This document shows, one piece after another, positions 1 through 64,000 of a stretch of DNA of 64,000 nt. This DNA is from Thermoanaerobaculia bacterium (GTDB lineage: Bacteria > Acidobacteriota > Thermoanaerobaculia > Gp7-AA8). The position numbers were made by a program, and so were the translations under genes. The DNA is taken from contig JBBRTB010000011.1 in the NCBI GenBank assembly GCA_038244815.1, forward strand, positions 37,050-101,049. The letters are read 5' to 3'. Positions within the stretch are counted from its first letter, which is position 1. Every line of letters begins with the position of its first letter. The notes below the pieces were generated by a model. It did no database searches. It had not been told where the DNA came from and saw only the letters and a list, made by a program, of their open reading frames with translations.

Positions 1-231
1 CATGAGCATCCGCTTGCGGCCGATGTGATCGGCGAGGTTGCCCATCAGCGGAGCAGAGAGTGCGCTCGCAAACGCGTAGACGGAGAGGAACCACCCGGCC
101 TGTGCTTTGGACCCGCCGATGGCCATAATCCGAAACGGCACGGCCGGCAGAAGCTGGAACGCCGCGAAGAACGTGATGAACGCGAACAGCCAGAGTCCGA
201 AGAAGCGGCGGGTGAAGAGGGGGACGGGCAC
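1..231 (-). CDS. MFS transporter, N-terminal part (runs off the window)
   Basis: Manual translation MPVPLFTRRFFGLWLFAFITFFAAFQLLPAVP...APLMGNLADHIGRKRMLM; contains MFS motif A (GxLaDrxGRK). Not in the ORF track. Confidence 0.85.
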   Translation of the reverse strand, partial: MPVPLFTRRFFGLWLFAFITFFAAFQLLPAVPFRIMAIGGSKAQAGWFLSVYAFASALSAPLMGNLADHIGRKRMLM

Positions 232-316
232 CTGAACGGGGGATTGTAGAGGGTCGCTGGTCCCCGGTCGCTGGTCGCGAGAATGTTTGCCACCGCCGGG
301 ACGTTTTCCCACCCCG

Positions 317-1159
317 ATGCAGGTCAAACGCGCAGCCAAGTACGGCTTCTGTTCCGGCGTCCGGATCGCCGATCTCAAGGTCAAGCGCTTCGCCGCCACC
401 GGCGGGCGTGGCGCCATCCTCGGACAGGTCGTCCACAACGAGCGCGTCGTCGAGGAGATGGAGCAGCTCGGCGTGCGAACGGTCGAAGAGATCACCGCGG
501 TGGAGGAGCCGACGATCGTGTTCTCCGCGCACGGCGTGCCGCCCTCGTTTCACGAAAACGCGAAATCGGCCGGGCTGCAGGTCCTCGATACCACCTGCAA
601 GTTCGTCTACGACATCCATCGCGAGTCGAAGGAAGCGCTGGCGAGCGGCCATCACCTGGTCTTCATCGGCGATCCGGAGCATCGCGAGGTCATCGGGTAC
701 ACGAACGACCTCGATCCATCGGTCTATCACATCGTCTCGACGATCGAAGGGGCCCAGGCCGTGGACTGGACGTCGTATCCCAAGATCAAGATCTTCTATC
801 AGACCACGCTCAACGCCGAGGAGTTCGAGGACGTGGTGAAGGTGATCGAGCGGAAGGTCGGCGTCGTCGAGCGCGCGGACACGATCTGTTACGCGACCAA
901 GGAGAATCAGGACGCGGCGCGTGAGCTCGCGGTCGATCCCGACGTCGATGTGATCATCGTGATCGGCGGCAAGAAGAGCGCGAACACAAAACACCTCTGG
1001 GAGATCTGCCGCGAGAGAAAACCCTCCCACCTGATCCAGGGCGCCGACGATCTCGATCCGGCGTGGTTCAGAAGCACGCGAGTGGCGGGCCTGACGGCGG
1101 GGTCATCGACACCCGACTATGTCATCGACGAGGTCGAGCAGAAACTCGCGTCGATGTAG
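317..1159 (+). CDS. ispH: 4-hydroxy-3-methylbut-2-enyl diphosphate reductase
   Basis: GFCSGV, VHN, FSAHG, DTTCKFV, QTT, TICYAT.ENQ, IGGKKSANT and TAGSSTP motifs; ATG 317 chosen as start. Confidence 0.95.
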   Translation: MQVKRAAKYGFCSGVRIADLKVKRFAATGGRGAILGQVVHNERVVEEMEQLGVRTVEEITAVEEPTIVFSAHGVPPSFHENAKSAGLQVLDTTCKFVYDIHRESKEALASGHHLVFIGDPEHREVIGYTNDLDPSVYHIVSTIEGAQAVDWTSYPKIKIFYQTTLNAEEFEDVVKVIERKVGVVERADTICYATKENQDAARELAVDPDVDVIIVIGGKKSANTKHLWEICRERKPSHLIQGADDLDPAWFRSTRVAGLTAGSSTPDYVIDEVEQKLASM

Positions 1160-1211
1160 TTGACTCCACGCGCGTTAGCTTCCTGGCGCCCGGAGTGAAT
1201 AACCATTCAGA

Positions 1212-2036
1212 GTGATGCGTTGTTCAGCGCGAATGTCCCGAACCCGCAACGTCGTGTTGTCGCTCTCGCTTCTGCTGAGCCCAGCAGCCGCGTTCGCGGC
1301 AACCAACGTCAACTGTAACGGCGCCGCGAATGTCGAAGAGTTTCGCTACTCCTGGCGCATTCGCGGTGCCATCCGCTTCATCGCCGGCCTGATGTTTCCC
1401 ACCTCGGGCACCGGCAACCTCAAGACGACCTATCCCAGGGAAGGAGAGCACTCGATCACCAGCGAGCTGTTCGTCAAACCCGAAAGGGGCGAGGCCGGCT
1501 TCTACGCGTACGAGTCCCAGATGGACGAGTCCGGTAACCAGACGCTGATGACGTACAGCGGCTATCAGTGGGGCAACAAGACCCGCAAGATCCGCGCGGT
1601 GTTCGACTACGTCAAACGACTTGCGCGAATCCATAAGGAGACGCCAAAGGGCGTCGAGAACACCGTCAAGCCGCTGCCGGGGAGTGAGAACCTCCGGGAT
1701 GTGCTGACCGCGATTTACTACCTGCGGCAGAACGCGGGCACGATCACCGGACCGATCACCACGACCATCTATACGGACGGGCAGGAGTATCCGGTCGTGT
1801 TCCGGCCCGGAGAGCGCCGTACGTTCACCATGGACGGCAAGACCATCGCCGCGCGCGCGTTCGAGATCGGCGATGCTCCGGGCGGGAGGAAATGGCCGGG
1901 CGGCGTGAAGGTGTATCTGTCGGATGACGCGCGCCGCATTCCGTTCCGCATCGAGATCGCCGAATCGTTCGCCTCGCTCCAGCTCGATCTGAAGTCGATC
2001 GAGTCGTGCGGGTTTCGACTGGAAGCGGCGAAGTAG
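1212..2036 (+). CDS. Exported DUF3108-like protein
   Basis: Signal peptide; DVLTAIYYLR and C-terminal VYLSDDARRIPFRIE typical of DUF3108. Confidence 0.7.
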   Translation: MMRCSARMSRTRNVVLSLSLLLSPAAAFAATNVNCNGAANVEEFRYSWRIRGAIRFIAGLMFPTSGTGNLKTTYPREGEHSITSELFVKPERGEAGFYAYESQMDESGNQTLMTYSGYQWGNKTRKIRAVFDYVKRLARIHKETPKGVENTVKPLPGSENLRDVLTAIYYLRQNAGTITGPITTTIYTDGQEYPVVFRPGERRTFTMDGKTIAARAFEIGDAPGGRKWPGGVKVYLSDDARRIPFRIEIAESFASLQLDLKSIESCGFRLEAAK

Positions 2037-2048
2037 GCGCCTGTAACG

Positions 2049-2465
2049 CTACGTCGCGTTGAGAGACGCGCTCGGTGTTCCCAGTCCGCAAAAGAGGCCG
2101 ACGAGGTCGAGCAGTTCGGCGACGTGGAACGGCTTTTCGAGGATCACCGAGGGGGCCAGCTCGAGGTCGTCGGGGTTGAGCTTGTATGCCGAGATCACGA
2201 TGACCGGCGATTCCTTCCGCATCTCCCGGAACCAGCGCAGCCACTCACGGCCGTCCATCCTGGGCATGGCGATGTCGAGGATGACCAGGAGGATGTCGGG
2301 ATGCTTCTCGACGAGCGTGATGGCCTCGTTGCCGTCGGGAGCGGTGAGCACCTCGAAGCCGTAAGGCGAGAGAAGATCGCGGTACGAGGCGAGAAGGCGC
2401 GTGTCGTCGTCGATGACGAGCAACTTGCGCAGCTTGGACGGAACTCTGCGGGCTCGAATGCTCAC
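2049..2465 (-). CDS. Single-domain response regulator (receiver)
   Basis: LLVIDDD, ILDIAMPRMDG, VIVISA, KPF motifs; GTG 2465 downstream of AGGAG. Confidence 0.9.
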   Translation of the reverse strand: MSIRARRVPSKLRKLLVIDDDTRLLASYRDLLSPYGFEVLTAPDGNEAITLVEKHPDILLVILDIAMPRMDGREWLRWFREMRKESPVIVISAYKLNPDDLELAPSVILEKPFHVAELLDLVGLFCGLGTPSASLNAT

Positions 2466-2487
2466 GCCGATGGCACTCCTGATTCTC

Positions 2488-3576
2488 CTAACGCTGCCGA
2501 CGATTGTCGTCGAAATCAAAGCCTGGTGGTGCAAACGTCGTACCGCGGTGCTCACCGGCACCCTCACGCGCCACGAGGACGAATCGTGATGGCTCGTAGG
2601 TTAGCGCAAGCAGTTTACCCTTATGCAGCCGAACGTCCGCGTCGAGAGAGATCCTGAGCGTGAGTACGCCCGTCAGGATGGCCCGGACCATCCAGCGGCC
2701 GTTCTCGAAGGTCGCCTCTTCCACCGCCACGATGAGATCGGACGGGCCCCCCGGCGCGGCGAGGGCGAACGCCTCGGGCCGGGCCAGCGCCACCCCCGGC
2801 CCCTGAAACGGCGCGGCGGCGAGATCCCACGACCCGATCACCGAGCCGACCGTGCTGTCCCGGATCTCGATCGGAACGACGTTCACCTCTCCGGTCGCCA
2901 GTGCTGACGCTTCGCTCGCCGGATGCAGATAGATGTGGGCCGCCGTCCCCTCCTGCACCATCCGTCCCCGCTCCAGCACGATCACGCGATCCGTCGCGCC
3001 GAGCTCCGCCCGGGTGGCCGGGGCGGTGATGACGGTGGTTCCGGCCACACGCAGTGTCCGGTAGAACGTGTCGATCAGCTCGTTCGCCGACGACGGATTG
3101 AGATGTTCGAGCAACCGGTCGGCGACGAGAACCGCTGGACGGAGAAGCTCGATGCGCGCGAGGTGGGCCCGCGTCCGCTCCGAGCCGGAGAGCGATCCGA
3201 TCTTCCGGTCGAGGACGCCATCGAGCTTCCACTGATCGACTGCCAGCGCGTACTCGTGCTGCCGGTCGGCTCGATCCAGTGTTCGCCGCCGCACTGCCGC
3301 CACGAGCGCATGACGGACCGACCAGCGCTCCGGCGCGTCGATCGATGAAGTCACATAGAGCAGCGGACGCCGTGAAGCGGAGAGATCGTTGACCACTCGC
3401 GTTCCGATGCGGATCTCCCCCGCGGCCGGGCGCAACGTGCCGGCCACGAGACGCAGCAGCGTGGAGAGGCCGCTGGCCGGCGGTCCGATCACCGCCGTAT
3501 GCGTGCCCGCCGGAAACGTCAGCGTGACCTCAGCGAGCGCGAAGTTCGAGACCGAGTGCAGCGAGACGTCAAGCAC
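2488..3576 (-). CDS. ABC ATP-binding-like protein (PotA/FbpC-like) with degenerate catalytic motifs
   Basis: GPPASGLST (Walker A without Lys), LSGSE, VLVADR; TOBE-like C-terminus. Confidence 0.8.
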   Translation of the reverse strand: MLDVSLHSVSNFALAEVTLTFPAGTHTAVIGPPASGLSTLLRLVAGTLRPAAGEIRIGTRVVNDLSASRRPLLYVTSSIDAPERWSVRHALVAAVRRRTLDRADRQHEYALAVDQWKLDGVLDRKIGSLSGSERTRAHLARIELLRPAVLVADRLLEHLNPSSANELIDTFYRTLRVAGTTVITAPATRAELGATDRVIVLERGRMVQEGTAAHIYLHPASEASALATGEVNVVPIEIRDSTVGSVIGSWDLAAAPFQGPGVALARPEAFALAAPGGPSDLIVAVEEATFENGRWMVRAILTGVLTLRISLDADVRLHKGKLLALTYEPSRFVLVAREGAGEHRGTTFAPPGFDFDDNRRQR

Positions 3577-3594
3577 CGGAGAGATTGTAGGCGC

Positions 3595-3646
3595 TGGGCC
3601 CTGGGCCCGGGCCGTTCGCCTTAACCGAGGCCCGAGGCCCGAGGCC
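3595..3646. repeat. Heptamer tandem-repeat imperfect hairpin
   Basis: TGGGCCC-like units followed by (CCGAGGC)3. Confidence 0.8.
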
Positions 3647-3651
3647 TTAGT

Positions 3652-4077
3652 TCACTCGTGCTTGCCGCGCATCGAAGGGCGTTGCTGCTCGATCTCGGCG
3701 CGCAGGCGGCCCCACTGATCGTTGTTGAGCACCGAACGCATGTCCACGAGCATCATCAGCTCGCGATCGAAGAGTCTGCCCTGAGTGTCGCTGAGGCGCG
3801 CGGCCAGTTTGCGCAGGTTTTCGCGATTGAGTTGGGGCTGATCCAGCTCCGCGCGGATGGCGATCGATGTCTTCTCAGCTTCCGCGCGCAGATCGATCAA
3901 CTCGTTCGCGGCCAGGCGGAAGATCATGTCCAGGCGCGTCTGCTGGTCGTTCGTCAGGGCCAGTTGCTCGACGAACTCCGGGCGCCGCCACCACTTGCCG
4001 GGCGGCAGAGGCGCGGCCGTGGCGCTCAGCGCGAGACCCAGCGCGAACAGCGCGCAAAGCACGAACCGTCTGATCAA
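3652..4077 (-). CDS. Periplasmic Spy/CpxP / heavy-metal-sensor-like protein
   Basis: Signal peptide, GKWW, LALTNDQ...VLNNDQW (LTxxQ-like); TTG start overlaps the upstream TGA. Confidence 0.75.
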   Translation of the reverse strand: MIRRFVLCALFALGLALSATAAPLPPGKWWRRPEFVEQLALTNDQQTRLDMIFRLAANELIDLRAEAEKTSIAIRAELDQPQLNRENLRKLAARLSDTQGRLFDRELMMLVDMRSVLNNDQWGRLRAEIEQQRPSMRGKHE

Positions 4078-4571
4078 AGCGATCCGTCTCCGTTCTGCGT
4101 ATCGACCCACGACTCCCACTGCACGACGCCGTGGAACTGCTTGAGCTCATCCGAAGCCCAGGGGTCGATCGGCCCGTGCATCGAGTCGACCGAGGGCGCC
4201 TTCGCCGCTGCCGTGGTCTGCTGGACGGGTGGCGGCGCAGGCGCCGGCGCGGGCTTGAGCTGGTGGTACACGACCGCAGCTCCGAGGACGAATGCCAGCA
4301 CCGCCGCGGCGGCGACGCGCGCGGCCGCGCCGATGCGGGCCACGCGCGCCGGCTGTGCCGCGATTCGCAGCATGATGGCATGCCGCTGGCGGCCCCAGAA
4401 CGTCTCCGGTTTCGACGGGCAGGCGGCCACCTCGCGGAGCTTGCGTTCCAGCCGCTGGTATCGTGCGGCGCAGTCGCTGCAGTCGGCGAGATGCATCATC
4501 ACGGGCATCGATTCGCCAGCCTGCATGTAGTACGTCTCGAGCAGATCGGCTTCACTGAAGTGGGGTTTCAT
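4074..4571 (-). CDS. Zinc-finger anti-sigma factor
   Basis: HLADCSDC (HxxxCxxC), one TM helix, directly downstream of the ECF sigma gene. Confidence 0.85.
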   Translation of the reverse strand: MKPHFSEADLLETYYMQAGESMPVMMHLADCSDCAARYQRLERKLREVAACPSKPETFWGRQRHAIMLRIAAQPARVARIGAAARVAAAAVLAFVLGAAVVYHQLKPAPAPAPPPVQQTTAAAKAPSVDSMHGPIDPWASDELKQFHGVVQWESWVDTQNGDGSL

Positions 4572-5196
4572 GGTCGTTTCCCTGGTCTTTTCGAGCTTTC
4601 CAGACTTCGAGCTCTTTGCGTATTTTACGGATAGCCCGGAAAAGATGTGCGCGCGCCGTTCCGGCGCGGAGGCCGAGATGGCGGGCGATCTCTTCGAGCG
4701 AAAGGTTCTCATAGTGGCGAAGGCGGAAGATCACTTTCTGCTGCGGCGACAGCGTTCGTTCGGCCTGCTCGATGGCCGCGCGCAACTGAACGGAGAATAG
4801 CGCACGCTCCGGATCGGGCCTCATGTCGACGGGCTCGATGATGAATTCTTCCTCGTCACGGTCGTTCATCGTCACCAGACTGACGAAGCGCCGGCGTCGC
4901 AGGGAGTCGCGCGACTTGTTGATGGCGATGCGCGTCAACCAGGTCTCCAGCTCCGAGCGGCCCTGGAACTTGCCGAGGTTCAGGTAGGCTTGTACGAACG
5001 TGTCCTGCGTGACGGTGTCCGCCTCCATCTCGTCGCGCACGATCGCAAACGCGACGCGGAAAATCTTCCGCTGAAAGCGCTCGACGAGTATGCCGTAAGC
5101 TCCGCCGTCGCCCGCGAGCGTCCGGTCGATCAGCTCACGGTCCGACGGTGAATCGCTGGCATCCCCGAAACGAAGAACGGCCAAATTTGCGCTCAC
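4552..5196 (-). CDS. ECF RNA polymerase sigma factor
   Basis: DTVTQDTFVQAY, WLTRIAIN (region 2); LSLEEIA..LGLRAGTARAHLFRA (region 4). Confidence 0.93.
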   Translation of the reverse strand: MSANLAVLRFGDASDSPSDRELIDRTLAGDGGAYGILVERFQRKIFRVAFAIVRDEMEADTVTQDTFVQAYLNLGKFQGRSELETWLTRIAINKSRDSLRRRRFVSLVTMNDRDEEEFIIEPVDMRPDPERALFSVQLRAAIEQAERTLSPQQKVIFRLRHYENLSLEEIARHLGLRAGTARAHLFRAIRKIRKELEVWKARKDQGNDHETPLQ

Positions 5197-5204
5197 TTTG
5201 ATCG

Positions 5205-5230
5205 GACGGCCCGAATCACAAGCTGTTTAC
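5205..5230 (-). promoter_or_regulatory. Putative ECF-type promoter of the sigma operon
   Basis: Minus strand GTAAAC-N16-CGTC, 8 nt before the GTG start. Confidence 0.55.
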
Positions 5231-5259
5231 AGTGAATGATAAGCGGGCATTCCAACGGC

Positions 5260-5307
5260 GGGCCTCGGGCCTCGGGCCTCAGGCCCGGGGCCTGAGGCCC
5301 GAGGCCT
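5260..5307. repeat. Heptamer repeat hairpin overlapping the 3' end of the EamA gene
   Basis: (GGGCCTC)3 ... GAGGCCC GAGGCCT. Confidence 0.85.
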
Positions 5308-6196
5308 GCCGCGAGGCCATCCAGACACCGGCGAAAAGCAGCAACGCGGCGACGGCGACGACGGGCCGGATGTGCTCGTGGAGAAAGGCCCAGGCCAGAA
5401 TCGCGGTGAGAACCGGCTGTACGTACGAGTATGCGGCGACGAGCGAGCTCTCGGCGTAGCGCAACGTCCAGGCCGTGATGACATAGGCGGCCACCGTCGG
5501 GCCGGCGATCACCGCCAGAAGTCCCAGCCACGCGCTGCCGGGGATCTCGGCCCAGTGCTCCCGCCGCAGTGCCGGCGTCGCGATCGGGAGGATGAGGACG
5601 GCGCCGATGGCGAACATTCGGGCGATGACGCGAAGCGGGGAGAGTCGGGAAACCAGCGGTTTCGACAGCACCAGGTAGAGCGCGTACGCGATGCAGTTTC
5701 CGATGATGAGCAGAGATCCCGTCAGGCTGTCGATCAGGCCGGCCAGGCCCTGGGTCCCGACGACGAGCAGCGCGCCTGCGAGCGCGAGCACGATCCCGGC
5801 GATCCTCAGTGGTGTGGCGCGTTCCATGCGCAACCCCAGCGCAACGAGCAGCGTGAAGATCGGAATGGTGGTGATGAGAATCGCCGCCACGTGCGCGCTC
5901 GTGAGCGACAGGCCGGCCAGGAACATCGTCTGATTGAGGACGACGCCGAGAACGGCCAGGCCGGCGATGAACCAGAAGTCCGAGGAGGAGATGCGCCCGG
6001 CTCCTTCGTTGCCGGTCCGGGTGCGTGGTCTCCAGGTCATGGCGTTGAGCACGATCGCTGCGCCGGCGCTTCGCAGGAACGCGAACGAGAGCGGCGCGAA
6101 CGAATGCATGGCCACCTTGGAGATGATGTAGTTGATCGAGAACAGCGCGGCGACCGTGAGCATCGCCGCGTGCACCTTGACGCTGTCAGTCCTCAC
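5279..6196 (-). CDS. DMT/EamA family transporter
   Basis: About 10 hydrophobic segments in two EamA repeats; [18 protein letters not shown]. Confidence 0.9.
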
Positions 6197-9100
6197 ACCA
6201 CACGTCGTGGTATCTCACCGGCGGTGTGACGAGCGACGTGCGCAAGCCGCGGATGTTCGGCTTGTGCAGGACGAAAAGGCGCTCGTGGAAGAGTGGCACA
6301 AGCGGCGCTTCCTGCACCACCCGCGCGTCCAGCTTGCGGTAGATGTCGGCGCGGTCGCGGGAATCCGAGGAGCGGCGGGCCTCCTCGATCTCTGCGTCGA
6401 GATCCGCCCGGTGATAGTTCAGTCCGGGCAAGGCGCTGGAGTGTCTGTGGAAAAAGATGAAGAAGAAATTGTCGGGATCGGGGAAGTCCGCGTACCAGTT
6501 GCCGCAGAAGATGTTCCCGTGGCTCTTGTGAAGCAGCGGCGCGCGTGCGTCGGTGGTGTTGTGCCGCGTCACGTTGACGCGGATGCCGGCCGCGGCCAGA
6601 TCCTCGATGATCAGCGGCACCTGCCTGGAGTGGAAGAACTCGTCCGAGTCCCAGGTGCGGTACTCGACCTCGAATCCATTTTCGTAACCCGCCTTGCGCA
6701 GAAGGCTGCGCGCCCGCTCCGGATCGTGAGCGTAGCCGCGCAGATTGGGGTCATAGCCGATCAGTCCGGGCGGCAGCAGGCCCTCCGCGACGACGCCCAG
6801 GCCACCGAACACCTCGTCGTTGATGTGCCGTCGATTGATCGCATAGTTCACGGCCTGGCGGACCTCGATGCGATCGAACGGTTTCGTCGACGAGTCGTAG
6901 CCGAGGTACGAGGTGTGGAGCTGCACCTGAGTGAGAAGGTAGGGCGCGTATCTCGGATCGCTGCGAAGCTCTCGCACGACAGTGAGCGGAATGCCGTGCG
7001 CGATGTCGAGCTCGCCGCGCAGGAACGCCTCCGCGACATCGCGCGCGGAGCGCAGATCGAGGCGGAACGTGAGCTCGTCGAGCCGCGGCTCGCCGGGGAC
7101 CCAGTAGGTATGGTTACGGACGAGCCGCACGCGCTCGCCTTCCACGACCTCGTCGATGCGGAACGGCCCGGCGCCGGTGGGGCGCAGCCGCATGTGCTCG
7201 AGGTCGTTGGTCTCCTCGCGGGGAACGATCGCGCACTCGTGCATCGAGAGCGTGGAGAGGAAAAAGGCGATGGGTTCACGGAGATGGATATCGACGGTGT
7301 GCTTGTCGACCACGACGATCCCCGTCAGCTCGCGGCTCGTCCCGTTGATCACGGCCTCGGAGCCGCTCACGCTGCGCATGATCCAGCTCGACGGTGATTG
7401 GTTTTCCGGCAGGAGAAGGCGCAGCAGGCTCTCGTACACGTCGCGGGCTTCGACCTCCCGTCCGTTGTGAAAGCGCACGCCGCGGCGAAGGTGGAAGCGG
7501 TAGTGTTGTCCCTGCTCGAGGATTTCCCAGCGCTCGGCCAGCTCGGGCCGCAGCTCTGCGCCTTCGCCGTAAGAGACGAGCTTCTGATGGACGGCCCTGG
7601 CCATGAAGCCGAGTGCCGCGGCGGTCGTGTGGATGGGATCGAATGTGAGTTTCTGCCAGAGGATGGTGGAGGTCACGGCCCGCCCGCCCTGGGTGGGCAC
7701 GGCCATGGTGAAGCGGCCCAGCTCTCCGTTGAGCAGCGTCGATTCATGCGAGAGAGCCGCGGCCATCTGATTGAGGTCGGTCACTCCGAAGCTGGCCTCG
7801 CGCGAGCCGTTCTGGATCACGTTCATGGCCTTGACGATGGCCGCGCTCTCCGCGCCCAGTACGGAGCTCGCTTCGAGCACGGCCTGCACCAGGCCAGCCA
7901 CGTTCTGCATGGCCTCGCTGATGGAGCGGCTGCCTGTTTCCTGCTCGGCCATGGCCCGTTTCAGATGACGGGTGTAGTCGCGAACCATTCCGGCCTGCTC
8001 GCCGACCTTGCGGGCGGTCTGTGACTGCTGCTGCGTGGCGGCGGCGGTCTGCTGGACCATCTTCGTGACTTCCTCGATGGCCGAGGTGGCCGCGGCGCTG
8101 CCGCTGGTCTGCTCGTCGGTGGCGCGGGCGATCTCGGCGATCGAGTTGGTGGAACGGTCCGTCAGCTCGAGGATCTTCTCGAGCACCTGCGAGGCCCGCG
8201 CGGTGAGCTGCACGCCATCGCCCACGCGGTCGGAGCTGAGGGTCATCTGTTCCGACGCTCGCTCGACGCTCCGCTGCACGTTCTGGATCAGCGTGCGGAT
8301 CTCCTCGGTCGAGGTCGAGGTGCGTTCGGCCAGGTCGCGGATCTCGTCGGCGACGACGGCGAATCCTTTGCCGCGCTCGCCGGCCTGGGCGGCGATGATG
8401 GCCGCGTTCAGCGCCAGGAGGTTCGTCTGGCCGGCCACATCGTCGATGACGCGGATGATGTCGCCGATCTCCTGGGAGCGTTCGGCGAGCTCGGCCAGCG
8501 CGTTCTGAGCCTCCTCGACCGACTGCTGGATCTTGCGCATGCCGTCGACCGTGCCGTCCACGGCGTTGCGGCCTTCGTTCGCGGCGTCGGTGACGTAACG
8601 TGCCAGCGCCGCCGACTCTCGCGCCGAACGTCCGATCTCGGAGGTGGTGGCGTTCATCTCCACCATCGAGCTGGCGGTCTGCGTGGCGAACGACGAGAAG
8701 CTCTCGGTGTTCGTGGCCACTTCGCCGATCGACGCGCTCATCTCTTCGAACGCCGTGGCCGTCTCGTCGACGAACTGCGCAAGCGTATCGGCGATGCGCA
8801 TCACTTCCTCGATACTCGCGGACATCTCCAGAATCGACGTCGAGGTGTCGTCCGCGGTCCGCGACAGTTGTTCCATGCTTTCGCGCACGGCGTTGATGGA
8901 CTGGTCGATCTGCGTCACCGACTCCGCCGTCTTCTCCGTGGAGTCGAGCTGGTCGGTGGCGCTGCGCGCCAGGATGCGGGAGCGGGCCGTGATCTGTTCG
9001 CTGACCCGGCTGACGTCGCCGGACAACTGGGTGAAGCGTCCGATGGTGCGATCGAGGTTCGTGACCAGCGCGCGCAACGCCGCCGACATCCTTGTCGAAT

Positions 9101-9407
9101 GCGTGGCCCGCACGATCTCGCGTCCCGACACCGACAGATCTCCCTCCGAGACGCGGTTGAGGAGCGCGATGGCCGACTCGCGTCGGCTGACATCACGGCG
9201 GATGAGATAGTCGAAGACGACGACGCAGAGGATTTCCGAGATCGCGCTGGCAAACAACACCTTCCACCAGATGGAGGCGGTCATGCCCGGGACGATCCAG
9301 ATCGCGACGGAGAAGAGGACGGTGAACGAGACCACCGCCACCCACATCTGCTCCCGCCGCCCGAAGTTTCGCGTGTTCACGGACCTCGCTGACACGGATG
9401 CTACCAT
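6186..9407 (-). CDS. Methyl-accepting chemotaxis protein fused to a C-terminal family-5 solute-binding domain
   Basis: Two TM helices, HAMP-like segment, [37 protein letters not shown]; then [41 protein letters not shown] 9407 chosen because the longer ORF only adds repeat-derived sequence. Confidence 0.9.
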
Positions 9408-9414
9408 CCTTGTC

Positions 9415-9517
9415 GGGTGCTGGGTGCTGGGTGCTGGGTGCTGGGTGCTGGGTTGGTCGATACGACCGAGCACCGAGCACCGAGCACCGAGCACCCAGCA
9501 CCGAGCACCGAGCACCC
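9415..9517. repeat. Inverted heptamer arrays between divergent genes
   Basis: (GGGTGCT)5, central GGTCG-ATA-CGACC, then (CCGAGCA/CCCAGCA)7. Confidence 0.95.
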
Positions 9518-9520
9518 GTC

Positions 9521-10393
9521 ATGGATACGTTCGAGAAGCGCCGAACGCTCATCGATGAGCATCTGCGGAAGATCGCGGCGGAGATTCCCGCGCCGAAGCC
9601 GCTCCTCGAGCCGCTGCGGCGGGCCATCACATCGCCGGGCAAACGCGTGCGGGGAATCCTAACGCTCGCGGTCGGGGAGGCGCTCGGGCGCAAGGCGGAG
9701 ACGTTGCTCGACGCCGCCGCGGCGATGGAAATGATCCACACGTCGTCGCTGATCCTCGACGATCTGCCTTCGATGGACGACGCCGCGATGCGCCGCGGGT
9801 CGCCTGCGCTGCACCGGCAATTCGGCGAGGACCTGGCCATCCTCACCGCGGTGGCACTCCTCAATCACGCCTACGGTCTCGTGGCCGCGAATCATCGAGC
9901 GGTACGGCCGCGAAGATGGGGTGCACACGATGTTGTCCAGCGCGTGGTCGAGGCGGTGGGGTGGGACGGCAGTGTGGCCGGCGAATCGGTCGATCTGCAC
10001 AGCGAGGGATCGATCCTCGACTTCGATACGCTGGAGTTCATTCACTCGCGCAAGACGGGCGCGCTCTTCGTCGCCGCCGCGGCGGTGGGGGCGATGCTGG
10101 CCAATGCGAACGCCGCGACGTTGCACCGCTTCGAGATCTACGCCAAGAATCTGGGACTGGCGTTTCAGATCACCGACGACATCCTCGACGTCACCTCGGA
10201 CGCCGCCCAGCTCGGCAAAGACGTGGGGAAGGACGAGCAGCGTCTGACGTTCGTCAAACTCGCCGGTGTTGAGGGTGCCCGCAAGCTGACGGCGGAGCTG
10301 GTCGACACATCGCTGGCCGCGCTGGCCCCTCTGCGCGCGGCGGCCGATCCGCTGCGTGCGCTGGCTCTTCTGGTGCGCGATCGCGTGCGATGA
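9521..10393 (+). CDS. Polyprenyl (FPP/GGPP) diphosphate synthase
   Basis: GKRVRG, HTSSLILDDLPSMDDAAMRRG, KTGALF, GLAFQITDDILD, GKDVGKD. Confidence 0.93.
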   Translation: MDTFEKRRTLIDEHLRKIAAEIPAPKPLLEPLRRAITSPGKRVRGILTLAVGEALGRKAETLLDAAAAMEMIHTSSLILDDLPSMDDAAMRRGSPALHRQFGEDLAILTAVALLNHAYGLVAANHRAVRPRRWGAHDVVQRVVEAVGWDGSVAGESVDLHSEGSILDFDTLEFIHSRKTGALFVAAAAVGAMLANANAATLHRFEIYAKNLGLAFQITDDILDVTSDAAQLGKDVGKDEQRLTFVKLAGVEGARKLTAELVDTSLAALAPLRAAADPLRALALLVRDRVR

Positions 10394-10442
10394 CGGGAAT
10401 GAAGCATCGGACTGTGATATTTACACGCCTGCTTGCGAGCAA

Positions 10443-10518
<76 letters not shown>

Positions 10519-10604
10519 CTCAACCTCTTCCAGAATCTCTTCCGAACAGGCCATGAGGTTGACGACCGGATTGAGGTCGAGGCTCGCCAGGACCCGTTCC
10601 CGAA

Positions 10605-10830
10605 TCACGGGAACGATTCGTCCATGCAGCGCGAGTAGCGCCGTCCATGCTGCCGCTCGCGCCGGATTGCCTCGAGGGCAGTCTCCCGGTTCATTCCCTG
10701 CACCGCCATGTAGAGCTGCAGGTCTCGCTCCCCAAGCTCAAAGGCAAGGGCGACGCGTTGTCCCCGGCGTCATCCGCAGGACCTCTTCGGTCTGCTCCTG
10801 GCGTAGCTGCTCGGCGAGCTTCGATGGCAT
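10605..10830 (-). pseudogene. Small helical protein gene with an apparent 1-nt frameshift
   Basis: MPSKLAEQLRQEQTEEVLRMTPG / QRVALAFELGERDLQLYMAVQGMNRETALEAIRRERQHGRRYSRCMDESFP*; removing one base from the C4 run at 10762-10765 restores the frame; TATAAC upstream. Confidence 0.6.
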
Positions 10831-10908
10831 GATTACGAGTTATAGCCGTCCTGTGCGGGACGATGGATGACGCGTGCTCCTCGCGGTGCTCACCACCGCG
10901 AATTCGCG

Positions 10909-10937
10909 TTGACAAGGCACGCGATCCACTTCACACT
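10909..10937 (+). promoter_or_regulatory. Sigma70-type promoter upstream of the riboswitch
   Basis: TTGACA-N17-CACACT. Confidence 0.65.
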
Positions 10938-10962
10938 CCCCCCGCCGCCCACCAGCGGCGAC

Positions 10963-11098
10963 TTGCCGCCTAATCCTCGGCGCCGGGGAACGGGGGAACC
11001 AAAAGCGACGGCTTGCCACCGTCCGGGGTGAATCCAGCTGCAAGCTGGTAGGGCTTCCAGCCCAAACCCGACAGCTAACCTCGTAGGCAGCCTGGAAG
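10963..11098 (+). ncRNA. c-di-AMP (ydaO/yuaA) riboswitch
   Basis: Blocks AATCC..GGAACGGGGGAACCA..GGGGTGAATCC..GGTAGGG..CCCAAACCCGACAGCTAACCTCGTAGGC in the canonical order; loop TTCCA can pair with downstream TGGAA (pseudoknot). Confidence 0.92.
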
Positions 11099-11109
11099 GC
11101 AGGCCAGAT

Positions 11110-11146
11110 CAAACGCCGCGAAGCGATTCGCGGCGTTTGTCATTTT
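11110..11146 (+). terminator. Intrinsic terminator, likely the riboswitch expression platform
   Basis: CAAACGCCGCGAA-GCGA-TTCGCGGCGTTTG followed by TCATTTT. Confidence 0.8.
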
Positions 11147-11179
11147 GTCTCCGCCCGACCACAGCCACGTAACAACTGT

Positions 11180-11488
11180 GGAGATGCGCTGGCACGTCTC
11201 GGCCGCGCCGCGGAAGCGGAAGAGTCGCTGAAGAAGGAGATCGACCTCTTTCCGCGCGACCCCAAAGCGTACAAGAACCTCATCCTGCTTTACGCGACGG
11301 AGGGACGGAACGACGAAGCGACGAAGCTGGTGTTCCAGCTCGTCGAGAGGTCACCGGTTCCACCCTCGTACGTGGCGATCTCGACGACGCTCAAGGCCAT
11401 CGGCGACATCGACGGCGCGCGATACTGGGCGGCGCAGGGGCTGAGAAAGTTTCCGTACGACGCCGCCCTCCGCAGGATGGCGCTCTAG
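11180..11488 (+). pseudogene. 5'-truncated fragment of a sulfatase-TPR paralog (C-terminal TPR region)
   Basis: GDALARLGRAAEAEESLKKEIDLFP...TLKAIGDIDGARYWAAQGLRKFPYD aligns by eye with the C-terminus of 16002-18275; no in-frame ATG/GTG/TTG back to the stop at 11084. Confidence 0.8.
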
Positions 11489-11559
11489 AGACCCGGGTAC
11501 CCGAGCCGGCAATCTGGACCCTCCGTACCGCAACGCCCGTACTTCATCATTAACATTTA

Positions 11560-11732
11560 CGTGACAATTTTGTTGCGATACGCTACATATCCATCGTGGC
11601 GCGATCTCGCTTCAACCTGCGCAATTTGAATCGATTCGCGGAATCGAGGTGTCATGCCGTCCCATCGGTAACTGTGAACAGACTGTCACGCGATGCAAAA
11701 TGACGTAACTTGACCGTGACGTATTCGTCACG
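11560..11732. promoter_or_regulatory. Three related 18-bp palindromic operator-like sites
   Basis: CGTGACAATTTTGTTGCG (11560), TGTGAACAGACTGTCACG (11673), CGTGACGTATTCGTCACG (11715). Confidence 0.55.
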
Positions 11733-11785
11733 TTGCGGTAGCATTCCGAAACATTTCGGTCCCCCCCAAACAGAAAGGAGCGCCC

Positions 11786-14700
11786 ATGAAACAGTTTCCC
11801 TCCCTCGGGAAGTCAGCGGCTCTCGCCGCCTTACTCTGCACGCTGATCGTCGTCAGTGCTCAGGCCCAGTTCCAATCGGGGAACATCTACGGGAAAGTCC
11901 TGGGGAAAGATGGTGGAGTTCTCCCCGGCGTGACGGTCACGCTGACGGGAATCGGAGCGCCGCAGACCGCGGTGACCGACTCGCAGGGAGGCTTCCGCTT
12001 CATCAATCTCTCGCCGGGCAACTACGCACTGAAAGCGGAGCTGTCGGGATACGGCTCTGCGGTGCGCAACGGCATCGGCGTGCGGATCGCGCAGAACTCC
12101 GACGTGACGATGACGCTTTCGCCATCGGTCACCGAGTCCATCACCGTATCCGCTGAAGCACCGCTGCTCGACACGCGCAAGACCGGCACGGGCATCAACG
12201 TGACCAAGGTGGAGTTGCAGAACGTGCCGAGCGGCCGCGACCCGTGGGTCATCATGCAGCAGACCCCCGGCGTGTTGATCGATCGCATCAACGTCGGAGG
12301 CAGCGAATCCGGCCAGCAGTCCGGATACGTGTCGAAAGGCGCGACGAGCGACCAGTCTTCGTGGAACGTCGACGGCGTGTCGATCACGGACGTCGGCGCG
12401 CTGGGATCGACGCCCACGTACTACGACTTCGACTCGTTCGAAGAAATGCAGATCACGACGGGTGGTTCCGATCCGCGCATCAAGACACCCGGCGTGCAGA
12501 TGAACTTCGTCACGAAGCGCGGAACGAACGACTGGAAGGGTTCGGCGCGCTGGTTCCAGACGAACAGCGGATGGCAGGCCAAGCCGACGATTCCGGCGGA
12601 AGCGACGAGCTACCTGTCCGCGGTCAATCAGATCAACAGGATCGAAGACCGCGGGTTCGAGCTCGGCGGTCCGATCCTGAAAGACAGGCTGTGGTTCTGG
12701 GGCTCCTTGTCCAGGAACAACATCAACCTGCTTACGGCCACAAAGAACATCAGCGGCCAGCGCGCGTTCGATAAAACGCTGCTGGCAAACGAAAACATCA
12801 AGATCAACGCGCAGCCATTCTCCTCGAACAGTTTTGTCCTCACCGACATGTACGGCGACAAGGTCAAAATCGGGCGCAACGTCAGTCCGACGCGTCCGCC
12901 GGAGACCGCGTACAACCAGGCTGACGTTTACCGGAACAAGGAGACAGGGAGTCTCGCCAACCCTACAGTCTGGAAGGCTGAAGACACGCAGATCTTCGGC
13001 TCGAGTCTGTACCTGACGGGCATGTATTCGGAAGTCCAGGGCGGCTTCCATCTCGTGGGCGATGCCGGTGCCGGTTGCACGACCGCGGCATGCACTCTCG
13101 CCGGTCCCGTGGCGACCCTGGATCCGGCCGGCGTGTGGCATCGGAACTTTGTCGCCTATGAGAGCGTCCGTCCGTCCAGTCAGGCGCGGATCGACGGCTC
13201 GAAGTTCTTCGACATCGGTACGTCCAACAACGAGCTGAAGTTCGGCTTCGGCTATCGCAATGCCGGCGTCAATTCCGAGTCTGCCTGGGCGGGGAATCAG
13301 TACACGGTCATGTACGACGACCAGGGCAACGGTGGTGTGCAGTTAATGCGCTCACCCATCACGAATTTCCACTACGGCGTGAAGTATCAGGACGCCTACA
13401 TCGGAGACACGGTCCAACTGGGGAATCTCACGGTACAGGGATCGGTCCGTTACGATGCGCAGACGGGACGTGCCGACGCAGGTTCGCTCGGCGCCAATCC
13501 GATTATTCCGGAGCTCCTTCCCGCCGTTTCCTGGAATGCAATCAGTGGCCTGAAATGGACCAACATCTCGCCGCGCATCGGCCTCACGTACGCGCTCGGT
13601 GCCGCGAAGCGCACATTGCTGCGCGCCTCGTACAACCGCTACGCGGGGCAGCTTGGCGGCAGCGATGTGTACAAGGTGTCTCCGGGCTACTACAACTACG
13701 AGTACTTCTACTTCACCGACCTGAACGGCGATAGAGTCGCGCAGCGGAACGAAATCGACTTTGCCTCTGGCATCATCAGTTCCGGCGGCATCGATCCAAA
13801 CAATCCAACGGTTCCCCAGCAGTACTATCGCTGGGCAAAGGACTTCAAAGCTCCGACGACCGACGAGTTCATCGTCGGATTCGAGACCGAGCTGATGACG
13901 AACTTCACGGTGGGCGTGAATGGCACCTACCGGACCCTGAAGAACTTCAGTTGGACGATCGGCGAGCATCACCAGGGCCAGGGTGACGTTTACTCTCCGG
14001 CGGATTACGAGGCGGCGACACCGAAGACGACCACTCTGCCGAACGGGCAGACGGTGACGATCCCTTATTACGTACTGAAGTCAGGCGTCTCGTCGCCGAC
14101 GTTCTTCATCATCGAGGACCGGCCCGACTATCACCAGACGTACGATTCGATCGACCTGTTCGCGACGCGCCGGCTCACGGATCGCTGGATGATGCGCGGC
14201 AACTTCACGTTCCAGGACTGGAAGCAGCACATCGGTCCCGGCGCCATTGCCGATCCCAGTCAGTCGCGAGGCGCCTACGGCTGCACAACCTGCGACAACT
14301 CCGACGTGATCATCGGCTCAGGTACGGGCAGCGGCGCGAAAGGCGGCATCTACATCAACTCGAAGTGGGCCTACAACCTCACGGGCACATATCAGATCCC
14401 AGTGATTGAGACCAACTTCGGAGTCAACCTCGCCGGACGCCAGGGCTACCCGGTCCCGTATGTGTACCGGATCACGGGCAGTGGGAACAACGGTCAGTCG
14501 TCGTCGAATACGAAGTACCTCCTCGCCACGAGCGACATAACGCAGTTCCGTAATCCGGCGACCACTGAGCTCGACCTGCGTCTGGCGAAGGACATTCGTG
14601 TCTATCGCGGCGGTGCACTCACGCTGTCGATCGACATGTTCAATGTCCTGGACAATCGGACGATCCTGCAGCGCAACGTGGCCCGGTTGAACAACAACAA

Positions 14701-14788
14701 TGCCGGCGGTACTTTTGCCTCCAGCAACAACATCACCGAACTGCAGTCGCCGCGTGTGTTCCGTCTCGGTGCGCGGTTCACGTACTAG
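11786..14788 (+). CDS. Oar-like TonB-dependent receptor with carboxypeptidase-regulatory-like N-domain
   Basis: AAGGAG RBS, signal peptide, LPGVTVTLTG..GNYALKAELSGY, plug motif DSFEEMQITTGG..VTKRGTN, C-terminal PRVFRLGARFTY. Confidence 0.92.
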   Translation: MKQFPSLGKSAALAALLCTLIVVSAQAQFQSGNIYGKVLGKDGGVLPGVTVTLTGIGAPQTAVTDSQGGFRFINLSPGNYALKAELSGYGSAVRNGIGVRIAQNSDVTMTLSPSVTESITVSAEAPLLDTRKTGTGINVTKVELQNVPSGRDPWVIMQQTPGVLIDRINVGGSESGQQSGYVSKGATSDQSSWNVDGVSITDVGALGSTPTYYDFDSFEEMQITTGGSDPRIKTPGVQMNFVTKRGTNDWKGSARWFQTNSGWQAKPTIPAEATSYLSAVNQINRIEDRGFELGGPILKDRLWFWGSLSRNNINLLTATKNISGQRAFDKTLLANENIKINAQPFSSNSFVLTDMYGDKVKIGRNVSPTRPPETAYNQADVYRNKETGSLANPTVWKAEDTQIFGSSLYLTGMYSEVQGGFHLVGDAGAGCTTAACTLAGPVATLDPAGVWHRNFVAYESVRPSSQARIDGSKFFDIGTSNNELKFGFGYRNAGVNSESAWAGNQYTVMYDDQGNGGVQLMRSPITNFHYGVKYQDAYIGDTVQLGNLTVQGSVRYDAQTGRADAGSLGANPIIPELLPAVSWNAISGLKWTNISPRIGLTYALGAAKRTLLRASYNRYAGQLGGSDVYKVSPGYYNYEYFYFTDLNGDRVAQRNEIDFASGIISSGGIDPNNPTVPQQYYRWAKDFKAPTTDEFIVGFETELMTNFTVGVNGTYRTLKNFSWTIGEHHQGQGDVYSPADYEAATPKTTTLPNGQTVTIPYYVLKSGVSSPTFFIIEDRPDYHQTYDSIDLFATRRLTDRWMMRGNFTFQDWKQHIGPGAIADPSQSRGAYGCTTCDNSDVIIGSGTGSGAKGGIYINSKWAYNLTGTYQIPVIETNFGVNLAGRQGYPVPYVYRITGSGNNGQSSSNTKYLLATSDITQFRNPATTELDLRLAKDIRVYRGGALTLSIDMFNVLDNRTILQRNVARLNNNNAGGTFASSNNITELQSPRVFRLGARFTY

Positions 14789-14813
14789 TCGCTCGTACTT
14801 TGTGAGTGTTTCT

Positions 14814-14846
14814 ACCCGCTGGGGCGCTGCCCCAGCGGGTTTTTTG
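14814..14846 (+). terminator. Intrinsic terminator
   Basis: ACCCGCTGGGGC-GCT-GCCCCAGCGGGT followed by a T run. Confidence 0.9.
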
Positions 14847-14904
14847 TTCCCGGTGGCTGGGGAACAGGCCGTGATGTCATACCGTTCGGGTAACGAGATT
14901 CCAA

Positions 14905-16005
14905 GTGGAGGCTCCATTGCGCAGATTCGCTGTCGTTGCATTCACGTTGCTGTCATCGCTCGTCGCGATTTCTGCCGGCGCGCAGATCCGTGGTACGGGC
15001 CGCCTGCAGGGAAACGTCTTCGATAAGAACACCGGCAAACCGGTCGCTGGAGCAACGGTCTCGATCACGACGCCGGAAAGCGGCACGCGGCCGATCGTCG
15101 CGAAGACTGACGCAAGAGGACATTGGGCAGCGCTCGGCATGACGTCAGGTCAGTGGAACATTGATGTCAGTGCGCCTGGATACGGGACGAGCCGCGGGAC
15201 GGCAATGGTCAGCGAAGTCACCACGCCCCCGCCGATCAAAATCGAGCTCGACCCCGAAGTGAAGGAGGCTGCGCCGGCCGAGGTGGCGCCGGCCAGTCCC
15301 AGCGTGCCGAAGGAAGCAGTCGATGCGATCAAAGAGGGCCAGGAGCTGCTGCGAGTCAAAGCGGGCGACGTCGTCACCAACACGCAGGCCACGTCACCTG
15401 GAAGCACGACCGCGGTGTCGCACACTGCCACCGCCGATGAAGTCAAGGACAACGCGAAGCGCGCCGTCGCCGATCTCGAGAAGGCTTTTCCGATGATTCC
15501 AGATACAACGCCTGAGCTCCGCGACGTCCGAAACCAGGTCCTGGCCGTCCTCGCTCAGGCGTACTACAAAGCCGGTGCTCTCGAGGACGCGATCGCCACT
15601 CTGGAGAAGCTCGATGCGCTCGATCCTCCGACGGCGACGCCGGACGCGGCACACGCGACGCGCGACGTTCTTCTCGCGAACCTGTATCTCGAGAACGCAC
15701 AGCTCGATGAGGGCAAGGCGCTGCTCGAGAAACTTCCTGAGACCGCGATCAGCGATCCGACCGCGTACGTCAACATCGGCATTCTGTTTCTGAACAAGAA
15801 GGACCCGAACACCGCCACGAAGTACTTCACGAAAGCGATCCAGATGAACGGCAAGCAAGCCGAGAGCTACTACTATCGCGGTCTGGCCGAGGTGCAGATG
15901 AACAAGTACGGGGCGGCGAAAGCGGACTTTCAGCAAGTCCTCGCGCTGTCGCCCGACTCATCGGAAGCGCGTGACGCGAAGCAGATGCTCGCCAGCCTGA
16001 AATGA
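14905..16005 (+). CDS. Exported protein: carboxypeptidase-regulatory-like domain plus TPR repeats
   Basis: Signal peptide; GKPVAGATV..GQWNIDVSAPGY; TPRs AYVNIG, SYYYRGLA..AKADFQQVLALSP. Confidence 0.85.
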   Translation: MEAPLRRFAVVAFTLLSSLVAISAGAQIRGTGRLQGNVFDKNTGKPVAGATVSITTPESGTRPIVAKTDARGHWAALGMTSGQWNIDVSAPGYGTSRGTAMVSEVTTPPPIKIELDPEVKEAAPAEVAPASPSVPKEAVDAIKEGQELLRVKAGDVVTNTQATSPGSTTAVSHTATADEVKDNAKRAVADLEKAFPMIPDTTPELRDVRNQVLAVLAQAYYKAGALEDAIATLEKLDALDPPTATPDAAHATRDVLLANLYLENAQLDEGKALLEKLPETAISDPTAYVNIGILFLNKKDPNTATKYFTKAIQMNGKQAESYYYRGLAEVQMNKYGAAKADFQQVLALSPDSSEARDAKQMLASLK

Positions 16006-18275
16006 ATCCCGATGGTCATTCCGAGCCGCGAAGACGGCCAGGAATCTGGGCGGGGGTGGCGCCCCACCACCCAGATTCCTCGCGCTCTGCGGCGCTCGGA
16101 ATGACGGTCGTATTGACCGTCATCTTTTCGCTCACGGCCTGCCACAAGCTCAGCGCCCCGTCGCGCACGACCCCCGTCGTGTTGATCTCGATCGACACGT
16201 TGCGATCGGATCACCTTCCGGCGTACGGCTACAAAGGCGTGGCCACGCCGAACATCGACCGCCTGCGCGCAGATTCGATTCTCTACCGCCGCGCGTACAG
16301 CCACATTCCACTGACGTTGCCATCGCATTCGTCGATCCTGACCGGCATGCTTCCGAACGACAACGGAGTGCGCGACAACGTCGGCTTCCGCCTTTCCGAT
16401 TCGATTCCGACGCTGCCGGAGCTGCTCGAGAAGAATGGATATGTGACCGGAGGCGCAGTCTCGGCGTTCGTTCTTCGACGCGAGACTGGAATCGCGCGCG
16501 GCTTCGACTTCTTCGACGACGAAGTGGAGCCCCTCGGCAACTCAGATGAGACCGCGATCGGGCGGGTCCAGCGCAACGGCCGCGAAACACTGCATGTCCT
16601 CGAGAAATGGCTCGATGGAAATTCGCAGAAACCGTTCTTCGCGTTTCTCCACCTGTACGAACCGCACACGCCCTACACACCGCCCGAGCCGTATCTGAGC
16701 CGTTATCGCAACCGGTACGACGGCGAGATCGCTTTCGCCGATGCCATCGTCGGCGAGTTTCTCGATTACCTGAAGCAGCACGACCTTTACGACAAAGCGC
16801 TGATCGTTCTGCTCTCCGACCATGGCGAAGGCCTGAACGATCACGGCGAACAGGAGCACGGAATCTTCCTCTACCGCGAGGCGCTGCAGGTTCCCCTGAT
16901 TTTGAAGTTGCCGAAGAACGCAAAGGCCGGCACGACGGTCGATTGGCCGGTGCAGCTGGTCGACGTCTTTCCGACAATCGCGGAGCGGACGGCCACCCCG
17001 CTGCCGAGTGATCGACGGCGTACGGGAGAATCACTCCTCGCTGTCGGCAAAGATCGACCGCAGCGCCTGATCTACTCCGAGACGTTTTATCCGAAGTTCC
17101 ATTTCGGATGGAGCGATCTGCATTCGTTGATCGCCGGGAACGATCACTACATCCGCGCTCCGCAGCCGGAGCTGTACGATCTCGCCGCCGATCCGGCTGA
17201 GAAGCACAACGGCATCGAGCAGAACCGCCGTGCGTATGTCCGCCTGCGTCAGGCCATCGAGCCGTTCGTGCGTGAGGCGCCGGCGCCGTCCAGCATCGAT
17301 TCGGAAGACGCCGCAAAGCTCGCTGCTCTTGGGTATGTCGGTTCAACCGTGTCGGTTCCCGCCGGAACGGTGCTGCCGGACCCGAAAACGACGAGCGGAA
17401 CATTTCAGAAGATTCGTCTTGCCTTCACCTGGTACCGGAACGGAAAAGAGGACGACGCGCTCCGGCTCACAGATCAGCTTCTCGCCGGCAATTCGCAGAT
17501 CACTGACCTCTGGGACCTGAAATACAAAATCCTCGTCAAGATGGACCGAAAGCGGGAAGCGGTCGATGCGGCGAAGGAGGGTCTGCGGAAAGTACCCACG
17601 GCACTGGCCCTGCTGCACGACGTCGCTACCGGCGCGCTGGAGCTCGGCGATCTCGACACCGCACAGCAGCACGCCGAACTGGCGTTGAAACTCGAGCCCG
17701 GCAAAGCGCACGACATTCTGTCGCACATCTGGCTGCAGCGCGGAAACCTCGACCGCGCCGAAGCGGAAGCAAAGTTGTCGCTGGAGACGTCGCACGATCC
17801 GACCAGTGCTCTCATGCAGCTCGCCAATGCGGAAAAGGATCGCGGGAATCTGCAGGCGGCACTCGCCTATATCGATCGTGCGGTCGACATTTCCAGGCGC
17901 AAACGAGCTCCAGCGCAGGACCTCCACTTCGCTCGCGGCGATATCCTCGCGCGCCTCCAAAGAAACGCGGAGGCGGAGCAGGAGTTTCGTGCGGAAATCG
18001 AACACTATCCGTCGTCCGCCACCGCTTATTCTTCGCTGATCCTGCTGCTGGCCTCGACCGGCCGGTCGAACGAGGCGACGCCTCTGGTTTATGCGCTGAT
18101 CAAGGCATCGCCGGGGCCGCGTGCATACGTCGTCGTGTCGGAGACGCTGAAGGCTGTGGGCGACAACCAGGGCGCGGTGTATTGGGCGTATCAGGGTCTC
18201 GAGCGCTATCCGAAGGATCCTGAACTTCGCGGATTACCGAAAAAGCTTTCGCGGCCACTGCGCAGCAGCGGGTGA
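16002..18275 (+). CDS. Sulfatase-like / alkaline-phosphatase-superfamily hydrolase with C-terminal TPRs, possible lipoprotein
   Basis: ISIDTLRSD, TPNID, TLPSHSSILTG, HLYEPHTPY, YDGEI, SDHGE, ELYDL..DP.E; LTAC lipobox-like. Start is ATG 16002 (ATGA overlap) or ATG 16101. Confidence 0.9.
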   Translation: MNPDGHSEPRRRPGIWAGVAPHHPDSSRSAALGMTVVLTVIFSLTACHKLSAPSRTTPVVLISIDTLRSDHLPAYGYKGVATPNIDRLRADSILYRRAYSHIPLTLPSHSSILTGMLPNDNGVRDNVGFRLSDSIPTLPELLEKNGYVTGGAVSAFVLRRETGIARGFDFFDDEVEPLGNSDETAIGRVQRNGRETLHVLEKWLDGNSQKPFFAFLHLYEPHTPYTPPEPYLSRYRNRYDGEIAFADAIVGEFLDYLKQHDLYDKALIVLLSDHGEGLNDHGEQEHGIFLYREALQVPLILKLPKNAKAGTTVDWPVQLVDVFPTIAERTATPLPSDRRRTGESLLAVGKDRPQRLIYSETFYPKFHFGWSDLHSLIAGNDHYIRAPQPELYDLAADPAEKHNGIEQNRRAYVRLRQAIEPFVREAPAPSSIDSEDAAKLAALGYVGSTVSVPAGTVLPDPKTTSGTFQKIRLAFTWYRNGKEDDALRLTDQLLAGNSQITDLWDLKYKILVKMDRKREAVDAAKEGLRKVPTALALLHDVATGALELGDLDTAQQHAELALKLEPGKAHDILSHIWLQRGNLDRAEAEAKLSLETSHDPTSALMQLANAEKDRGNLQAALAYIDRAVDISRRKRAPAQDLHFARGDILARLQRNAEAEQEFRAEIEHYPSSATAYSSLILLLASTGRSNEATPLVYALIKASPGPRAYVVVSETLKAVGDNQGAVYWAYQGLERYPKDPELRGLPKKLSRPLRSSG
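16015..16105. repeat. Palindromic GTCATTCCGAGC...GCTCGGAATGAC element
   Basis: 12-bp terminal inverted repeats and inner GGAATCTGGG/CCCAGATTCC arms. Confidence 0.8.
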
Positions 18276-18285
18276 TAGACTTCGG

Positions 18286-18354
18286 GCTTCTGTGGAGGCG
18301 CGGGCTTCAGCCCGCGCACTCACGTCGGGCTGAAGCCCGCCTCTACACAGAAGC
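18286..18354. repeat. REP doublet (GTGG/GTAG family)
   Basis: GTGGAGGCGCGGGCTTCAGCCCGCG ... CGGGCTGAAGCCCGCCTCTACAC. Confidence 0.85.
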
Positions 18355-18368
18355 ATGCCGGAGGCACC

Positions 18369-20408
18369 GTGCATAGACTTGTCGCGGGCGTAGTCGCAGG
18401 ACTCATCGCACTCTCGCTGACCGCGCAGGTTCCTCGTGCAAGCGAGAACATTCAGGTCACGCTCGTCGAGGTGCCGGTCAACGTCGTCGATCGGAACGGC
18501 GCCCCTGTCCGCAATCTGACTGCCCGGAATTTCGAGCTGATCGACAACGGTCAACGTCGCGACATCACGCACTTCGACGCCATCGACCTTTCCGCCGGCG
18601 CGAAAATCGATCGCCGCGTCCTGGCCGCAGTCGCGGCCCGCAATTTTCTTCTTGTGTTCGACTTGAGCAACTCGCAGCCCGGTACGCTGGCTCGCGCCAG
18701 AGACGCCGCGCGTACGTTCGTGAAGAGTGCGGCGATGGAAGTCGATCGCATCGGCGTCGCGAACTTCTCGAGCGAGACGGGCTTTCAACTCCTGACGTCG
18801 TTCACGACCGACCGGCAGCTCGTCTCGGCGGCAATCACGACGCTCGGTCTTCCGAAGTATTTCCGCCCTGCCGATCCGCTCCTCATGACGGCGACCGAGA
18901 TGCACGAAGATGCGGACCTCGCTGAAGGCAGCTCACATCCAAACGATCAGATCTTCGCCGAAGTGGCGCGTCTGCAGGCCAGGACTCTGGACCGCGCAGC
19001 CAACGATGTGCAACGGCAGTTCATCAGCAGAACGCTCGATGGCTACGCGGAGCTGGCGCATGTTCTCGATCGCGTTGCCGGCCGCAAGCAGGTCATCGTG
19101 CTGACTGAAGGTTTCGACGCGAAGTTGATCCACGGCCGCGAGTCGCTCACTGGCGAGCAATTCCGCGACGAGCAGCGCATGATCGAAGCCGGTGAAGTCT
19201 GGCGCGTCGATAACGACAACCGGTACGGCGATTCGCACACCGCGGATGAGCTGAAGGGAATGATCGAGGTGTGCCGCCGCGCCGACGTCGTCATGCACGC
19301 GATCGACATTCGCGGCATCCGGGTCACGGGCAGCGACGTTCGCGATCTCGGGCCGAAGTCGAATGAGTCGCTGTTCCTTCTGACTCACGACACGGGCGGC
19401 ATGGTGTTCAAGAACGCGAACAGTCTCGAGGAAGACTTCCGCCGGCTCCTGCGAGCCGAGGAAGTCGTGTACATCCTCGGATTTGAAGCGCCGTCGAAGG
19501 ACCCGGGAAAGTTTCACGAGTTGAAGGTGAAGCTCGTCGACGTCACCTCAGGGCACGCGTTCCACCGCGCCGGCTACTTCGAGTCCACACCGCCGATGTC
19601 GCCGGTCGAGCGCACGCTGACCGCGGCAGAGATCATCTCGAACCAGATTCCGCAGACCGACATCATCGTTCACGCGGTGGCGACGCCGTTCCCACGCGGT
19701 GATGGAAACGCCCAGGTTCCGGTGATCGTCGAGATCGACGGGCCATCGATGCTCCGCTCCGCAAAGGCGAATCAGATCCAGAGCGAAGTGTTCATTTACG
19801 CGTTCGATGATCACAATCGGGTCCGCGATTTCGTGTATCAACCGCTCAGGCTCGATGTGAACAAGCTTCGCGATCGATTGCAACAGCACGGCGTACGCCT
19901 GTATGAAACGCTCATGCTTCCGGTGGGTCATTACTCCGTGCGCACGCTGGTTCGCGCCGGCGACCGGTCGCTGTACGGATACAGCGGCATCAACGTCGAC
20001 GTGCCTGAGTACGACCAGCTGGCCATGCTCGGAGGAACAGCCGTCGATGAGCAGCCTGGCGACTGGGTGCCGGTGAAGCCGCCCGATCGCAACGGCGTGC
20101 CGCGCGAATATCCGTTCACGATCGATGGGGCGATGCTCGTGCCGTCCGCTTCGCCGGTGCTGCGCCCGGGAGTTTCCGCTCGTGTCGCTCTGTACATCGG
20201 CCACATGACCGCGGCGCCTGCGAGCGTCGCCGGGACTGTCGACGGCCGCGAAGCGAGGGTGATGATTGCCTCGCGCTCGACGGCAGGAGGAACGGCGAAG
20301 CTGCTGCTCGACATCGTGCCGCCTGCGCTGCCTCCCGGTGATTATCAGTTGACGCTGCAGGTCCCGGAGCTTGTGCAAAACGTGGCCGTGCCATTCATCG
20401 TGCGCTAA
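18369..20408 (+). CDS. Acidobacterial-type VWA domain protein, copy 1
   Basis: Signal peptide; VEVPVNVVDRNGAPVRNLTARNFEL; FDLSNS (DxSxS); GRKQVIVLTEGF; LTHDTGG. Confidence 0.88.
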   Translation: MHRLVAGVVAGLIALSLTAQVPRASENIQVTLVEVPVNVVDRNGAPVRNLTARNFELIDNGQRRDITHFDAIDLSAGAKIDRRVLAAVAARNFLLVFDLSNSQPGTLARARDAARTFVKSAAMEVDRIGVANFSSETGFQLLTSFTTDRQLVSAAITTLGLPKYFRPADPLLMTATEMHEDADLAEGSSHPNDQIFAEVARLQARTLDRAANDVQRQFISRTLDGYAELAHVLDRVAGRKQVIVLTEGFDAKLIHGRESLTGEQFRDEQRMIEAGEVWRVDNDNRYGDSHTADELKGMIEVCRRADVVMHAIDIRGIRVTGSDVRDLGPKSNESLFLLTHDTGGMVFKNANSLEEDFRRLLRAEEVVYILGFEAPSKDPGKFHELKVKLVDVTSGHAFHRAGYFESTPPMSPVERTLTAAEIISNQIPQTDIIVHAVATPFPRGDGNAQVPVIVEIDGPSMLRSAKANQIQSEVFIYAFDDHNRVRDFVYQPLRLDVNKLRDRLQQHGVRLYETLMLPVGHYSVRTLVRAGDRSLYGYSGINVDVPEYDQLAMLGGTAVDEQPGDWVPVKPPDRNGVPREYPFTIDGAMLVPSASPVLRPGVSARVALYIGHMTAAPASVAGTVDGREARVMIASRSTAGGTAKLLLDIVPPALPPGDYQLTLQVPELVQNVAVPFIVR

Positions 20409-20475
20409 AAATAAAACGGTCGGGGACAGGGAGGGTGCGCGTTTCTGGCCACAGCGCCAGCACAAGTGACAGAAT

Positions 20476-22536
20476 ATGCGCGTGCAGAACCGACTGGCGA
20501 TCCTCGCCCTGATTGTCGTCTTCGCTTTGCCTGCCCGCACGCAGGCTCCTGCCGCCGGAGAACAAATCCAGGTCACACTCGTCGAGGTTCCCGTCAACGT
20601 CGTCGACCGCAACGGCGACGCGGTTCGCAATCTCAAACTCGAGAACTTCCAGCTGTTCGACAACGGTCAGCGCCGCAACATCACGCATTTCGACATGCTC
20701 GATCTGTCGACGGGCGCCAGCCGCGAGGCCGCCGGCCCGGCCGCCGCCGCAGCGAGCCGCAACTTTCTCCTGCTGTTCGATCTCAACAGCACCGAGCCGA
20801 ACACGCTCGCTCGCGCCCAAAAGGCCGCGCACAACTTCGTGAATGGCGCCGGCGTCAACGGCGATCGGATCGGCGTCGGCACGTTCAGCGTCCAATCCGG
20901 ATTTCATCTGCTGGCGGCGTTCACGACCGATGCAAAACTCGTGTCCGCCGCGATCGACACGCTTGGCGCGCCGAAACTGTATCAGCCCGTCGATCCGCTG
21001 CTGCTGTCGTCTGTCGAGATGCACAGAGAAGCCGAAGCCATGTTGATGAACGGCGGCAAAAATGCAGGGGCGATCGCCGAGCAACTTCACGAGAACGCAC
21101 GAGCACTCGATCGCGCGTCAAACGATATCCAGCGACAGTTCATCACCCGCACTCTGGCCGGCTACGGCGATCTGGCGCATCTTCTCGATCGTGTGCCCGG
21201 TCGAAAGCAGATCGTCCTGCTCAGCGAAGGCTTCGATGCAAAGTTGCTGCACGGCCGCGAATCGCTCACGAATGAACAGGCACGCGATGAACAGCAACAG
21301 ATCGAACGCGGCGAAGTCTGGCGCGTCGACAACGACAACCGTTACGGCAACTCACAATCCGCGAGCGATCTACGCGGGATGACGGAAATCTTCCGTCGCT
21401 CTGACGTCGTGCTGCATGCGATCGACATCAAAGGAGTCCGCGGCCTGGGCGACATCGCATCAGGCACCGCACCAGGGTCGAACGAGTCGCTGTTCCTGAT
21501 GACGCACGACACCGGCGGAATGGTTTTCAAGAACGCGAACAATCTCGACGAAGACTTCCACAATCTCCTTCGCGCCCAGGAAATCGTCTACGTGCTCGGC
21601 TTCGAGACTTCCTCGATCGCGCCGGGCAAGTTCCACGCGCTCACGGTCAAGCTCGTCGATGTTCCCTCCGCGCGTCCGATGTCTCGCGCCGGCTACTTCG
21701 AATCGACTCCGGCGACGACTCCGCTCGAGCGTACGCTGACTGCCGCCGAGATCATGGTCAATCAATTGCCGCAGAGCGGCATCGGTGTGCACTCGCTGGC
21801 GATGCCGTTTCCTCGGTCGGACGGACGAGCCCAGGTGCCGGTGATCGTCGAGATCGATGGCAAGTCGCTCATTCGCGTGGCTCGTGACAACAGGATTCAA
21901 AGTGAAGTGTTCATCTACGCGTTCGACGAGCACGACACCATTGTCGACTTCGTACACCAGCCAGTCGCGCTCGACGTCAACAAGCTCCGCGATCGCCTGC
22001 AACAACACGGCATTCGCATCTACGAGACGCTGATGCTGCCGCCCGCACGGTATTCGGTACGCACCCTCGTTCGCGCCGGAGCGGAGCCGATCTATGGTTA
22101 CAACGTCACCACGATCGATGTCCCTGCCTACGATCAGGCCGCGGTGCTTGGCGGTTCGGTCATCGACGATCGGCCGGGGGAATGGGTCCCCGTCAAGCCG
22201 CCCGATCGGCAGGGCGTCCCACACGAGTACCCGTTTGCGATCGATGGCGCGATGCTTGTGCCGTTCGCCGGTCCGGTGCTGCATCCCGGCGTTGCCTCAC
22301 GCATAGGACTCTACGTCGCGCGTCCAGCGTCGAACAAATTGAGCGTTGTCGGCGACATCGCCGGCCGCCAGACACCGGTTACAGTTGCCACGCGATCCAT
22401 GGCACCCGACGGCTCGGCGAAGCTGTTGCTCGACTTCACGCCGCCCTCACTTCCGCCCGGCGATTACGTTCTGACGTTGCACGTCGGTGAGGCAGGGACG
22501 AAGAACGTTACGACCGTGCCGTTCGCCGTGCGCTGA
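20476..22536 (+). CDS. Acidobacterial-type VWA domain protein, copy 2 (tandem paralog)
   Basis: Colinear with copy 1 (shared GEVWRVDNDNRYG, SNESLFL, WVPVKPPDR); FDLNST. Confidence 0.88.
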   Translation: MRVQNRLAILALIVVFALPARTQAPAAGEQIQVTLVEVPVNVVDRNGDAVRNLKLENFQLFDNGQRRNITHFDMLDLSTGASREAAGPAAAAASRNFLLLFDLNSTEPNTLARAQKAAHNFVNGAGVNGDRIGVGTFSVQSGFHLLAAFTTDAKLVSAAIDTLGAPKLYQPVDPLLLSSVEMHREAEAMLMNGGKNAGAIAEQLHENARALDRASNDIQRQFITRTLAGYGDLAHLLDRVPGRKQIVLLSEGFDAKLLHGRESLTNEQARDEQQQIERGEVWRVDNDNRYGNSQSASDLRGMTEIFRRSDVVLHAIDIKGVRGLGDIASGTAPGSNESLFLMTHDTGGMVFKNANNLDEDFHNLLRAQEIVYVLGFETSSIAPGKFHALTVKLVDVPSARPMSRAGYFESTPATTPLERTLTAAEIMVNQLPQSGIGVHSLAMPFPRSDGRAQVPVIVEIDGKSLIRVARDNRIQSEVFIYAFDEHDTIVDFVHQPVALDVNKLRDRLQQHGIRIYETLMLPPARYSVRTLVRAGAEPIYGYNVTTIDVPAYDQAAVLGGSVIDDRPGEWVPVKPPDRQGVPHEYPFAIDGAMLVPFAGPVLHPGVASRIGLYVARPASNKLSVVGDIAGRQTPVTVATRSMAPDGSAKLLLDFTPPSLPPGDYVLTLHVGEAGTKNVTTVPFAVR

Positions 22537-22563
22537 GAACGCCCGTTATACTTTTCGCAACAC

Positions 22564-23250
22564 GTGGATCTACCCGAATTCGAGCGGTGCATCGGCTATA
22601 CCTTCCAGCGGCGCGACCTGCTCACACGCGCGGTCACGCACAAGTCGTATTCGCACGAGGCCCGGCAGGGGGACGTCCGTCACAACGAGACGTTCGAATT
22701 CCTCGGCGACTCGGTGCTGGGCTTCGTGATCGGCGACATGCTGTTCCGCCACTTTCCCGAGCTCGATGAGGGCGCGCTTTCGAAGATGAAGGCCTACCTC
22801 GTCAGCGCCACGAGCCTGGCCGCGAAGGCCCGCCACTTCGGCATGGGCGACGTGATTCTGCTCGGCGTCGGTGAGGAGAAGACCGGCGGCCGCAGGAAAG
22901 ACTCGCTGCTCGCCAACCTCTACGAGGCCATGCTCGCGGCGATCTATCTCGACGGCGGCATCGACGCGGCCCGGCGTGTCATCGAGCAGTCTTTCCTCGC
23001 CGACATCCAGTCCATCGACGAGGAGGACCTGCTTTTCCAGGATTACAAGACGGCGCTACAGGAGCTCGCGCAGGGGAAGGGGTTCCCGCTGCCGGAATAC
23101 AACGTCATCGGTGAAGTCGGTCCCGACCACGACAAGACGTTCATCGTGGAGGTGCGCGTGGGCAGCCTGTCGACGCGCGGCGAGGGCTCTTCGAAGAAAG
23201 AGGCACAGCAGGAAGCGGCGAAGCGTGCGCTGGCAGAGTTCGCTGCTTAG
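22564..23250 (+). CDS. rnc: Ribonuclease III
   Basis: THKSY, NETFEFLGDSVL, EA..AAIYLDGG, DYKTALQE, GPDHDK.F, SKKEAQQ.AA. Confidence 0.96.
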   Translation: MDLPEFERCIGYTFQRRDLLTRAVTHKSYSHEARQGDVRHNETFEFLGDSVLGFVIGDMLFRHFPELDEGALSKMKAYLVSATSLAAKARHFGMGDVILLGVGEEKTGGRRKDSLLANLYEAMLAAIYLDGGIDAARRVIEQSFLADIQSIDEEDLLFQDYKTALQELAQGKGFPLPEYNVIGEVGPDHDKTFIVEVRVGSLSTRGEGSSKKEAQQEAAKRALAEFAA

Positions 23251-23298
23251 GCCTCGGATGGACGGGAACCGAGGCCCGAGGCCCGAGGCCCGAGGCCT
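23250..23298. repeat. Heptamer repeat
   Basis: GGCCTCGG ... (CCGAGGC)4. Confidence 0.85.
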
Positions 23299-23299
23299 G

Positions 23300-24421
23300 G
23301 TGATTGTGATGATCGCGGCTGCCGCAACCATGCTCCTTCTGGCCCAGGCGCCTGCTCCCGCCAGCAACGAGGATCTGGATCGCATCCGCGGCGAGATCGC
23401 CAGGCTCAGGCAGCGTCTCGACGTCGTCCACCGCCAGGCCACGAACATCCGCGAGGAGCTCGAGGCTGCGGATCTCGAGCTGGACATCCACTCGCGCGAG
23501 CTGGAGATCGCCACCCAGACCAGGCAGCGCGTCGACGTCGAGCGCGCCAACGACGAAGCGCAGATCGCCGAACTGACCGTCAGGATTACCTTGCAGAAGC
23601 AGCATCTGCGCAAGCGTCTGGTGGCGCTCTATCAGCTCGGGGGGCTGAGCTATCTGCGCATCCTGATGTCGCTCGACCAGCGGCACGACCCGAGAGCGGC
23701 GATCTCGATGCTCAGCTTTCTCGTCACCCACGACTCGCGCATGATCACGCGGTTCCAGACCACCAGGCGCCAACTCGACCTGGAGAAGATCGCGCTGGCC
23801 AAGCGGCAGCAGGAGCTGGCCGCGCTGGCCCGGGTGATCGAGGAGCGCCGGCGCGCCGTCGCGGCGTCCTACGCGGAGAAAGAGCGCGTCCTGGCCGAGC
23901 TCGAGAAGCAGGAGAGCGGATCGGCGCAGCAGCTCGCCGAGCTCGAGGAGAAGGCGCGACGGCTGCAGCGCCTGGTGGGCGTGCTTTCGGCGCAGGCGCC
24001 CACGATCGCCCCTTCCTCCGACGTCCGCACGTACCTCGGTGCGCTGGCCTGGCCCGTCGACGGCGAGGTCGTGGAGCGGTTTGGAAGGCAGCGTAACCCG
24101 AAGTTTTCAACCTATACGATGAACAACGGCCTCAAAATCGCGGCGGCCGCCCGCACCGAGGTGCGGGCGGTGTTTCAGGGAACAGTTCTCTTCTCGCAGT
24201 GGTTCAAAGGGTACGGTAACTTGATCATTCTCGACCACGGCAATCGCGTCTTCTCGCTCTACGGAAACATCGCCGGACCACTGGTTGCAGTCGGAGATCG
24301 GATCAGCACTGGTCAGCCGATTGCAGGCGTGGGCGAGGGCGAAGACGCGAACGGCGGCTACCTCTACTTCGAAATCCGGCAGGATAATCACCCCGAGGAT
24401 CCACAGAAATGGTTGCGTTGA
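23300..24421 (+). CDS. envC: EnvC-like murein hydrolase activator (coiled coil plus degenerate M23)
   Basis: Long coiled coil; WPVDG, GYGNLIILDHG..SLYGN, YLYFEIR with Zn ligands absent; start approximate. Confidence 0.8.
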   Translation: MIVMIAAAATMLLLAQAPAPASNEDLDRIRGEIARLRQRLDVVHRQATNIREELEAADLELDIHSRELEIATQTRQRVDVERANDEAQIAELTVRITLQKQHLRKRLVALYQLGGLSYLRILMSLDQRHDPRAAISMLSFLVTHDSRMITRFQTTRRQLDLEKIALAKRQQELAALARVIEERRRAVAASYAEKERVLAELEKQESGSAQQLAELEEKARRLQRLVGVLSAQAPTIAPSSDVRTYLGALAWPVDGEVVERFGRQRNPKFSTYTMNNGLKIAAAARTEVRAVFQGTVLFSQWFKGYGNLIILDHGNRVFSLYGNIAGPLVAVGDRISTGQPIAGVGEGEDANGGYLYFEIRQDNHPEDPQKWLR

Positions 24422-25617
24422 TGACGAAAAGAAAGATCGCCTTTGTCGCTGTTTCCAGCGCGCTGCTGGTGTTCCTCATCGGGGGCGCCGTCTTCGGGCA
24501 GGCCACGCAGAAGAACAACGTCTATCGATACCTGAGCATCTTTTCCGAGGTGTTCGATCTGGTTCGCAGCAACTACGTCGAGGACGTGTCGTCGGACAGG
24601 CTGATGGACGGCGCCTTCTCCGGCGTCACCGATGCGGTCGATGAATTCAGCTACTACGTTCCGCCGACACAGATGGCCACCTACAAGTCGTTCGTCGAGA
24701 ACGAGGACAACGGCATCGGACTCGTAGTCACGAAGCGCTTCGGTTACGCGTACGTGATCACTGCCATCGCTGATTCCCCCGGGGCGAAGGCGGGCATCGA
24801 GCGCGGCGACTTCATCGAGAAGATCGACGGCGCACCGACGCAGAAGATGGCCGTTTGGCAGATGCGTCAGGCGCTGCGTGCGAACAAGGCGATACACCTG
24901 CAGGTGTTGCGCGGTGGACAGACCCACCGCGACGAATTCACCATCCAGCCCGCGGCGTATCACCCCGTGCCGCTGGAGACGAATCATTACGGTGCGGTGG
25001 CCTACATCCGGATTCCCTACTTCGAAAAAGGAAGCGAGGGGCAATTCCGCTCCGCGCTCGAGAAGATCCGCAAGGACGGTGCGCGCAAGCTGATCGTCGA
25101 TCTGCGGGGCAACGCCGGCGGTGATGTCGACGAGGCGATCGCTTCCGCCGACGATCTGCTCGCCGGCGGTCTCATCACGTCGATCGAGGGGCGGAAAGTG
25201 GAGCCGAAGCGCTGGCAGGCCGATCGAGCCACCGTGTATGACGGTGACGTCGAGGTGCTGACCGATCCATCGACGGCGTCGGGCGCGGAGATCTTCGCCG
25301 CCGCCATTCGCGGCAACAACCGCGGCAAAGTCGTCGGCGTGACGACGTACGGCAAGTCGATCGTGCAGCGCTTCATCCCCCTGCCCAGCGGCGGCGGCGT
25401 CTACATGACCGTCGCGCATTACACGACACCGGACATGAAGCCGATCAAGGAAGCCGGTGTGCGTCCCGACGTCCTGGTGGACCTGACCTCTCTGGCGCTG
25501 CGCGATCCGAAAGACAAGAACTCGGCCGCAAAAGCGAACCAGCCTGATCTGATCCTCGAAAAGGCGCTGGCGTTGTTCGGAGAGCCCGCACCGGCGGCCG
25601 TGAAGAAAGCGGCGTAA
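24421..25617 (+). CDS. ctpA: S41 carboxy-terminal processing protease with PDZ domain
   Basis: DLRGNAGG, TASGAEIFA, TYGKSIVQ, YTTP, GVRPD. Confidence 0.9.
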   Translation: MTKRKIAFVAVSSALLVFLIGGAVFGQATQKNNVYRYLSIFSEVFDLVRSNYVEDVSSDRLMDGAFSGVTDAVDEFSYYVPPTQMATYKSFVENEDNGIGLVVTKRFGYAYVITAIADSPGAKAGIERGDFIEKIDGAPTQKMAVWQMRQALRANKAIHLQVLRGGQTHRDEFTIQPAAYHPVPLETNHYGAVAYIRIPYFEKGSEGQFRSALEKIRKDGARKLIVDLRGNAGGDVDEAIASADDLLAGGLITSIEGRKVEPKRWQADRATVYDGDVEVLTDPSTASGAEIFAAAIRGNNRGKVVGVTTYGKSIVQRFIPLPSGGGVYMTVAHYTTPDMKPIKEAGVRPDVLVDLTSLALRDPKDKNSAAKANQPDLILEKALALFGEPAPAAVKKAA

Positions 25618-25631
25618 AATCCAGCCAGCGA

Positions 25632-26522
25632 ATGCCTGGCAGGGAGGGGACTCGGCGCACTTCGTTCCGCACGATCGCGGCCCTGACCGCCGTTCCCATC
25701 GTCGGACTCTTTCTGATCGCCTGCTGGCTGCTGTTCCTCCGTTCCTCGAAGCCGGCGGTGAACAAGGTCTCGGGCCTCGGGCCTCGGGCCTCGGTTGTCC
25801 CGCGACCTCAACCCAAACCGAGAACCGAGGACCGAGGCCCGGGGACCGAGGCTTCCAAGCCACCGGCCCCCGCCATCGTCATCATCATCGACGACGTCGG
25901 CTATGGCGGTCAGCATCTCGATCGGGCCATGGCCATCGATCCCAACTTCAACTTCGCCGTGCTGCCGAATTCGACGCGAGGATCGGAGGCGGCGGAACAA
26001 CTGAACGAGCGAGGCTTCGAGATCCTCTGTCATCTGCCGATGCAGCCGCGGGACGGCAGAATCTCGCCGGGACCGCACGCGGTGCTGACGTCGATGTCTG
26101 ACGGTGAGATCGCCAGCACCACGCGCGAGAACATCGCCGCGGTGCCGCACGCGCGCGGAGTCAACAACCACATGGGATCGCTGGCCACCGCCGACCGGCG
26201 GGTGATGACCGACGTCATGCGCGCTCTGCCACAGGGAATGTATTTCATCGACTCGAAAACGGGTGGCCGCTCGATCGCGGCGGAGGTGGCGCGGGAACTG
26301 AATGTGAGGACGGCCACGCGGCAGGTCTTTCTCGACGATGTTCTGACCGATGCGGGCGTGAGGAAGCAGCTGGCGCTGTTGTCGGCGGCAGCGAAGAGCA
26401 AGGGAGTGGCCATCGGCATCGGACATCCGCACGACGTGACGCTGCGCGTTCTGGAGGCGGAAGTGCCCCTTCTTCGCGCGCGCGGATTCCATTTCGTGCG
26501 CGCCAGCGAAGTCGTGAACTGA
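25632..26522 (+). CDS. Divergent polysaccharide deacetylase (YibQ-like)
   Basis: IIIDDVG, HLPMQP, NNHMGS, FIDSKT, VFLD, AIGIGHP. Confidence 0.92.
   Translation: MPGREGTRRTSFRTIAALTAVPIVGLFLIACWLLFLRSSKPAVNKVSGLGPRASVVPRPQPKPRTEDRGPGTEASKPPAPAIVIIIDDVGYGGQHLDRAMAIDPNFNFAVLPNSTRGSEAAEQLNERGFEILCHLPMQPRDGRISPGPHAVLTSMSDGEIASTTRENIAAVPHARGVNNHMGSLATADRRVMTDVMRALPQGMYFIDSKTGGRSIAAEVARELNVRTATRQVFLDDVLTDAGVRKQLALLSAAAKSKGVAIGIGHPHDVTLRVLEAEVPLLRARGFHFVRASEVVN
25766..25852. repeat. Heptamer hairpin inside the deacetylase CDS
   Basis: (GGCCTCG)n ... (CCGAGGA/C)n, translated SGLGPRAS...[12 protein letters not shown]. Confidence 0.85.
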
Positions 26523-26523
26523 C

Positions 26524-27267
26524 GTGCTGCTCGCTCTCTTCACGATCGAGCTCGCCACTGGCCTTCTTCTCTTTCTTCCGCTCGTCGGCCGGCGCAACGC
26601 CGGGGTGAAGTTCTACCGGCTCGTGCTGATCGTCAGCGGCGTGCTCGCGGTGGTGGCGATCGCCGCGCACCTCGGCGCCGGCCGGCAGCGTCTGGCGAGT
26701 TTCGATGCGGCCGCGCTCGTGCTGACGGCTGTCGTCTGGTTCGTGCTGCGCTATCCGAAGCGGACCGTATTCCGGCTCTCCGCGCTGTTGCTGGGGATCG
26801 CCTATGTGCTGGCGTCGATCGCGGCCTGGGACGCCGCCGTTCATCCATCGACGATGATCTGGTCGGCCCTCGGATCCCTGTCGACGGTGGCCCTGCTTGG
26901 AAGCGTGGGTCTGGCCATGACGCTCGGTCACTGGTATCTCGTGGTGCGCGGGATGCCCATCGATCCGCTGAAGCGGCTGACCATCGCCACGCTCGTGGCA
27001 GCCGTCGCCAAGTTACTGTTGGTCGTTACGGCGATTCTGGCAGGGGGAGCGTGGCACGAGGTAGCGGTCCGCCAGGGCATCTTCTTCTGGATGCGCGCGG
27101 GATGGGGCCTGTGCGGCCCTCTGCTCCTGTTTCCGATGGTGTGGGGGACCGTGAAGATCCGCTCGACCATGGCGGCGACCGGGATCCTCTACGTCGATGT
27201 GGTGGCGGTGGTGATCGGCGAAGTGCTGGGAGGGTGGCTGTCGGCGATCGTGCACCTGCCGGTGTGA
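26524..27267 (+). CDS. Multi-pass membrane protein of unknown function
   Basis: About 8 hydrophobic segments; MTLGHWYL motif. Confidence 0.75.
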   Translation: MLLALFTIELATGLLLFLPLVGRRNAGVKFYRLVLIVSGVLAVVAIAAHLGAGRQRLASFDAAALVLTAVVWFVLRYPKRTVFRLSALLLGIAYVLASIAAWDAAVHPSTMIWSALGSLSTVALLGSVGLAMTLGHWYLVVRGMPIDPLKRLTIATLVAAVAKLLLVVTAILAGGAWHEVAVRQGIFFWMRAGWGLCGPLLLFPMVWGTVKIRSTMAATGILYVDVVAVVIGEVLGGWLSAIVHLPV

Positions 27268-27326
27268 GCGGACCGGCGTATAGTCATCACTCCACCATCG
27301 ATGTGGTACGTACCTCAGGAGATTCG

Positions 27327-28127
27327 ATGAAAATCAGGAACCGGGCTCTCGCTGTGCTGTTGCTTTCATTCACCGTCCCCGCGCTGGCCCAGGATCTGAC
27401 CATCGTCTCGAAGGTCACGAAAGACGGCGCTCCGGCCGGGACCGCCGTCAGCTACATCGCCAGCGATCACGTCCGCATGTCGCAGGGCGACGGCCGCGAG
27501 ACGATCGTCGACTTGAAGTCGGGACAGATGACCACGCTCGACGGCAAGAAGAAGACCTACTACGTCATCACCCGTGAGGACATGGATGCCATGGCCGCCC
27601 GGATGCGTGAGCAGATGAACAGCCCGGAGATGAAGCAGGCGCAGGAAAAGATGAAGAACATGCCGCCGGAACAGCGGGAGCGGATGGACGCGGCCATGAG
27701 CATGTTCAAGTTCGATGTGAGCAAGTCGGGCACCACGCGCAAGATCGCCGGTTACACGTGCGAGAACTGGAAGGTGAGCATGGGCCGCGTCTCGACGACC
27801 GAGGAGTGCCTGACGGAGGAGTTGAAGTTTCCGGCTCAGGCCTGGACGATGTACCGCGGGTTCGCCGACAGCATGAAGAGCGTCATGAGCGCGATGGGGC
27901 CGATGGCGAAGAGTGCGGCCGACATGCAGGAACAGTTCAAGAAGATGAAGGGGTTTCCGCTGGCGAACACCACCACCATCGATCTCATGGGGCACAAATC
28001 GGTTACGTCGACCGAGGTGACCGAAGTGCGGCGCGGTCCGATTCCGTCATCGGCATGGGAGGTTCCGGCCGGTTACACAAAGGTCGAGAACCCGATGAAC
28101 AAAGCGATGGCTCGACCGCGGCGCTGA
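27327..28127 (+). CDS. Exported DUF4412-like protein
   Basis: AGGAG RBS, signal peptide, KIAGYTCE.W, GFPL, WEVPAGYTKV. Confidence 0.75.
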   Translation: MKIRNRALAVLLLSFTVPALAQDLTIVSKVTKDGAPAGTAVSYIASDHVRMSQGDGRETIVDLKSGQMTTLDGKKKTYYVITREDMDAMAARMREQMNSPEMKQAQEKMKNMPPEQRERMDAAMSMFKFDVSKSGTTRKIAGYTCENWKVSMGRVSTTEECLTEELKFPAQAWTMYRGFADSMKSVMSAMGPMAKSAADMQEQFKKMKGFPLANTTTIDLMGHKSVTSTEVTEVRRGPIPSSAWEVPAGYTKVENPMNKAMARPRR

Positions 28128-28134
28128 CCGAAGC

Positions 28135-28635
28135 TCAACTCGAGGGCAACTGTTTCTGATGGTGCTGGATGTGCCGCGCGCACACCAGGAGAGCGTCGCG
28201 CATGTTCATCCGTCCGAAGTAGGCGTGAGTGAAGTGCGAGCTCTCACTCACGGCGACCGCCGCGGTGAATGCGGCGGCACGATCGCGAAAGCGGGCGATG
28301 GCTGCCGCCTGATCGAGATCCGTGCGCGCCGGCCTGACCTCGCGCGGCGCCGGCGCCCCTTGCGGAAAGATGCCTCGACCGAGCAGCGTACGCATCACCG
28401 TCCACCGCAGATAGAGCCGCTGCCACCATTTCGTGCGTATGGCCATGCCCGCGCCGCCGGCAAGCTCCCGGAGGGCCACGTCGTAGGTGAGGCTCAGGTG
28501 CTCCAGCACATCCGCCGGCGCCCACTTGCTGCCGGCGCGAACGACCAGCCATTTCTCCGCGGGAACCTTCCCGGCCACCGACGACAGCTCGGCCGCGGCG
28601 TCGGCATGGAGTTGCTGGGCCTCGCTCCAGTTCAT
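28135..28635 (-). CDS. DinB-like protein
   Basis: W...VLEHL, HAYFG, H..HH.KQL. Confidence 0.8.
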   Translation of the reverse strand: MNWSEAQQLHADAAAELSSVAGKVPAEKWLVVRAGSKWAPADVLEHLSLTYDVALRELAGGAGMAIRTKWWQRLYLRWTVMRTLLGRGIFPQGAPAPREVRPARTDLDQAAAIARFRDRAAAFTAAVAVSESSHFTHAYFGRMNMRDALLVCARHIQHHQKQLPSS

Positions 28636-28671
28636 GGCCGGCGATCATATCTTTGATAGAGTCGCGGGCCG

Positions 28672-29733
28672 ATGGCGTCCGTCACCTTCCTTCACGTAGC
28701 CAAGCGTTTTGGCAGCGTTTCGGTCATCGAAGACATGAACCTCGCCGTCGAGGATCACGAGTTCATGGTGCTGGTCGGACCATCGGGATGCGGGAAGTCG
28801 ACGGCGCTGCGGATGATCGCCGGGCTGGAGGAGATTTCGGAAGGCGAGATCAGGATCGGCGACCGCGTGGTCAACGATCTGCAGCCGAAGGACCGCGATA
28901 CGGCCATGGTCTTTCAGAACTATGCGCTTTATCCGCACATGAGCGTGCGCGAGAACATCGAGTTCGGCCTGCGCATGCGCAAGACTCCCCGCCCGGAGAT
29001 GGACCGCCGCGTCAAACAGGCCGCCGAGATCCTGGGCATCGACCCTCTGTTCGATCGCAAGCCGAAACAGCTCTCGGGCGGGCAGCGCCAGCGAGTGGCC
29101 GTGGCCCGGGCCATCGTGCGCAACCCGGCGGTATTCCTGTTCGACGAGCCGCTCTCGAACCTCGACGCCAAAATGCGCGGGCAGATGCGCGCGGAGATCA
29201 CGAAACTGCAGCAGCGGCTGGCCACCACGTCGGTCTACGTCACGCACGACCAGATCGAGGCGATGACGATGGGACACCGGATCGCCGTGATGCGGGAAGG
29301 GAAGATCCAGCAGGTGGGGACACCGCTGGAGGTCTACGATAAACCGGCCAACGTCTTCGTCGCCCAGTTCATCGGCACGCCGCCGATGAATTTCTTCGAC
29401 GCCGTGATGAGCGGAGGCACGCTACGCGCCGCGGGGTTCACGCTGCCGGCCCCGCCCGGCGCGAGCGAAGGCGCTGTGCGCGTGGGCATCCGCCCGGAGA
29501 ACATCCTGGAGCCGTCCACCCCGGCGCGCGGCAGGACGGCCACGGTGCACGGCATCGTCGACATGGTCGAACCCATCGGACACGAGGCGGTCGTGCACAC
29601 CCGGGTCGGTGAGGGCACGCTGGTCTCTTCGTTCGATGCGCACAACACGCCGCGACTGGGCGACGCCGTCGATCTGGTCATCGAGCTCGACGGTCTGCAT
29701 CTCTTCGATGCGACCACCGAGCAGCGGCTCTGA
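28672..29733 (+). CDS. Sugar ABC transporter ATP-binding protein (MalK/UgpC family)
   Basis: GPSGCGKST, VFQNYALYPHM, LSGGQRQR, DEPLSNLD, YVTHDQ. Confidence 0.95.
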   Translation: MASVTFLHVAKRFGSVSVIEDMNLAVEDHEFMVLVGPSGCGKSTALRMIAGLEEISEGEIRIGDRVVNDLQPKDRDTAMVFQNYALYPHMSVRENIEFGLRMRKTPRPEMDRRVKQAAEILGIDPLFDRKPKQLSGGQRQRVAVARAIVRNPAVFLFDEPLSNLDAKMRGQMRAEITKLQQRLATTSVYVTHDQIEAMTMGHRIAVMREGKIQQVGTPLEVYDKPANVFVAQFIGTPPMNFFDAVMSGGTLRAAGFTLPAPPGASEGAVRVGIRPENILEPSTPARGRTATVHGIVDMVEPIGHEAVVHTRVGEGTLVSSFDAHNTPRLGDAVDLVIELDGLHLFDATTEQRL

Positions 29734-29755
29734 TCCGAGGCCCGAGGCCCGAGCC

Positions 29756-30280
29756 TCAGCGGTGGCCCTCTTCCGCGCCCGGCGGCGCCTGGCCATATAC
29801 GTGACGATCGTGAATGACGAGATCGAATGGCTTGATGGCCGGATTCTCGCGATACCCGCGGTGCACGGCCTGGCACTCATAGCAGACGATCACGTTCTTC
29901 ACAAAGCGCCAGACCACGTAGTCGAGCACGGTCACACCGATGAGCGGCCAGATCGTCCAGGGGACGAACGCCGCGCCGGCCACGACGAGCGCGATTCCGG
30001 TGGCGCGGTTGAAGTCCTTCTGGAAGTAGAGCTCCTCGTGACCGCACGCCGCACAGCTCGAGATCACCGCTTCGGCGGAAGGAGCGCTGACCGTCGAGGC
30101 AGCACCGCAGTAGTGGCACGGGCGTGCCTCCCCGTCGCGTGAGAGACGGCGACCGCAGTGAGGACAGAGGAAGTTGACCGTGGCGATAACAGCAGGCCTC
30201 GGGCCTCGGGCCTCGGGCCTCGGGTTAACCCTGGAGGGCGGGTCCGAGGCCTGAGGCCCGAGGCCTGAGGCCTCGTTCAC
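29756..30280 (-). CDS. Membrane protein with four CxxC motifs (double zinc ribbon-like)
   Basis: CPHC, CHYC, CAAC, CYEC plus two TM segments; GTG 30280 overlaps the efp stop, but the true start may be downstream of the repeats. Confidence 0.7.
   Translation of the reverse strand: MNEASGLGPQASDPPSRVNPRPEARGPRPAVIATVNFLCPHCGRRLSRDGEARPCHYCGAASTVSAPSAEAVISSCAACGHEELYFQKDFNRATGIALVVAGAAFVPWTIWPLIGVTVLDYVVWRFVKNVIVCYECQAVHRGYRENPAIKPFDLVIHDRHVYGQAPPGAEEGHR
30195..30273. repeat. Heptamer hairpin
   Basis: (GGCCTCG)4 ... (C/TGAGGCC)4. Confidence 0.9.
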
Positions 30281-30834
30281 TTCGCCCGCTCCAGATAGCG
30301 GTTGTCGGTCGGATCGACGATGATCTCTTCGCCGTCGGTCACGAACGGGGGGACCTGCACGACCACCCCGTTTTCGAGCGTGGCCGGTTTGTACGATGCG
30401 GAAGCGGTGGCGCCTTTCACCATCGGCTCGGTGGTCTTGATCTTCGCTTTGAGCGTCTTCGGCAGCTCGATGCCGATCGGCCGCGTATCGTGAAACTGCA
30501 CCTGCAGCTTGAGTCCGGCCGCCAGCCACGACGCGGCATCACCGAGATCGTCCTCGCTGATCTCCACCTGCTCGTAGTTCTCGGTGTTCATGAAGTGGTG
30601 GGCCTGCCCGTCGGAGTAGAGGTATTCCATCTCGTGCTGGGTGATGTAGGCAGGCTCGATTGGGTCCTGTGACCTGAAGCGATGCTCGAACTGGTTGCCT
30701 GTCCGAAGATTGCGCAGTTTAGCCTGCACCATCGCCCGGAGATTGCCGGGGGTGTGGTGGCGGAACTCCATCACCCGGCAGAGGTCTCCGTTGAACATGA
30801 TCACGATGCCTTTGCGAATATCGTTGGCCTGCAT
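30277..30834 (-). CDS. efp: Elongation factor P
   Basis: ANDIRKG, KLRNLRTG, EYLYSDG..HFMNTENYEQ, KGATA..KPATLENG..VPPFV..GE.I.VD..YLER. Confidence 0.95.
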   Translation of the reverse strand: MQANDIRKGIVIMFNGDLCRVMEFRHHTPGNLRAMVQAKLRNLRTGNQFEHRFRSQDPIEPAYITQHEMEYLYSDGQAHHFMNTENYEQVEISEDDLGDAASWLAAGLKLQVQFHDTRPIGIELPKTLKAKIKTTEPMVKGATASASYKPATLENGVVVQVPPFVTDGEEIIVDPTDNRYLERAK

Positions 30835-30911
30835 GAAGCGGTGGATCCTTTCAGTTAGACTCTCGTGTCCTTGATGGCGCGCGCATTCTAGCTGCGGCGC
30901 GGGAGAATCGC

Positions 30912-32048
30912 ATGCGTAAATTGCTTGTAGCCGTCGCCTTGGCGGTTGTTGGCTGCCAGGCCGGCCGCGAATCGCAAACGGCGCGTCAGAGCGCCGAAAT
31001 TCCAATCGGTGTGTACGCGGCGCTCACCGGGCCGGAGGCAGCGTTCGGGACGGCCACGGTGCAGGGCGAGCAGCTCGCCGCCGATCAGATCAACGCCGCC
31101 GGCGGAATCCTCGGCCGCAAGGTCCACCTCTACATCGAGGACGACCAGGGCAAAGCGGAGGAAGCGGCCTCGGTGGTGACGAAGCTCATCACCAGCAACA
31201 GCGTCGTGGCTATCCTCGGAGAGAACTCGTCCAATCAGTCCCTGGCCGCGGCGCCGATCTGCCAGTCCAGCAGGATCCCCATGATTTCCCCGTCGTCGAC
31301 GAATCCGGCCGTCACGCAGAAGGGCGACTTCATCTTCCGCGTCTGCTTCACCGACCCCTATCAGGGCAAGGCGCTGGCCTCGTTCGTTCACGACAATCTG
31401 CACGCAAAAACGGCCGGCGTTCTCGTCGACCGGAAGAACGACTACTCCGTCGGCCTGGCCGAGTTCTTCACGAAGGAATTCACAGCCATGGGCGGCAAGG
31501 TCGTGGCCGAACAGAGCTACTCAGGAGGCGATACCGAGTTCCGCCCTCAGCTCACCACGATCAAAGCGGCCCGGCCGGATGTCTTGTTCCTTCCCGGTTT
31601 CTACACCGACGTCGGCCAGATCGCCATCCAGGCGCGCGACTCCGGCATCACCGTGCCGTTCGTCGGCGGTGACGGATGGGATTCACCGACGGTCATTCAG
31701 ATCGGCGGCAAATCCGTCGACAACTCGTACTTTTCCGATCACTACTTCGTCGGTGACCCACGGCCGGTGGTTCAGAAGTTCGTCACCGAGATCCGCAAGC
31801 GCTCCGGCAGGAACCCCGAGGCCAATGCGGCCCTCGGTTATGACGCCATGCAGATCCTGGCGGCGGCCATCCGCAAGGCCGGATCGCTGGACGGTCAGAA
31901 GGTCCGCGATGCCATCGCTTCGACGAGCGACTACCAGGGTGTATCCGGCACGATCACGATGGGTCCGACACGCGATCCCATCAAGCCCGTGGCCATCATC
32001 CGGATCGAGAACGGTCAGATGACCTTCGCGGCGTGGGTGAAACCGTAG
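30912..32048 (+). CDS. Branched-chain amino acid ABC substrate-binding lipoprotein (LivK/BraC-like)
   Basis: VVGC lipobox; ALTGPEAAFG, INAAGGILG, EDDQG, FRVCFTD, GGDGWD, GYDA. Confidence 0.92.
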   Translation: MRKLLVAVALAVVGCQAGRESQTARQSAEIPIGVYAALTGPEAAFGTATVQGEQLAADQINAAGGILGRKVHLYIEDDQGKAEEAASVVTKLITSNSVVAILGENSSNQSLAAAPICQSSRIPMISPSSTNPAVTQKGDFIFRVCFTDPYQGKALASFVHDNLHAKTAGVLVDRKNDYSVGLAEFFTKEFTAMGGKVVAEQSYSGGDTEFRPQLTTIKAARPDVLFLPGFYTDVGQIAIQARDSGITVPFVGGDGWDSPTVIQIGGKSVDNSYFSDHYFVGDPRPVVQKFVTEIRKRSGRNPEANAALGYDAMQILAAAIRKAGSLDGQKVRDAIASTSDYQGVSGTITMGPTRDPIKPVAIIRIENGQMTFAAWVKP

Positions 32049-32080
32049 AAACCGCTATCATTCGCCGAAAAGGAGAAACC

Positions 32081-32509
32081 ATGAGATTGCGTACCCTTGC
32101 GCTCTGTACTCTCGTGCTCGCGCTGACCACCCCGCTGCTCGCGGCCGAGGCCAGGAGTCCCATGAAGGCCGGCAAATGGCAGATCACCATCACCATGGAC
32201 ATGCCGAACATCCCGATGAAGTTGCCGCCGGTGACCATCACCAAGTGCGTGACCGAGGAGCAGGCCGAACGCCCCGAGCCGCCAAAGGGAAGCAAGGGCG
32301 ACGACTGCAAGATCAGCGACTACAACCTCAGCGGCAACACGGTGACGTGGAAAGTGGTTTGCGAGAAAGAGAACACGACCGGCGAGGGGAAGATCACCTT
32401 CAGCTCCGAGTCGTACGACGGCGAGGCCCACATGAAAATGGGCGAGATAGAGATGACGCAGAAGTTCGCTGGGAAGTATCTCGGTGCCTGTGACGGCAGC
32501 GAAAAGTAG
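32081..32509 (+). CDS. Exported DUF3617-like protein
   Basis: AAGGAG RBS, signal peptide, KAGKWQIT, four Cys, KYLGAC. Confidence 0.75.
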   Translation: MRLRTLALCTLVLALTTPLLAAEARSPMKAGKWQITITMDMPNIPMKLPPVTITKCVTEEQAERPEPPKGSKGDDCKISDYNLSGNTVTWKVVCEKENTTGEGKITFSSESYDGEAHMKMGEIEMTQKFAGKYLGACDGSEK

Positions 32510-32520
32510 AGTGCTGCTTC

Positions 32521-35500
32521 CTACGGCATCCAGAAATCTCTTCCGTACAATCGATAGAGCATGGCTCCGTCTACGCTCTTCACGTATTCGTCCCAGGCAT
32601 CGAGCTGCTTGTCCGGGCCGATCACGAAGTAGATGCCGTCCGGCACGTCCGCAGCTTTGACGTTGTAGCCGGGGATGAACCGGCCGTACACGGCGTCCTT
32701 TCGGTCGAACAGCTCGTTGCCGAGGTTCGGATCCTTGCGCAGCTCGAGAATGGATTGGCGGAACGCGCGCACTTCCTCGGGCGGCTGGTTGTCGGCGAGA
32801 TCGGCGGCCATTCCTTCCGCGCGGTTCTCGTACGTAGCGGCCGAGCGGAACTCGCCGAACACCTGTGCCACGGCGTAGTCGGCGAGCTTCGGATCGCGCG
32901 GCGCGGACTTCAGCTCGTTGACCACGAAGCGGACGGTCTGCGGCAGCTCGGGCGTGCGTTCGGCGTAGTAACCCATGCGGCCGGAGGCGACCGAGGCCCG
33001 CAGGCCGTTGGAGTAGGCCAGGCCTGCGCCGATCGTCTTGAGGAAGATGCCGTGTGCGCCGTAGCCGGCGTGCAACCGCGAGGCGAGAAAATCGAGTTGC
33101 TTCTGGCGATCGTTCACATCGGAGTACTGCACGCCGGGCACGGACGTGAGGATCACGCCGCCCTTCATATTCGGAGCGAGAAGACCGACGTAAACGGGAT
33201 TGATGGCAGTGGGATCACGCTGCAGCAGCCGCGAGTCGATGAGCGGCCGCGTCGATCCAGCGGGTGATTGCAGACGGGCCTGGCTGCCGGCGGGGAGAAG
33301 ACCCGCGGCGACACTTTTCACCCGTGGCATGACCGCGTCTTCGAGCGCGGTCGATCCCACCATGTACATCCTTGCGCCGGTGCTGGAGAGAATCGAGCGG
33401 CGGACCTCGTCGAGTCTGGCCAGTGCATCCGCGGCCGGAGTGAGCAGATCGTCGCGCATGGCGCCGCACAGATAAGCGAAATCCATGGACAGGCTGCTGT
33501 CGGGAATGTTGATCAGCTCGAGATCGAGATCCTTGAGCGCGTCCTGCGCAATCGGCGCCGCGGTCGCGGAGAGATTGTCGGGAGTCTTCGCCAGAAGGGC
33601 CTGGAGATCGGTGCGATTCATCGCTTTGCCGCTGTCCGCCAGTTGATTGAAGAACGACACCAGCGCGGCGGCGTCGCCGGGCGCCGGTTCCTTCAGCAGC
33701 CATCGCAGGCGCAAAGCGTTGTGCTCGCGCGTGAGGAAGGAGTCCGCGGCCAGAAACGGGGCATTGAACTGCATGCGATAGGCGGTGGCGGGATTGCCGA
33801 CCCATGATTCCTCGGATCCGGACGTGGTGTTGCGCAGAGAGCTGAGGGACTGATCGACCACGTCGCGGATCCGCGAGAGGTTTTCCGGCCGCCAGTCGGG
33901 ATGGATGAGCACGAGGTTCATCCATTCGATGGCGCGGTTCATCTCCGCCTCACCGATTCCCGAGCCACGCACCACCAGCTCCACGCGCCCGGTCCGCGCG
34001 TTCGTGGAGAAAACCGACTGGAGCGCCAGGATCTCCTTGCGCATACGCTCGGTCATCTCGTCGTACGACACGGGCTTGCCGTCTTCGATGACGCCCACGC
34101 GCGTGAGCAGCGCCGGCAGCAGCGAGACGTAGCGAAGGCCTTCGCGAGGAACGCCGTCGAGTCGCAAAGCCAGACCGAGCATGCCGCTGGTCATATTGTC
34201 GAACTGCGAGACCACCAGCGGCACGCCGCCATCGAGCGAGCGGGCGTCGTAGTACAGCCGGTCGTCGAGCGTCATCGGCGGCGACTTCGTGAACTCGGGA
34301 GGCGTAATCTTCTTCGCTTGCTCTTCGATCTGACTGGTGGCCTTGTCGTACTCGGCGTGATAGCGCTTGATGGCCTCCTGCTCGTTGGCCAGTCCGTACG
34401 TCGTCGACAGCCGCGCCGCTTCGGCGTTGGCGCGGGCGATGCGCTCGGACTCCTCGCGCTGCAGCAGGGCAGGACTGGGGCGCGCCGCGACCGCGTACGG
34501 CATGCGATCGGTGATGTGCCACTTCGCCAGGTACGAGCCCCAGAAGTTCTTCTTCGTGGCCAGCAGTTTCTCCACGAGCTCGATCTGCGGCTTGAGCGTG
34601 ACGGAGCGCTTGAACGTGCCGGTCTTCTCGAGATCGAACAGCTGGTCGGCCCAGGCCGAGCCGCTGTTGCGGAAGCCGAAGCCGGGCGGCGTGTTCACGA
34701 ACTTCGCCAGATCGCGTTTGAGCTCGACGATGCGGCTGGCCACCCGATCGTTGAATTCCTTCAGCTCCGGTGAGCCGTCCGGAAGGGCGGCGATGCGTTT
34801 GATCTCGTCGACGATGATGCCGCGCACCGCCGCCAGTTTCTCGTCGGTGAAGTTCGCCGGCGCCACGTCCGCCAGCACGATGTAGATGGGATCGCCGCCG
34901 ACGTCGCTGACCTTGTTGAAGATCTGCTTCGCGCCGATGTCCATCCTGCGGGTCTTGCTGTCGATGAACAGCTTGTACAGGTTCGTCGTCGGATCGCCGG
35001 CGACATTGTCGAAGAACAGCCCGGCCAGCACTTCGTCGTTGGCGTCGAGATCGCGTTCAGCCTGCCACCACACTCCCATCGGACTCGGCTGCTGGTCGTT
35101 GCGATTGGGGTACTCACCGTACGCGATCGTTCCCGCTGCCGCCGGCTCCGGCTTCGGCAGTTTGTCGAGCGACTGGCCAGGCCTCGGCGTCCGGTCATCG
35201 CGCCGCGGTTCCACGTTGTCGAGAATGGCGCCGGTTCTCGTGAGGATCGTCTCGACCGGCACGCTCTTCGGGAACGCCACAATCGTTCCCATGTTGGCGA
35301 GGTAGTAGTTGTCCTTGTGGAAGGCCCGGATGTCCTGCGGCTTCATGGTTCGGATTCCAGATGGCTCGCCGCCGGAGTTGTACGAGAGAGGATGGTGATT
35401 GCCGTAGACGAGATGGTTCGCGGCTCGAAAGAGCACACGGTACGGATTGCCGCTGGAGCTGGTCATCTCGTTGTAGACGCTGCCCTTCTCCTCGAGCCGC

Positions 35501-36033
35501 AACGTGTGATCGGGGTTTTCGGTGACGCCGAAGTTGCGCACCTCGCGCCGGATCTCCTCGTCGGTGTAGTTCGGATGCAGGAGGGCGTCGAGCTGGCGCG
35601 CGTACAGATTGAAGAAGACGTCGGGACCGGCGGCGGTGTTGAACGGGTAGTTCGTCCGCCACTGCTGTGTGAACGCCGTCGAGCCCGACAGCCACATCGT
35701 GTCCAGGCTGGCGAACGATCGCCCCTTCGTTCCCTTTCCCAGGAGCAGGTGCTCCTGCGTGTGCGGCTCGCCCTGGTCGGAGACGGGAATGCTGTGGACC
35801 CACGTGTACCCCTGCGGTACAGACTCGATCTGCAGCAGATCGAGCGTGAAACCGCTGCGGCGATGGACGAAGCGCGCGCCCATGGGCTGATCGGTATCGT
35901 TGAGGTAGACGGCAGCGACGCGGAAGCCGTCGACGACTTCGTCTTTCTTCAGCTTGTCGAGTCGGATGATTTCAGCGGCAGAGACGGTCATCGCGCAGAT
36001 CGACAGGCACAGCATCGCAACGGCAGTGCGCAT
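32521..36033 (-). CDS. Exported M16 (PreP/M16C-like) zinc metallopeptidase
   Basis: Signal peptide, inverted zinc motif HTQEH, KGSVYNEM, NSGGEP, GAGLAYS. Confidence 0.8.
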   Translation of the reverse strand: MRTAVAMLCLSICAMTVSAAEIIRLDKLKKDEVVDGFRVAAVYLNDTDQPMGARFVHRRSGFTLDLLQIESVPQGYTWVHSIPVSDQGEPHTQEHLLLGKGTKGRSFASLDTMWLSGSTAFTQQWRTNYPFNTAAGPDVFFNLYARQLDALLHPNYTDEEIRREVRNFGVTENPDHTLRLEEKGSVYNEMTSSSGNPYRVLFRAANHLVYGNHHPLSYNSGGEPSGIRTMKPQDIRAFHKDNYYLANMGTIVAFPKSVPVETILTRTGAILDNVEPRRDDRTPRPGQSLDKLPKPEPAAAGTIAYGEYPNRNDQQPSPMGVWWQAERDLDANDEVLAGLFFDNVAGDPTTNLYKLFIDSKTRRMDIGAKQIFNKVSDVGGDPIYIVLADVAPANFTDEKLAAVRGIIVDEIKRIAALPDGSPELKEFNDRVASRIVELKRDLAKFVNTPPGFGFRNSGSAWADQLFDLEKTGTFKRSVTLKPQIELVEKLLATKKNFWGSYLAKWHITDRMPYAVAARPSPALLQREESERIARANAEAARLSTTYGLANEQEAIKRYHAEYDKATSQIEEQAKKITPPEFTKSPPMTLDDRLYYDARSLDGGVPLVVSQFDNMTSGMLGLALRLDGVPREGLRYVSLLPALLTRVGVIEDGKPVSYDEMTERMRKEILALQSVFSTNARTGRVELVVRGSGIGEAEMNRAIEWMNLVLIHPDWRPENLSRIRDVVDQSLSSLRNTTSGSEESWVGNPATAYRMQFNAPFLAADSFLTREHNALRLRWLLKEPAPGDAAALVSFFNQLADSGKAMNRTDLQALLAKTPDNLSATAAPIAQDALKDLDLELINIPDSSLSMDFAYLCGAMRDDLLTPAADALARLDEVRRSILSSTGARMYMVGSTALEDAVMPRVKSVAAGLLPAGSQARLQSPAGSTRPLIDSRLLQRDPTAINPVYVGLLAPNMKGGVILTSVPGVQYSDVNDRQKQLDFLASRLHAGYGAHGIFLKTIGAGLAYSNGLRASVASGRMGYYAERTPELPQTVRFVVNELKSAPRDPKLADYAVAQVFGEFRSAATYENRAEGMAADLADNQPPEEVRAFRQSILELRKDPNLGNELFDRKDAVYGRFIPGYNVKAADVPDGIYFVIGPDKQLDAWDEYVKSVDGAMLYRLYGRDFWMP

Positions 36034-36079
36034 CAGGATCCTCCACGGAGGAGGATTGTATGTTCAGGCTGGCGATCCG

Positions 36080-36559
36080 TCATTCGGGATTCGCGCCTGG
36101 GCCGGAGTTGCCCACCTTCGAATCCCGAATTCCGAACCAGACCTGCGCCGCCATCAGCAGCATGCCGAGGTCGCGGAAGATGTCCAGTCGCATGTCGCCC
36201 AGCCGCTGTTCGATGGTCCGGTTGGCGAGACTGACGTTGAAGCAGCCGCAGTCGATGGCGTTGCCACGCGCGAGATTCACCGAGATGGCGGCGATGAATA
36301 CGACCAGCAGAATGGTGATGATGCCGAGGGCCGCCTTGCGCCACACGCCGATCACGAGGGCCAGGCCGCACAGAAGCTCAATCCACGGCATCACCAGAGA
36401 GCTGATGTTGATGAGTCCCGCCGGCAACAGCCGGTAGTTGTAGATCATGTGCGCGAACGACGGCGGGTCCACGATCTTCGGCACCGACGCGAAGATGAAG
36501 ATCGCACCGAGGGCGAGCTGCACGCGGATCGTCAGCCAGGGATGGGTGAGGATCTTCAA
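36080..36559 (-). CDS. MauE/DoxX family membrane protein
   Basis: GAIFIFASVPKIVDP, PWIELLCG, IDCGCF; TTG start overlaps the upstream TGA. Confidence 0.88.
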   Translation of the reverse strand: MKILTHPWLTIRVQLALGAIFIFASVPKIVDPPSFAHMIYNYRLLPAGLINISSLVMPWIELLCGLALVIGVWRKAALGIITILLVVFIAAISVNLARGNAIDCGCFNVSLANRTIEQRLGDMRLDIFRDLGMLLMAAQVWFGIRDSKVGNSGPGANPE

Positions 36560-37287
36560 GGCTTGCTTCCCTTGTGAATCGCGCCGCCGCGCTTCTGCCA
36601 GTCCGGGAATCCGTCCTTGTACACGTAGACGTTGTTGAACTGGATGCCCCAGAGCTTCTGCGCGAGCATGTGCGAGTCTTCGCAGTCGCCGCCCGAACAA
36701 TAGATGAGGATCGGCTTCAACTGCTCGCGGGGGTCACTCCGCTCTTCGTAGAGTTTGTTGACTTTCTCGTCGATGTCGGATTCCCAGACCGGGAACGGAC
36801 GCGCGCCGGCGATGTGGCCGTCTTCGTAGATCGACGTGCGGCGTGCGTCGAGTGTCAGTGCGCCCTGGGCGTGCAGCGCGGCCGCGTCGTCGCCGTCGAC
36901 TTCGATGTACGGCTTGTCCGGATGGGGAGCGAATTCTCGCTGCGGTTTTGTTTGCGGCTTCGTCACCTCGGTGTGGGACGGCGGCGGCGCCGTCACGATC
37001 TTCGGCGGCTCCGGCTTCTGCGGCTCGGCCAGCGCCGGGACGGCGACCTCGGCGGCGCTCGACGTCGTGACGGTTGTGGTGGTGGTCGCGGTGGTGGCGG
37101 CAGCGGGCGGCACGACAGGCGAGGGCGCAGGTCCTTCATTCGAAACGTGCATCGGCACCTGCGTCGCGCCCGGGTAATACCCGGGAAGAACGAGTCTGCG
37201 GTCGCGCGAGGCGAAGGCGTTGGCGGCGATCGCCAGCACGAAAGCAGCGGCGACTAGGAGGACGGCCTGGATCAGCGGCTTCTTCAT
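36556..37287 (-). CDS. Membrane-anchored rhodanese-like protein
   Basis: LDAR..YEDGHIAGA, IYCSGGDC, YKDGFPDW; Thr/Pro-rich linker. Confidence 0.88.
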   Translation of the reverse strand: MKKPLIQAVLLVAAAFVLAIAANAFASRDRRLVLPGYYPGATQVPMHVSNEGPAPSPVVPPAAATTATTTTTVTTSSAAEVAVPALAEPQKPEPPKIVTAPPPSHTEVTKPQTKPQREFAPHPDKPYIEVDGDDAAALHAQGALTLDARRTSIYEDGHIAGARPFPVWESDIDEKVNKLYEERSDPREQLKPILIYCSGGDCEDSHMLAQKLWGIQFNNVYVYKDGFPDWQKRGGAIHKGSKP

Positions 37288-37351
37288 GTCTGTCTTGTGA
37301 CGTCTCGTGGCGTGAACGCGTTTCGCGGCTAGGGTAGGCGACAATACGGAT

Positions 37352-39010
37352 GTGTGCAATGGACTGCGGGCTTCCGTTGTCGTGGCGGCCCTCTTCGCTA
37401 CGCCGCTGGCCGCGCAGATCGGCGAGACCATCGAGGTGCGCGTCGCCAATGTCGACGTCGTGGTCACGGACCGGGAGGGTCATCCCGTAAGCGGACTAAC
37501 CCGCGACGATTTCGAAGTCTACGAGAACAGGAAGCTGCAGCCGATTACGAATTTCTACGAAGTCCGCGGCCAGACCCCCGAGGCGGCCGGCGCACAACCA
37601 TCGGCCGGGACGGATGAGACGGTCGTACGCCACGACGTGCCACGCAGCATCGTCGTCTTCATCGACAATTCGTCGATCGATCCGATCCGCCGCAATCAGG
37701 TCATCGACTCGATCGAGAAATCGCTCGTCTCCCTGATGCGGCCGGGGGACGACGCCATGATCGCCACGTGGAACCGGCACTTCGAGACTGTCCAGCAATT
37801 CACAACGGACTACGCCTCGGTCAAGAGGGCGCTCGAGGACGCCCGCCGGTATGGCGCCTCGGCCTCCGCGATTCCTGTGCTGCGTGCGAACGTCATGTCC
37901 GAGGCCCAGTCGATGCTGGCCGCGGCGCGCGAGGGGCGGATGAGAATGGCCGATGCCTACTCCGCCGCGGTCAGCGCCGCGCGCTCGTACGCGGAGTGGA
38001 TGCGCCAGACCGAGATGCTTCTTCTCAAGTCGATGACGCAGTCTGTTTCGATGCTCAGCGGCGTGGAGGGGAGAAAGATCCTGATCTTCGTGGGCGGCGA
38101 GCTGCAGGAGCGGCCCGGTCTCGACGTGTTCCAACTCGTCGACGGCCTCTTCAATGGGTTCATGCCGCGCGGCAGCACCATGCCGGCGGTGGTCCGCGAG
38201 ACCGGTTTCAACACGACAGACGACATCCTCAAGCTGGCGCGTAACGCCAACGCCAACGGCGTGACGCTGTACATGCTCGACGCCCTCGATCGCAGCCGCG
38301 ACGCCACCGCGGGCTCCATGGAGTCGCTGCCCGATCCTGAGGTCGAGTTCACGCAGCAGACCAACTCGTACTTCTCGATGACGAAGCTCGCCGCGAACAC
38401 GGGCGGGACGGTGCTGAGCGGCTCCCACAACTTCGCACTGGCACTCAACAACATCTCTCGCGACCTCGGGTCCTACTACTCGCTCGGATACAAACCCTCC
38501 GCGGAGGGCGGCGCGGACCATTCGATCACGGTGAAGGTGAAGAAGCCCGGCCTGGTGGCGCGCTCCCGGCACGGCTACGCCCTCAAAACGGCCGACGAGC
38601 AGGCCGGCGATCGCGTCGTGGCCAACGCCTTTCACTCCTCGCTCAAGGGCGACTTCCCCGTCGAGATCAAGGCGGAGAAGGTGGAAGCGTTCGAGCACGG
38701 ACTGTTCAAGGTGAGTCTGATCGTGACGTTTCCATCATCGCTCACGTATCTGCCGGAAGGGGACAACCTCGCCGGCGAGTACACGGTCTACTTTCTCACA
38801 GCGGCGGAAGATGGCGCGTTGTCGCAGGTCGGCAAGCAGACCCAGCCCGTGAAGTTCCCGGCCGTCGCGCTCGAACAGGTGAAGCAGAAACCGTTCGCGC
38901 ACTCGACAGCGCTCATCGTTCGTCCCGGCACGCAGACGATCTCGGTGGCCGTCTACGATCGATACGGTGCCCGGACCGGCTACGGACGCGTGACGATCAC
39001 CGCGCGCTGA
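37352..39010 (+). CDS. Acidobacterial-type VWA domain protein, divergent third copy
   Basis: VDVVVTDREGHPVSGLTRDDFEVYE, GRKILIFV, LAANTGG, SYYSLGY. Confidence 0.88.
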   Translation: MCNGLRASVVVAALFATPLAAQIGETIEVRVANVDVVVTDREGHPVSGLTRDDFEVYENRKLQPITNFYEVRGQTPEAAGAQPSAGTDETVVRHDVPRSIVVFIDNSSIDPIRRNQVIDSIEKSLVSLMRPGDDAMIATWNRHFETVQQFTTDYASVKRALEDARRYGASASAIPVLRANVMSEAQSMLAAAREGRMRMADAYSAAVSAARSYAEWMRQTEMLLLKSMTQSVSMLSGVEGRKILIFVGGELQERPGLDVFQLVDGLFNGFMPRGSTMPAVVRETGFNTTDDILKLARNANANGVTLYMLDALDRSRDATAGSMESLPDPEVEFTQQTNSYFSMTKLAANTGGTVLSGSHNFALALNNISRDLGSYYSLGYKPSAEGGADHSITVKVKKPGLVARSRHGYALKTADEQAGDRVVANAFHSSLKGDFPVEIKAEKVEAFEHGLFKVSLIVTFPSSLTYLPEGDNLAGEYTVYFLTAAEDGALSQVGKQTQPVKFPAVALEQVKQKPFAHSTALIVRPGTQTISVAVYDRYGARTGYGRVTITAR

Positions 39011-39016
39011 CTTTAC

Positions 39017-39078
39017 GGGTCGCTGGGTCGCCATAACAACCCGGCAACCCAGCGACCCAGCGACCCAGCGACCCAGCG
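39017..39078. repeat. Octamer repeat hairpin between convergent genes
   Basis: (GGGTCGCT/C)2 ... (ACCCAGCG)4. Confidence 0.85.
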
Positions 39079-39080
39079 TC

Positions 39081-39650
39081 TCAATTCAGCGAGTCGAGCA
39101 CGTCGTCCGTCGATCTCACCAGTCCCAGTCGCGGGAAAATGTTCTTCACCGCGAACTCGTGCGCTTCGGCGCTCAGGCCGGCCATGGCATCCTCGGCAAA
39201 TACGAGCCGGTATCCATGTTCGTGCGCGGCGCGTCCGGTCGATTCCACGCCGAAGTTCGTGGAGATCCCGCCGAGCACGATCGTATCGATGTGGCGACGG
39301 CGCAGTTGCAGATCCAACTCGGTCCCGTAGAACGCTCCCCAATGCCGCTTGGTGATGACGATGTCGCCTGCTTTCGGTCCGAGCTCCGGCACGATGTCGC
39401 CGTAGTCGGGAGGGAGCGGTCCGGTCACCGGGGGCGGGGCGTCGATTTCCTGTGTCAGGCGGTCCCGACCATCGGCCGAGAACATGACGTGCACGAGCAC
39501 GACCTGACCGCCTTTACGAAAACGGTCCGCGAGACGTGTGGCGCGCGCGACGACCTCGGCGGCGCTGTGCGGCCCGGTCTGCCGTTGCACGATGCCGCGC
39601 TGCAGGTCGATGAGAACCAGAGCGGTGGATTGAAGATCGAGTTTCAGCAT
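39081..39650 (-). CDS. Isochorismatase-family hydrolase (YecD-like)
   Basis: LIDLQ, KRHWGAFYGTELD, GISTNFGVEST. Confidence 0.9.
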   Translation of the reverse strand: MLKLDLQSTALVLIDLQRGIVQRQTGPHSAAEVVARATRLADRFRKGGQVVLVHVMFSADGRDRLTQEIDAPPPVTGPLPPDYGDIVPELGPKAGDIVITKRHWGAFYGTELDLQLRRRHIDTIVLGGISTNFGVESTGRAAHEHGYRLVFAEDAMAGLSAEAHEFAVKNIFPRLGLVRSTDDVLDSLN

Positions 39651-39666
39651 GACGTCATTCCGTGAT

Positions 39667-41775
<2,109 letters not shown>

Positions 41776-41835
41776 GGTGAACTCGAGCTCGCTCCGCAAT
41801 CGTAGTGCCAGACGGCAGCGCGCGGCCTCGTGCAG

Positions 41836-42180
41836 CTACGCGGAGGCGAATGCTTCCAGCGCGTCCGACTCGGATTCGTAAACGCTGAACATCGGCAGCA
41901 GGTTGGTCAGCCGCAGCGTCTTGGCCACGCGGTCCTGAGGTTTGAGCAGACGCAGCGAGGCGCCGTAACGCTTCGACGTCTTCAGGCTCTGTACCAGCTC
42001 GCCCAGGCCGTTGCTGTCGATGTAGTCCATATCGGAGAGGTTGAGGAGGATCTTCTTGACCCCTTCATCGAGCAGTTCACTGATCACGTGAGGGAGGACT
42101 TCGTCACCGACGCCGACGGCCAGGCGCCCCTTGAAATCGACGATGACGACGTCGTCTGTCTTGCGGACTTCGATGTTCAT
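41836..42180 (-). CDS. STAS-domain anti-sigma-factor antagonist
   Basis: LLNLSDMDYIDSNGLGELV. Confidence 0.9.
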   Translation of the reverse strand: MNIEVRKTDDVVIVDFKGRLAVGVGDEVLPHVISELLDEGVKKILLNLSDMDYIDSNGLGELVQSLKTSKRYGASLRLLKPQDRVAKTLRLTNLLPMFSVYESESDALEAFASA

Positions 42181-42206
42181 GCGGGCGCAATGATACAAGA
42201 CGGACG

Positions 42207-42911
42207 TTGAACCTGGTTCTCGTTTTCGAGCAAGACTTCGTTTCTCTCTCCCGGGTCGTGCTGCGCGGGAGGCGGGCGGAGCATGTCCGCGAAGTGCATC
42301 GCCTTTCGGCCGGCGACGAACTGGTCGTCGGAATGGCGGACGGAATGATCGGCAGCGCACGCGTGATCGGTGCCGGCCAGACGCTGGAGCTGGAAGTGAC
42401 GCTCGATCGCCACCCGCCGCCGGCACTCGATGTCACACTCGTCCTGGCGGTGCCGCGTCCCAAGGTCCTCAATCGGGTCGTGGCTGCCGTGACCTCGCTC
42501 GGCGTCAAGCGGATCTTCCTGATGAACGCCTGGAGAGTGGAAAAGAGCTACTGGCGCTCACCGCGCATGTCCGCGGAGAATCTGCGCGCGCAATCGATCC
42601 TCGGACTGGAGCAGGCACGCGACACGATCCTGCCGGCGATCGAGATCCGCCGCCTCTTCCGCCCCTTTGTCGAGGATGAGCTGCCGTCGATCATCGCCGG
42701 CACAACCGCGCTTCTCGCCCATCCCTACGCGGAGCAGCCGTGCCCGCGCGACGTGCACGGCCCGATCACGCTCGCCATCGGGCCGGAAGGGGGATTCGTT
42801 CAGCCGGAGATCGACTCGCTCACGAAGATCGGCTTCCGTCCCGTGACGCTCGGCGAGCGGATCCTTCGTGTGGAGACCGCCGTCGCGACGATTCTGGGAT
42901 ACCTGAAGTAG
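42207..42911 (+). CDS. rsmE: 16S rRNA m3U1498 methyltransferase
   Basis: IGPEGGF, LGERILRVETA. Confidence 0.92.
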   Translation: MNLVLVFEQDFVSLSRVVLRGRRAEHVREVHRLSAGDELVVGMADGMIGSARVIGAGQTLELEVTLDRHPPPALDVTLVLAVPRPKVLNRVVAAVTSLGVKRIFLMNAWRVEKSYWRSPRMSAENLRAQSILGLEQARDTILPAIEIRRLFRPFVEDELPSIIAGTTALLAHPYAEQPCPRDVHGPITLAIGPEGGFVQPEIDSLTKIGFRPVTLGERILRVETAVATILGYLK

Positions 42912-42930
42912 TGCGTCGTGAGCGGCTTCC

Positions 42931-42956
42931 GTGTAGCGGCCGGCTTCAGCCGGCCG
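42931..42956 (+). repeat. REP containing the RAYT stop codon
   Basis: GTAGCGGCCGGCTTCAGCCGGCCG. Confidence 0.85.
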
Positions 42957-43407
42957 GCCACCATCTCCAGATCCAGGGGTAGTCGCCGGACCGTGCCACC
43001 AGCCCTGCACGGACCGGGTTCTGCAGAATGTAGTCCGACTTCGCCGTCACGCTCTCGCTGCTTCGAAGGATGTGATCGAACGACTCATGCTGCCAGAGCG
43101 GCCCGGCACGATGGAGGCGCTGGTTCACGTAAAACGCCGACGATCCCTTGATCAACTGCATGACGCGGCCGAGGGTCAGTGATTCATAGGGTGCGATGAT
43201 CAGATGCACGTGGTCCGGCATCACCACGGCCGCATAGAGTGCGTACGCAATCCCGTGGGCCCGACCCAGGTGTGAGAGCACGACGTCGCGGGCGACGGGA
43301 GGCAATTCGTAGCGACGGAATGCGCAAAACGTGACGAAGTACGTTTTGTGCGACTTCTCGAGGTGCGGAAGATTTCTTCGGTGTGAGTACGTGTCGTCTG
43401 CAATCAC
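42946..43407 (-). mobile_element. REP-associated tyrosine transposase (RAYT, Y1/HUH)
   Basis: RRNLPH, YFVTF, VMPDHVHL (HUH), LWQ..SFDH..R, YI..NPVRAGL, YPW; REPs on both sides. Confidence 0.92.
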
Positions 43408-43456
43408 ACCTGGATTGTTCCTCGGGTTCAGAGAACCGGACGGTTTTCTTCCGCCT

Positions 43457-43693
43457 GTGGATATTTGGTTTGGTGTGGAGGCCGGCTTCAGCCGGCCGGC
43501 TGCGAGCGGGCTCTCAAAGGTGTAGATCGGGGTCCGCCGGCTGAAGCCGGCGGCTACACGCGGTCTCGGCGTTGAAGTACTCGCGGGTTCGTGGATATTT
43601 GGTTTGGTGTGGAGGCCGGCTTCAGCCGGCCGGCTGCGAGCGGGCTCTCAAAGGTGTAGATCGGGGTCCGCCGGCTGAAGCCGGCGGCTACAC
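43457..43693. repeat. Two identical 103-bp REP-doublet units separated by 31 bp
   Basis: 43457-43559 equals 43591-43693; each contains GTGGAGGCCGGCTTCAGCCGGCC...CCGGCTGAAGCCGGCGGCTACAC. Confidence 0.93.
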
Positions 43694-43712
43694 CCGGCGG
43701 TTACACGAGACC

Positions 43713-46469
43713 TTACCTCCGCCATTCGTCGATCAGGTTTGCGACCAGTCCGGTCCATCCGGTCTGGTGCGAGGCGCCGAGGCCTTCGCCGGTGTCGCCG
43801 TTGAAGTATTCGAAGAAGAGCAGAAGGTCCTTCCAGTGCGGGTCGTGTGCGAAGAGCTCGGCCTTGCGTGTGCCGCGCGCGCCGTGGACCGGACGATAGC
43901 CGTCGCCGTCCGGAAGAAAGATGTGAATGGAGCGGTCGGCGAGCCGCGCAGCGAGGCCGGTGAGCGTGATCGAATGCGCGGCCGGGGCAGCCGTCGGACC
44001 CATGGTCATGCCGCGGGCGCGTGCGCCGCCGCCGGAGCCTTCGGTCATACGCGCGTCGGCCATGTCCGGATCGATGTGTCTGTCGGTGATCTCGTCCTCG
44101 GTCACGTTCACACGTACATCGCCTCCGAATGCCTTCTCCAGCTTGCGCAGCGACTCGATCATCAGGAACGTCGTCGGGAACCACACCGGCCCGCGCCAGT
44201 TGCTGTTTCCCCCCTTGAGCCACGTACGCGATTCCGCCGGCTCATATCCGACCGAGGCATCGCCGAACGTGAAGGGATGCGTTTCGTGAAACTTGCTCAG
44301 GCTGCGCATCCCGAACGGAGAGAGGAACTCGTTCGGATCGACGACGCGGCTGAGCAGATGCTGCAACTGATTCTGATCGACGACCGCGAGCACGTGCGTG
44401 AAGTCATGGTCGTATACCACCGTGGTCACGCAGCGCTCGACGATGTCGCGGCGATGCTTGATGAACCAGTTCATGTTCTCGCGGAAGACCGGGAACGGCT
44501 CGATCCATTGCTTTTCCAGCCGCTCGATCGCGTAGAGGGGAATGAGTCCGACCAGCGAGCGGACGCGGAAGGGGACAGCCGACCCGTCCGGGTAGCGCAG
44601 CAGGTCGTAAAAGAAGCCGTCCTCCTGGTCCCAGAGCGTGCGGTCGCCGCGAAGCATCTTCATGGCCGCGCCGATGTAGACATAGTGCTCGAAGAATTTC
44701 GTGGCCAGGCCTTCGTAGACCGAATCTTTCCGGGCCAGTTCGAGAGCGATGCGCATCATCACCAGCGAGAACATGCCCATCCAGCCGGTGGCGTCGCTCT
44801 GTTCGAGCACCGCGCCGCCGGGGACCTGGCTGCGATCGAAGAGCGTGATGTTGTCGAGGCCGAGGAAACCGCCTTCGAAGACGTTGTTTCCTTCGCGATC
44901 GACCTTGTTCACCCACCACGTGAAGTTGAGGAGCAGCTTGTGAAAGCAGCGCTCCAGGAATTCGAGATCCCCCTTGCCGCTGCGGATGCGGTCCATGTTG
45001 TAGACGCGCCAGACCGCCCAGGCCTGAACGGGCGGGTTGAGATCCGAGAACTCCCATTCGTAGGCGGGAATCTGTCCGTTCGGATGCTGGAACTGCTCGA
45101 AGAGCATCAGCCAGAGTTGCTCCTTCGCGTAATGCGGGTCGATGAGCGCGAAGACGACCGCATGGAACGCCAGGTCCCAGGCCGCGAACCACGGGTACTC
45201 CCACTTGTCGGGCATCGACAGGATGCGCATGGAGTTGAGATGCCGCCACCGATAATTGCGTCCGTGATTGCGCTCCTGGGGCGGGGGATGGGCGGGATCG
45301 TCGCCGTCGAGCCAGACGTCGACGTCGAAGAGATAGCTCTGCTTGCTCCACAACATTCCGGCGAAGGCCTGCCGCTGCACGTTTTTCTCTTCGTCCGATG
45401 CCTTCGGCGGATGGATGGCGGCGTAGAACTCGTCAGCCTCCCGTCGGCGAAGTGCGATGACCTCGGAAACCGTGTAGGTGCCGGCTTCAGCCGGCACTGC
45501 ACCGCTGTCAGCCGGCGCCCCCATCGGATGCAGCCGCATTTCCATGACCGCGGCCTGGCCCGGCTCGACGTCGAAGCGCATCCAGCCGCACGCTTTCGTC
45601 CCCTGAGCGCGGAGCCCGCTCGCGTCGCCATGGACGATCCGTCGATCAAACGCGTCCTTGAGCCCGGTCTCGTTCTCGGTGAAGAGAAGCTCGGCTCCGG
45701 CGGGCAGCTCCAGCACGTGCGGGCCGAGGCGGGTGTCGCGCAGCAGACCTTCCAGCGGCGGAGCGTCGCAGTCGTCGGCGAGAAGCGTTTCGCCTTGCGC
45801 GCGAATCAGTGGCTTCGACTTCGCGCCCGCCCACGACCAGGTGTTGCGGAACCAGAGATTTGGGATGAGATGAATGGGCGCGCGCTCCGGTCCGCGGTTG
45901 TGCGCGCTCACGCGAAACACGAGCGACTCCGGCGTCTCCTTGGCCACTTCGATCTCGATGTCGAAGTAGCGCCCATCGTCGAAGATCCCCGTGTCGATCA
46001 GCTCGTACTCGGGATCGCCGTAGCCGCGGCGCCGGTTCTCCTCGATCAGCTGGAGGTACGGGTACTCCCTCTGCGGATACTTGTAGAGCATCCGCTGGTA
46101 GGCGTGAGTAGGCAGCGCGTCGACATAGAAGTAGCACTCTTTGACGTCTTCGCCGTGATTGCCCTCGTTCGGCACGAGGCCGAAGTAGCGCTCCTTGAGA
46201 ATCGGATCGCGCTCGTTCCAGAACGCCATCGACCAGCAGAGGATCTGGTAGCGGTCGCAGAATCCGGCGATGCCGTCCTCACCCCAGCGGTAGGCCTTCG
46301 ATCGGGCCTGGTCGTGCGGGAAGTAACGCCATGGATCGCTGTCGGCGCTGTAGTCCTCGCGCACCGTGCCCCAGGCCCGATCGGCGAGGTACGGTCCCCA
46401 ATGGCGCCACCGCGCGAGCTCATGAGCGTCGCCGGCGAGACGGACGTGCTCCGCGTCGGTGGGAGTCAT
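43713..46469 (-). CDS. MGH1-like / GH63-related glycoside hydrolase
   Basis: [64 protein letters not shown]. Confidence 0.9.
45472..45522 (+). repeat. REP plus degenerate partner inside the glycoside hydrolase CDS
   Basis: GTGTAGGTGCCGGCTTCAGCCGGCAC, identical to 61398-61423. Confidence 0.8.
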
Positions 46470-46601
46470 TGGATGGGAGAAGTGTAACGGAGTGGGTCGC
46501 CGGTGGCCGGTCCTGGGGCCGGGAAGCGCTGGCGATGACGCCAGGCGACCCCCCGGGGACCGTCACCTGTGGTAAAAACTTCACCAGGGAGCTGAATCAG
46601 G

Positions 46602-47507
46602 ATGCGTCTCGTCACGCGCGGGGACCTGGACGGTCTAACCAGCGCGGTCATCATTACGATGAAGGAGCCGATCGACGAGATCGTTCTCATTCATCCGCAG
46701 GACATCACCGATAAGAAGGTGGAGATCCGTCCGGACGATATCCTCTCCAACGTTCCGTATCATCCGAACGCCGGCCTCTGGTTCGATCATCATCTGCTGA
46801 CATCGAGCAACGAGAAGCCGCCCGAGAATGTCAAGGGGCGCTATCGCCTGTCGCCATCCGCGGCGCGGCTGGTGTACGAGTACTATCTGGAGAAGTATCC
46901 CGGCGATCCCGAGCTGGAACGCCTGGCGCCGCTCGTCGACGCCACCGACCGCGTCGACGCGGCGCAGCTCACGCCCGACGACGTCAACGATCCTCAGAAC
47001 TACATCCTCCTCGGTTTCACCATCGACAACCGCTCGGGCCTGGGATCGTTTCATTCGTACTTCAACGAGCTGGTGGAGGCGTTGAAGACGATGCCCGTCG
47101 AAGCGATCATGCAGTTGCCGAGAGTGAGGGAGCGCGTGGAGCGTCTGAAACACGAGCAGAGCGAGTTCACGCACCTGCTCAAGCGGAACAGCTTCCAGCT
47201 CAACAACGTCGTCATCACGGATCTCCGTGAGATCGAGCGCCTCCCCGCCGGAAACCGCTTTCTGATCTACACGCTCTTCCCCGACTCGAACGTGTCGCTG
47301 CGCGTGCACTGGGGACCTTCGCACAACAGCGTGATCGCGGCGGTCGGCCACAGCATCTTCAACCGCACCTGCAAGACGTCGGTCGGCGAGCTCATGTCGC
47401 GCTTCGGCGGCGGAGGCCACCGGGGAGCGGGAACGTGCGTCCTGCCGCTCGAGAACGCCGCGGACGCCATCGACGAGATCCTGTTCGAGCTGCAGGCGAA
47501 CGGATGA
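46602..47507 (+). CDS. DHH-family phosphoesterase
   Basis: TRGDLDG, FDHH, PSAAR, GGGGHRGAGTC. Confidence 0.85.
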   Translation: MRLVTRGDLDGLTSAVIITMKEPIDEIVLIHPQDITDKKVEIRPDDILSNVPYHPNAGLWFDHHLLTSSNEKPPENVKGRYRLSPSAARLVYEYYLEKYPGDPELERLAPLVDATDRVDAAQLTPDDVNDPQNYILLGFTIDNRSGLGSFHSYFNELVEALKTMPVEAIMQLPRVRERVERLKHEQSEFTHLLKRNSFQLNNVVITDLREIERLPAGNRFLIYTLFPDSNVSLRVHWGPSHNSVIAAVGHSIFNRTCKTSVGELMSRFGGGGHRGAGTCVLPLENAADAIDEILFELQANG

Positions 47508-47968
47508 AGCGGCTGGCAGCGTTGTTCGCCTTCGTGCTGGCCGGTTGCACCACCGTGTCGAACGGGCCGATGCAGCGCGTACTCGTGGACAGCGAGCCGC
47601 GTGGCGCCGTCGTGCTGGTGCGGAACTGCGGGGCGTTCGCATCGAAGGAAGTGAAGACCCCGGGCGTGGCCTGGGTCAGCCGCCGCTCGACGCAATGCGA
47701 GCTCGTCTTCCGCAAGCCGTACTACGAAGAGCAGCGCGTGAAGCTGCGCCGGCGGACCGCCCGGAGCCTGTCGCGCTACGGAACGGCCGCGGACATCCTG
47801 TTCGATGCGTCGAACGACTTCGAGGACATGGCCCTCGGCGCGGCGTTCATGCTTCCCAGCTTCGCCATCGACGCCGCCAGCGGCGCCATGTTCGAGCTCC
47901 AGCCGAGCGACGTCTTCACCGATCTCGTCCCGGCACGGCAGGACTGGCGCGACGGGAAGACGCCGTAA
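47504..47968 (+). CDS. Small lipoprotein, PEGA-like
   Basis: LAGC lipobox, VDSEPRGA.V, IDAASGAMF; ATGA overlap. Confidence 0.7.
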   Translation: MKRLAALFAFVLAGCTTVSNGPMQRVLVDSEPRGAVVLVRNCGAFASKEVKTPGVAWVSRRSTQCELVFRKPYYEEQRVKLRRRTARSLSRYGTAADILFDASNDFEDMALGAAFMLPSFAIDAASGAMFELQPSDVFTDLVPARQDWRDGKTP

Positions 47969-47996
47969 CATAACGCGCCATTCCGACCTTGGGACG

Positions 47997-48458
47997 TCAC
48001 CACCGGTTGAACGCGGGGTGTCCCTCTTTGACGGCGACGAAAGTCCCGCGGCAGGTCGCGGTGATCTTGCCGTTCGCTTCGAGCGTGGCCTCGACGGTGG
48101 CTCGATCGTCCGTCGACTCGACGACGTGCGCGCGCAGATGCAGCGGCACATCCATCGGCGTCGGCCGGTTCAGTTTCACGTGAAAGTCGGCGGTGACCGT
48201 GTATGGCGGACGCGTGGCGCCGCTCTTCTTCATGAGATGCACCGCCGCGGTCCAGTTGCTGTGGCAGTCGAGCAGCGCGCCGCAGATGCCGCCGTTGAGC
48301 ACGTTCTCGAAGGCCAGGTGGTGGGGCTGGGGGCGCCACTCGCAGACCAGCTCGTCGCCTTCCTCGATGCTGCGGATGCGCAGGCCTTTTTCATTCGACG
48401 GTCCGCAGCCGAAGCAGCGGTTTTGCGGCGCATACGTCTCCTGAACGCTCTTCTTCAT
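47997..48458 (-). CDS. PaaI-family thioesterase
   Basis: CFGCG..N..GL, LNGGI..LLD, RPTP. Confidence 0.88.
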   Translation of the reverse strand: MKKSVQETYAPQNRCFGCGPSNEKGLRIRSIEEGDELVCEWRPQPHHLAFENVLNGGICGALLDCHSNWTAAVHLMKKSGATRPPYTVTADFHVKLNRPTPMDVPLHLRAHVVESTDDRATVEATLEANGKITATCRGTFVAVKEGHPAFNRW

Positions 48459-49039
48459 GCGCGCGATCGTATCGCGTTCACGTGGGCGACGACATCGGGG
48501 AAAAACGCCCGGAAGTGCCGCTGAAGCTCGTCACGACGGTCGGTGAGGAGACTCACCGCGCTTTCCAGCCGCGGCGCGCGCGAGAGACGGCGCGATATGT
48601 TGCGCAGCGCGGTCTCGATGCCGCTCAAGTCCGTATACGACTGCAGCCAGCGGCCGTCGCGCATCCGTTCGTAGACGAAAGGCAGATGACCGGGCATCTC
48701 GCCGACGAATGGATCGAGCGTGCGGTACACGCGGTCGATGAAATCCTCGCGGCTCTCGCTCGTGTAGTCGTCCCAGTGGCGCGAGAGCAGGTGATCGAGG
48801 AACACATCGCCGATCACCCGCGAATAGTGACCGTGACCGGCGGCGATGATGCGCCGGATCGCCGCCACTTCGGGATGCGTGTCCGTGAATTCGTCGACGC
48901 TGCGGTGCTCGGCGATTCCTTTGCGCACCCCGGGCGTGAATCGATCGCCCAGCCCTCCTTTGACGAAGTCTCCCGCCAGATTTCCCAGCAACGACTCCGG
49001 CGAATCCTCGGCCAGAAAGAGATGGGCCAGGAAGTTCAT
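48455..49039 (-). CDS. acpH: Acyl carrier protein phosphodiesterase
   Basis: MNFLAHL, GNLAGDFVKG, HR.VD.FTD.HP, D.FLDHLL...W. Confidence 0.92.
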   Translation of the reverse strand: MNFLAHLFLAEDSPESLLGNLAGDFVKGGLGDRFTPGVRKGIAEHRSVDEFTDTHPEVAAIRRIIAAGHGHYSRVIGDVFLDHLLSRHWDDYTSESREDFIDRVYRTLDPFVGEMPGHLPFVYERMRDGRWLQSYTDLSGIETALRNISRRLSRAPRLESAVSLLTDRRDELQRHFRAFFPDVVAHVNAIRSRA

Positions 49040-50466
49040 TCGAAGCGCACCGATCCGTCGTCCGCGCGCATGGCCGTCGGCGCGTACTGCCCGATGAGCG
49101 TGCGGTCCCACCACACACCGCTGCGGGCCTTCTCCTGGCGCGAGCTGAACCAGTACTGCCACAACACCACGCGAATCGCCTTCGGGCCCTTCGGAAACGG
49201 ATTCCCGCGGAACAGTTCCAGCACCGGCGGACTGTTCTCGAGCAGACGCACCTCGGTGTTCATCACCCACGGATTCTCGTCGATCGTTCCGAGAGAGGCG
49301 AACCAGAGGTTCCAGTCGAAGCGCGGCTGATAGGGTGCGTAGATCCCCGGCCGCTCCCGCACGTCCTGCGGCTTGTAGCGGAACGGATAAGGCGTCCAGT
49401 GCTCCAGGTCGGTCGTTCCCTGAAACTCGATCTCGTACCGCGCGCGCGTCATCACCGCGAACAATCCGTAGTTGTTCACGATCCGGAATGGCGCCAGCGG
49501 GGTGGCTGCGCGCGGGTAGAAGAACATGACGATCGACATGATGAAGAAGCTGATGAGGATGGTGACGCTGACGTAGGATCGGCTGTCCAGCCGCTCCGGA
49601 TCCGCCGCAGGGCCGGCGTGATGTTGGTGGAGATCCCGGTCGTCGAGCAGCAGGAATCCCAGGCTCAGCACCAGGTAGTTGAGAAACGCATAGTTCGCGG
49701 TGAGGATGATCCCGATCTGCAACGGCGTGGTGATCAGAAAGCAGATCAGCCGCGAGCGCTTTGGCAGAAATACGAGCCAGACGACGAACAGCTCGACGAT
49801 GAGCGTCGTCGCCGCCGTGAACGCATGAAACGGATGCGGCCAGTGCTGCACGTACCACCCCAGCCACGCCGGCAGCGGCCCGTTTTCGTAATACTTGTCC
49901 ATGGCCGTCAGATGGCGCCACTGCTCCTCTCCGCTCAGGATCTTCACGAGCCCCGACTCGAAGTAGATCCGGAACCACTCCCATTGCAGGAGAAACAGGG
50001 CCATGCGCGCCGGCGGATGTTGGACGTCGAGCCCGGGCCGCAGGCCGCGCGGCGCGAAGAAAAGGGACAGAAACGCGGCCTCCAGCAGCATTCCGTCGGA
50101 CTGGTACGACGAGAAATCCTGAGCCGCGGAGACGAACGACAGAAAACAGATACCGGCGACGGCGATCGACAGGCGCGGCCAGAGGTTGAACACGATCGCC
50201 AGCGACGCCGCGATGCCGATGCAGACGACGACGCTCATGGCTCGGTCGCCCGCGCCGAACCAGAACAGTGACGGGATGTACCAGTACGCCTTCGCGCCGA
50301 CGGCCTTGTGCGCGTTCACGAGATAGGCGGCCGCGGGGAGAATTCCGTCCGGTCCGATGAGCCCGTGGATCTGGAAGTAGAGCGAGTAGAACGCGGAGAA
50401 GAAGATGAGGCCGAGGCAGCGGAGAAAGATCCACCGCGCGCGGAGGAACGTCACTCGATCTTCCAT
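49036..50466 (-). CDS. Lipase maturation factor family membrane protein
   Basis: FLRCLGLIF..AF, Q.DGMLLEA.FL, ESGLVK, TANYAFLNYL, YGLFAVMT, PYQPRFDW.LWF. Confidence 0.9.
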   Translation of the reverse strand: MEDRVTFLRARWIFLRCLGLIFFSAFYSLYFQIHGLIGPDGILPAAAYLVNAHKAVGAKAYWYIPSLFWFGAGDRAMSVVVCIGIAASLAIVFNLWPRLSIAVAGICFLSFVSAAQDFSSYQSDGMLLEAAFLSLFFAPRGLRPGLDVQHPPARMALFLLQWEWFRIYFESGLVKILSGEEQWRHLTAMDKYYENGPLPAWLGWYVQHWPHPFHAFTAATTLIVELFVVWLVFLPKRSRLICFLITTPLQIGIILTANYAFLNYLVLSLGFLLLDDRDLHQHHAGPAADPERLDSRSYVSVTILISFFIMSIVMFFYPRAATPLAPFRIVNNYGLFAVMTRARYEIEFQGTTDLEHWTPYPFRYKPQDVRERPGIYAPYQPRFDWNLWFASLGTIDENPWVMNTEVRLLENSPPVLELFRGNPFPKGPKAIRVVLWQYWFSSRQEKARSGVWWDRTLIGQYAPTAMRADDGSVRFE

Positions 50467-52025
50467 ATCGAAACCGCCGCGTCGCTCAGGCGGACAAAGC
50501 CGGGGATGCGCTCGCCGCCGTAAAGCCGCGACCAGACCGTCCGGCCTGCCAGTCGTGTGCGCAAATAGAGCTGGGGATCGACCCCGATCGTCGCGGCGGT
50601 GGCCGGGACGTAGGCCGGATGCGGCAGTACGAGGTAACGGACGCCGCGATCGCGGCAGTACTGCAGCAGCGTGGCCTGGCGCGTGGAGAGCATCGCCGAG
50701 ATGGCATCGGTGAACACGTTCTCATCGGGCATGGAGCCGAAGTTGTCGATGATCACGGGCTTGTCGCCGAGAACGTCGATGGCGTGTCCGAGCGACCAGG
50801 GTGCCAGGACCCGCCCGCGTGGGAGCGGCTGCAGCTGTTCGGCCACGACGCGATACTCCTCGTTCGACGGCTCGGGCGATCGGAACGTGTAGACGTCGTA
50901 GACGACGGGCGGAACGAGGACCAGCAGCGCCGCGAGCCAGGCGGTCTTTCGTTCGGCGACGAACAGCGCTCCTCCCACCGCGAACAGCGCGATGGCCACG
51001 ACGAGAAACCGCCGGCTCGACAGCGCCAGCGCGAGATACACGATCGCGAACAGCGCGACGGTGCGATGCCTGCGCCACACCAGCGGCGCGAAGAGAGCGC
51101 CGCCGGTGAGATTCGCGATGTCCGTGCCCGCGTATCCGGCGTGATGAAACATCGGCTGAAACTCCAGGATCGAGGAAAGCCACGGATCGCCGCCGAAGAA
51201 TCGCAGTCCCACCAACGCCTGCGGAGTGATGAGAGCGATCGCACCACCGGCGGCGAGCGCGATCGCCCGTGAGGTCCGCGTGGCCAGACCGCACGCCAGC
51301 GCGGCGCCGGAGAGCATCGCCACGTGCGGATATCCGAGGAACCATGCCGAGTCCGGGTAGCCGGAAGGGCGGGTCAGGCGGTAGAGAAGAACGACCGCGG
51401 CCGCGATCGCGAACGCTTTCGCTCCCTCCCGGTGGTCGTCGGAGAAGAAGATGGACACGAACGCCACGCCGGCAGCGACGAAGAGGGCTGTCTGCACGAG
51501 CAGCGCGACCGCGATCGCTGCGCCGAGCGCGATCCCCTGGCGCCGCGACGCGAACAAGACGATCGCGAGCAGGAGCAACGGCTCGACGTAGTGATGATCG
51601 ATGTGGCCCCGGCTCGAGACGCCGATGAGATACGGCGACAGCGCCAGCGTCAGGCCGCCCGTCGCTGCCGCGAGCGCGCCATATCGAGTCAGAAACCATG
51701 TGACGCAACCGGTAAACAACGCGAAGAAGAGCGGCGGAACGAATCCGAGGCCCGACGCTCGAAGCCCGAGTCCTCGAACGACGCCGCCCAGGGCCACGTC
51801 GTAGAGCGGAGGCCAGGGACAGAAAAGCCCGCTCACGCCGCGGTCGGGATCGGGATCGAGCACGCGCGGGAGGTGTTTCGCTGAAAACGTGATGCGCTCG
51901 AGGTGGTAGAGATCGTCGAACGGCGGAATCGCACCTCCTGCCAGACGCATCAGCAGTGCGATCGCGAAGATCGTGAGCGACAGACCCAGTGCCAGCCTCT
52001 TGCGTTCCGTGCTCGTTTCCTTCAC
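50451..52025 (-). CDS. STT3/AglB-like (GT-C) oligosaccharyltransferase-like membrane protein
   Basis: DDLYHL.RI, WPPLYD, DHH..E, I.EFQP, VLAPWSLGH..., DNFG; many TM helices. Confidence 0.65.
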   Translation of the reverse strand: MKETSTERKRLALGLSLTIFAIALLMRLAGGAIPPFDDLYHLERITFSAKHLPRVLDPDPDRGVSGLFCPWPPLYDVALGGVVRGLGLRASGLGFVPPLFFALFTGCVTWFLTRYGALAAATGGLTLALSPYLIGVSSRGHIDHHYVEPLLLLAIVLFASRRQGIALGAAIAVALLVQTALFVAAGVAFVSIFFSDDHREGAKAFAIAAAVVLLYRLTRPSGYPDSAWFLGYPHVAMLSGAALACGLATRTSRAIALAAGGAIALITPQALVGLRFFGGDPWLSSILEFQPMFHHAGYAGTDIANLTGGALFAPLVWRRHRTVALFAIVYLALALSSRRFLVVAIALFAVGGALFVAERKTAWLAALLVLVPPVVYDVYTFRSPEPSNEEYRVVAEQLQPLPRGRVLAPWSLGHAIDVLGDKPVIIDNFGSMPDENVFTDAISAMLSTRQATLLQYCRDRGVRYLVLPHPAYVPATAATIGVDPQLYLRTRLAGRTVWSRLYGGERIPGFVRLSDAAVSIWKIE

Positions 52026-52074
52026 TCTAGTTTCGTCGTCAGTCCAGGACGGTCAAAAACAACCAGGAGCCCCA

Positions 52075-55388
<3,314 letters not shown>

Positions 55389-55435
55389 GTTTTCGGTACG
55401 TTCTCCCTCGAGGGGCGCGCCGGGAGGAGCGGTCC

Positions 55436-55444
55436 TGCTACAAT
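55436..55444 (+). promoter_or_regulatory. Extended -10 promoter candidate
   Basis: TGCTACAAT about 100 nt upstream of ATG 55542. Confidence 0.45.
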
Positions 55445-55541
55445 CTGCCGATCCGATTTTCAGCGACTGATCGCGCCGTGTTTTGCGGGTCTCTCTCGCC
55501 GCGAAAACGGAACATACGCCAGCTCAAACGGAGAGGTCTCC

Positions 55542-58500
55542 ATGGATAACTTTGTGCCCCCGAGCAAACGCAGCCGGTCGCTCCTCTGCACCAGCTTCGC
55601 GGTCAGTTTCGTCGCCATCATCGTCGTCGCGGTCGTCATCGGATTCACGGCCCAGGCGGCGAACTACAGCGCCTTCGCCGCAGGGTCGGTGAACTGGACC
55701 GCGACGACGGTATCGGGCTTTTCCTGGGGTTGCACGACGACCGGAGGGACCGACTCGTGCGGAGCGTATCCGGGCCAGTTACCGAATCCCGGCGGCGACA
55801 CGGCGGTCATCACCACCTCCGGCGGTCCGCTCTTGATCACCGTCGACTCCAACATTCCCAATCCTGTCACGATGGATCTGGGCGGCTTCAACGGTTCCAC
55901 GGTCGATGTCGCATCCGGAGGCACCCTCCGGTTGGCGGGCGCCTCGGTCCTGCAATCGCTGGAGACGCTCTCGATCAGCGGCGGAACGTTGACCAACAAC
56001 GGCACGCTGGCGGTCACCGGCAGCAGCGGTCCGTCACTGGTTCTCAACAGCGGCACGTTCGATGGTGCCGGCACGACGAACATCGGTGGGCTCGGCGGCA
56101 CGTTCAACATCGTCGCGTCCGCTGCGTCGGCGATCAATCAGCAGACCATCAACAACGCGAAGTTCACGAACTTCAACACCGGCGGAACGGTGGCGATGGG
56201 TTTGGGTGCGACGTTCATGAACCAGCCGGGCGGCATCTTCAACGCCAATGGCGGCGGCACGATCTCACAGGGAGCGGGTCTGGCGCTGTTCAACAACGCA
56301 TCGACCTTTCAGAAAACGGGGGGCGCCGCCTTCACCGTAGGTGTTCCGTTCGCCAACACCGGCCTCGTGTCGCTGCCGGCAACGGGACTGGCGCTCAATC
56401 TTCTGGGCGGCTCGACCTCGAGCGGAGCGACCTGGAACCTCGGCGTGGGTGGCGCGATCAACTTCAGCGGCTCGCACGCATTCAGCGGCGCGCAGTCGTT
56501 TCTCGGCACGGGCACTCTGACCATCAACCCGGCGGGGTCGTGGAAAATCGGCACGCCCGCGCCGCTGTCGATTCCGGCCTTGATGAACCTCACGAACAAC
56601 GGAACTCTCGACCTGGCCAGTTCCCCCTCGTTCGAGACGCTCAATGTCGGCGGTAATTTCGCGCAGGGCGCTGCCGGCATGTCCCTTTTCAAGATCGGGC
56701 CGCCTAACGGGAGTTCGGACGTGGTCAACGTCACGGGCAGCTCCACGCTCGCCGGAAACCTCACTGCCTCGCTGGGCAGTTTGTACGCACCGGTCAACGG
56801 CGACACGTTCACGGTCCTGACGGCGCTCGGGACTCGTACGGCTGATTTCACCACCTACACCTTGCCCTTGTTCCCCGGCGGAATCTTCACTTCGCAGTAC
56901 TTCGGTGCCGGGCCTGAAAATCTGCAACTCGTTGCCGCGCCCGCGATCGACATCGGCGTGGGCAAGACCGGTCCGGCCAGCGTCCTTCACAACCAGGACG
57001 CCACGTACACGGTGAGCGTGACGAATGCCGCCGGTTCTTCGACCGCAACAAACGTCGTCCTCAGCGATAACTTCTCATCCGGGTTGTATCAAGCCGGCTC
57101 GTCAAGCCCGTTCTGCGGACTGCTTGGGCCCGGTGTGCTCAGTTGCACGATTCCGTCGATCGCCCCGGGCGCGACGGTGAATCTGCCGATCGTCATCAAC
57201 GCCAACACGCTTGGAACGATCGTCAACTCGGCGTCGTTCATCTCTGCCAACGAAATCGATACGAATTCCGCCAACAACAACAGCCCGGCAGTGAGCACAA
57301 CCGTGGTAGCAGTCGCCGATCTCGCGCTCACGAAGACCGGACCACCGACTGCCGTCGCCGGCGCTCCGCTCGCATACACGATCACGGTCAACAACGCCGG
57401 ACCGGACACGGCAACCGGACTGACCGTCACCGATACGATGCCCGCCGGCACGACCGCGATTTCCCCGGCCGGACCGGGCTGGGCCTGTTCCGTCGTCACG
57501 AGCACGGTGACGTGCACGCTGGCCACTCTGGCGCCCGGGCCCGCCTCTCCGATTACGATCAACGCCAACGCTCCGGCGGCTGGCGGCCCGATCAACAATA
57601 CTGCCACCGTCACGTCGACCTCCAGCGATCCGAACGGCACCGACAACAGCGCCACCTGGACCACGACCGTGACCGCCTCGGCCGACATCGGCATCACCAA
57701 GACCGGTGCGGCCGTCGTGACGGCGGGACAGAACGCGACCTACACGTTCAACGTCGTCAACAACGGTCCGTCGGCCGTTCCGAGCGTGACCGTCAACGAC
57801 ACGCCCGGCGCGGGTCTGACGTTCGTCTCCGCGACCGCTCCGTGCGCGGGCGGATTCCCCTGCACGCTGCCGGGACTCGCTTCCGGCGGCAGTTCCTCGT
57901 TCACGGCGACATTTGCAGTCAGCCCGTCCGCGACGGGCACCGTCACCAATGGTGCCAGCGCCGCCGCGGCGGGCGTCAGCGATCCGAATTCAGCGAACGA
58001 CGCGTCACCTCCAGCGTCCGCCGCCGTGGCGATCAACTCCGATGTGCAGATCGCGAAGACAGGACCGGCGTCCGCGTCCCCCGGCCAGGCCATCACGTAC
58101 AGCATCACTGTCACGAACCTCGGTCCGTCGACGGCGACCGGTGTGACCGTCAGCGATCCCACGCCGGCCCAGACCACCGCTGGTTCGGTCTCCAGCTCTC
58201 CGTCTCTCTGCGCGTCACTTCCGTGCACCATTCCCACGCTGGCACCGGGAAGCAGCGTGATCATCAGCGCCGGTTTCACGGTCAACTCGTCGGCGGCGGG
58301 CTCCATCAGCAACAGCGCGAGCGTCACCTCCACGTCGACCGACAGTAACGGCACGAACAACACTGCCGCGGCGGTCACCACGATCACGCCGCAGGCCGAT
58401 CTGAAGATCACGAAGAGCGGTCCGGCTGGTTTCCCCACGGGCGGCGGGCCCGTTACGTTCACGATCACCGTCAGCAATCTGGGGCCGTCGACGGCGACCG

Positions 58501-61358
58501 GCGTGGTCGTCAACGACAGTCCGTCCGCCGGTCTGGTCTTCCAGAGCAACTCCGGAGCGTGCACGACGCTGTTCCCGTGCTCGATCGCTTCACTGGCATC
58601 CGGAGGCAGCGTGACGATCCAGTCCGTGTTCAACGTCGCGGCGACAGCCAACGTCGTCACGAACACGGCGGACGTGACTTCTTCCGTTGCCGATCCGAAT
58701 TCGTTCAACAACTCGTCGAGCGTGACCGTCGGGTCCTCCTGTCCGACGGGAACCCTCGTTCAGTTCGTGCCGTTCAGCGGCCAGCAGGACGTTCCCGTCT
58801 CCGGCCTGATGCAATGGACGAACGTGGGTGGCACGGGCTACGACGTCTACATGGGACCGGCGGGCAGCGGATGCGCGACGCTGGTGGCCAGTAATGTGAG
58901 CGGAACGAGTTACAGCTATTCGGGCCTGATCGCGAATACCGATTACGAAAGCCGCATCGTCGCGGTCCGTCCGGGGTGTCCGTCCATTGCCTCGCAGTGC
59001 ATCCGTTGGAGAACCGGATCGGGTCCGTGCAATCTGGCCACGCCCCAACTCACGGCTCCGGCCAGCGGAGCGACGATCGGTTCACCGACGACACTGCAAT
59101 GGAGCGCGGTGGCCGGTGCGACGCAGTACCACGTCGTGGTGACCGTGAACGGCAACAACGTCATCGATCAGACCACCGCGGCCACTTCGCTCGATGTCGT
59201 CATCCCGAATGGGGACGCCACCTGGAGCGTGATTGCCATGAGCGGCAATTGCACCAGTCCGTCCTCGAGCGGATCGTTCCATGTCTGCGCCCCGCCGCCG
59301 GCTCCACTGGCCGGCGTGGTGGGTGCGCCGTCGTCGGGACAGGCGTACTCGGTCATCGTGACGAATCCGACCGCGGACAACGTGCAGTACGACTTTCAGG
59401 AAGCGGACAACGACTCGTTCAACAACGCCACGACGCAGAGCACGACCTCGACATCGGTTTCCTACATGCACAACGCCGCGACCGCGGCACAGGTGTTCTT
59501 CTACCGCGTGCGCGCCCTGGGCACATGTACGAATACGTCCGGCGCATACTCGAGGACGATTCGCGTCGTGATCGTTCCTGCCGTCGTGAACAGGCGTAAT
59601 CCACACGTCAACGTCCCGGCCGGAAGCATCGAGCCGGCCTCGTTCCAGGTCTTCATCCCCGGCGAGTCGGTGCCGGTCAACTTCACCATCAGCGTCGACC
59701 GACCCTGGATTCTGATGGTCGATCCGTCCAGTGGCATCCTGCCCGTTGGCGGTCTCCTCGTGACCGTGACCGTCGATCCGGCGCAGCTGCCGAACGGCAC
59801 GTTCACGGCCTCGCTCATCGTCGTGACCACCCCGCTGGCGAACAGCGGCCGGGTCACAACCAACGGAAGCGGAGGGAAGTCGGTTCCGATCACGATCAAT
59901 CTCGTCACTCCCGTCGTGCCGAACAGTCCCAGCGGGCCGACGGAGAACTCGCTCATCATTCCCGTGGTCGGACATCAGGCCGGCCTTAACTCGCAGTGGC
60001 GTTCCGACATCCGCATCTACAACGCCTCGCCACAGGCGCTGAAGTACCTGCTGAACTTCACGCCGCAGGGATCGTCCGATGTGAAGCAGACGACGCTTAC
60101 GACGGCGTCGAACGACACGACCGCGCTCGACGACATCATTCACAACTGGTTCGGTGTGGGCGAGGTGGGTGACAGCTCCACCGGCGTGCTGGAGATCCGC
60201 CCGATGACGCTGGACGGCAGCACCACTCCGCCGCAGGGCAGTTCGTTCACGACGGTGGCGTCGAGCCGCACGTTCAACGAGACCAGCACGGGGACGCTCG
60301 GGCAGTTCATCCCGCCGGTCAAGTTCACGAACTTCATCGGGACGGGATCGCGCATGAGCCTGCAGCAGCTCGCCCAAAGCTCCTCCTACCGAACGAACTT
60401 CGGTCTGGTGGAAGCGTCGGGCTCACCGGTCTCGCTGCTGCTGTCGATGTTCAGCAGCTCCGGGTCTAAATTGTTCGATCTGCCGGTCAATCTCGCCGCC
60501 GGCGAGCAGAAGCTTCTCAACGGTTTGCTCGCCTCGCAGGGTGTGAACGACCTGAGCGATGGCCGGATGGAAGTGTCGGTCGTCGGCGGCAACGGCAAGG
60601 TCACCGGATACGCGTCGGTCATCGACAACGCCAGCCTCGACCCGCAGCTCGTGCCGGGACAGAACCTGACGAACACGAGCTCGCAGCTCTACGTCGTGCC
60701 CGGCGTGGCCGACCTGAACAACGGCCTGGCCAAGTGGCGCACGGACATGCGCGTCTACAACAGCGGTCAGACTGCGCAGACCGCGAATCTCACGTTCTTC
60801 GCGCAGGATCAGGCCAGTCAGCCGCTGAACGCCGCGGTGACCGTGAATCCGGGCGAGGTGAAAGTGCTCGACGGCGTCCTGCAGTCGTTGTTCTCGACGC
60901 ACGACGTCGGCGGCATGGTGCAGTTGACCACCGCAACCGGCTCGCAACTCGTCGTCACCGCCAGAACGTTCAACCAGACGTCCAACGGTACGCTCGGTCA
61001 GTTCATCAAGGCGGCCACGGCGGCCGACGGCATTACGAACAACGCCCGCACGCTCAACATCCTCCAGGTCGAAGACTCGCCGCGCTTCCGCACCAACGTC
61101 GGCCTTGCGGAGATGAGCGGCCAGCCGGTCACGGTGGAGGTGTCGCTGGTCCTGCCCGACTCGAAGCTGACGCCTTCGATTCAGGTCCCGCTGGCGGCGA
61201 ACGAGTTCCGTCAGTTCGGTGTGGCCGACTTCGGCCTGGGAGACATCTACAACGTGCGCGTGAGCGTGAAGGTGGTCGGTGGCGGTGGCAGCGTGACCGC
61301 GTACGGCTCGGTCATCGATCAGGTCACGACCGATCCGACCTACGTGCAGGCACAGTAA
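55542..61358 (+). CDS. Large secreted/surface protein: beta-helix-like N-region, five DUF11 repeats, FnIII/BACON-like segments and a duplicated C-terminal module
   Basis: Signal peptide; five D[LIV]x[ILV]xK[TS]G...YTITV.N.GP repeats; Gly/Thr/Asn-rich N-terminus. Confidence 0.88.
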   Translation: MDNFVPPSKRSRSLLCTSFAVSFVAIIVVAVVIGFTAQAANYSAFAAGSVNWTATTVSGFSWGCTTTGGTDSCGAYPGQLPNPGGDTAVITTSGGPLLITVDSNIPNPVTMDLGGFNGSTVDVASGGTLRLAGASVLQSLETLSISGGTLTNNGTLAVTGSSGPSLVLNSGTFDGAGTTNIGGLGGTFNIVASAASAINQQTINNAKFTNFNTGGTVAMGLGATFMNQPGGIFNANGGGTISQGAGLALFNNASTFQKTGGAAFTVGVPFANTGLVSLPATGLALNLLGGSTSSGATWNLGVGGAINFSGSHAFSGAQSFLGTGTLTINPAGSWKIGTPAPLSIPALMNLTNNGTLDLASSPSFETLNVGGNFAQGAAGMSLFKIGPPNGSSDVVNVTGSSTLAGNLTASLGSLYAPVNGDTFTVLTALGTRTADFTTYTLPLFPGGIFTSQYFGAGPENLQLVAAPAIDIGVGKTGPASVLHNQDATYTVSVTNAAGSSTATNVVLSDNFSSGLYQAGSSSPFCGLLGPGVLSCTIPSIAPGATVNLPIVINANTLGTIVNSASFISANEIDTNSANNNSPAVSTTVVAVADLALTKTGPPTAVAGAPLAYTITVNNAGPDTATGLTVTDTMPAGTTAISPAGPGWACSVVTSTVTCTLATLAPGPASPITINANAPAAGGPINNTATVTSTSSDPNGTDNSATWTTTVTASADIGITKTGAAVVTAGQNATYTFNVVNNGPSAVPSVTVNDTPGAGLTFVSATAPCAGGFPCTLPGLASGGSSSFTATFAVSPSATGTVTNGASAAAAGVSDPNSANDASPPASAAVAINSDVQIAKTGPASASPGQAITYSITVTNLGPSTATGVTVSDPTPAQTTAGSVSSSPSLCASLPCTIPTLAPGSSVIISAGFTVNSSAAGSISNSASVTSTSTDSNGTNNTAAAVTTITPQADLKITKSGPAGFPTGGGPVTFTITVSNLGPSTATGVVVNDSPSAGLVFQSNSGACTTLFPCSIASLASGGSVTIQSVFNVAATANVVTNTADVTSSVADPNSFNNSSSVTVGSSCPTGTLVQFVPFSGQQDVPVSGLMQWTNVGGTGYDVYMGPAGSGCATLVASNVSGTSYSYSGLIANTDYESRIVAVRPGCPSIASQCIRWRTGSGPCNLATPQLTAPASGATIGSPTTLQWSAVAGATQYHVVVTVNGNNVIDQTTAATSLDVVIPNGDATWSVIAMSGNCTSPSSSGSFHVCAPPPAPLAGVVGAPSSGQAYSVIVTNPTADNVQYDFQEADNDSFNNATTQSTTSTSVSYMHNAATAAQVFFYRVRALGTCTNTSGAYSRTIRVVIVPAVVNRRNPHVNVPAGSIEPASFQVFIPGESVPVNFTISVDRPWILMVDPSSGILPVGGLLVTVTVDPAQLPNGTFTASLIVVTTPLANSGRVTTNGSGGKSVPITINLVTPVVPNSPSGPTENSLIIPVVGHQAGLNSQWRSDIRIYNASPQALKYLLNFTPQGSSDVKQTTLTTASNDTTALDDIIHNWFGVGEVGDSSTGVLEIRPMTLDGSTTPPQGSSFTTVASSRTFNETSTGTLGQFIPPVKFTNFIGTGSRMSLQQLAQSSSYRTNFGLVEASGSPVSLLLSMFSSSGSKLFDLPVNLAAGEQKLLNGLLASQGVNDLSDGRMEVSVVGGNGKVTGYASVIDNASLDPQLVPGQNLTNTSSQLYVVPGVADLNNGLAKWRTDMRVYNSGQTAQTANLTFFAQDQASQPLNAAVTVNPGEVKVLDGVLQSLFSTHDVGGMVQLTTATGSQLVVTARTFNQTSNGTLGQFIKAATAADGITNNARTLNILQVEDSPRFRTNVGLAEMSGQPVTVEVSLVLPDSKLTPSIQVPLAANEFRQFGVADFGLGDIYNVRVSVKVVGGGGSVTAYGSVIDQVTTDPTYVQAQ

Positions 61359-61380
61359 TCGAATGATGGGGCTACGAAGT

Positions 61381-61450
61381 GCGTGTAGGTGCCAGGCGTG
61401 TAGGTGCCGGCTTCAGCCGGCACGGCGCCGGCTCAAGCCGGCGCCCACAC
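61381..61450. repeat. REP doublet with duplicated left end, between convergent genes
   Basis: GCGTGTAGGTGCC twice, then GGCTTCAGCCGGCAC ... GCCGGCTCAAGCCGGCGCCCACAC. Confidence 0.85.
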
Positions 61451-61453
61451 TTG

Positions 61454-62845
61454 CTAGGCTCGAACTGACACGACCACGATGGTGACGTCATCGTGCTGGG
61501 GCTCGCTTCCGCGGAACTGCTCGACGCTGCGCAGCACGGCGTCTCGCGTCTCCGCGGCCGAGCCTTCGGCTGCGGCCAGGACGCGGGTCAGCCGGTCGAG
61601 ACCGAACGGTTCGCCGGCTTCGTTCGTCGCTTCGTAGATGCCGTCGCTGTGCATCACGAATACGTCTCCCGGTTCGAACGGCACCTCGCGCTGAGGTACC
61701 GGCTCCGTCCTCCGCACTCCGAGGGGCTGGCTGAACAGCTCGATGGTGTCGACGTGGCCTGAGGGGTGGCGCACGAGCACCGGCGGATGACCGGCGCTGG
61801 CGATCGTCGCGCATCGCCGCTTCGGATCGAACAGGGCCGCGGCGAGCGTGACGAGCGTCCGGCGCCGGCTGTTCTGTGCGACGACCTCGTGCAGGCGCTC
61901 CAGCACCGTCGCCGGCGTGGTCAACGAGCGCCGCAGGAGCGTGATGCCGCCCCGCAGTGCCGAGAGGGTGATGCCGCTCGAAAGTCCGTGGCCGGCCACG
62001 TCGCCGCAGATCACCGCCAGGCAGTCATCGACTTCGATGTAGTCGAAGTAGTCGCCGCCGACTTCGGTTGCCGGAATGGAGGTGCCGGCGATATCCGCCC
62101 AGTCCAGATGCGGCGGCTCCTCAGGAAGCATGCTCAGCTGCAGCTCTCGCGCGTAGCGCAGCTCGTCGCGCATGCGCAGTTGTTCGCGGGCTGAGGCGCG
62201 TCGTTCCGTCCAGGACGCGATGGTCTGCCGGCGGACTCGGCGGCTGTTCAGCGAGCCGAACCCGAACGCGACGGCATGGGTGATGCCGATGGCGACGAGG
62301 CTGTGGTCGCCCGAGCTGGGCGCGTACAGCAACGCCATGGCCAGGGTGATCGCGAACAGCGCCAGATGCACTGCCAGGCGGCGCGGGAGCGAGGTGCGAA
62401 GGCCGATGATGAGCCAGGGGATCAGGGATCCCCAGACCGCGGCGCCCTGCGGGCCGCCGATGTACGAGAAGGCGGCGAACTGGATCAGGAGGTATCCGAC
62501 GATCCAGTCGGAGAGGTTTCGCGAGACGTGAACCGCGGCCGGATGAACGGTGCGGCCGGGCTTCCATCTCGCCAACTGGATCATGGCCCAGGCCATGGCG
62601 GCCGAGATCACGAGCCCGGCCGCGGCCACGAGCCATGACAGCCGCGGCGGCCGCGACGACGCCAGTCCGTAGGTCAGGGACCCGAAATCGACGGCCGCGA
62701 AGATCGTGGCGTAGATCGCGGTCATCAGTGCGTTGCGGGAATCGAACGACCTGCGCACCGCCTCCGCGTCTGGCATGTGCGCCGTCATTTCGAGCTCATC
62801 CACCGGCTCGGGAGCGCCCATCATCCTCGTTGTTCGGGATTGCAC
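61454..62845 (-). CDS. Membrane-bound PP2C (SpoIIE/RsbU-type) phosphatase
   Basis: [42 protein letters not shown]; start uncertain. Confidence 0.92.
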
Positions 62846-62875
62846 GTGTTTGGTTTACTCTGCGCGACAACGGAT

Positions 62876-64000
62876 ATGGCAACGAAAAAGTCCCGCGGCG
62901 ACCAGAAATCACTGATCCCACCGCCTCCCCACGTTCCGGAAGTCGAGCAGCAGGCGGTCTCGATCTTCACCCGCAAGGCCTACCTCGACTACTCGATGTA
63001 CGTCATCCTCGACCGCGCGCTGCCGCACGTGGCCGACGGTCTCAAGCCGGTGCAGCGGCGCATCGTCTACGCGATGTCGGAGCTCGGGCTCTCGAACAAC
63101 GCCAAATTCAAGAAGTCCGCGCGCACCGTCGGCGACGTCATCGGCAAGTTCCACCCGCACGGCGACAGCGCCTGCTACGAGGCCATGGTGCTGATGGCGC
63201 AGCCGTTCTCGATGCGCTATCCGCTCGTCGACGGGCAAGGCAACTGGGGTTCGCCCGACGATCCGAAATCGTTCGCGGCCATGCGGTACACCGAGTCGCG
63301 GCTGACGAGGTTCGCCACCACGCTGCTTTCCGAGCTCGAGCAGGGCACCACCGACTGGGGTCAGAACTTCGACGGCACGATGCGAGAGCCAAAACTCCTG
63401 CCGTCGCGCCTTCCGCATGTGCTGCTCAACGGCGCCTCGGGCATCGCCGTGGGGATGGCCACCGACATCCCGCCGCACAACGTGCGCGAGATCGTGGCCG
63501 CGTGCATCGATCTGCTCGACGATCCCGACCTCACCATCGCGCAGGTCACGAAACACGTGAAGGGTCCCGATTTTCCGACCGAAGGGGAGATCATCACGCC
63601 GCTCTCAGAGATCCGGGAGATGTACAAGACCGGCAACGGCTCGGTGCGCCAGCGTGCGCGCTGGGAGCAGGAAGGCGGCGACCTCGTCATCACCGCGCTG
63701 CCGTTCCAGGTCTCGGGCAGCAAGGTGCTGCAGCAGATCGCGCAGCAGATGCAGGCGAAGAAGCTGCCGATGGTCGAGGACATTCGCGACGAATCGGATC
63801 ACGAGAATCCGACACGCATCGTTCTGGTCCCGCGCTCCAATCGCGTCGATGCCGAGGAGTTGATAACGCATCTCTTCGCCACCACCGATCTGGAGCGCAG
63901 CTATCGCGTGAACATGAACATGATCGGCCTCGACGGCCGGCCTCGTCTGTTCACCCTGAAGGAGCTGCTGCTGGAGTGGCTCGATTTCCGGATCGAGACC
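62876..64000 (+). CDS. parC: DNA topoisomerase IV subunit A (runs off the window)
   Basis: Manual translation: [56 protein letters not shown]; not in the ORF track. Confidence 0.93.

Follow-up and report, generated by a model that had tools for sequence, protein, structure and literature searches.

Chemoreceptors that read the cell interior are few, and only a minority of them have an assigned signal. One described arrangement is that of MCPs with a sensor at the C-terminus, as in DcrH (hemerythrin) and TlpD (CZB). Among the principal domains located C-terminal to MCPsignal, 'Solute binding protein 5 (Pf00496)' is the fifth listed in Supplementary Fig. 2 of Ortega & Krell 2020 (PMC7390727); the MCPsignal + SBP_bac_5 design, treated as unreported in a preliminary description of the DNA analysed here, is thus already catalogued. 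No functional study of such a fusion (ligand, structure or phenotype) was found in the literature searched, with subscription journals and bioRxiv supplements lying outside the search. The pairing of the binding protein DppA with the chemoreceptor Tap in Escherichia coli is tabulated in PMC8050422. MeAmi_SBP of Mesorhizobium (8UPI) is an L-amino-acid-amide binder, according to the associated preprint (bioRxiv 10.1101/2024.02.22.581678). SgrR/DsvR, in which an HTH is combined with a cytoplasmic SBP_bac_5 domain, provides a precedent for a cytoplasmic family-5 sensor, as described in a second preprint (bioRxiv 10.64898/2026.04.01.715812).

Here, we analysed a stretch of 64,000 nucleotides from a Thermoanaerobaculia bacterium (C11:37050-101049, hereafter the window), which encodes a membrane-anchored chemoreceptor with an internal SBP_bac_5 domain. 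This protein is real and its design is conserved in Acidobacteriota.

Architecture and topology of the MCP-SBP_bac_5 protein

Based on ORF analysis, Pfam searches and a whole-protein AlphaFold model, the following features were assigned to the gene.

6186..9407, minus strand: MCP-SBP_bac_5 fusion gene, 1073 aa, with its stop at 6186-6188 (ORF, Pfam MCPsignal + SBP_bac_5, whole-protein AlphaFold model)
9285..9347, minus strand: TM helix 1, residues 21-41 (hydropathy peak 2.37; helical in the AlphaFold model)
9201..9272, minus strand: TM helix 2, residues 46-69 (hydropathy peak 2.07; preceded by AlphaFold loop 38-43)
9033..9200, minus strand: HAMP-like segment, approximately residues 70-125 (alignment with the HAMP-bearing paralogue on contig C21; AlphaFold helix-connector-helix)
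7719..9032, minus strand: MCP signalling hairpin, residues 126-563 (Pfam MCPsignal; tip; AlphaFold helices 105-341 and 343-563)
7683..7718, minus strand: linker of 12 residues (564-575) from the last MCP helix to the SBP domain (AlphaFold secondary structure)
6189..7682, minus strand: complete SBP_bac_5 domain, residues 576-1073 (Pfam; PDB matches; Foldseek; pLDDT mostly 85-97)

The single uninterrupted ORF of the preliminary description was confirmed: the minus-strand frame 9407..6186 begins with ATG 9407, contains no internal stop and is open upstream until GTG 9515. The N-terminal motif FGRxxQxW ahead of TM helix 1 is common to homologues of the protein, and a start at or near 9407 is therefore favoured over M21, the choice of the gene-caller. 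MCPsignal was matched by Pfam with an E-value of 2.3e-45, and SBP_bac_5 with an E-value of 3e-78; the latter match spans residues 618-988 in the 1073-aa form and takes in positions 1-363 of the 368-position profile. The mean pLDDT of the AlphaFold model for the whole protein was 80.4.

At the membrane, only some 4 residues lie between the two TM helices, leaving almost no periplasmic part, as had been described. A Kyte-Doolittle analysis (19-aa window) along the whole protein detected hydrophobic segments at 21-41 and 46-69 only, and none in residues 70-1073; the maximum hydropathy beyond residue 90 was 1.46, within the SBP core. The flanks of the TM helices are rich in Arg (R8, R13, R17 and R18 N-terminal to TM helix 1, and RRDVSRRE C-terminal to TM helix 2), and both ends of the protein were therefore assigned to the cytoplasm. 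Since hydropathy places no TM helix between the MCP and SBP parts and the SBP domain comes after a cytoplasmic MCP hairpin, this domain is also cytoplasmic, in agreement with the earlier reading.

No HAMP domain was matched by Pfam in the fusion protein. However, the other MCP of the genome, of which the HAMP domain is matched with an E-value of 8e-14, shares 37% identity with the fusion protein over residues 46-567 of the latter, and the AlphaFold model shows a helix (44-87), a connector (88-94) and a second helix (95-102) in this region. The long hairpin that follows consists of two antiparallel helices of matching length, with arms of approximately 237 and 221 residues (approximately 62-64 heptads in total), low-confidence breaks placed symmetrically at 198-223 and 466-490, and the tip sequence ERGKGF at E344 (nt 8376-8378). 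Glu/Gln pairs, such as those in SIEEV and TDEQT, are present in the sequence. At the junction, which the preliminary description placed near 7700, the model shows a helix at 481-563 and then, from residue 576, the SBP domain at high pLDDT.

Distribution and conservation of the fusion

Both PF00015 and PF00496 were found in all of the best 120 homologues (68-100% identity, 896-1402 aa), 117 of which were 1040-1100 aa long, and in 27/27 distant full-length representatives tested (22-49% identity). Homologues that are always split, as considered in the preliminary description, were thus not what we observed. In the class sample, the fusion was held by 61 of 201 genomes, with 48 of 48 in the family of the host (f1), while in the phylum sample a near-full-length fusion was detected in 54 of 401 genomes, 44 of them outside the class. 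The fusion family comprises approximately 28 clusters at 50% identity. For the 117 close homologues, mean identity was 86% in the tip region, 76-79% in the MCP arms, 68% in the SBP domain, 52% in the linker and 33% in the TM region. Compared with those for the MCP arms and the TM region, the value for the SBP domain indicates that this domain is under constraint.

These data bear on the integrity of the gene. That MCP and SBP genes were merged by a sequencing error, or that the SBP domain is exported by an unrecognized route, has a negligible probability, and is refuted by conservation. No evidence in support of such an artefact was found; in family f1 the gene was fragmented in 5 of 49 genomes, in each case with the pieces lying on different contigs or with the gene truncated where a contig ends, whereas a single frame recurs in hundreds of independent assemblies. 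In addition, the SBP domain is preceded by neither a TM helix nor the signal peptide or lipoprotein anchor of an extracytoplasmic protein, unlike its stand-alone relatives, of which all 15 examined at full length (P0241 lacks the N-terminus) begin with a hydrophobic signal or lipoprotein-like N-terminus. The integrity of the frame rests on conservation among homologues; the stretch is present in three DNA sequencing runs, which belong to one study, include one that is possibly its source and give no independent support. Among the sequencing runs listed, no RNA run contained the stretch.

Fold and pocket of the SBP domain

The nearest solved structure for the SBP domain was 8UPI (E-value of 2.4e-76, approximately 32% identity), followed by DppA (1DPP, E-value of 4.5e-52), GbpA and HbpA. 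Foldseek gave TM-scores of 0.81-0.88 against 8UPI, DppA, GbpA and OppA (0.88 for 8UPI, normalized to the target). Together with the Pfam coverage, this agrees with the complete OppA/DppA-type domain that had been proposed. Compared with the liganded closed structures 8UPI and 1DPP, the model showed TM-scores of 0.85-0.88 to the target, but only 0.66 against the open structure 1DPE.

One short segment of the domain corresponds to the ligand clamp of 8UPI.

6486..6497, minus strand: codons for W971-Y-A-D974, which correspond to W410/D413, the amine clamp in 8UPI (alignment to 8UPI)

In the 8UPI preprint, W410 and D413 hold the free amine of the ligand (bioRxiv 10.1101/2024.02.22.581678). Both W971 and D974 are invariant in 28/28 clusters of the fusion family. 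The clamp is also general in the periplasmic relatives (W in 15/15, D in 14/15), and its presence therefore represents retention and not a new specificity. Other pocket features of 8UPI are replaced: Y32 by T595, W34 by A597 and W435 by L996, while D45/D49 of the Ca2+ site are changed to Q/S and the Met408 insertion corresponds to a 2-residue deletion. The carboxylate-binding Arg355 of DppA aligns with E923. The columns of these specificity residues (Y32, W34, W435, the Met408 insertion and R355) vary across the fusion family. Because the DppA-type Trp/Asp amine clamp is invariant, it is plausible that the SBP domain takes an amino compound or peptide-like molecule of the cell interior as its ligand.

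The variation of the specificity residues of the nearest characterized binders would also fit an SBP domain that makes protein contacts or serves as a scaffold instead of sensing a small molecule, a reading that we consider unlikely. Tandem SBP5 domains (2-4 copies) occur in STAND kinases and regulators, where the clamp Asp is lost in some copies: it is kept in 8 of 12 kinase copies, and in 2 of 4 copies of MCPs with two SBP domains. The EamA transporter gene that abuts the fusion gene in the host genome might likewise point to an interaction partner. On the other hand, all 28 clusters of the MCP family keep the clamp without exception, and the better match of the model to liganded closed structures argues for a binding domain. 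In a scaffold role, the surfaces with which periplasmic SBPs face their permeases would dock onto another cytoplasmic or membrane protein, for example a Che component, the HAMP of the receptor itself or the inner face of a transporter, and this contact would tune or localize the receptor.

Genes adjoining the fusion

On either side of the fusion gene, we identified the following features.

5279..6196, minus strand: EamA-family transporter gene, directly downstream of the fusion (Pfam EamA, E-value of 2.4e-41)
9415..9516, no strand assigned: imperfect inverted repeat made of two heptamer arrays (TRF), filling nearly all of the 113-nt space between the divergent starts
9521..10393, plus strand: short-chain polyprenyl (FPP/GGPP-type) diphosphate synthase gene, divergent (Pfam polyprenyl_synt)

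No permease or ATPase gene of an ABC importer adjoins the fusion. The overlap reported between the fusion stop and the EamA start depends on the start codon: it amounts to 11 nt if GTG 6196 is used, whereas GTG 6175 leaves a gap of 10 nt. From this arrangement a sensor-exporter pair had been proposed; in such a pair, the receptor would monitor how much of the EamA substrate is present in the cytoplasm, and the two genes would be translationally coupled. The close spacing fits this proposal, as do the 18 of 46 related class loci in which EamA follows the fusion in the same orientation (with fusion-EamA gaps of 8-21 nt in six of the 18) and the database entry P0063 (1402 aa), in which MCP, SBP and EamA are read as one protein. 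However, the EamA gene was inverted in 8 of the 46 loci and not found in 20, and it adjoined the fusion in none of 10 distant class loci (31-38% identity) and none of 20 loci of other classes, although the fusion was kept throughout. Synteny thus largely refutes the pair, which we regard as very unlikely, and the link to an exporter should be dropped; EamA is a local neighbour and not a conserved partner of the fusion. The same counts (18/46 and 0/20), with no conserved partner gene, also speak against a docking role of the SBP domain.

The synthase, which scored 249.9 bits against NCBIfam FPPsyn (under the 275-bit cut-off), is the best-conserved neighbour within the class. Of the 46 class loci, 42 have it in divergent orientation to the fusion, two of the four exceptions being contig ends; the 42 include 9 of 10 class loci at only 31-38% identity, where the other neighbours differed in the three scanned (L132-L134). 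Such conservation would suit a coupling to isoprenoid synthesis, with a shared control region and a receptor that reports an isoprenoid-related or envelope-precursor pool. We nevertheless judge this coupling highly improbable: in the other classes of the phylum, none of the 20 loci has the synthase within approximately 4 kb of the fusion, which looks like class-level synteny, the pocket resembles those of amino-group binders and not of lipid or diphosphate binders, and the genome contains two further polyprenyl synthases. The synthase was accordingly rejected as a universal partner of the fusion.

Some further observations were made on the surroundings. The inverted repeat has a predicted RNA fold of -89.2 kcal/mol (z-score of -10.1), and similar heptamer arrays are present at 38 loci of the genome. 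An SBP5 gene on contig C9, near another polyprenyl synthase, was dismissed as a candidate, since it adjoins a BPD_transp_1 permease and its SBP is part of an ordinary ABC transporter. A Pfam scan of eight loci from other classes detected alanine dehydrogenase with acetyl-CoA hydrolase, M3 or M20 peptidases and, among other products, a GGDEF-EAL protein; no partner gene was shared by the eight. Across classes, no metabolic or transport gene was consistently linked to the fusion.

Chemosensory setting and proposed mechanism

The genome contains one CheA cluster, two CheW genes, CheR, CheB and two MCP genes. The cluster on contig C5 consists of CheA, CheW, CheR and CheB, together with receiver and HEAT-repeat proteins. 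Inside the window, no match to CheW, CheR, CheB or another MCP was detected, as had been stated of che genes. The CheA dimerization domain was present in 59 of 60 other fusion-bearing class genomes, the single miss being a genome of 82% completeness. Flagellin was not matched in the host genome (98.4% complete), and PilB- and PilT-like ATPases are encoded near its other MCP. Given a single CheA cluster, only two MCPs and the lack of a flagellin match, the output appears to be non-flagellar. The ATPases of type IV pili, along with the HEAT-repeat and receiver proteins of the Che cluster, point to pilus-based movement or another cellular function.

Taken together, the protein is probably a bona fide methyl-accepting chemoreceptor without a periplasmic sensor, in which the cytoplasmic C-terminal family-5 Venus-flytrap domain serves as input. 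The two TM helices would act as a membrane anchor only, and the short linker of approximately 12 residues to the last helix of the long hairpin would place the SBP domain just below the membrane, beside the HAMP region. Trp971/Asp974 may hold a small molecule of the cytoplasm between the lobes by its free amino group, for example an amino-acid derivative or a short peptide. Closure of the lobes would then act by way of the linker on the four-helix bundle, at the end nearest the membrane, and would so alter the activity of the single CheA of the genome. The output would be pilus-based movement or another cellular function, and not flagellar swimming.

The fusion family is common in a major phylum of soil and sediment, and its sensor is compact, well folded, expressible alone and marked by the pocket signature of an amino-group binder. 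These properties make the family a practicable system for finding what a cytoplasmic SBP5 sensor binds, and which inputs the non-flagellar Che systems of Acidobacteriota receive. As the same module is found in large STAND kinases, a ligand identified for the fusion receptor may explain those proteins too.

Comparison with known systems

MCPs with a C-terminal sensor (CZB, PilZ or hemerythrin) and the fusion are alike in that the sensor follows the MCPsignal hairpin, is cytoplasmic and is predicted to be membrane-proximal. The DppA-Tap pair of E. coli resembles the fusion in another respect, as a DppA-type family-5 binding protein feeds a chemoreceptor. DppA, however, is a free periplasmic protein that works with an ABC importer and signals in trans to a periplasmic receptor domain, whereas the SBP domain of the fusion is covalently attached and cytoplasmic, and has neither a signal peptide nor an adjacent permease. 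MeAmi_SBP is the best match in both sequence and fold and shares the W410/D413 clamp, but it is periplasmic and transporter-linked, and its Y32, W34, W435, Met408 insertion and Ca2+ site are not kept in the fusion.

SgrR/DsvR differs in its output, which is DNA binding instead of an MCP. The NCBIfam SgrR model matched only residues 602-752 of the fusion protein (51.9 bits, against a cut-off of 476 bits), far more weakly than the DppA and GsiB models, and no HTH domain was found by Pfam. This weak, partial match points to a separate recruitment of the SBP domain. In a quick ML tree, the SBP domains of the fusions and those of STAND Ser/Thr kinases and AAA_16/BTAD regulators formed one clade (58 rows, SH-aLRT 99); the 15 stand-alone relatives with signal peptides all fell outside it. 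A second clade was formed by the soluble MCP-SBP5 group, beside six stand-alone SBPs.

We tentatively propose that one family-5 SBP lineage moved to the cytoplasm, where it turned into a portable Venus-flytrap sensor that STAND Ser/Thr kinases, SARP-like regulators and membrane-anchored MCPs now share. A non-flagellar chemosensory pathway with only two inputs might then, in many Acidobacteriota, receive one of them from this sensor, such that pili or development could be steered by an internal amino compound (a peptide, an amino-acid amide or similar) and not by an outside chemical. Compared with the receptor described here, the STAND kinases and AAA_16/BTAD regulators carry 2-4 C-terminal SBP_bac_5 domains and other output modules and have no membrane anchor, while the soluble MCP-SBP5 proteins have a single or double hairpin and likewise lack the anchor.

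Architecture and topology of the receptor

The reading frame of the receptor gene runs on the minus strand from 9407 to 6186 through 1073 codons without interruption, and this one protein matched the Pfam profiles for MCPsignal (E 2.3e-45) and for SBP_bac_5 (E 3e-78), the latter domain being complete across positions 1–363 of the 368 in its profile. The fusion of a chemoreceptor with a solute-binding protein (SBP), as set out in the preliminary description, was thus borne out. A 19-residue hydropathy scan detected just two hydrophobic segments, residues 21–41 and 46–69, joined by about four residues; beyond residue 90 the maximum was 1.46, with its peak within the SBP core. Arg residues lie on the N- and C-terminal sides of both transmembrane (TM) segments, indicating that both ends of the receptor are cytoplasmic. 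With two N-terminal TM segments only, and none between the MCP hairpin and the SBP domain, a cytoplasmic sensor, as originally proposed, is the best reading. The motif FGRxxQxW upstream of TM1 is common to the receptor homologues, which favours a start at or near ATG 9407 over M21 as chosen by the gene caller. The AlphaFold2 model, built from a 28-sequence alignment (mean pLDDT 80.4), comprised the following elements:

Residues 21–41: N-terminal TM1 (hydropathy and model)
Residues 44–87, 88–94 and 95–102: TM2 running into a helix-connector-helix
Residues 105–341: two long helices up to the hairpin tip
Residues 343–563: two long return helices
12 residues: linker from the MCP hairpin to the SBP domain
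Residue 576 to the C-terminus: compact alpha/beta domain (pLDDT mostly 85–97)

The modelled MCP arms of about 237 and 221 residues would correspond to 62–64 heptads in total, a size comparable to that of the longest length class of MCPs. Pfam called no HAMP domain in the receptor; its residues 46–567 share 37% identity with the second MCP of the genome, where HAMP was called at E 8e-14. We hold the architecture described here with high confidence, and consider it rather likely that signalling is driven by ligand.

Distribution of the fusion

An artefactual origin of the fusion was rejected, since the same frame and both domains recur across relatives and sampled genomes. All of the best 120 database relatives carried both Pfam domains (68–100% identity, 896–1402 aa), 117 of them being 1040–1100 aa long; the source names of the database entries were Thermoanaerobaculia and Acidobacteriota, plus one 'Deltaproteobacteria' MAG. 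A wider search of 1.84 billion cluster representatives added approximately 28 clusters of equal length (1010–1073 aa), each giving one continuous alignment that covered almost the full protein, with identities as low as 22–24%, and both domains were present in each of the 27 distant representatives scanned. The fusion was found in 61 of 201 genomes sampled from the class, including 48/48 of the window's own family (window's genome not counted), and five further genomes gave matches to one domain only. In five family genomes the gene was in pieces, in every case on separate contigs or cut by a contig end. Among the genomes counted in the family tallies, G131, G171 and G175 are marked as unpublished. 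Near-full-length copies in one frame were detected in 54 of 401 genomes sampled from the phylum, 44 of the 54 lying outside the class.

Gene neighbourhood of the receptor gene

The receptor had been proposed to form a sensor–exporter pair with the EamA transporter encoded downstream (5279–6196, minus strand). The MCP stop overlaps the earliest EamA start (GTG 6196) by 11 nt; if GTG 6175 is used instead, a 10-nt gap results. We compared 46 class loci from other genomes, of which L103 is from an unpublished genome; the flanks covered 1.5 kb at 29 loci and up to 6 kb at the other 17. EamA followed the receptor gene in the same orientation at 18 loci (at one as a mere remnant) and in the opposite orientation at 8; it was not found at 20, including all ten class loci with 31–38% identity. 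The best-kept neighbour was the divergently transcribed polyprenyl diphosphate synthase gene (9521–10393, plus strand), present at 42 of the 46 loci (contig ends account for two of the four absences) and at 9/10 of the distant ones. The EamA gene is followed by three genes:

4552–5196, minus strand: ECF sigma factor
4074–4712, minus strand: putative anti-sigma protein, no Pfam match
3652–4119, minus strand: Metal_resist (Spy/CpxP-like) protein

This trio (3652–5196) lies downstream of the receptor gene only in closer class relatives. Outside the class, neither the synthase, EamA nor a sigma factor was found within approximately 4 kb at any of 20 loci, and a Pfam scan of eight other-class loci detected no common partner gene. 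The proposed pairing with an exporter was therefore not supported: EamA, patchy in the class and absent outside, is a local arrangement, and the synthase, kept in the class and absent from the 20 outside loci, represents class-level synteny. The receptor gene behaves as an orphan receptor.

At two loci of another class (L156 and L163, genomes G377 and G516), genes for alanine dehydrogenase and an acetyl-CoA hydrolase/transferase precede the receptor gene on the same strand; an M3-type oligopeptidase follows it at L156, and an M20 peptidase lies near it at L162 (G338, of a different family, f47). These neighbours hint faintly at a connection with the metabolism of amino acids or peptides.

The gap between the divergent start codons of receptor and synthase is nearly filled by two heptamer arrays (9415–9516; GGGTGCT x5.6 and ACCGAGC x7.4), jointly predicted to fold into a hairpin that is long but imperfect (−89.2 kcal/mol, z-score −10.1). 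The same heptamers form arrays at 38 genome loci, several at contig ends, so that the arrays look like a dispersed REP-like element. A tRNA-Phe (GAA) gene (10443–10518, plus strand) directly follows the synthase gene.

Chemosensory pathway of the genome

The genome (4.48 Mb, 63 contigs, 98.4% complete) carries only two MCP genes, the receptor and a 690-aa MCP on contig C21 with a CheW gene after it and PilB- and PilT-like ATPases nearby. Its one CheA lies within a cluster on contig C5:

C5, 156–166 kb (locus L013): DUF4388-receiver, CheA, AAA_22 ATPase, CheW, receiver, HEAT-repeat protein (741 aa), CheR, CheB, GAF

The gene content of this cluster suggests an output that acts on pili or on something other than motility, and its HEAT-repeat gene presumably resembles that of the Che7 system of Myxococcus. 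No flagellin match was detected in this 98.4% complete genome, indicating that the pathway output is not flagellar. Of the 60 other class genomes that carry the fusion, 59 have the CheA dimerisation domain (the one without it is 82% complete), compared with 102/201 genomes of the whole class sample. On the window's contig, outside the window, an 867-aa frame (C11, 131.4–135.8 kb; L008 and L012) matches CheB methylesterase and CheR methyltransferase domains and appears to be a fused CheB–CheR protein distant from any MCP; a further CheR–CheB pair lies on contig C32.

Relatives of the SBP domain

In the cluster-representative search, the SBP subgroup of the receptor was found fused to many cytoplasmic signalling proteins:

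Soluble MCPs with an SBP domain, ~820 aa
Double-hairpin MCPs with an SBP domain, ~1100 aa
MCPs with two SBP domains
Pkinase-AAA_16 proteins with two SBP domains, ~1900 aa
AAA_16 proteins with two SBP domains
BTAD-AAA_16 protein with four SBP domains

The last three types are present in the receptor's class and phylum too. We constructed a quick maximum-likelihood tree (LG+G4, SH-aLRT support only) of 94 SBP domains, with rows drawn from the top 150 matches to the receptor protein and the root assumed to lie at the two ordinary SBP5 proteins of the genome. All 28 MCP-family domains grouped with the STAND, AAA_16, BTAD and tandem-SBP domains in a 58-row clade (support 99), from which the 15 stand-alone relatives were all absent. 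A further clade of 19 rows, again with support 99, was made up of the soluble MCP forms and adjoined six stand-alone SBPs. Each of the 15 stand-alone proteins with a complete N-terminus starts with a signal-peptide or lipoprotein-like sequence; P0241 lacks its N-terminus.

The large cytoplasmic STAND-type proteins (Pkinase-AAA_16, AAA_16 and BTAD-AAA_16) end in two to four SBP_bac_5 domains belonging to the receptor's clade (examples are P0156, P0153 and P0142, with open frames in G017, G088, G112, G180, G209, G253 and G004), and no description of such proteins was found in the literature searched.

Ligand pocket and comparison with known systems

Mean identity among 117 close homologues was 68% for the SBP domain, 76–79% for the MCP arms, 86% for the tip, 60% for the HAMP-like part and 33% for the TM region; judged from these alignments, the SBP domain is clearly under constraint. 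The closest solved structure by sequence was 8UPI (E 2.4e-76), followed at a wide margin by E. coli DppA (E 4.5e-52), GbpA/HbpA and GsiB. The predicted fold likewise matched 8UPI best (TM-score 0.88 to target, rmsd 2.7 Å), and the model fitted closed liganded structures better than open DppA (TM-score 0.85 vs 0.66). According to excerpts of its description, 8UPI is MeAmi_SBP, a periplasmic protein binding L-amino-acid amides, in which Asp413 forms a salt bridge with the ligand amine, Trp410 and Asp413 are common to DppA and GbpA, and the pocket is narrowed by Tyr32, Trp34, Trp435 and an insertion at Met408 (bioRxiv 10.1101/2024.02.22.581678).

In the HMMER alignment, W971 and D974 of the receptor are the counterparts of Trp410 and Asp413, and both are unchanged in all 28 clusters of the MCP family. 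In contrast, Tyr32, Trp34 and Trp435 are replaced by T595, A597 and L996, the receptor is two residues shorter at the Met408 insertion, and the Ca2+ ligands D45 and D49 correspond to Q and S. DppA Arg355, which holds the peptide carboxylate, pairs with receptor E923. The clamp is general in the stand-alone relatives (Trp 15/15, Asp 14/15); its retention thus indicates that the receptor probably still has a functional pocket for amines, and does not identify the ligand.

In a catalogue of domains C-terminal to MCPsignal, 'Solute binding protein 5 (Pf00496)' is fifth after CZB, PilZ, hemerythrin and sCache2 (Ortega & Krell 2020, Supp. Fig. 2, PMC7390727), CZB alone being discussed in the main text. 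In the available parts of reviews on SBPs in signalling, these proteins lie outside the cytosol and act on their partners in trans. The SgrR/DsvR regulators are known, from excerpts of one report, to contain cytoplasmic SBP5 domains (bioRxiv 10.64898/2026.04.01.715812). The SgrR profile matches the receptor only weakly. The MCP–SBP5 design is therefore already catalogued, but no functional study of it was found in the literature searched. To this catalogue entry, the present analysis adds the distribution of the fusion across the phylum, the finding that the amine clamp is kept, the relationship of the sensor to SBP5 domains found in STAND kinases, and the placing of the receptor in a pathway that is not flagellar.

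What the first reader, a model, noticed from the sequence alone, without database searches (positions are those of the whole stretch)
10909..11488. Intact c-di-AMP riboswitch with no intact gene directly downstream
Seen: promoter, full ydaO-type aptamer and strong terminator. The 5' segment GCGGCGACTTG (10955-10965) could pair with the terminator left arm CAAACGCCGC as an antiterminator, consistent with an OFF switch. Next comes only a start-less TPR fragment, and the TonB receptor begins about 640 nt after the terminator. Established: these switches typically control cell-wall and osmolyte genes, mostly in Gram-positive bacteria and cyanobacteria. Inference: either it controls read-through into an outer-membrane receptor cluster, or it was orphaned by deletion, or it acts as a stand-alone ~200-nt c-di-AMP-binding RNA.
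Basis: partly seen in the sequence, partly recalled or inferred. Interest (0 to 1): 0.72.

Follow-up and report, generated by a model that had tools for sequence, protein, structure and literature searches.

The report
Self-contained c-di-AMP riboswitch RNA gene
A genuine c-di-AMP-sensing RNA sits here as a complete little gene of its own (promoter, sensor, stop signal) beside a deletion scar, and its relatives keep it intact whatever gene lies next to it, so it may work as a free-standing signalling RNA and not only as a switch for a neighbouring gene.

Summary
Window 10957-11104 (+) matches Rfam RF00379 (c-di-AMP/ydaO) at 79.4 bits (cut-off 38). It is followed by a perfect 13-bp terminator (11110-11139) and then a start-less TPR remnant.

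It is the genome's only copy, and the genome encodes one DAC cyclase. A congener has riboswitch -> TonB-type receptor 1 -> sulfatase-TPR 1 -> receptor 2. Here receptor 1 and most of sulfatase-TPR 1 (about 5 kb) are missing, and the remnant is that gene's C-terminus. So it was orphaned by deletion.

The unit is single-copy in 100 of 124 genomes of this uncultured Thermoanaerobaculia family. In 59 loci it precedes a receptor (34), precedes rnc-M23-S41 (11), converges on a polyprenyl synthase (9) or is in another setting (5). These contexts interleave on its tree.

A conserved promoter, a covarying 5'-terminal hairpin and the terminator travel with it. The neighbouring genes appear to have their own promoters.

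- Best reading (0.45): an autonomous RNA of about 205 nt that binds c-di-AMP.
- Main rival (0.38): a classical cis OFF switch gating read-through.

No expression data could be obtained. It is a new variant of a known kind; interest 0.57.

The parts
10443..10515 (+). tRNA-Phe gene, the usual neighbour of the riboswitch unit in this family
   Evidence: Rfam tRNA, 72.3 bits. ARAGORN calls tRNA-Phe here and beside the unit in most relatives.
10528..10900 (.). 373-nt stretch absent from the congener, between the tRNA and the riboswitch promoter. It holds two out-of-frame pieces of a small ORF on the minus strand (10605-10839).
   Evidence: blastn synteny with L023 stops at 10527 and resumes at 10901. 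No Pfam or NCBIfam match. No other copy in the genome.
10909..10937 (+). Promoter of the unit: -35 TTGACA (10909-10914), 17-nt spacer, -10 CACACT (10932-10937). The predicted start is near 10943-10945.
   Evidence: Sequence. The homologous columns are conserved as TTGACx-N17-TAsACT in relatives. The consensus scanner did not call it. The start site is inferred, not measured.
10943..10960 (+). 5'-terminal hairpin: CGCCGC (10943-10948) pairs with GCGGCG (10955-10960), with a 6-nt loop. It lies outside the Rfam model's paired region.
   Evidence: Present in the MFE of the window RNA. Predicted by RNAalifold on 59 sequences. 96.6% of cells are paired, there are 6 cells with compensatory change, and 0 of 500 shuffles reach the score.
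10957..11104 (+). c-di-AMP (ydaO/yuaA) aptamer
   Evidence: RF00379, 79.4 bits against a cut-off of 38, full-length. Aptamer helices covary across 59 relatives.
11110..11148 (+). Intrinsic terminator: a 13-bp stem (11110-11122 / 11127-11139), loop GCGA, tail UCAUUUUGU. The predicted RNA 3' end is near 11146-11148.
   Evidence: The homologous hairpin is in the full-length MFE of 59 of 59 family sequences.
11149..11182 (.). Deletion junction: similarity to the congener's riboswitch unit ends at 11145, and homology to sulfatase-TPR C-termini begins near 11180.
   Evidence: Read-level support was not obtainable.
11183..11488 (+). Start-less C-terminal remnant (101 codons plus stop) of a sulfatase-TPR gene
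   Evidence: Translation. TPR_14 scores 36.1 bits. It is 50-55% identical to three full-length paralogues in the genome and 53% identical to the congener's gene at the matching position. No in-frame start before GTG 11330.
11548..11785 (+). The receptor gene's own leader: extended -10-like TGCGATACGCT (about 11575-11586) and RBS GAAAGGAG before ATG 11786
   Evidence: Alignment with the leaders of 22 relatives' receptor genes. Motif-level inference only. No Rfam family match.
11786..14788 (+). TonB-type outer-membrane receptor (1000 aa), orthologous to the congener's SECOND receptor
   Evidence: Pfam CarboxypepD_reg, OMP_b-brl_4 and weak Plug. It is 71.7% nt identical to the congener's receptor 2 and 65.0% to receptor 1.

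Best explanation
The element is a bona fide c-di-AMP aptamer packaged as a self-contained transcription unit. A sigma-70-type promoter precedes a 6-bp hairpin at the very 5' end, the aptamer, and a strong intrinsic terminator, giving a predicted RNA of about 205 nt (about 10943-11148).

My preferred reading is that this terminated RNA is itself the functional product. It would be a stable small RNA that binds c-di-AMP made by the genome's single DAC cyclase. It would act independently of whichever gene lies downstream, either as a buffer or sponge for the nucleotide or as a ligand-dependent trans-acting RNA.

In this genome its former neighbours (a TonB-type receptor and most of a sulfatase-TPR gene) were removed by a deletion of about 5 kb that ends just past the terminator. 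The unit stayed intact.

Shown: the aptamer's identity, the anatomy of the unit, the deletion, family-wide single-copy conservation, and variable contexts. Inferred: the transcript ends, ligand binding, stability, and any trans or sponge activity.
For: (1) Conservation. The unit is the only copy in this genome. It is found in 100 of 124 family genomes, 73 of 84 high-quality ones and 35 of 40 genera, with one copy each except one genome with two (this tally includes four unpublished genomes).

(2) Contexts in 59 family loci: 34 precede a receptor gene, 11 precede rnc-M23-S41, 9 point into the 3' end of a convergent polyprenyl synthase with no co-directional gene, and 5 are other. All 9 convergent copies keep the terminator, and the 4 of them examined keep the promoter. 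They score 70.8-82 bits.

(3) On the unit's own tree the contexts interleave. Well-supported branches force at least 6, 5 and 3 changes for the three contexts, and receptor-type and rnc-type loci are sisters within one genus. The unit is constant while the neighbours change.

(4) Neighbours look independently transcribed. rnc has a TATACT-like -10 lying 7-14 nt before its TTG/GTG start in 11 of 11 loci, and likewise in this window at 22547-22552 with GTG at 22564. That implies leaderless mRNAs, which a read-through transcript would not translate well. Receptor leaders carry an extended -10-like motif in about 16 of 23 rows and their own RBS in 23 of 23.

(5) A receptor of this subfamily was not found (E <= 1e-50) in 4 of 5 non-receptor-context genomes that still keep the unit.

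(6) The 5'-terminal hairpin covaries, and the terminator is in the MFE in 59 of 59. Both ends are structured, as in stable small RNAs.

(7) Between this genome and its congener the unit is 88.4% identical, against 75.4% for the upstream block and 65-72% for the receptor genes. It is intact despite losing its neighbour.

(8) Precedent: merRNA of Bdellovibrio is a c-di-GMP riboswitch RNA with no downstream ORF, proposed to act as a sponge (PMC3627812, passages read).
Against: - Every characterised member of this class is a cis-regulator, so the prior for an autonomous role is low.
- 45 of 59 loci do have a co-directional gene within about 700 nt.
- The 6-bp core of a possible antiterminator is complementary in 53 of 59 sequences. 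The terminator's GC core is almost invariant. This hints at a constraint beyond hairpin formation, such as regulated termination.
- The convergent loci could regulate the polyprenyl synthase by antisense read-through.
- The promoter calls for the neighbouring genes are motif-level only.
- There are no expression data. The only RNA-library matches were short contigs of the conserved aptamer from other organisms.
- All genomes are MAGs of uncultured bacteria.
- The 40 extra loci were picked by me for long contigs and genus spread, not at random. Two genera are over-sampled.
Confidence: 0.45

Rival explanations
1. Classical cis-acting OFF riboswitch. Transcription from the 10909-10937 promoter stops at the 11110-11139 terminator when c-di-AMP is bound. 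At low c-di-AMP it reads through into whatever lies downstream: the receptor cluster in most relatives, the rnc-M23-S41-deacetylase cell-wall operon in others. Here, after the deletion, it would gate read-through across the TPR remnant into the second receptor cluster.
For: - It belongs to a riboswitch class known for cis control of transport, osmotic and cell-wall genes (PMC7266159, passages read).
- 45 of 59 loci have a co-directional gene downstream. In 5 of these rnc starts only 54-74 nt after the aptamer.
- M23, S41 and deacetylase genes fit the class's cell-wall regulon.
- The 5' segment GCGGCG is complementary to the terminator's left arm in 53 of 59 sequences, and two terminator-core variants (L047, L055) remain compatible with it.
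- The near-invariant terminator core suggests alternative pairing.
Against: - 9 of 59 loci are convergent with no gene to control.
- The downstream gene changes repeatedly, even within a genus.
- rnc looks leaderless with its own -10 in 11 of 11 loci. Receptors have their own promoter-like motif and leaders of 150-340 nt.
- In 6 sequences, including the congener, the candidate antiterminator has a central mismatch while the 5' hairpin is compensated.
- Truncated folds pair the terminator arm with the 5' region in 27 sequences, with scattered aptamer sites in 31, and with nothing in 1 of 59.
- In this window 647 nt and a pseudogene separate the terminator from the next start codon.
Confidence: 0.38
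2. Riboswitch-gated antisense or interference element. The relevant output is read-through transcription that collides with, or is antisense to, neighbouring genes: the polyprenyl synthase in the convergent loci, or the promoters lying just after the terminator elsewhere.
For: - In nine convergent loci the polyprenyl synthase 3' end lies 101-406 nt after the aptamer.
- Receptor and rnc promoter-like motifs lie within tens of nucleotides of the terminator.
- Riboswitch-controlled antisense RNA is a described mechanism, mentioned in PMC3627812 (discussion passage read).
Against: It needs a different target in each context. No conserved complementarity was examined or shown. The strong terminator predicts little read-through.
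Confidence: 0.08
3. Non-functional relic: the riboswitch lost its target through the deletion and is simply too young to have decayed.
For: The adjacent receptor 1 and most of sulfatase-TPR 1 are gone. The -10 hexamer here (CACACT) is weaker than the family's TAsACT.
Against: - It scores 79.4 bits, in the middle of the family's range of 68-85.
- Promoter, 5' hairpin, aptamer and terminator are all intact.
- It is 88.4% identical to the congener's copy, more than the flanking genes.
- Relatives without any receptor neighbour keep it.
Confidence: 0.06
4. Assembly artefact: the junction at about 11146-11182 is a chimeric join in a metagenome-assembled contig, and the real genome has the full receptor 1 / sulfatase-TPR 1 pair.
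For: The genome is a MAG of 63 contigs. The riboswitch unit is conserved enough among co-occurring relatives to mislead an assembler.
Against: - Both sides of the junction are collinear with the congener in the same order and orientation.
- No repeat spans the junction.
- The remnant is only 50-55% identical to the genome's other sulfatase-TPR genes, so it is not a collapsed paralogue.
Confidence: 0.03

Closest known systems
c-di-AMP riboswitch (ydaO/yuaA motif, Rfam RF00379), e.g. the Bacillus subtilis ydaO/kimA leader
   Same: The aptamer matches the full model at 79.4 bits. Its helices covary in 59 relatives. It is followed by an intrinsic terminator, as is usual for the class (recalled). 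A DAC cyclase is encoded in the genome.
   Different: - The host is an uncultured Thermoanaerobaculia (Acidobacteriota) lineage (record titles).
- It is the only copy in the genome, and it is not in front of a K+, osmolyte or amino-acid transporter gene.
- A covarying 5'-terminal hairpin lies outside the Rfam model.
- The downstream gene varies (receptor, rnc operon, or a convergent gene), and here it is a pseudogene remnant.
- In another family of the same class (locus L025) the riboswitch does precede a Kup K+ transporter, which is the classical arrangement.
merRNA of Bdellovibrio bacteriovorus (massively expressed c-di-GMP riboswitch RNA)
   Same: Both are cyclic-dinucleotide riboswitch aptamers carried on discrete RNAs with no conserved ORF downstream. 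The authors proposed that merRNA stores or sponges the nucleotide (PMC3627812, passages read). This is the model for the autonomous reading here.
   Different: merRNA binds c-di-GMP, is 445 nt long, was found by its extreme expression, and is restricted to Bdellovibrio. Here there are no expression data at all. The ligand class is c-di-AMP, the RNA is about 205 nt, and the conservation spans a whole family.
Terminated riboswitches acting in trans (Listeria SreA/SreB), and riboswitch-controlled antisense RNAs
   Same: Both show that a riboswitch transcript ended at its own terminator, or its read-through, can have a function other than controlling the gene downstream. The concept is cited in the discussion of PMC3627812. 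The Listeria names are recalled, not read.
   Different: Those RNAs still sit in front of the genes they also control in cis. No trans target or antisense target has been identified here.
Four-segment transcription attenuators (trp-leader type 1:2 / 2:3 / 3:4 pairing)
   Same: Four GC-rich segments are present: A 10943-10948, B 10955-10960, C 11114-11119 and D 11130-11135. A resembles C and B resembles D, so A:B plus C:D, or B:C, can be drawn.
   Different: There is no leader peptide, and the aptamer lies between segments 2 and 3. Covariation supports A:B and C:D but only weakly supports B:C. The resemblance is formal only, and the comparison is from recall.

Membership tests
c-di-AMP riboswitch aptamer (Rfam RF00379) | Covariance-model score at or above the curated gathering score, over the full model | tested here: met
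   79.4 bits against 38, model positions 1-134 of 134, E 8e-17. Reproduced.
c-di-AMP riboswitch aptamer (Rfam RF00379) | Conserved helices supported by compensatory changes in relatives | tested here: met
   RNAalifold on 59 sequences gives 51 pairs, 18 of them with compensatory change. For example, columns 151-153 with 165-167 show 14-28 double changes, and 101:206 shows 12.
c-di-AMP riboswitch aptamer (Rfam RF00379) | Binds c-di-AMP | not testable with these tools
   Needs in-line probing or ITC on the 10943-11105 RNA.
c-di-AMP riboswitch aptamer (Rfam RF00379) | The organism makes c-di-AMP (DAC-domain cyclase present) | tested here: met
   PF02457 matches at 115.3 bits against a cut-off of 27, once in the genome, in an open frame of 379 aa.
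Cis-regulatory riboswitch (functional definition) | Lies in the 5' leader of the gene it controls, with a start codon shortly after the expression platform | tested here: not met
   In this window the next start codon is 647 nt after the terminator, beyond a start-less pseudogene remnant. In the family this is met in at most 5 of 59 loci at short range (rnc 54-74 nt after the aptamer), and there rnc has its own -10.
Cis-regulatory riboswitch (functional definition) | Ligand-dependent alternative pairing (antiterminator against terminator) | tested here: inconclusive
   The candidate B:C core is paired in 96.3% of cells, but with 1 compensatory cell and 13 unpaired cells. The rival A:B hairpin has 6 compensatory cells. 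Truncated folds show no consistent partner.
Stand-alone riboswitch RNA (merRNA-like) | Own promoter and own terminator, with no conserved downstream ORF | tested here: met
   The promoter and terminator are conserved. The downstream gene differs among 59 loci and is on the opposite strand in 9.
Stand-alone riboswitch RNA (merRNA-like) | Accumulates as a discrete, abundant RNA | not testable with these tools
   Only short contigs of the conserved aptamer from other organisms were found in three RNA libraries. No raw reads of this organism were available.
TonB-dependent receptor (downstream gene 11786-14788) | Plug domain plus outer-membrane beta-barrel | tested here: inconclusive
   OMP_b-brl_4 scores 78.7 bits and CarboxypepD_reg 57.4 bits, both above cut-off. 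Plug scores only 18.5 bits, below its cut-off of 23.9.

The most novel reading that the evidence does not exclude
This is the first example of a free-standing c-di-AMP riboswitch RNA. It would be a single-copy small-RNA gene of about 205 nt, conserved across an entire family of soil Acidobacteriota. Its terminated transcript, protected by a 5' hairpin and a 3' terminator, would be the functional molecule. It would either buffer the essential but toxic second messenger c-di-AMP, or act in trans in a ligand-dependent way, and would not switch the adjacent gene.
Probability: 0.4. Interest if true: 0.82.

Novelty: new variant of a known kind. Interest (0 to 1): 0.57.

Why it matters
c-di-AMP is an essential and also toxic second messenger, and cells have to hold its level within narrow bounds. 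All known c-di-AMP riboswitches are thought to work in cis on transport, osmolyte or cell-wall genes.

If a whole bacterial family keeps one aptamer as an independent RNA gene, RNA could act as a receptor, buffer or trans-regulator for c-di-AMP. So far only the c-di-GMP merRNA of Bdellovibrio hints at such a role for a cyclic dinucleotide.

If the cis reading is right instead, the finding links c-di-AMP to TonB-type outer-membrane uptake clusters and to an rnc-M23-S41 envelope operon in Acidobacteriota. That would extend the regulon of this messenger into a didermic soil phylum.

Either way the unit is small enough for direct in vitro tests (binding and termination assays), even though the hosts are uncultured.

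Tried and rejected
- Expression evidence. One search for RNA runs gave three libraries with 0.04 of the sampled words. Laying them showed only short contigs (47-185 nt, one of 458) over the conserved aptamer (10956-11099), mostly 85-95% alike, from other organisms. Nothing lay on the promoter, the terminator tail or the junction. This says nothing about ends, strand, level or read-through, and no habitat is inferred.
- Promoter scanner. It found no sigma-70 site in 10300-12200. The promoter rests on the alignment with relatives.
- Antiterminator search. I folded transcripts cut before the terminator's 3' arm and found no consistent partner. MFE folding of a pseudoknotted aptamer is unreliable, so this is weak evidence.
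- P1 extension (10962-10967 with 11098-11103). 80.5% of cells are paired with no significant covariation, and 19-20 sequences appear to use another register that MAFFT does not align. I left it as a possibility.
- Regex tally on 80 polyprenyl-anchored loci. It gave 19 plus-strand and 5 minus-strand hits, but 2 of the minus hits were false positives inside the MCP-SBP coding region. It is too crude and is not used for counts.
- Other copies of 10516-10909 or 11140-11785 in the genome: none, so there is no sign of a repeated mobile element.
- Pfam and NCBIfam on the small frameshifted ORF (10605-10769, minus strand): no match.
- Literature. The searches 'c-di-AMP riboswitch' + Acidobacteria (3 papers, none on this), ydaO + riboswitch + TonB (1 paper, judged unrelated from its title and abstract, not opened) and 'c-di-AMP riboswitch' + orphan (12 papers, where 'orphan' means unknown ligand) found no description of such a unit. 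Only the held open-access library was searched.
- Earlier notes of this scan: none near this place or similar to this sequence.
Full report
**1. What is there**

cmscan of the whole window finds two RNAs above curated thresholds. One is a tRNA at 10443-10515. The other is the c-di-AMP riboswitch aptamer RF00379 at 10957-11104 (+), at 79.4 bits against a gathering score of 38 (E 8e-17), covering the whole 134-position model without truncation (repeated).

Four bases after the match lies a perfect 13-bp inverted repeat (11110-11122 / 11127-11139, 4-nt loop), followed by TCATTTTGTC. It is the only strong inverted repeat between 10400 and 12000.

Upstream, TTGACA (10909-10914) and CACACT (10932-10937) are 17 nt apart. 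The consensus scanner does not call this a promoter, because the -10 matches only 3 of 6. The same columns in relatives read TTGAC(A/T/C)-N17-TA(C/G)ACT.

A start 6-8 nt after the -10 would put the 5' end at about 10943-10945. This is exactly where a 6-bp hairpin begins: CGCCGC 10943-10948 pairs with GCGGCG 10955-10960. The predicted RNA 10943-11148 (206 nt) folds to -93.5 kcal/mol (z = -2.9), with this hairpin and the terminator both in the MFE.

**2. The downstream 'fragment'**

The frame containing the TPR-like sequence is open from 11102 to the TAG at 11486-11488. It has no ATG/GTG/TTG before GTG 11330. Residues encoded from about 11180 onward match the last ~105 residues of the window's own sulfatase-TPR protein (16002-18275) at 50%, and TPR_14 scores 36.1 bits.

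Genome-wide, the fragment is 50-55% identical to three full-length paralogues, so it is not a recent copy of any of them. The next gene (ATG 11786, 1000 aa) carries CarboxypepD_reg and OMP_b-brl_4 domains and a sub-threshold Plug match. It is a TonB-type outer-membrane receptor.

**3. Orphaned by a deletion**

A congener (G005; loci L023 and L041) is collinear with the window from the MCP-SBP gene through the polyprenyl synthase and tRNA-Phe (75.4% over 6.9 kb). The riboswitch unit itself is 88.4% identical (L023 6945-7189 = window 10901-11145).

In the congener the unit is followed by receptor 1, sulfatase-TPR 1, receptor 2, a CarboxypepD_reg-TPR gene and sulfatase-TPR 2. The window's receptor matches the congener's receptor 2 better (71.7%) than receptor 1 (65.0%), and everything after it is collinear with the congener's second set.

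The window therefore lacks receptor 1 and roughly the first 650 codons of sulfatase-TPR 1, about 5.1 kb in the congener's coordinates. The start-less fragment occupies exactly the position of that gene's C-terminus (53% identity). A remnant shows loss in this lineage, not gain in the other.

The junction lies between 11146 and about 11182. Nothing repeated spans it. I could not check it against DNA reads, so a chimeric join is unlikely but not excluded. The window also has 373 extra bases (10528-10900) between the tRNA and the riboswitch promoter.

**4. The unit in the genome and in relatives**

- It is the only RF00379 match in this 98.4%-complete genome, which encodes one DAC-domain cyclase (115.3 bits).
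- Among 40 relatives, 17 of 24 family members and 1 of 16 genomes from other families of the class have a match. That one outsider (L025) has it in front of a Kup K+ transporter gene, the classical arrangement.
- In the family as a whole, 100 of 124 genomes have it (73 of 84 high-quality genomes; 35 of 40 genera), with one copy each except G006 with two. This tally includes the unpublished genomes G107, G059, G108 and G104, and nothing else in this report rests on them.
- Four of the five other genomes of the window's genus have no match. These are fragmented assemblies of 260-720 contigs, so absence is not shown.
- Records of close relatives are titled Thermoanaerobaculia or Acidobacteriota MAGs. 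No cultured member was seen.

**5. Context**

I examined 59 family loci from 58 genomes. These were the window, the 18 family loci among the 20 places (the other two being the window itself and L025), and 40 more. I chose those 40 for long contigs and genus spread, so the sample is not random and two genera are over-represented. I used tblastn with nine reference proteins, plus ARAGORN and Pfam.

- The unit precedes a co-directional receptor gene in 34 loci. The tblastn match starts 153-579 nt after the aptamer in relatives and 670 nt here.
- It precedes rnc-M23 peptidase-S41 protease(-polysaccharide deacetylase) in 11 loci. In 5 of these rnc lies 54-74 nt after the aptamer. In 4 a tRNA-Phe lies in between.
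- It points into the 3' end of a convergent polyprenyl synthase gene in 9 loci from nine genera, with no co-directional gene.
- It is in other or unresolved settings in 5 loci.

In the window itself, rnc-M23-S41-deacetylase lies at 22555-26516, beyond the receptor cluster. The backbone is therefore polyprenyl synthase - tRNA-Phe - unit - [variable receptor cluster] - rnc operon.

A maximum-likelihood tree of the unit (207 columns; 20 of 56 inner branches unresolved) interleaves the contexts. Well-supported branches alone force at least 6, 5 and 3 changes for the receptor, rnc and convergent labels. Receptor-type and rnc-type loci are sisters within one genus.

A receptor of this subfamily was not found at E <= 1e-50 in four of five non-receptor-context genomes that keep the unit. 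The unit is the constant, and the neighbours come and go. The deletion in this window is one more instance of that flux.

**6. Do the neighbours need it?**

In all 11 rnc-type loci a TATACT-like hexamer (8 TATACT, 2 GATACT, 1 TACACT) lies 7-14 nt before the TTG/GTG start of rnc, whatever the distance to the riboswitch. The window has TATACT at 22547-22552 and GTG at 22564.

This is the signature of a leaderless or near-leaderless mRNA from its own promoter. There is no Shine-Dalgarno sequence, so a read-through transcript would be a poor template for rnc. This is my inference from motifs.

Receptor genes have leaders of 150-340 nt with an extended -10-like TGnTAAGCT motif soon after the terminator (about 16 of 23 aligned rows, by eye). 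The leaders also share a conserved inverted GATTCAA...TTGAATC pair, and GAAAGGAG before the ATG in 23 of 23 rows. These are motif-level observations, not mapped starts.

**7. Structure and switching**

RNAalifold on 59 sequences predicts the 5' hairpin, the aptamer helices and the terminator: 51 pairs, 18 with compensatory changes.

- The 5' hairpin is paired in 96.6% of cells, with 6 compensatory cells (CG to UA at two positions). No shuffle of 500 reaches its covariation score. Sliding by 3 columns still gives 84.5% paired, which reflects the repetitive GCC/GGC sequence.
- In six sequences, including the congener, the 5' segment has changed. There its hairpin partner compensates and the terminator arm does not.
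- Two rare terminator-core variants (L047, L055) are compensated within the terminator and also stay compatible with the 5' segment.
- The terminator is in the full-length MFE in 59 of 59 sequences (complete in 56). In folds cut before its 3' arm, the 5' arm pairs with the 5' region in 27 sequences, with scattered aptamer positions in 31, and with nothing in 1.
- A possible extension of P1 (10962-10967 with 11098-11103) is paired in 80.5% of cells without significant covariation.

The GC core of the terminator is almost invariant (57-59 of 59 at seven pairs), while aptamer hairpins covary freely. I cannot explain this. It may reflect alternative pairing.

Overall, a ligand-responsive platform is neither demonstrated nor excluded. 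The default predicted product is a terminated RNA of 200-224 nt.

**8. Interpretation**

I put 0.45 on the unit being an autonomous gene for a c-di-AMP-binding small RNA. The grounds are:
- its own promoter;
- structured 5' and 3' ends;
- single-copy conservation across a family;
- survival in convergent contexts and after loss of its neighbour;
- neighbours that seem self-sufficient.

The closest precedent is merRNA of Bdellovibrio, a c-di-GMP riboswitch RNA without a downstream ORF, for which a sponge or storage role was proposed (PMC3627812; passages read).

I put 0.38 on the classical reading, a cis OFF switch gating read-through. It is backed by the strong prior for this class, whose gene associations are K+ and amino-acid transporters, cell-wall remodelling and osmotic shock (PMC7266159, passages read). 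It is also backed by the co-directional genes in 45 of 59 loci, and by the cell-wall flavour of the M23/S41/deacetylase operon.

Antisense or interference (0.08), a decaying relic (0.06) and an assembly artefact (0.03) are minor.

**9. Limits**

- There are no expression data of any use.
- All genomes are MAGs.
- Transcript ends, promoters of neighbouring genes and leaderless starts are inferred from sequence.
- The context sample is not random, and related genomes are not independent.
- Supplements of the cited papers were not consulted.
- Literature searches in the held library found no description of a c-di-AMP riboswitch in Acidobacteriota, next to TonB-type receptors, or as a stand-alone RNA.

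Noticed in passing
window 9415-9453 and 9465-9516: Two heptamer tandem arrays (GGGTGCT x5.6, ACCGAGC x7.4) lie between the MCP-SBP gene and the polyprenyl synthase. Similar heptamer arrays, some as inverted pairs, sit just after the riboswitch terminator in relatives, for example L011, L002 and L017 and L042. This looks like the heptamer-repeat class noted elsewhere in this genome (earlier finding e1-1253171).
   Followed up: partly
window 10528-10900 (minus-strand ORF pieces 10738-10839 and 10605-10769): A 373-nt stretch absent from the congener lies next to tRNA-Phe. It holds two consecutive out-of-frame pieces of a small ORF (about 75 aa if joined), possibly a remnant of something once integrated at the tRNA. 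It has no Pfam or NCBIfam match and no second copy in the genome.
   Followed up: partly
leaders of the receptor genes: window about 11548-11785; relatives, e.g. L037 7190-7390: The receptor genes next to the riboswitch have conserved 5' leaders of about 150-340 nt. These contain an inverted GATTCAA...TTGAATC pair, a GGCCG..ATCTGCA box and GAAAGGAG-N6-ATG. The window's version matches no Rfam family. This may be an undescribed leader RNA for this receptor subfamily.
   Followed up: partly
window 22547-22566; relatives: rnc (RNase III) appears to be expressed as a leaderless or near-leaderless mRNA. A TATACT-like -10 lies 7-14 nt before a TTG/GTG start in 11 of 11 relatives and in the window, with no Shine-Dalgarno sequence.
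   Followed up: partly
window 6186-9515 (-): A protein of about 1060-1100 aa combines an MCP signalling domain (PF00015) with a family-5 solute-binding domain (PF00496). It is conserved next to the polyprenyl synthase in most relatives. This is an unusual fusion for a chemoreceptor-like protein.
   Followed up: no
G006: loci L029 and L034: One relative has two riboswitch units. One is convergent with the polyprenyl synthase. A second, on a 16-kb contig, lies in front of a receptor-TPR-sulfatase set and groups with the receptor-type units of other genera on the tree. This could be acquisition of a riboswitch-receptor module or a mis-binned contig.
   Followed up: no
window 18369-20408 (+): A 679-aa ORF after the sulfatase-TPR gene has no Pfam match at E <= 0.01. 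It is collinear with the congener.
   Followed up: no
L030 (G009), upstream of the riboswitch: Fic-domain and TIR-domain genes lie between tRNA-Phe and the riboswitch in one relative, and a Phd/YefM antitoxin gene lies there in another (L035). The tRNA-Phe side of the unit seems to be an insertion hot spot.
   Followed up: no

Follow-up and report, generated by a model that had tools for sequence, protein, structure and literature searches.

The 64-kb window (the whole stretch of DNA that was analysed) contains five envelope-protein genes downstream of a c-di-AMP riboswitch. This raises the question of whether these genes form a module, what the module would do and whether c-di-AMP controls it. 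The answer favoured here is a multi-copy acidobacterial envelope module for capture and uptake, which carries VWA guests and is loosely coupled to the riboswitch; we give this reading as a whole a probability of about 0.45. The preliminary description had proposed an undescribed system, and consistently, a literature search gave no description of the module.

Gene content of the locus

The five genes and the right border are arranged as follows.

11786..14788, +, Oar-like TonB-dependent outer-membrane barrel with N-terminal CarboxypepD_reg domain, 1000 aa (Pfam)
14814..14840, +, terminator-like hairpin 3' of the barrel gene (12 pairs, 10 of them G-C, and a T-run)
14905..16005, +, exported CarboxypepD_reg-linker-TPR protein, 366 aa
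16002..18275, +, sulfatase-fold Thr-nucleophile lipoprotein of the alkaline phosphatase superfamily with C-terminal TPR superhelix, 757 aa
18369..20408, +, VWA1, exported TIGR03436 protein, first MIDAS motif DLSNS intact
20476..22536, +, VWA2, paralog of VWA1, first MIDAS motif altered to DLNST
22564..23250, +, rnc (RNase III; Pfam/NCBIfam)
within 22871..24421, +, envC-like M23 gene (Pfam/NCBIfam)
24409..25617, +, ctpA (Pfam/NCBIfam)
25632..26522, +, yibQ-like deacetylase gene (Pfam/NCBIfam)

The ORF check found all five genes, co-oriented on the plus strand between 11786 and 22536, exactly where they had been described. Export signals were assigned by visual inspection of the translated sequences. 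N-terminal hydrophobic signals that end in AQA/GAQ/TAQ/TQA were seen in four proteins, namely the barrel, the CarboxypepD_reg-TPR protein and the VWA pair. In the sulfatase-TPR protein, an LTAC lipobox-like motif is present if translation begins at the internal ATG at 16101, which is likely its true start; with this start, the claim that all five proteins are exported holds. Pfam also bore out the remaining description of the domains. CarboxypepD_reg domains were detected in the barrel (57.4 bits) and the following protein (45.6 bits), TPRs in the products of 14905–16005 and 16002–18275, and no SusD or glycoside hydrolase family in the five genes. By its Pfam architecture the barrel (OMP_b-brl_4, 78.7 bits) is similar to Oar, which consists of a CarboxypepD_reg domain, a plug and a large barrel. 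Its Plug match reaches only 18.5 bits against the Pfam cut-off of 23.9, which counts against a role in uptake.

The left border, a polyprenyl synthase gene followed by tRNA-Phe, is conserved, and in most related loci this tRNA is found close to the riboswitch. At the right border, the rnc-envC-ctpA-yibQ block (22564..26522, +) starts 28 nt past VWA2, and every gene from the riboswitch through yibQ is co-oriented. Given the strong terminator-like hairpin that follows the barrel, the five genes are not necessarily transcribed as a unit; the terminator scan found 16 sites overall versus 9.7 expected. A generic promoter scan of 10300–23000 returned no sites.

The sulfatase-TPR enzyme matches Pfam Sulfatase with 153.2 bits and Phosphodiest (PF01663) with 54.8 bits across residues 59–127, in addition to TPRs. 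Its catalytic domain has its best sequence and fold matches among S1 formylglycine sulfatases and phosphonate monoester hydrolases (7oz8, 9hh2, 6b0j, 2vqr). In a Foldseek search, the AF2 model was nearest to S1 sulfatases (E about 2e-12) and its TPR part matched CTPR/OGT TPRs, with the active-site surroundings weakly modelled (pLDDT <50 at residues 102–105 and 355–465). The metal-ligand Asp and His positions of these enzymes are kept, since D65, D273 and H274 are invariant in the alignment. In contrast, the nucleophile is Thr (T105) and the motif Arg is replaced by His (H109) in 11/11 aligned members, where the Ser-type choline sulfatase 7oz8 has S..R. The enzyme further differs in having about 290 C-terminal residues that form a TPR superhelix and a lipoprotein-like N-terminus. 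Formylglycine sulfatases require Cys or Ser at the nucleophile position together with the Arg, and to our knowledge Thr is not convertible to formylglycine. A Thr nucleophile is typical of the NPP/PafA-type branch of phosphodiesterases and phosphatases, and the Phosphodiest match spans the nucleophile segment, although the remaining domain scores as a sulfatase fold and there is no full-length PF01663 match. Because Thr and His are invariant at the Cys/Ser and Arg positions and Phosphodiest covers the nucleophile segment, the sequence makes a phosphoester substrate more likely than a sulfoester. Of the phospho- or sulfo-ester substrate proposed earlier, the phospho part is thus the more likely and the sulfo part unlikely.

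The two VWA proteins are full-length paralogs as claimed (426/682 identical, 62%), and both match NCBIfam TIGR03436 acidobact_VWFA (168.7 and 157.8 bits, cut-off 81.25); no Pfam family was found for either at E<=0.01. In the AF2 model (pLDDT 79.5), VWA1 begins with a beta-sandwich, continues with a VWA domain that carries a helical insert and ends in Ig/MG-like sandwiches. The top Foldseek matches of VWA1 are the pilus-tip adhesins SpaC, PitA and Mfa5 together with ANTXR2/TEM8 and integrin I domains. Tandem VWA proteins are encoded with TPR proteins in Bat (aerotolerance) operons too. However, the present TIGR03436 proteins are secreted and have Ig-like tails, whereas BatA and BatB are membrane-anchored, and no MoxR or DUF58 gene was found nearby by Pfam.

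Recurrence of the core and the place of the VWA pair

The preliminary description had made its proposal depend on co-occurrence in other genomes. The core does recur: the barrel and sulfatase-TPR genes, often with the CarboxypepD_reg-TPR gene, are repeated in the same genome, in the same family and across Acidobacteriota, including soil and sediment members. The genome has 18 barrel, 10 enzyme and 14 VWA hits. Eight of the 10 sulfatase-TPR genes, the present one and seven others, have an Oar-like barrel gene within 3 kb, while 2000 trials of random placement gave 0.35 on average and never more than 3. Adjacent same-strand barrel/enzyme pairs are found on contigs C7 and C8. More than 636 relatives are among the matches listed. 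In the full set of 78 enzyme-anchored loci, the order barrel, CarboxypepD_reg-TPR, enzyme was observed 15 times, and in 28 of the 31 loci with a CarboxypepD_reg-TPR gene (family alignment of 13 sequences), a sulfatase-TPR gene comes immediately after it. The 40 enzyme-anchored acidobacterial loci of at least 15 kb contain a barrel in 31 cases, CarboxypepD_reg-TPR in 21, a second sulfatase-TPR in 25 and a VWA gene in 12. The conserved core is therefore the barrel and the sulfatase-TPR enzyme, with or without CarboxypepD_reg-TPR.

The VWA pair does not accompany the core consistently. A VWA gene is present in only 12 of the 40 long loci, and only 2 of the 14 VWA genes in the genome lie near a sulfatase-TPR gene, so the VWA genes are occasional guests. 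A third VWA gene in the window has an unrelated context. In the favoured reading, the present copy was joined by two exported, adhesin-like binding proteins, the VWA pair, which do not belong to the module in general.

The c-di-AMP riboswitch and the deletion

Upstream of the barrel gene, the following features were located.

10443..10518, +, tRNA-Phe (GAA) (ARAGORN; Rfam tRNA 72.3 bits)
10528..10900, extra DNA of about 373 nt with degenerate short ORFs only
10909..10937, +, sigma-70-like riboswitch promoter, TTGACA, 17 nt, CACACT (read from the sequence)
10957..11104, +, c-di-AMP riboswitch aptamer, ydaO class (RF00379, 79.4 bits, E 8.2e-17)
11110..11149, +, intrinsic terminator, the riboswitch expression platform (13-pair hairpin and T-run)
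11180..11488, +, remnant, 3' end of a paralogous sulfatase-TPR gene, no start codon
11572..11586, +, upstream element of the barrel gene, GTTGCGATACGCTAC, candidate promoter or operator

The aptamer matches the full model (1–134; gathering score 38) and is the only RF00379 match in the whole genome. A similar promoter pattern occurs in the 75 nt before the riboswitch in 21/28 loci, compared with 23/5000 random 80-nt windows. The hairpin AAACGCCGCG..CGCGGCGTTTG 3' of the aptamer is found in the window and in 27/27 related family loci, and both arms of its stem are changed in three of them (L027, L033 and L044). The riboswitch is a self-contained promoter-aptamer-terminator cassette.

The present arrangement was produced by a deletion. 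In blastn, window positions 10300–10527 and 10901–11145 correspond to the adjoining positions 2220–2444 and 2445–2689 of L023, a locus from the same genus, which lacks the extra DNA. The remnant is identical to residues 646–745 of the intact enzyme at 53/100 positions (E 2e-32) and shares 73.6% nucleotide identity with the 3' terminus of the first sulfatase-TPR gene in L023; public contigs span its junction without a mismatch. This synteny, the homology of the remnant and the bridging contigs indicate that the remnant was left by a deletion of about 5 kb in the present genome. In the genus ancestor, the riboswitch was immediately followed by a different barrel and sulfatase-TPR pair, which was lost here through the deletion.

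The cassette has several contexts. In the 27 related loci it precedes an orthologous barrel (45–66% identity, about 160–540 nt away) in 12, is followed straight by the rnc-envC-ctpA-yibQ block in 6 and is convergent with the polyprenyl synthase gene in 7. The one match outside the family precedes kup, a classical c-di-AMP riboswitch target. Only 5 of the 78 enzyme-anchored loci have the riboswitch, and the barrel comes next in 5/5. Regulons of ydaO riboswitches include cell-wall hydrolases and transporters for K+ and osmolytes; the full-length aptamer with terminator platform and its position before rnc-envC(M23)-ctpA and kup resemble these regulons. In contrast, we know of no such regulon with a TonB-dependent barrel as the first downstream gene, as in the 12 loci, and a literature search on this pairing gave no paper bearing on it.

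In the window, the riboswitch lies 680 nt upstream of the barrel gene, with the remnant and the GTTGCGATACGCTAC element between them. This element is identical at 14/15 bases at the equivalent site before the orthologous barrel of L023. Related TGnTAAGCT elements precede barrels at other loci, and barrels that do not adjoin a riboswitch share this type of upstream element and leader. For c-di-AMP to control the present genes, transcription would need to read through the terminator, the remnant and the barrel's own element. We read the coupling of the riboswitch to the present module as loose. Of the previously suggested link to c-di-AMP, the physical adjacency was confirmed, while the remnant left by the deletion, the element and the other contexts of the cassette, before rnc-envC-ctpA or facing the polyprenyl synthase gene, oppose dedicated control. 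Against loose coupling, the adjacency of riboswitch and barrel in 12 loci of different genera could mean selection for c-di-AMP control.

Proposed role and alternative explanations

By analogy, the role of the module is most likely substrate-specific capture and uptake in the manner of polysaccharide or phosphate utilisation loci. We infer the direction of transport, the substrate class and the protein contacts as follows. The Oar-type barrel would import a compound or polymer fragment that bears phosphoester groups, the Thr-type enzymes would cut this substrate at the cell surface or in the periplasm, their TPR parts may dock them to partner proteins, and the paralogous copies may handle different substrates. 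In Bacteroidota SusC/SusD PULs and the PUS/PusCD system (PMC8115612; bioRxiv 10.64898/2026.09.03.749221), a TonB-dependent barrel with an N-terminal CarboxypepD_reg-type domain likewise clusters with exported lipoprotein hydrolases, an alpha-helical repeat lipoprotein partner is encoded beside the barrel, and many divergent copies exist per genome. The present locus differs in that Pfam detected neither a SusD or PusD homolog nor a glycoside hydrolase in the five genes, the enzyme itself carries the helical TPR part, and the barrel is Oar-type (PF25183) rather than SusC-type. A tie to phosphate regulation found no support in the 90 of 184 flanking ORFs scanned, where no recurring inner-membrane transporter, phosphate-regulon or other phosphorus-related gene was detected, which counts against uptake. 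These neighbours are heterogeneous and include peptidases, FG-GAP/ASPIC propellers, TPR-only proteins and a PMT_2-TPR glycosyltransferase. Oar of Myxococcus xanthus, after which this barrel type is named, is reported to be a TonB-dependent transporter needed for secretion of the protease PopC (PMC6434023), that is, for export and not import, which also counts against uptake; the present module encodes no PopC-like protease cargo.

An export function would suit this precedent. The barrel might export an envelope polymer or protein, or the Thr-type enzymes might modify such a molecule by transferring or trimming phospho-groups, with the module and rnc-envC-ctpA-yibQ in one c-di-AMP cell-envelope regulon. 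The Thr nucleophile and the DHGE..HG motif presumably resemble those of phosphoethanolamine/phosphoglycerol transferases and LtaS, backed by weak NCBIfam matches to EptA/MCR/LtaS/YejM (E 2e-8 to 5e-3), and PMT_2/GT87-TPR glycosyltransferases occur within the module in two loci (L031, L041) and beside it in one (L076). The position between the riboswitch and the envC-ctpA-yibQ wall genes, on one strand throughout and 28 nt from rnc, also fits. However, the enzymes are lipoprotein-like without the N-terminal membrane domain of lipid-donor transferases, seven other barrel-proximal sulfatase-TPR genes exist for a single riboswitch, the barrel carries its own upstream element, and many divergent copies per genome suit substrate diversification better than a housekeeping envelope role. 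We therefore regard this explanation as unlikely. Gating of the module itself, in which transcription at low c-di-AMP would pass the riboswitch terminator and continue into the barrel and downstream genes, is likewise unlikely. The barrel follows the riboswitch in 12/27 related and 5/5 enzyme-anchored loci, all genes to yibQ are co-oriented and the genome encodes a diadenylate cyclase, but the gap here holds a dead gene fragment and a separate conserved element, riboswitch-free barrels have similar elements and leaders, and the same cassette stands before rnc-envC, a convergent gene or kup elsewhere.

The capture and uptake reading was also set against two further explanations. A locus for the use of sulfated glycans or sulfoesters by true sulfatases would agree with the S1 matches and the Sulfatase score, but this is extremely improbable, since Thr and His in 11/11 members contradict it and glycoside hydrolase and SusD are both absent from the five genes. 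Chance juxtaposition of expanded paralog families without common function is quite improbable. All four families are multi-copy, the genes between the riboswitch and rnc differ from genome to genome, and VWA genes sit mostly elsewhere; for the core, however, it is contradicted by the barrel-enzyme proximity (8/10 versus a random mean of 0.35) and by the recurrent gene order.

Gene content and the core of the module

Five co-oriented genes had been placed between 11786 and 22536 of the window, all with export signals. The ORF list and the domain searches found the five genes present:

11786–14788 (+), barrel gene
14905–16005 (+), CarboxypepD_reg-TPR gene
16002–18275 (+), sulfatase-TPR gene (the enzyme)
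18369–20408 (+), VWA1
20476–22536 (+), VWA2

The first gene encodes 1000 aa. In Pfam, it matches CarboxypepD_reg (PF13620, 57.4 bits) at residues 34–112 and the large outer-membrane barrel domain PF25183 (78.7 bits, cut-off 30), and Plug (PF07715) weakly, at 18.5 bits under the cut-off of 23.9. The NCBIfam search returned no family and the PDB sequence search no barrel relative for this protein. Its domains mark the product as a predicted TonB-dependent barrel of the kind of Oar, a transporter of Myxococcus xanthus, and ESITVSA, picked by eye after the N-terminal domain, resembles a TonB box. The second protein (366 aa) has CarboxypepD_reg (45.6 bits) followed by a low-complexity linker and TPRs, and in the third (757 aa) a Pfam Sulfatase domain (153.2 bits) is fused to a TPR region. 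VWA1 and VWA2 have 679 and 686 aa and share 62% identity over their whole length. Signal-like hydrophobic N-termini were recognized by eye in 5/5 proteins, in agreement with the export signals described before. The enzyme also carries a lipobox-like LTAC (by eye), provided that its translation begins at ATG 16101, as the N-termini of relatives suggest. A strong terminator-like hairpin (14814–14840) lies 3' of the barrel gene, and the RNase III gene, the first of the rnc-envC-ctpA-yibQ block, begins 28 nt past VWA2. The reported absence of SusD and glycoside hydrolases held, as Pfam detected no such family among the genes at 9398–27267. SusC/SusD-type polysaccharide utilisation loci (PULs) of Bacteroidota differ in carrying a SusD-family lipoprotein beside the barrel and glycoside hydrolases. 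Their phosphate utilisation loci (PUS) have a PusD-like partner and respond to phosphate starvation; the genes at 9398–27267 gave no SusD/PusD-like match in Pfam.

The window's genome contains 10 sulfatase-TPR genes and 18 barrel matches (tblastn with the window's proteins). Eight of these 10 enzyme genes have a barrel no more than 3 kb away, compared with a mean of 0.35 and a maximum of 3 in 2000 trials of random placement. Tight same-strand barrel-enzyme pairs were found on two other contigs of the genome, C7 and C8. A scan of Acidobacteriota at one genome per species, queried with 11 aligned enzyme sequences, yielded at least 647 matching stretches, of which at least 636 were confirmed as relatives. 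Among the matches listed, 78 loci have titles that are mostly Thermoanaerobaculia, with some Vicinamibacterales and Holophagae; they contain a barrel in 46 cases, CarboxypepD_reg-TPR in 31 and VWA in 14, counts that come from non-independent relatives, and some of these loci may share genomes with other loci named here. In the same listed set, an enzyme gene comes immediately after CarboxypepD_reg-TPR in 28 of the 31 loci with the latter, and the full order of barrel, CarboxypepD_reg-TPR and enzyme is kept in 15 of 78. The preliminary description had named co-occurrence of the genes in other genomes as a check. Among the listed loci of at least 15 kb, the barrel (31/40), CarboxypepD_reg-TPR (21/40) and a second sulfatase-TPR gene (25/40) recur around the enzyme, but VWA genes are present in only 12/40. 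Co-occurrence therefore holds for the first three genes, and the VWA pair is not a constant member. These results indicate that the core of the module is the barrel plus the enzyme, with or without CarboxypepD_reg-TPR.

Among the flanking ORFs scanned (90 of 184), the neighbours of the module are of many kinds. FG-GAP/UnbV_ASPIC propellers account for four of them, and the other repeated kinds are TPR-only proteins, RNase III and one PMT_2-TPR glycosyltransferase; no inner-membrane transporter or glycoside hydrolase recurred in this set. The complex prediction for sulfatase-TPR (residues 48–757) with the TPR part of CarboxypepD_reg-TPR (176–366) scored 0.00 in both runs, a value that says nothing either way. 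The following genes were located in modules of relatives, the propellers in barrel/enzyme modules of other Acidobacteriota, and the glycosyltransferases inside or beside the module on the opposite strand:

L067 6672–8558, FG-GAP_3 + UnbV_ASPIC beta-propeller
L067 12067–14286, FG-GAP_3 + UnbV_ASPIC beta-propeller
L076 5013–6992, FG-GAP_3 + UnbV_ASPIC beta-propeller
L076 6989–9970, FG-GAP_3 + UnbV_ASPIC beta-propeller
L031 7751–9820 (-), PMT_2/GT87-like membrane glycosyltransferase with TPR tail
L031 14324–16144 (-), the same kind
L041 7753–9786 (-), the same kind
L076 13791–15989 (-), the same kind

FG-GAP propellers and VWA proteins form an integrin-like domain pair.

Catalytic residues of the enzyme and nature of the VWA proteins

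Formylglycine sulfatases require Cys or Ser plus Arg at the motif positions, and those branches of the alkaline-phosphatase superfamily that transfer phosphoryl groups are characterised by a Thr nucleophile. In the alignment of the enzyme with its best solved relative, the choline sulfatase 7oz8 (E 8.7e-30), T-L-P-S-H stands against S-T-P-A-R. All 11 aligned members, those of the more distant second paralog type among them, have T105 and H109, and D65, D273, H274, H222 and H286 are likewise invariant. T105/H109 in place of the C/S-x-P-x-R motif speak against an S1 formylglycine sulfatase. Judged by these residues, the enzyme is predicted to be no sulfatase despite its sulfatase fold. Consistently, Phosphodiest matches (54.8 bits) at residues 59–127, exactly over the T105 segment, which agrees with a Thr-type phosphoryl-transfer enzyme. 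Of the phospho- or sulfo-ester substrate suggested before, the sulfo-ester is thus unlikely, given the invariant T105 and H109. The structural model of the enzyme has a mean pLDDT of 69.9, weak at residues 102–105 and 355–465 and confident in the TPR region. In Foldseek, its catalytic part hits S1 sulfatases (E ~2e-12, TM (target) 0.47–0.49), and its tail hits CTPR/OGT superhelices.

With NCBIfam TIGR03436 (cut-off 81.25), VWA1 scores 168.7 bits and VWA2 157.8 bits, and Pfam at E<=0.01 gave no family for them, VWA included. Fourteen genes in the window's genome exceed the cut-off of TIGR03436, and only VWA1 and VWA2 are near an enzyme gene. Two further sites were noted:

37352–39010 of the window, third VWA copy, beside unrelated genes
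C50:547–3302 (-), second tandem TIGR03436 VWA pair, at the start of a short contig of the same genome

No barrel or sulfatase-TPR match was found on contig C50. The VWA genes are a dispersed family and guests of the module.

The model of VWA1 (32-row alignment, pLDDT 79.5, pTM 0.74) consists of a small N-terminal beta-sandwich, the VWA fold, a long helical insert and two to three C-terminal beta-sandwiches. The best Foldseek hits are the pilus-tip adhesins SpaC (6m3y), PitA (7w6b) and Mfa5 (6to1), together with anthrax-toxin-receptor VWA domains and integrin I domains; TM-scores over the whole chain are low, which is usual when the query has several domains. The canonical MIDAS is DxSxS...T...D, and the first metal-site motif reads DLSNS in VWA1 and DLNST in VWA2. 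In 32 family members, D is kept in 32/32, the first Ser in 17/32, the second Ser in 27/32 and T146 in 30/32, and Glu occupies the position of the expected Asp in 31/32. By the model, the VWA proteins look like exported binding proteins, and no mechanistic tie to the barrel was observed.

The c-di-AMP riboswitch and its probable uncoupling from the barrel

The link of the cluster to c-di-AMP had been suggested as a possibility. A full-length c-di-AMP riboswitch (ydaO class, RF00379) was found by Rfam at 10957–11104, upstream of the barrel (79.4 bits versus the gathering score of 38, model 1–134 of 134). It is the single copy in the 98%-complete genome, which also encodes a diadenylate cyclase domain. 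A terminator of 13 pairs (11110–11139) lies 3' of the aptamer. The comparison covered 28 riboswitch loci (27 of the family and one outside), mapped with the window's proteins and excluding the unpublished relative's genome G028. The window and 27/27 family loci have kept the terminator sequence, and three of these loci show stem changes in both arms. The promoter pattern TTGACA..TAGACT/TACACT stands just 5' of the riboswitch in 21/28 loci versus 23/5000 random windows. Taken together, the conserved terminator and the upstream promoter pattern suggest that the riboswitch is a compact promoter-aptamer-terminator unit. The promoter-like elements named here come from inspection by eye and custom patterns; a generic promoter scan of 10300–23000 gave 0 sites versus 2.2 expected.

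Counting G028, the riboswitch is present in 29/61 genomes (60 relatives and the window's own), namely in 27/36 relatives within the family and in one genome outside it. Three contexts were distinguished. In the first (12 loci and the window), the riboswitch precedes the orthologous barrel, at a distance of ~160–540 nt in the 12 loci. On the longer contigs, a variable CarboxypepD_reg-TPR, one or two enzymes, more barrels and sometimes VWA genes follow, and in the window and five of the 12 loci these are succeeded by co-oriented rnc-envC-ctpA. In the second (L021, L037, L038, L040, L044 and L046), the riboswitch directly leads rnc-envC-ctpA-yibQ, and rnc starts ~25–35 nt past the terminator in L037 and L038. 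RNase III as the first gene after a c-di-AMP riboswitch, seen in these 6 loci, is unusual. In the third, 7 loci have the riboswitch and terminator aimed at the 3' end of a convergent polyprenyl synthase gene, with no downstream gene of their own and with rnc-envC divergent on the other side:

L022, L027, L029, L030, L032, L039, L042: riboswitch at ~2500–2650, oriented to (+)

Here it may drive a regulated antisense RNA, share a bidirectional terminator or act as a stand-alone RNA. Two of the 27 family loci were too short or unclear for assignment. The locus outside the family, L025, has the riboswitch before kup (K_trans, 600 bits) with kdpA divergent; kup, a classical c-di-AMP riboswitch target, sets this locus in contrast to the window's family. 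The polyprenyl-synthase tree is poorly resolved (16 rows, 2/13 inner branches well supported) and compatible with one origin per context type. No outgroup was found for the riboswitch locus, the sole match outside the family being the one at kup.

In the window, a frame without a start codon directly 3' of the riboswitch shares 53% identity with the C-terminal 100 residues of sulfatase-TPR (E 2e-32), and a spacer of ~300 nt separates this remnant from the barrel gene. Because the remnant and the spacer intervene, the riboswitch ends 680 nt upstream of the start of the barrel, the first intact gene. The window and the same-genus relative L023 are collinear:

10300–10527, polyprenyl synthase 3' end and tRNA, matching L023
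10901–11145, riboswitch unit, matching L023
11311–11430, 3' end of the first enzyme gene of L023 (73.6% nucleotide identity versus 64.7% to the second)
11769 onwards, second barrel of L023

About 5.1 kb of L023, comprising the first barrel and most of the first sulfatase-TPR gene, have no counterpart in the window. The window's module therefore corresponds to the second barrel set of the genus, and the barrel-enzyme pair formerly behind the riboswitch has been deleted in the window's genome. The junctions are bridged without mismatch by contigs of two public sequencing runs, X1 (11116–12445) and X2 (11071–11266); all three runs examined were part of a single study, and X1 is possibly the sample of origin. 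A stretch of about 373 nt (10528–10900) next to the 3' end of tRNA-Phe has no counterpart in L023, and the only ORFs in it are short and broken. One public contig joins 10521 to 10968, and the stretch could be what remains of an insertion at the tRNA.

The element GTTGCGATACGCTAC (11572–11586), upstream of the barrel, is 14/15 identical to L023, and in other genera a TGnTAAGCT element with a common leader stands before riboswitch-adjacent and distant barrels alike. The deletion, the remnant and this upstream element favour a transcription unit of its own for the barrel, and any c-di-AMP effect on it would need read-through. The riboswitch of the suggested c-di-AMP link is thus genuine, but its control of the window's barrel is doubtful.

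The leader of the relatives lies ~130–190 nt before the barrel start codons and consists of an ATTCAA..(GGAAC)..TTGAAT inverted repeat, then GATCTGCA and a near-invariant GAAAGGAGCCGCTATGAAACGGTG start region. It was located in the following loci:

L024, L026, L028, L031, L033, L034, L035, L036, L041, L047: leader before the barrel

A single compensatory change is seen in the inverted repeat (L035); no consensus structure emerged when 11 sequences were folded with RNAalifold, and the motif was not found before the barrels of the window's genome. A Pho-box-like direct repeat, TGTGAACAGACTGTCAC, is present at 11673–11689, ~110 nt before the barrel start. The loose pattern TGTNAN-N5-TGTNAN has 10 matches genome-wide, two of them (11673–11689 and 11550–11566) within 300 nt of the barrel. 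Upstream of the phoU/pstB and porin/pstS genes nothing similar was seen, which leaves no local Pho-box consensus for comparison. The palindrome GTGACGTATTCGTCAC occurs near 11716, upstream of the barrel.

Proposed function and its alternatives

We give a probability of about 0.45 to a PUL/PUS-like module for uptake and processing. The TonB-energised barrel would import a phosphoester-bearing substrate, and the Thr-type enzymes, lipoprotein-tethered and TPR-docked, would cut it. Paralogous copies of the module would each serve a different substrate, and VWA or FG-GAP proteins, where encoded, would aid substrate capture. The many divergent copies, the pairing of barrel and hydrolase and the enzyme chemistry favour this function. 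It is weakened by the lack of a clustered inner-membrane transporter and of phosphate-regulon evidence, and by the precedent of Oar, which is reported to act in export (PMC6434023). The main rival is a role in envelope remodelling or export, linked to a c-di-AMP wall regulon. It draws on the position of the module between the riboswitch and envC-ctpA-yibQ, and on the PMT_2-TPR glycosyltransferases within or beside some modules.

It is conceivable, though rather unlikely, that within this family of Thermoanaerobaculia the riboswitch is a portable cassette placed before three targets, the barrel with its Thr-type module, the rnc-envC-ctpA-yibQ wall operon and, as antisense, the polyprenyl synthase, and that on the barrel side c-di-AMP gates TonB-dependent outer-membrane transport and phosphoester processing. 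If so, c-di-AMP would be tied to an as yet uncharacterised system of Acidobacteriota that parallels SusCD-type uptake, with the TPR tail of the enzyme in the role of a SusD-like partner.

Uptake loci of a barrel plus a hydrolase are an already known kind of system. New here are the counts that show paralogous barrels and enzymes paired in a single genome, the finding that VWA genes are guests, the riboswitch cassette in its three contexts and the deletion that uncoupled it in the window's genome. In the literature covered, with subscription journals outside the search, no paper was found that treats the barrel/sulfatase-TPR module or describes a TonB receptor behind a c-di-AMP riboswitch. Acidobacteriota rank with the most abundant bacteria of soil and sediment, and to our knowledge most of their Oar-like barrels and "sulfatases", present in large sets, have no assigned role. 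A repeated, conserved module with phosphoester-type enzymes would correct a widespread "sulfatase" annotation error and points to a possible route by which Acidobacteriota take up or process phosphoester-bearing matter. One copy of the module sits behind a c-di-AMP sensor in many genera, which offers a concrete handle on the control of outer-membrane transport.

Two other genes of the window were noted:

32521–36033 (-), 1170-aa ORF, no Pfam family at E<=1e-5
6186–9515 (-), 1109-aa protein with a methyl-accepting chemotaxis signalling domain (154.9 bits) and a C-terminal SBP_bac_5 (264 bits)

The latter is conserved beside the polyprenyl synthase gene in relatives, at 57–76% identity.
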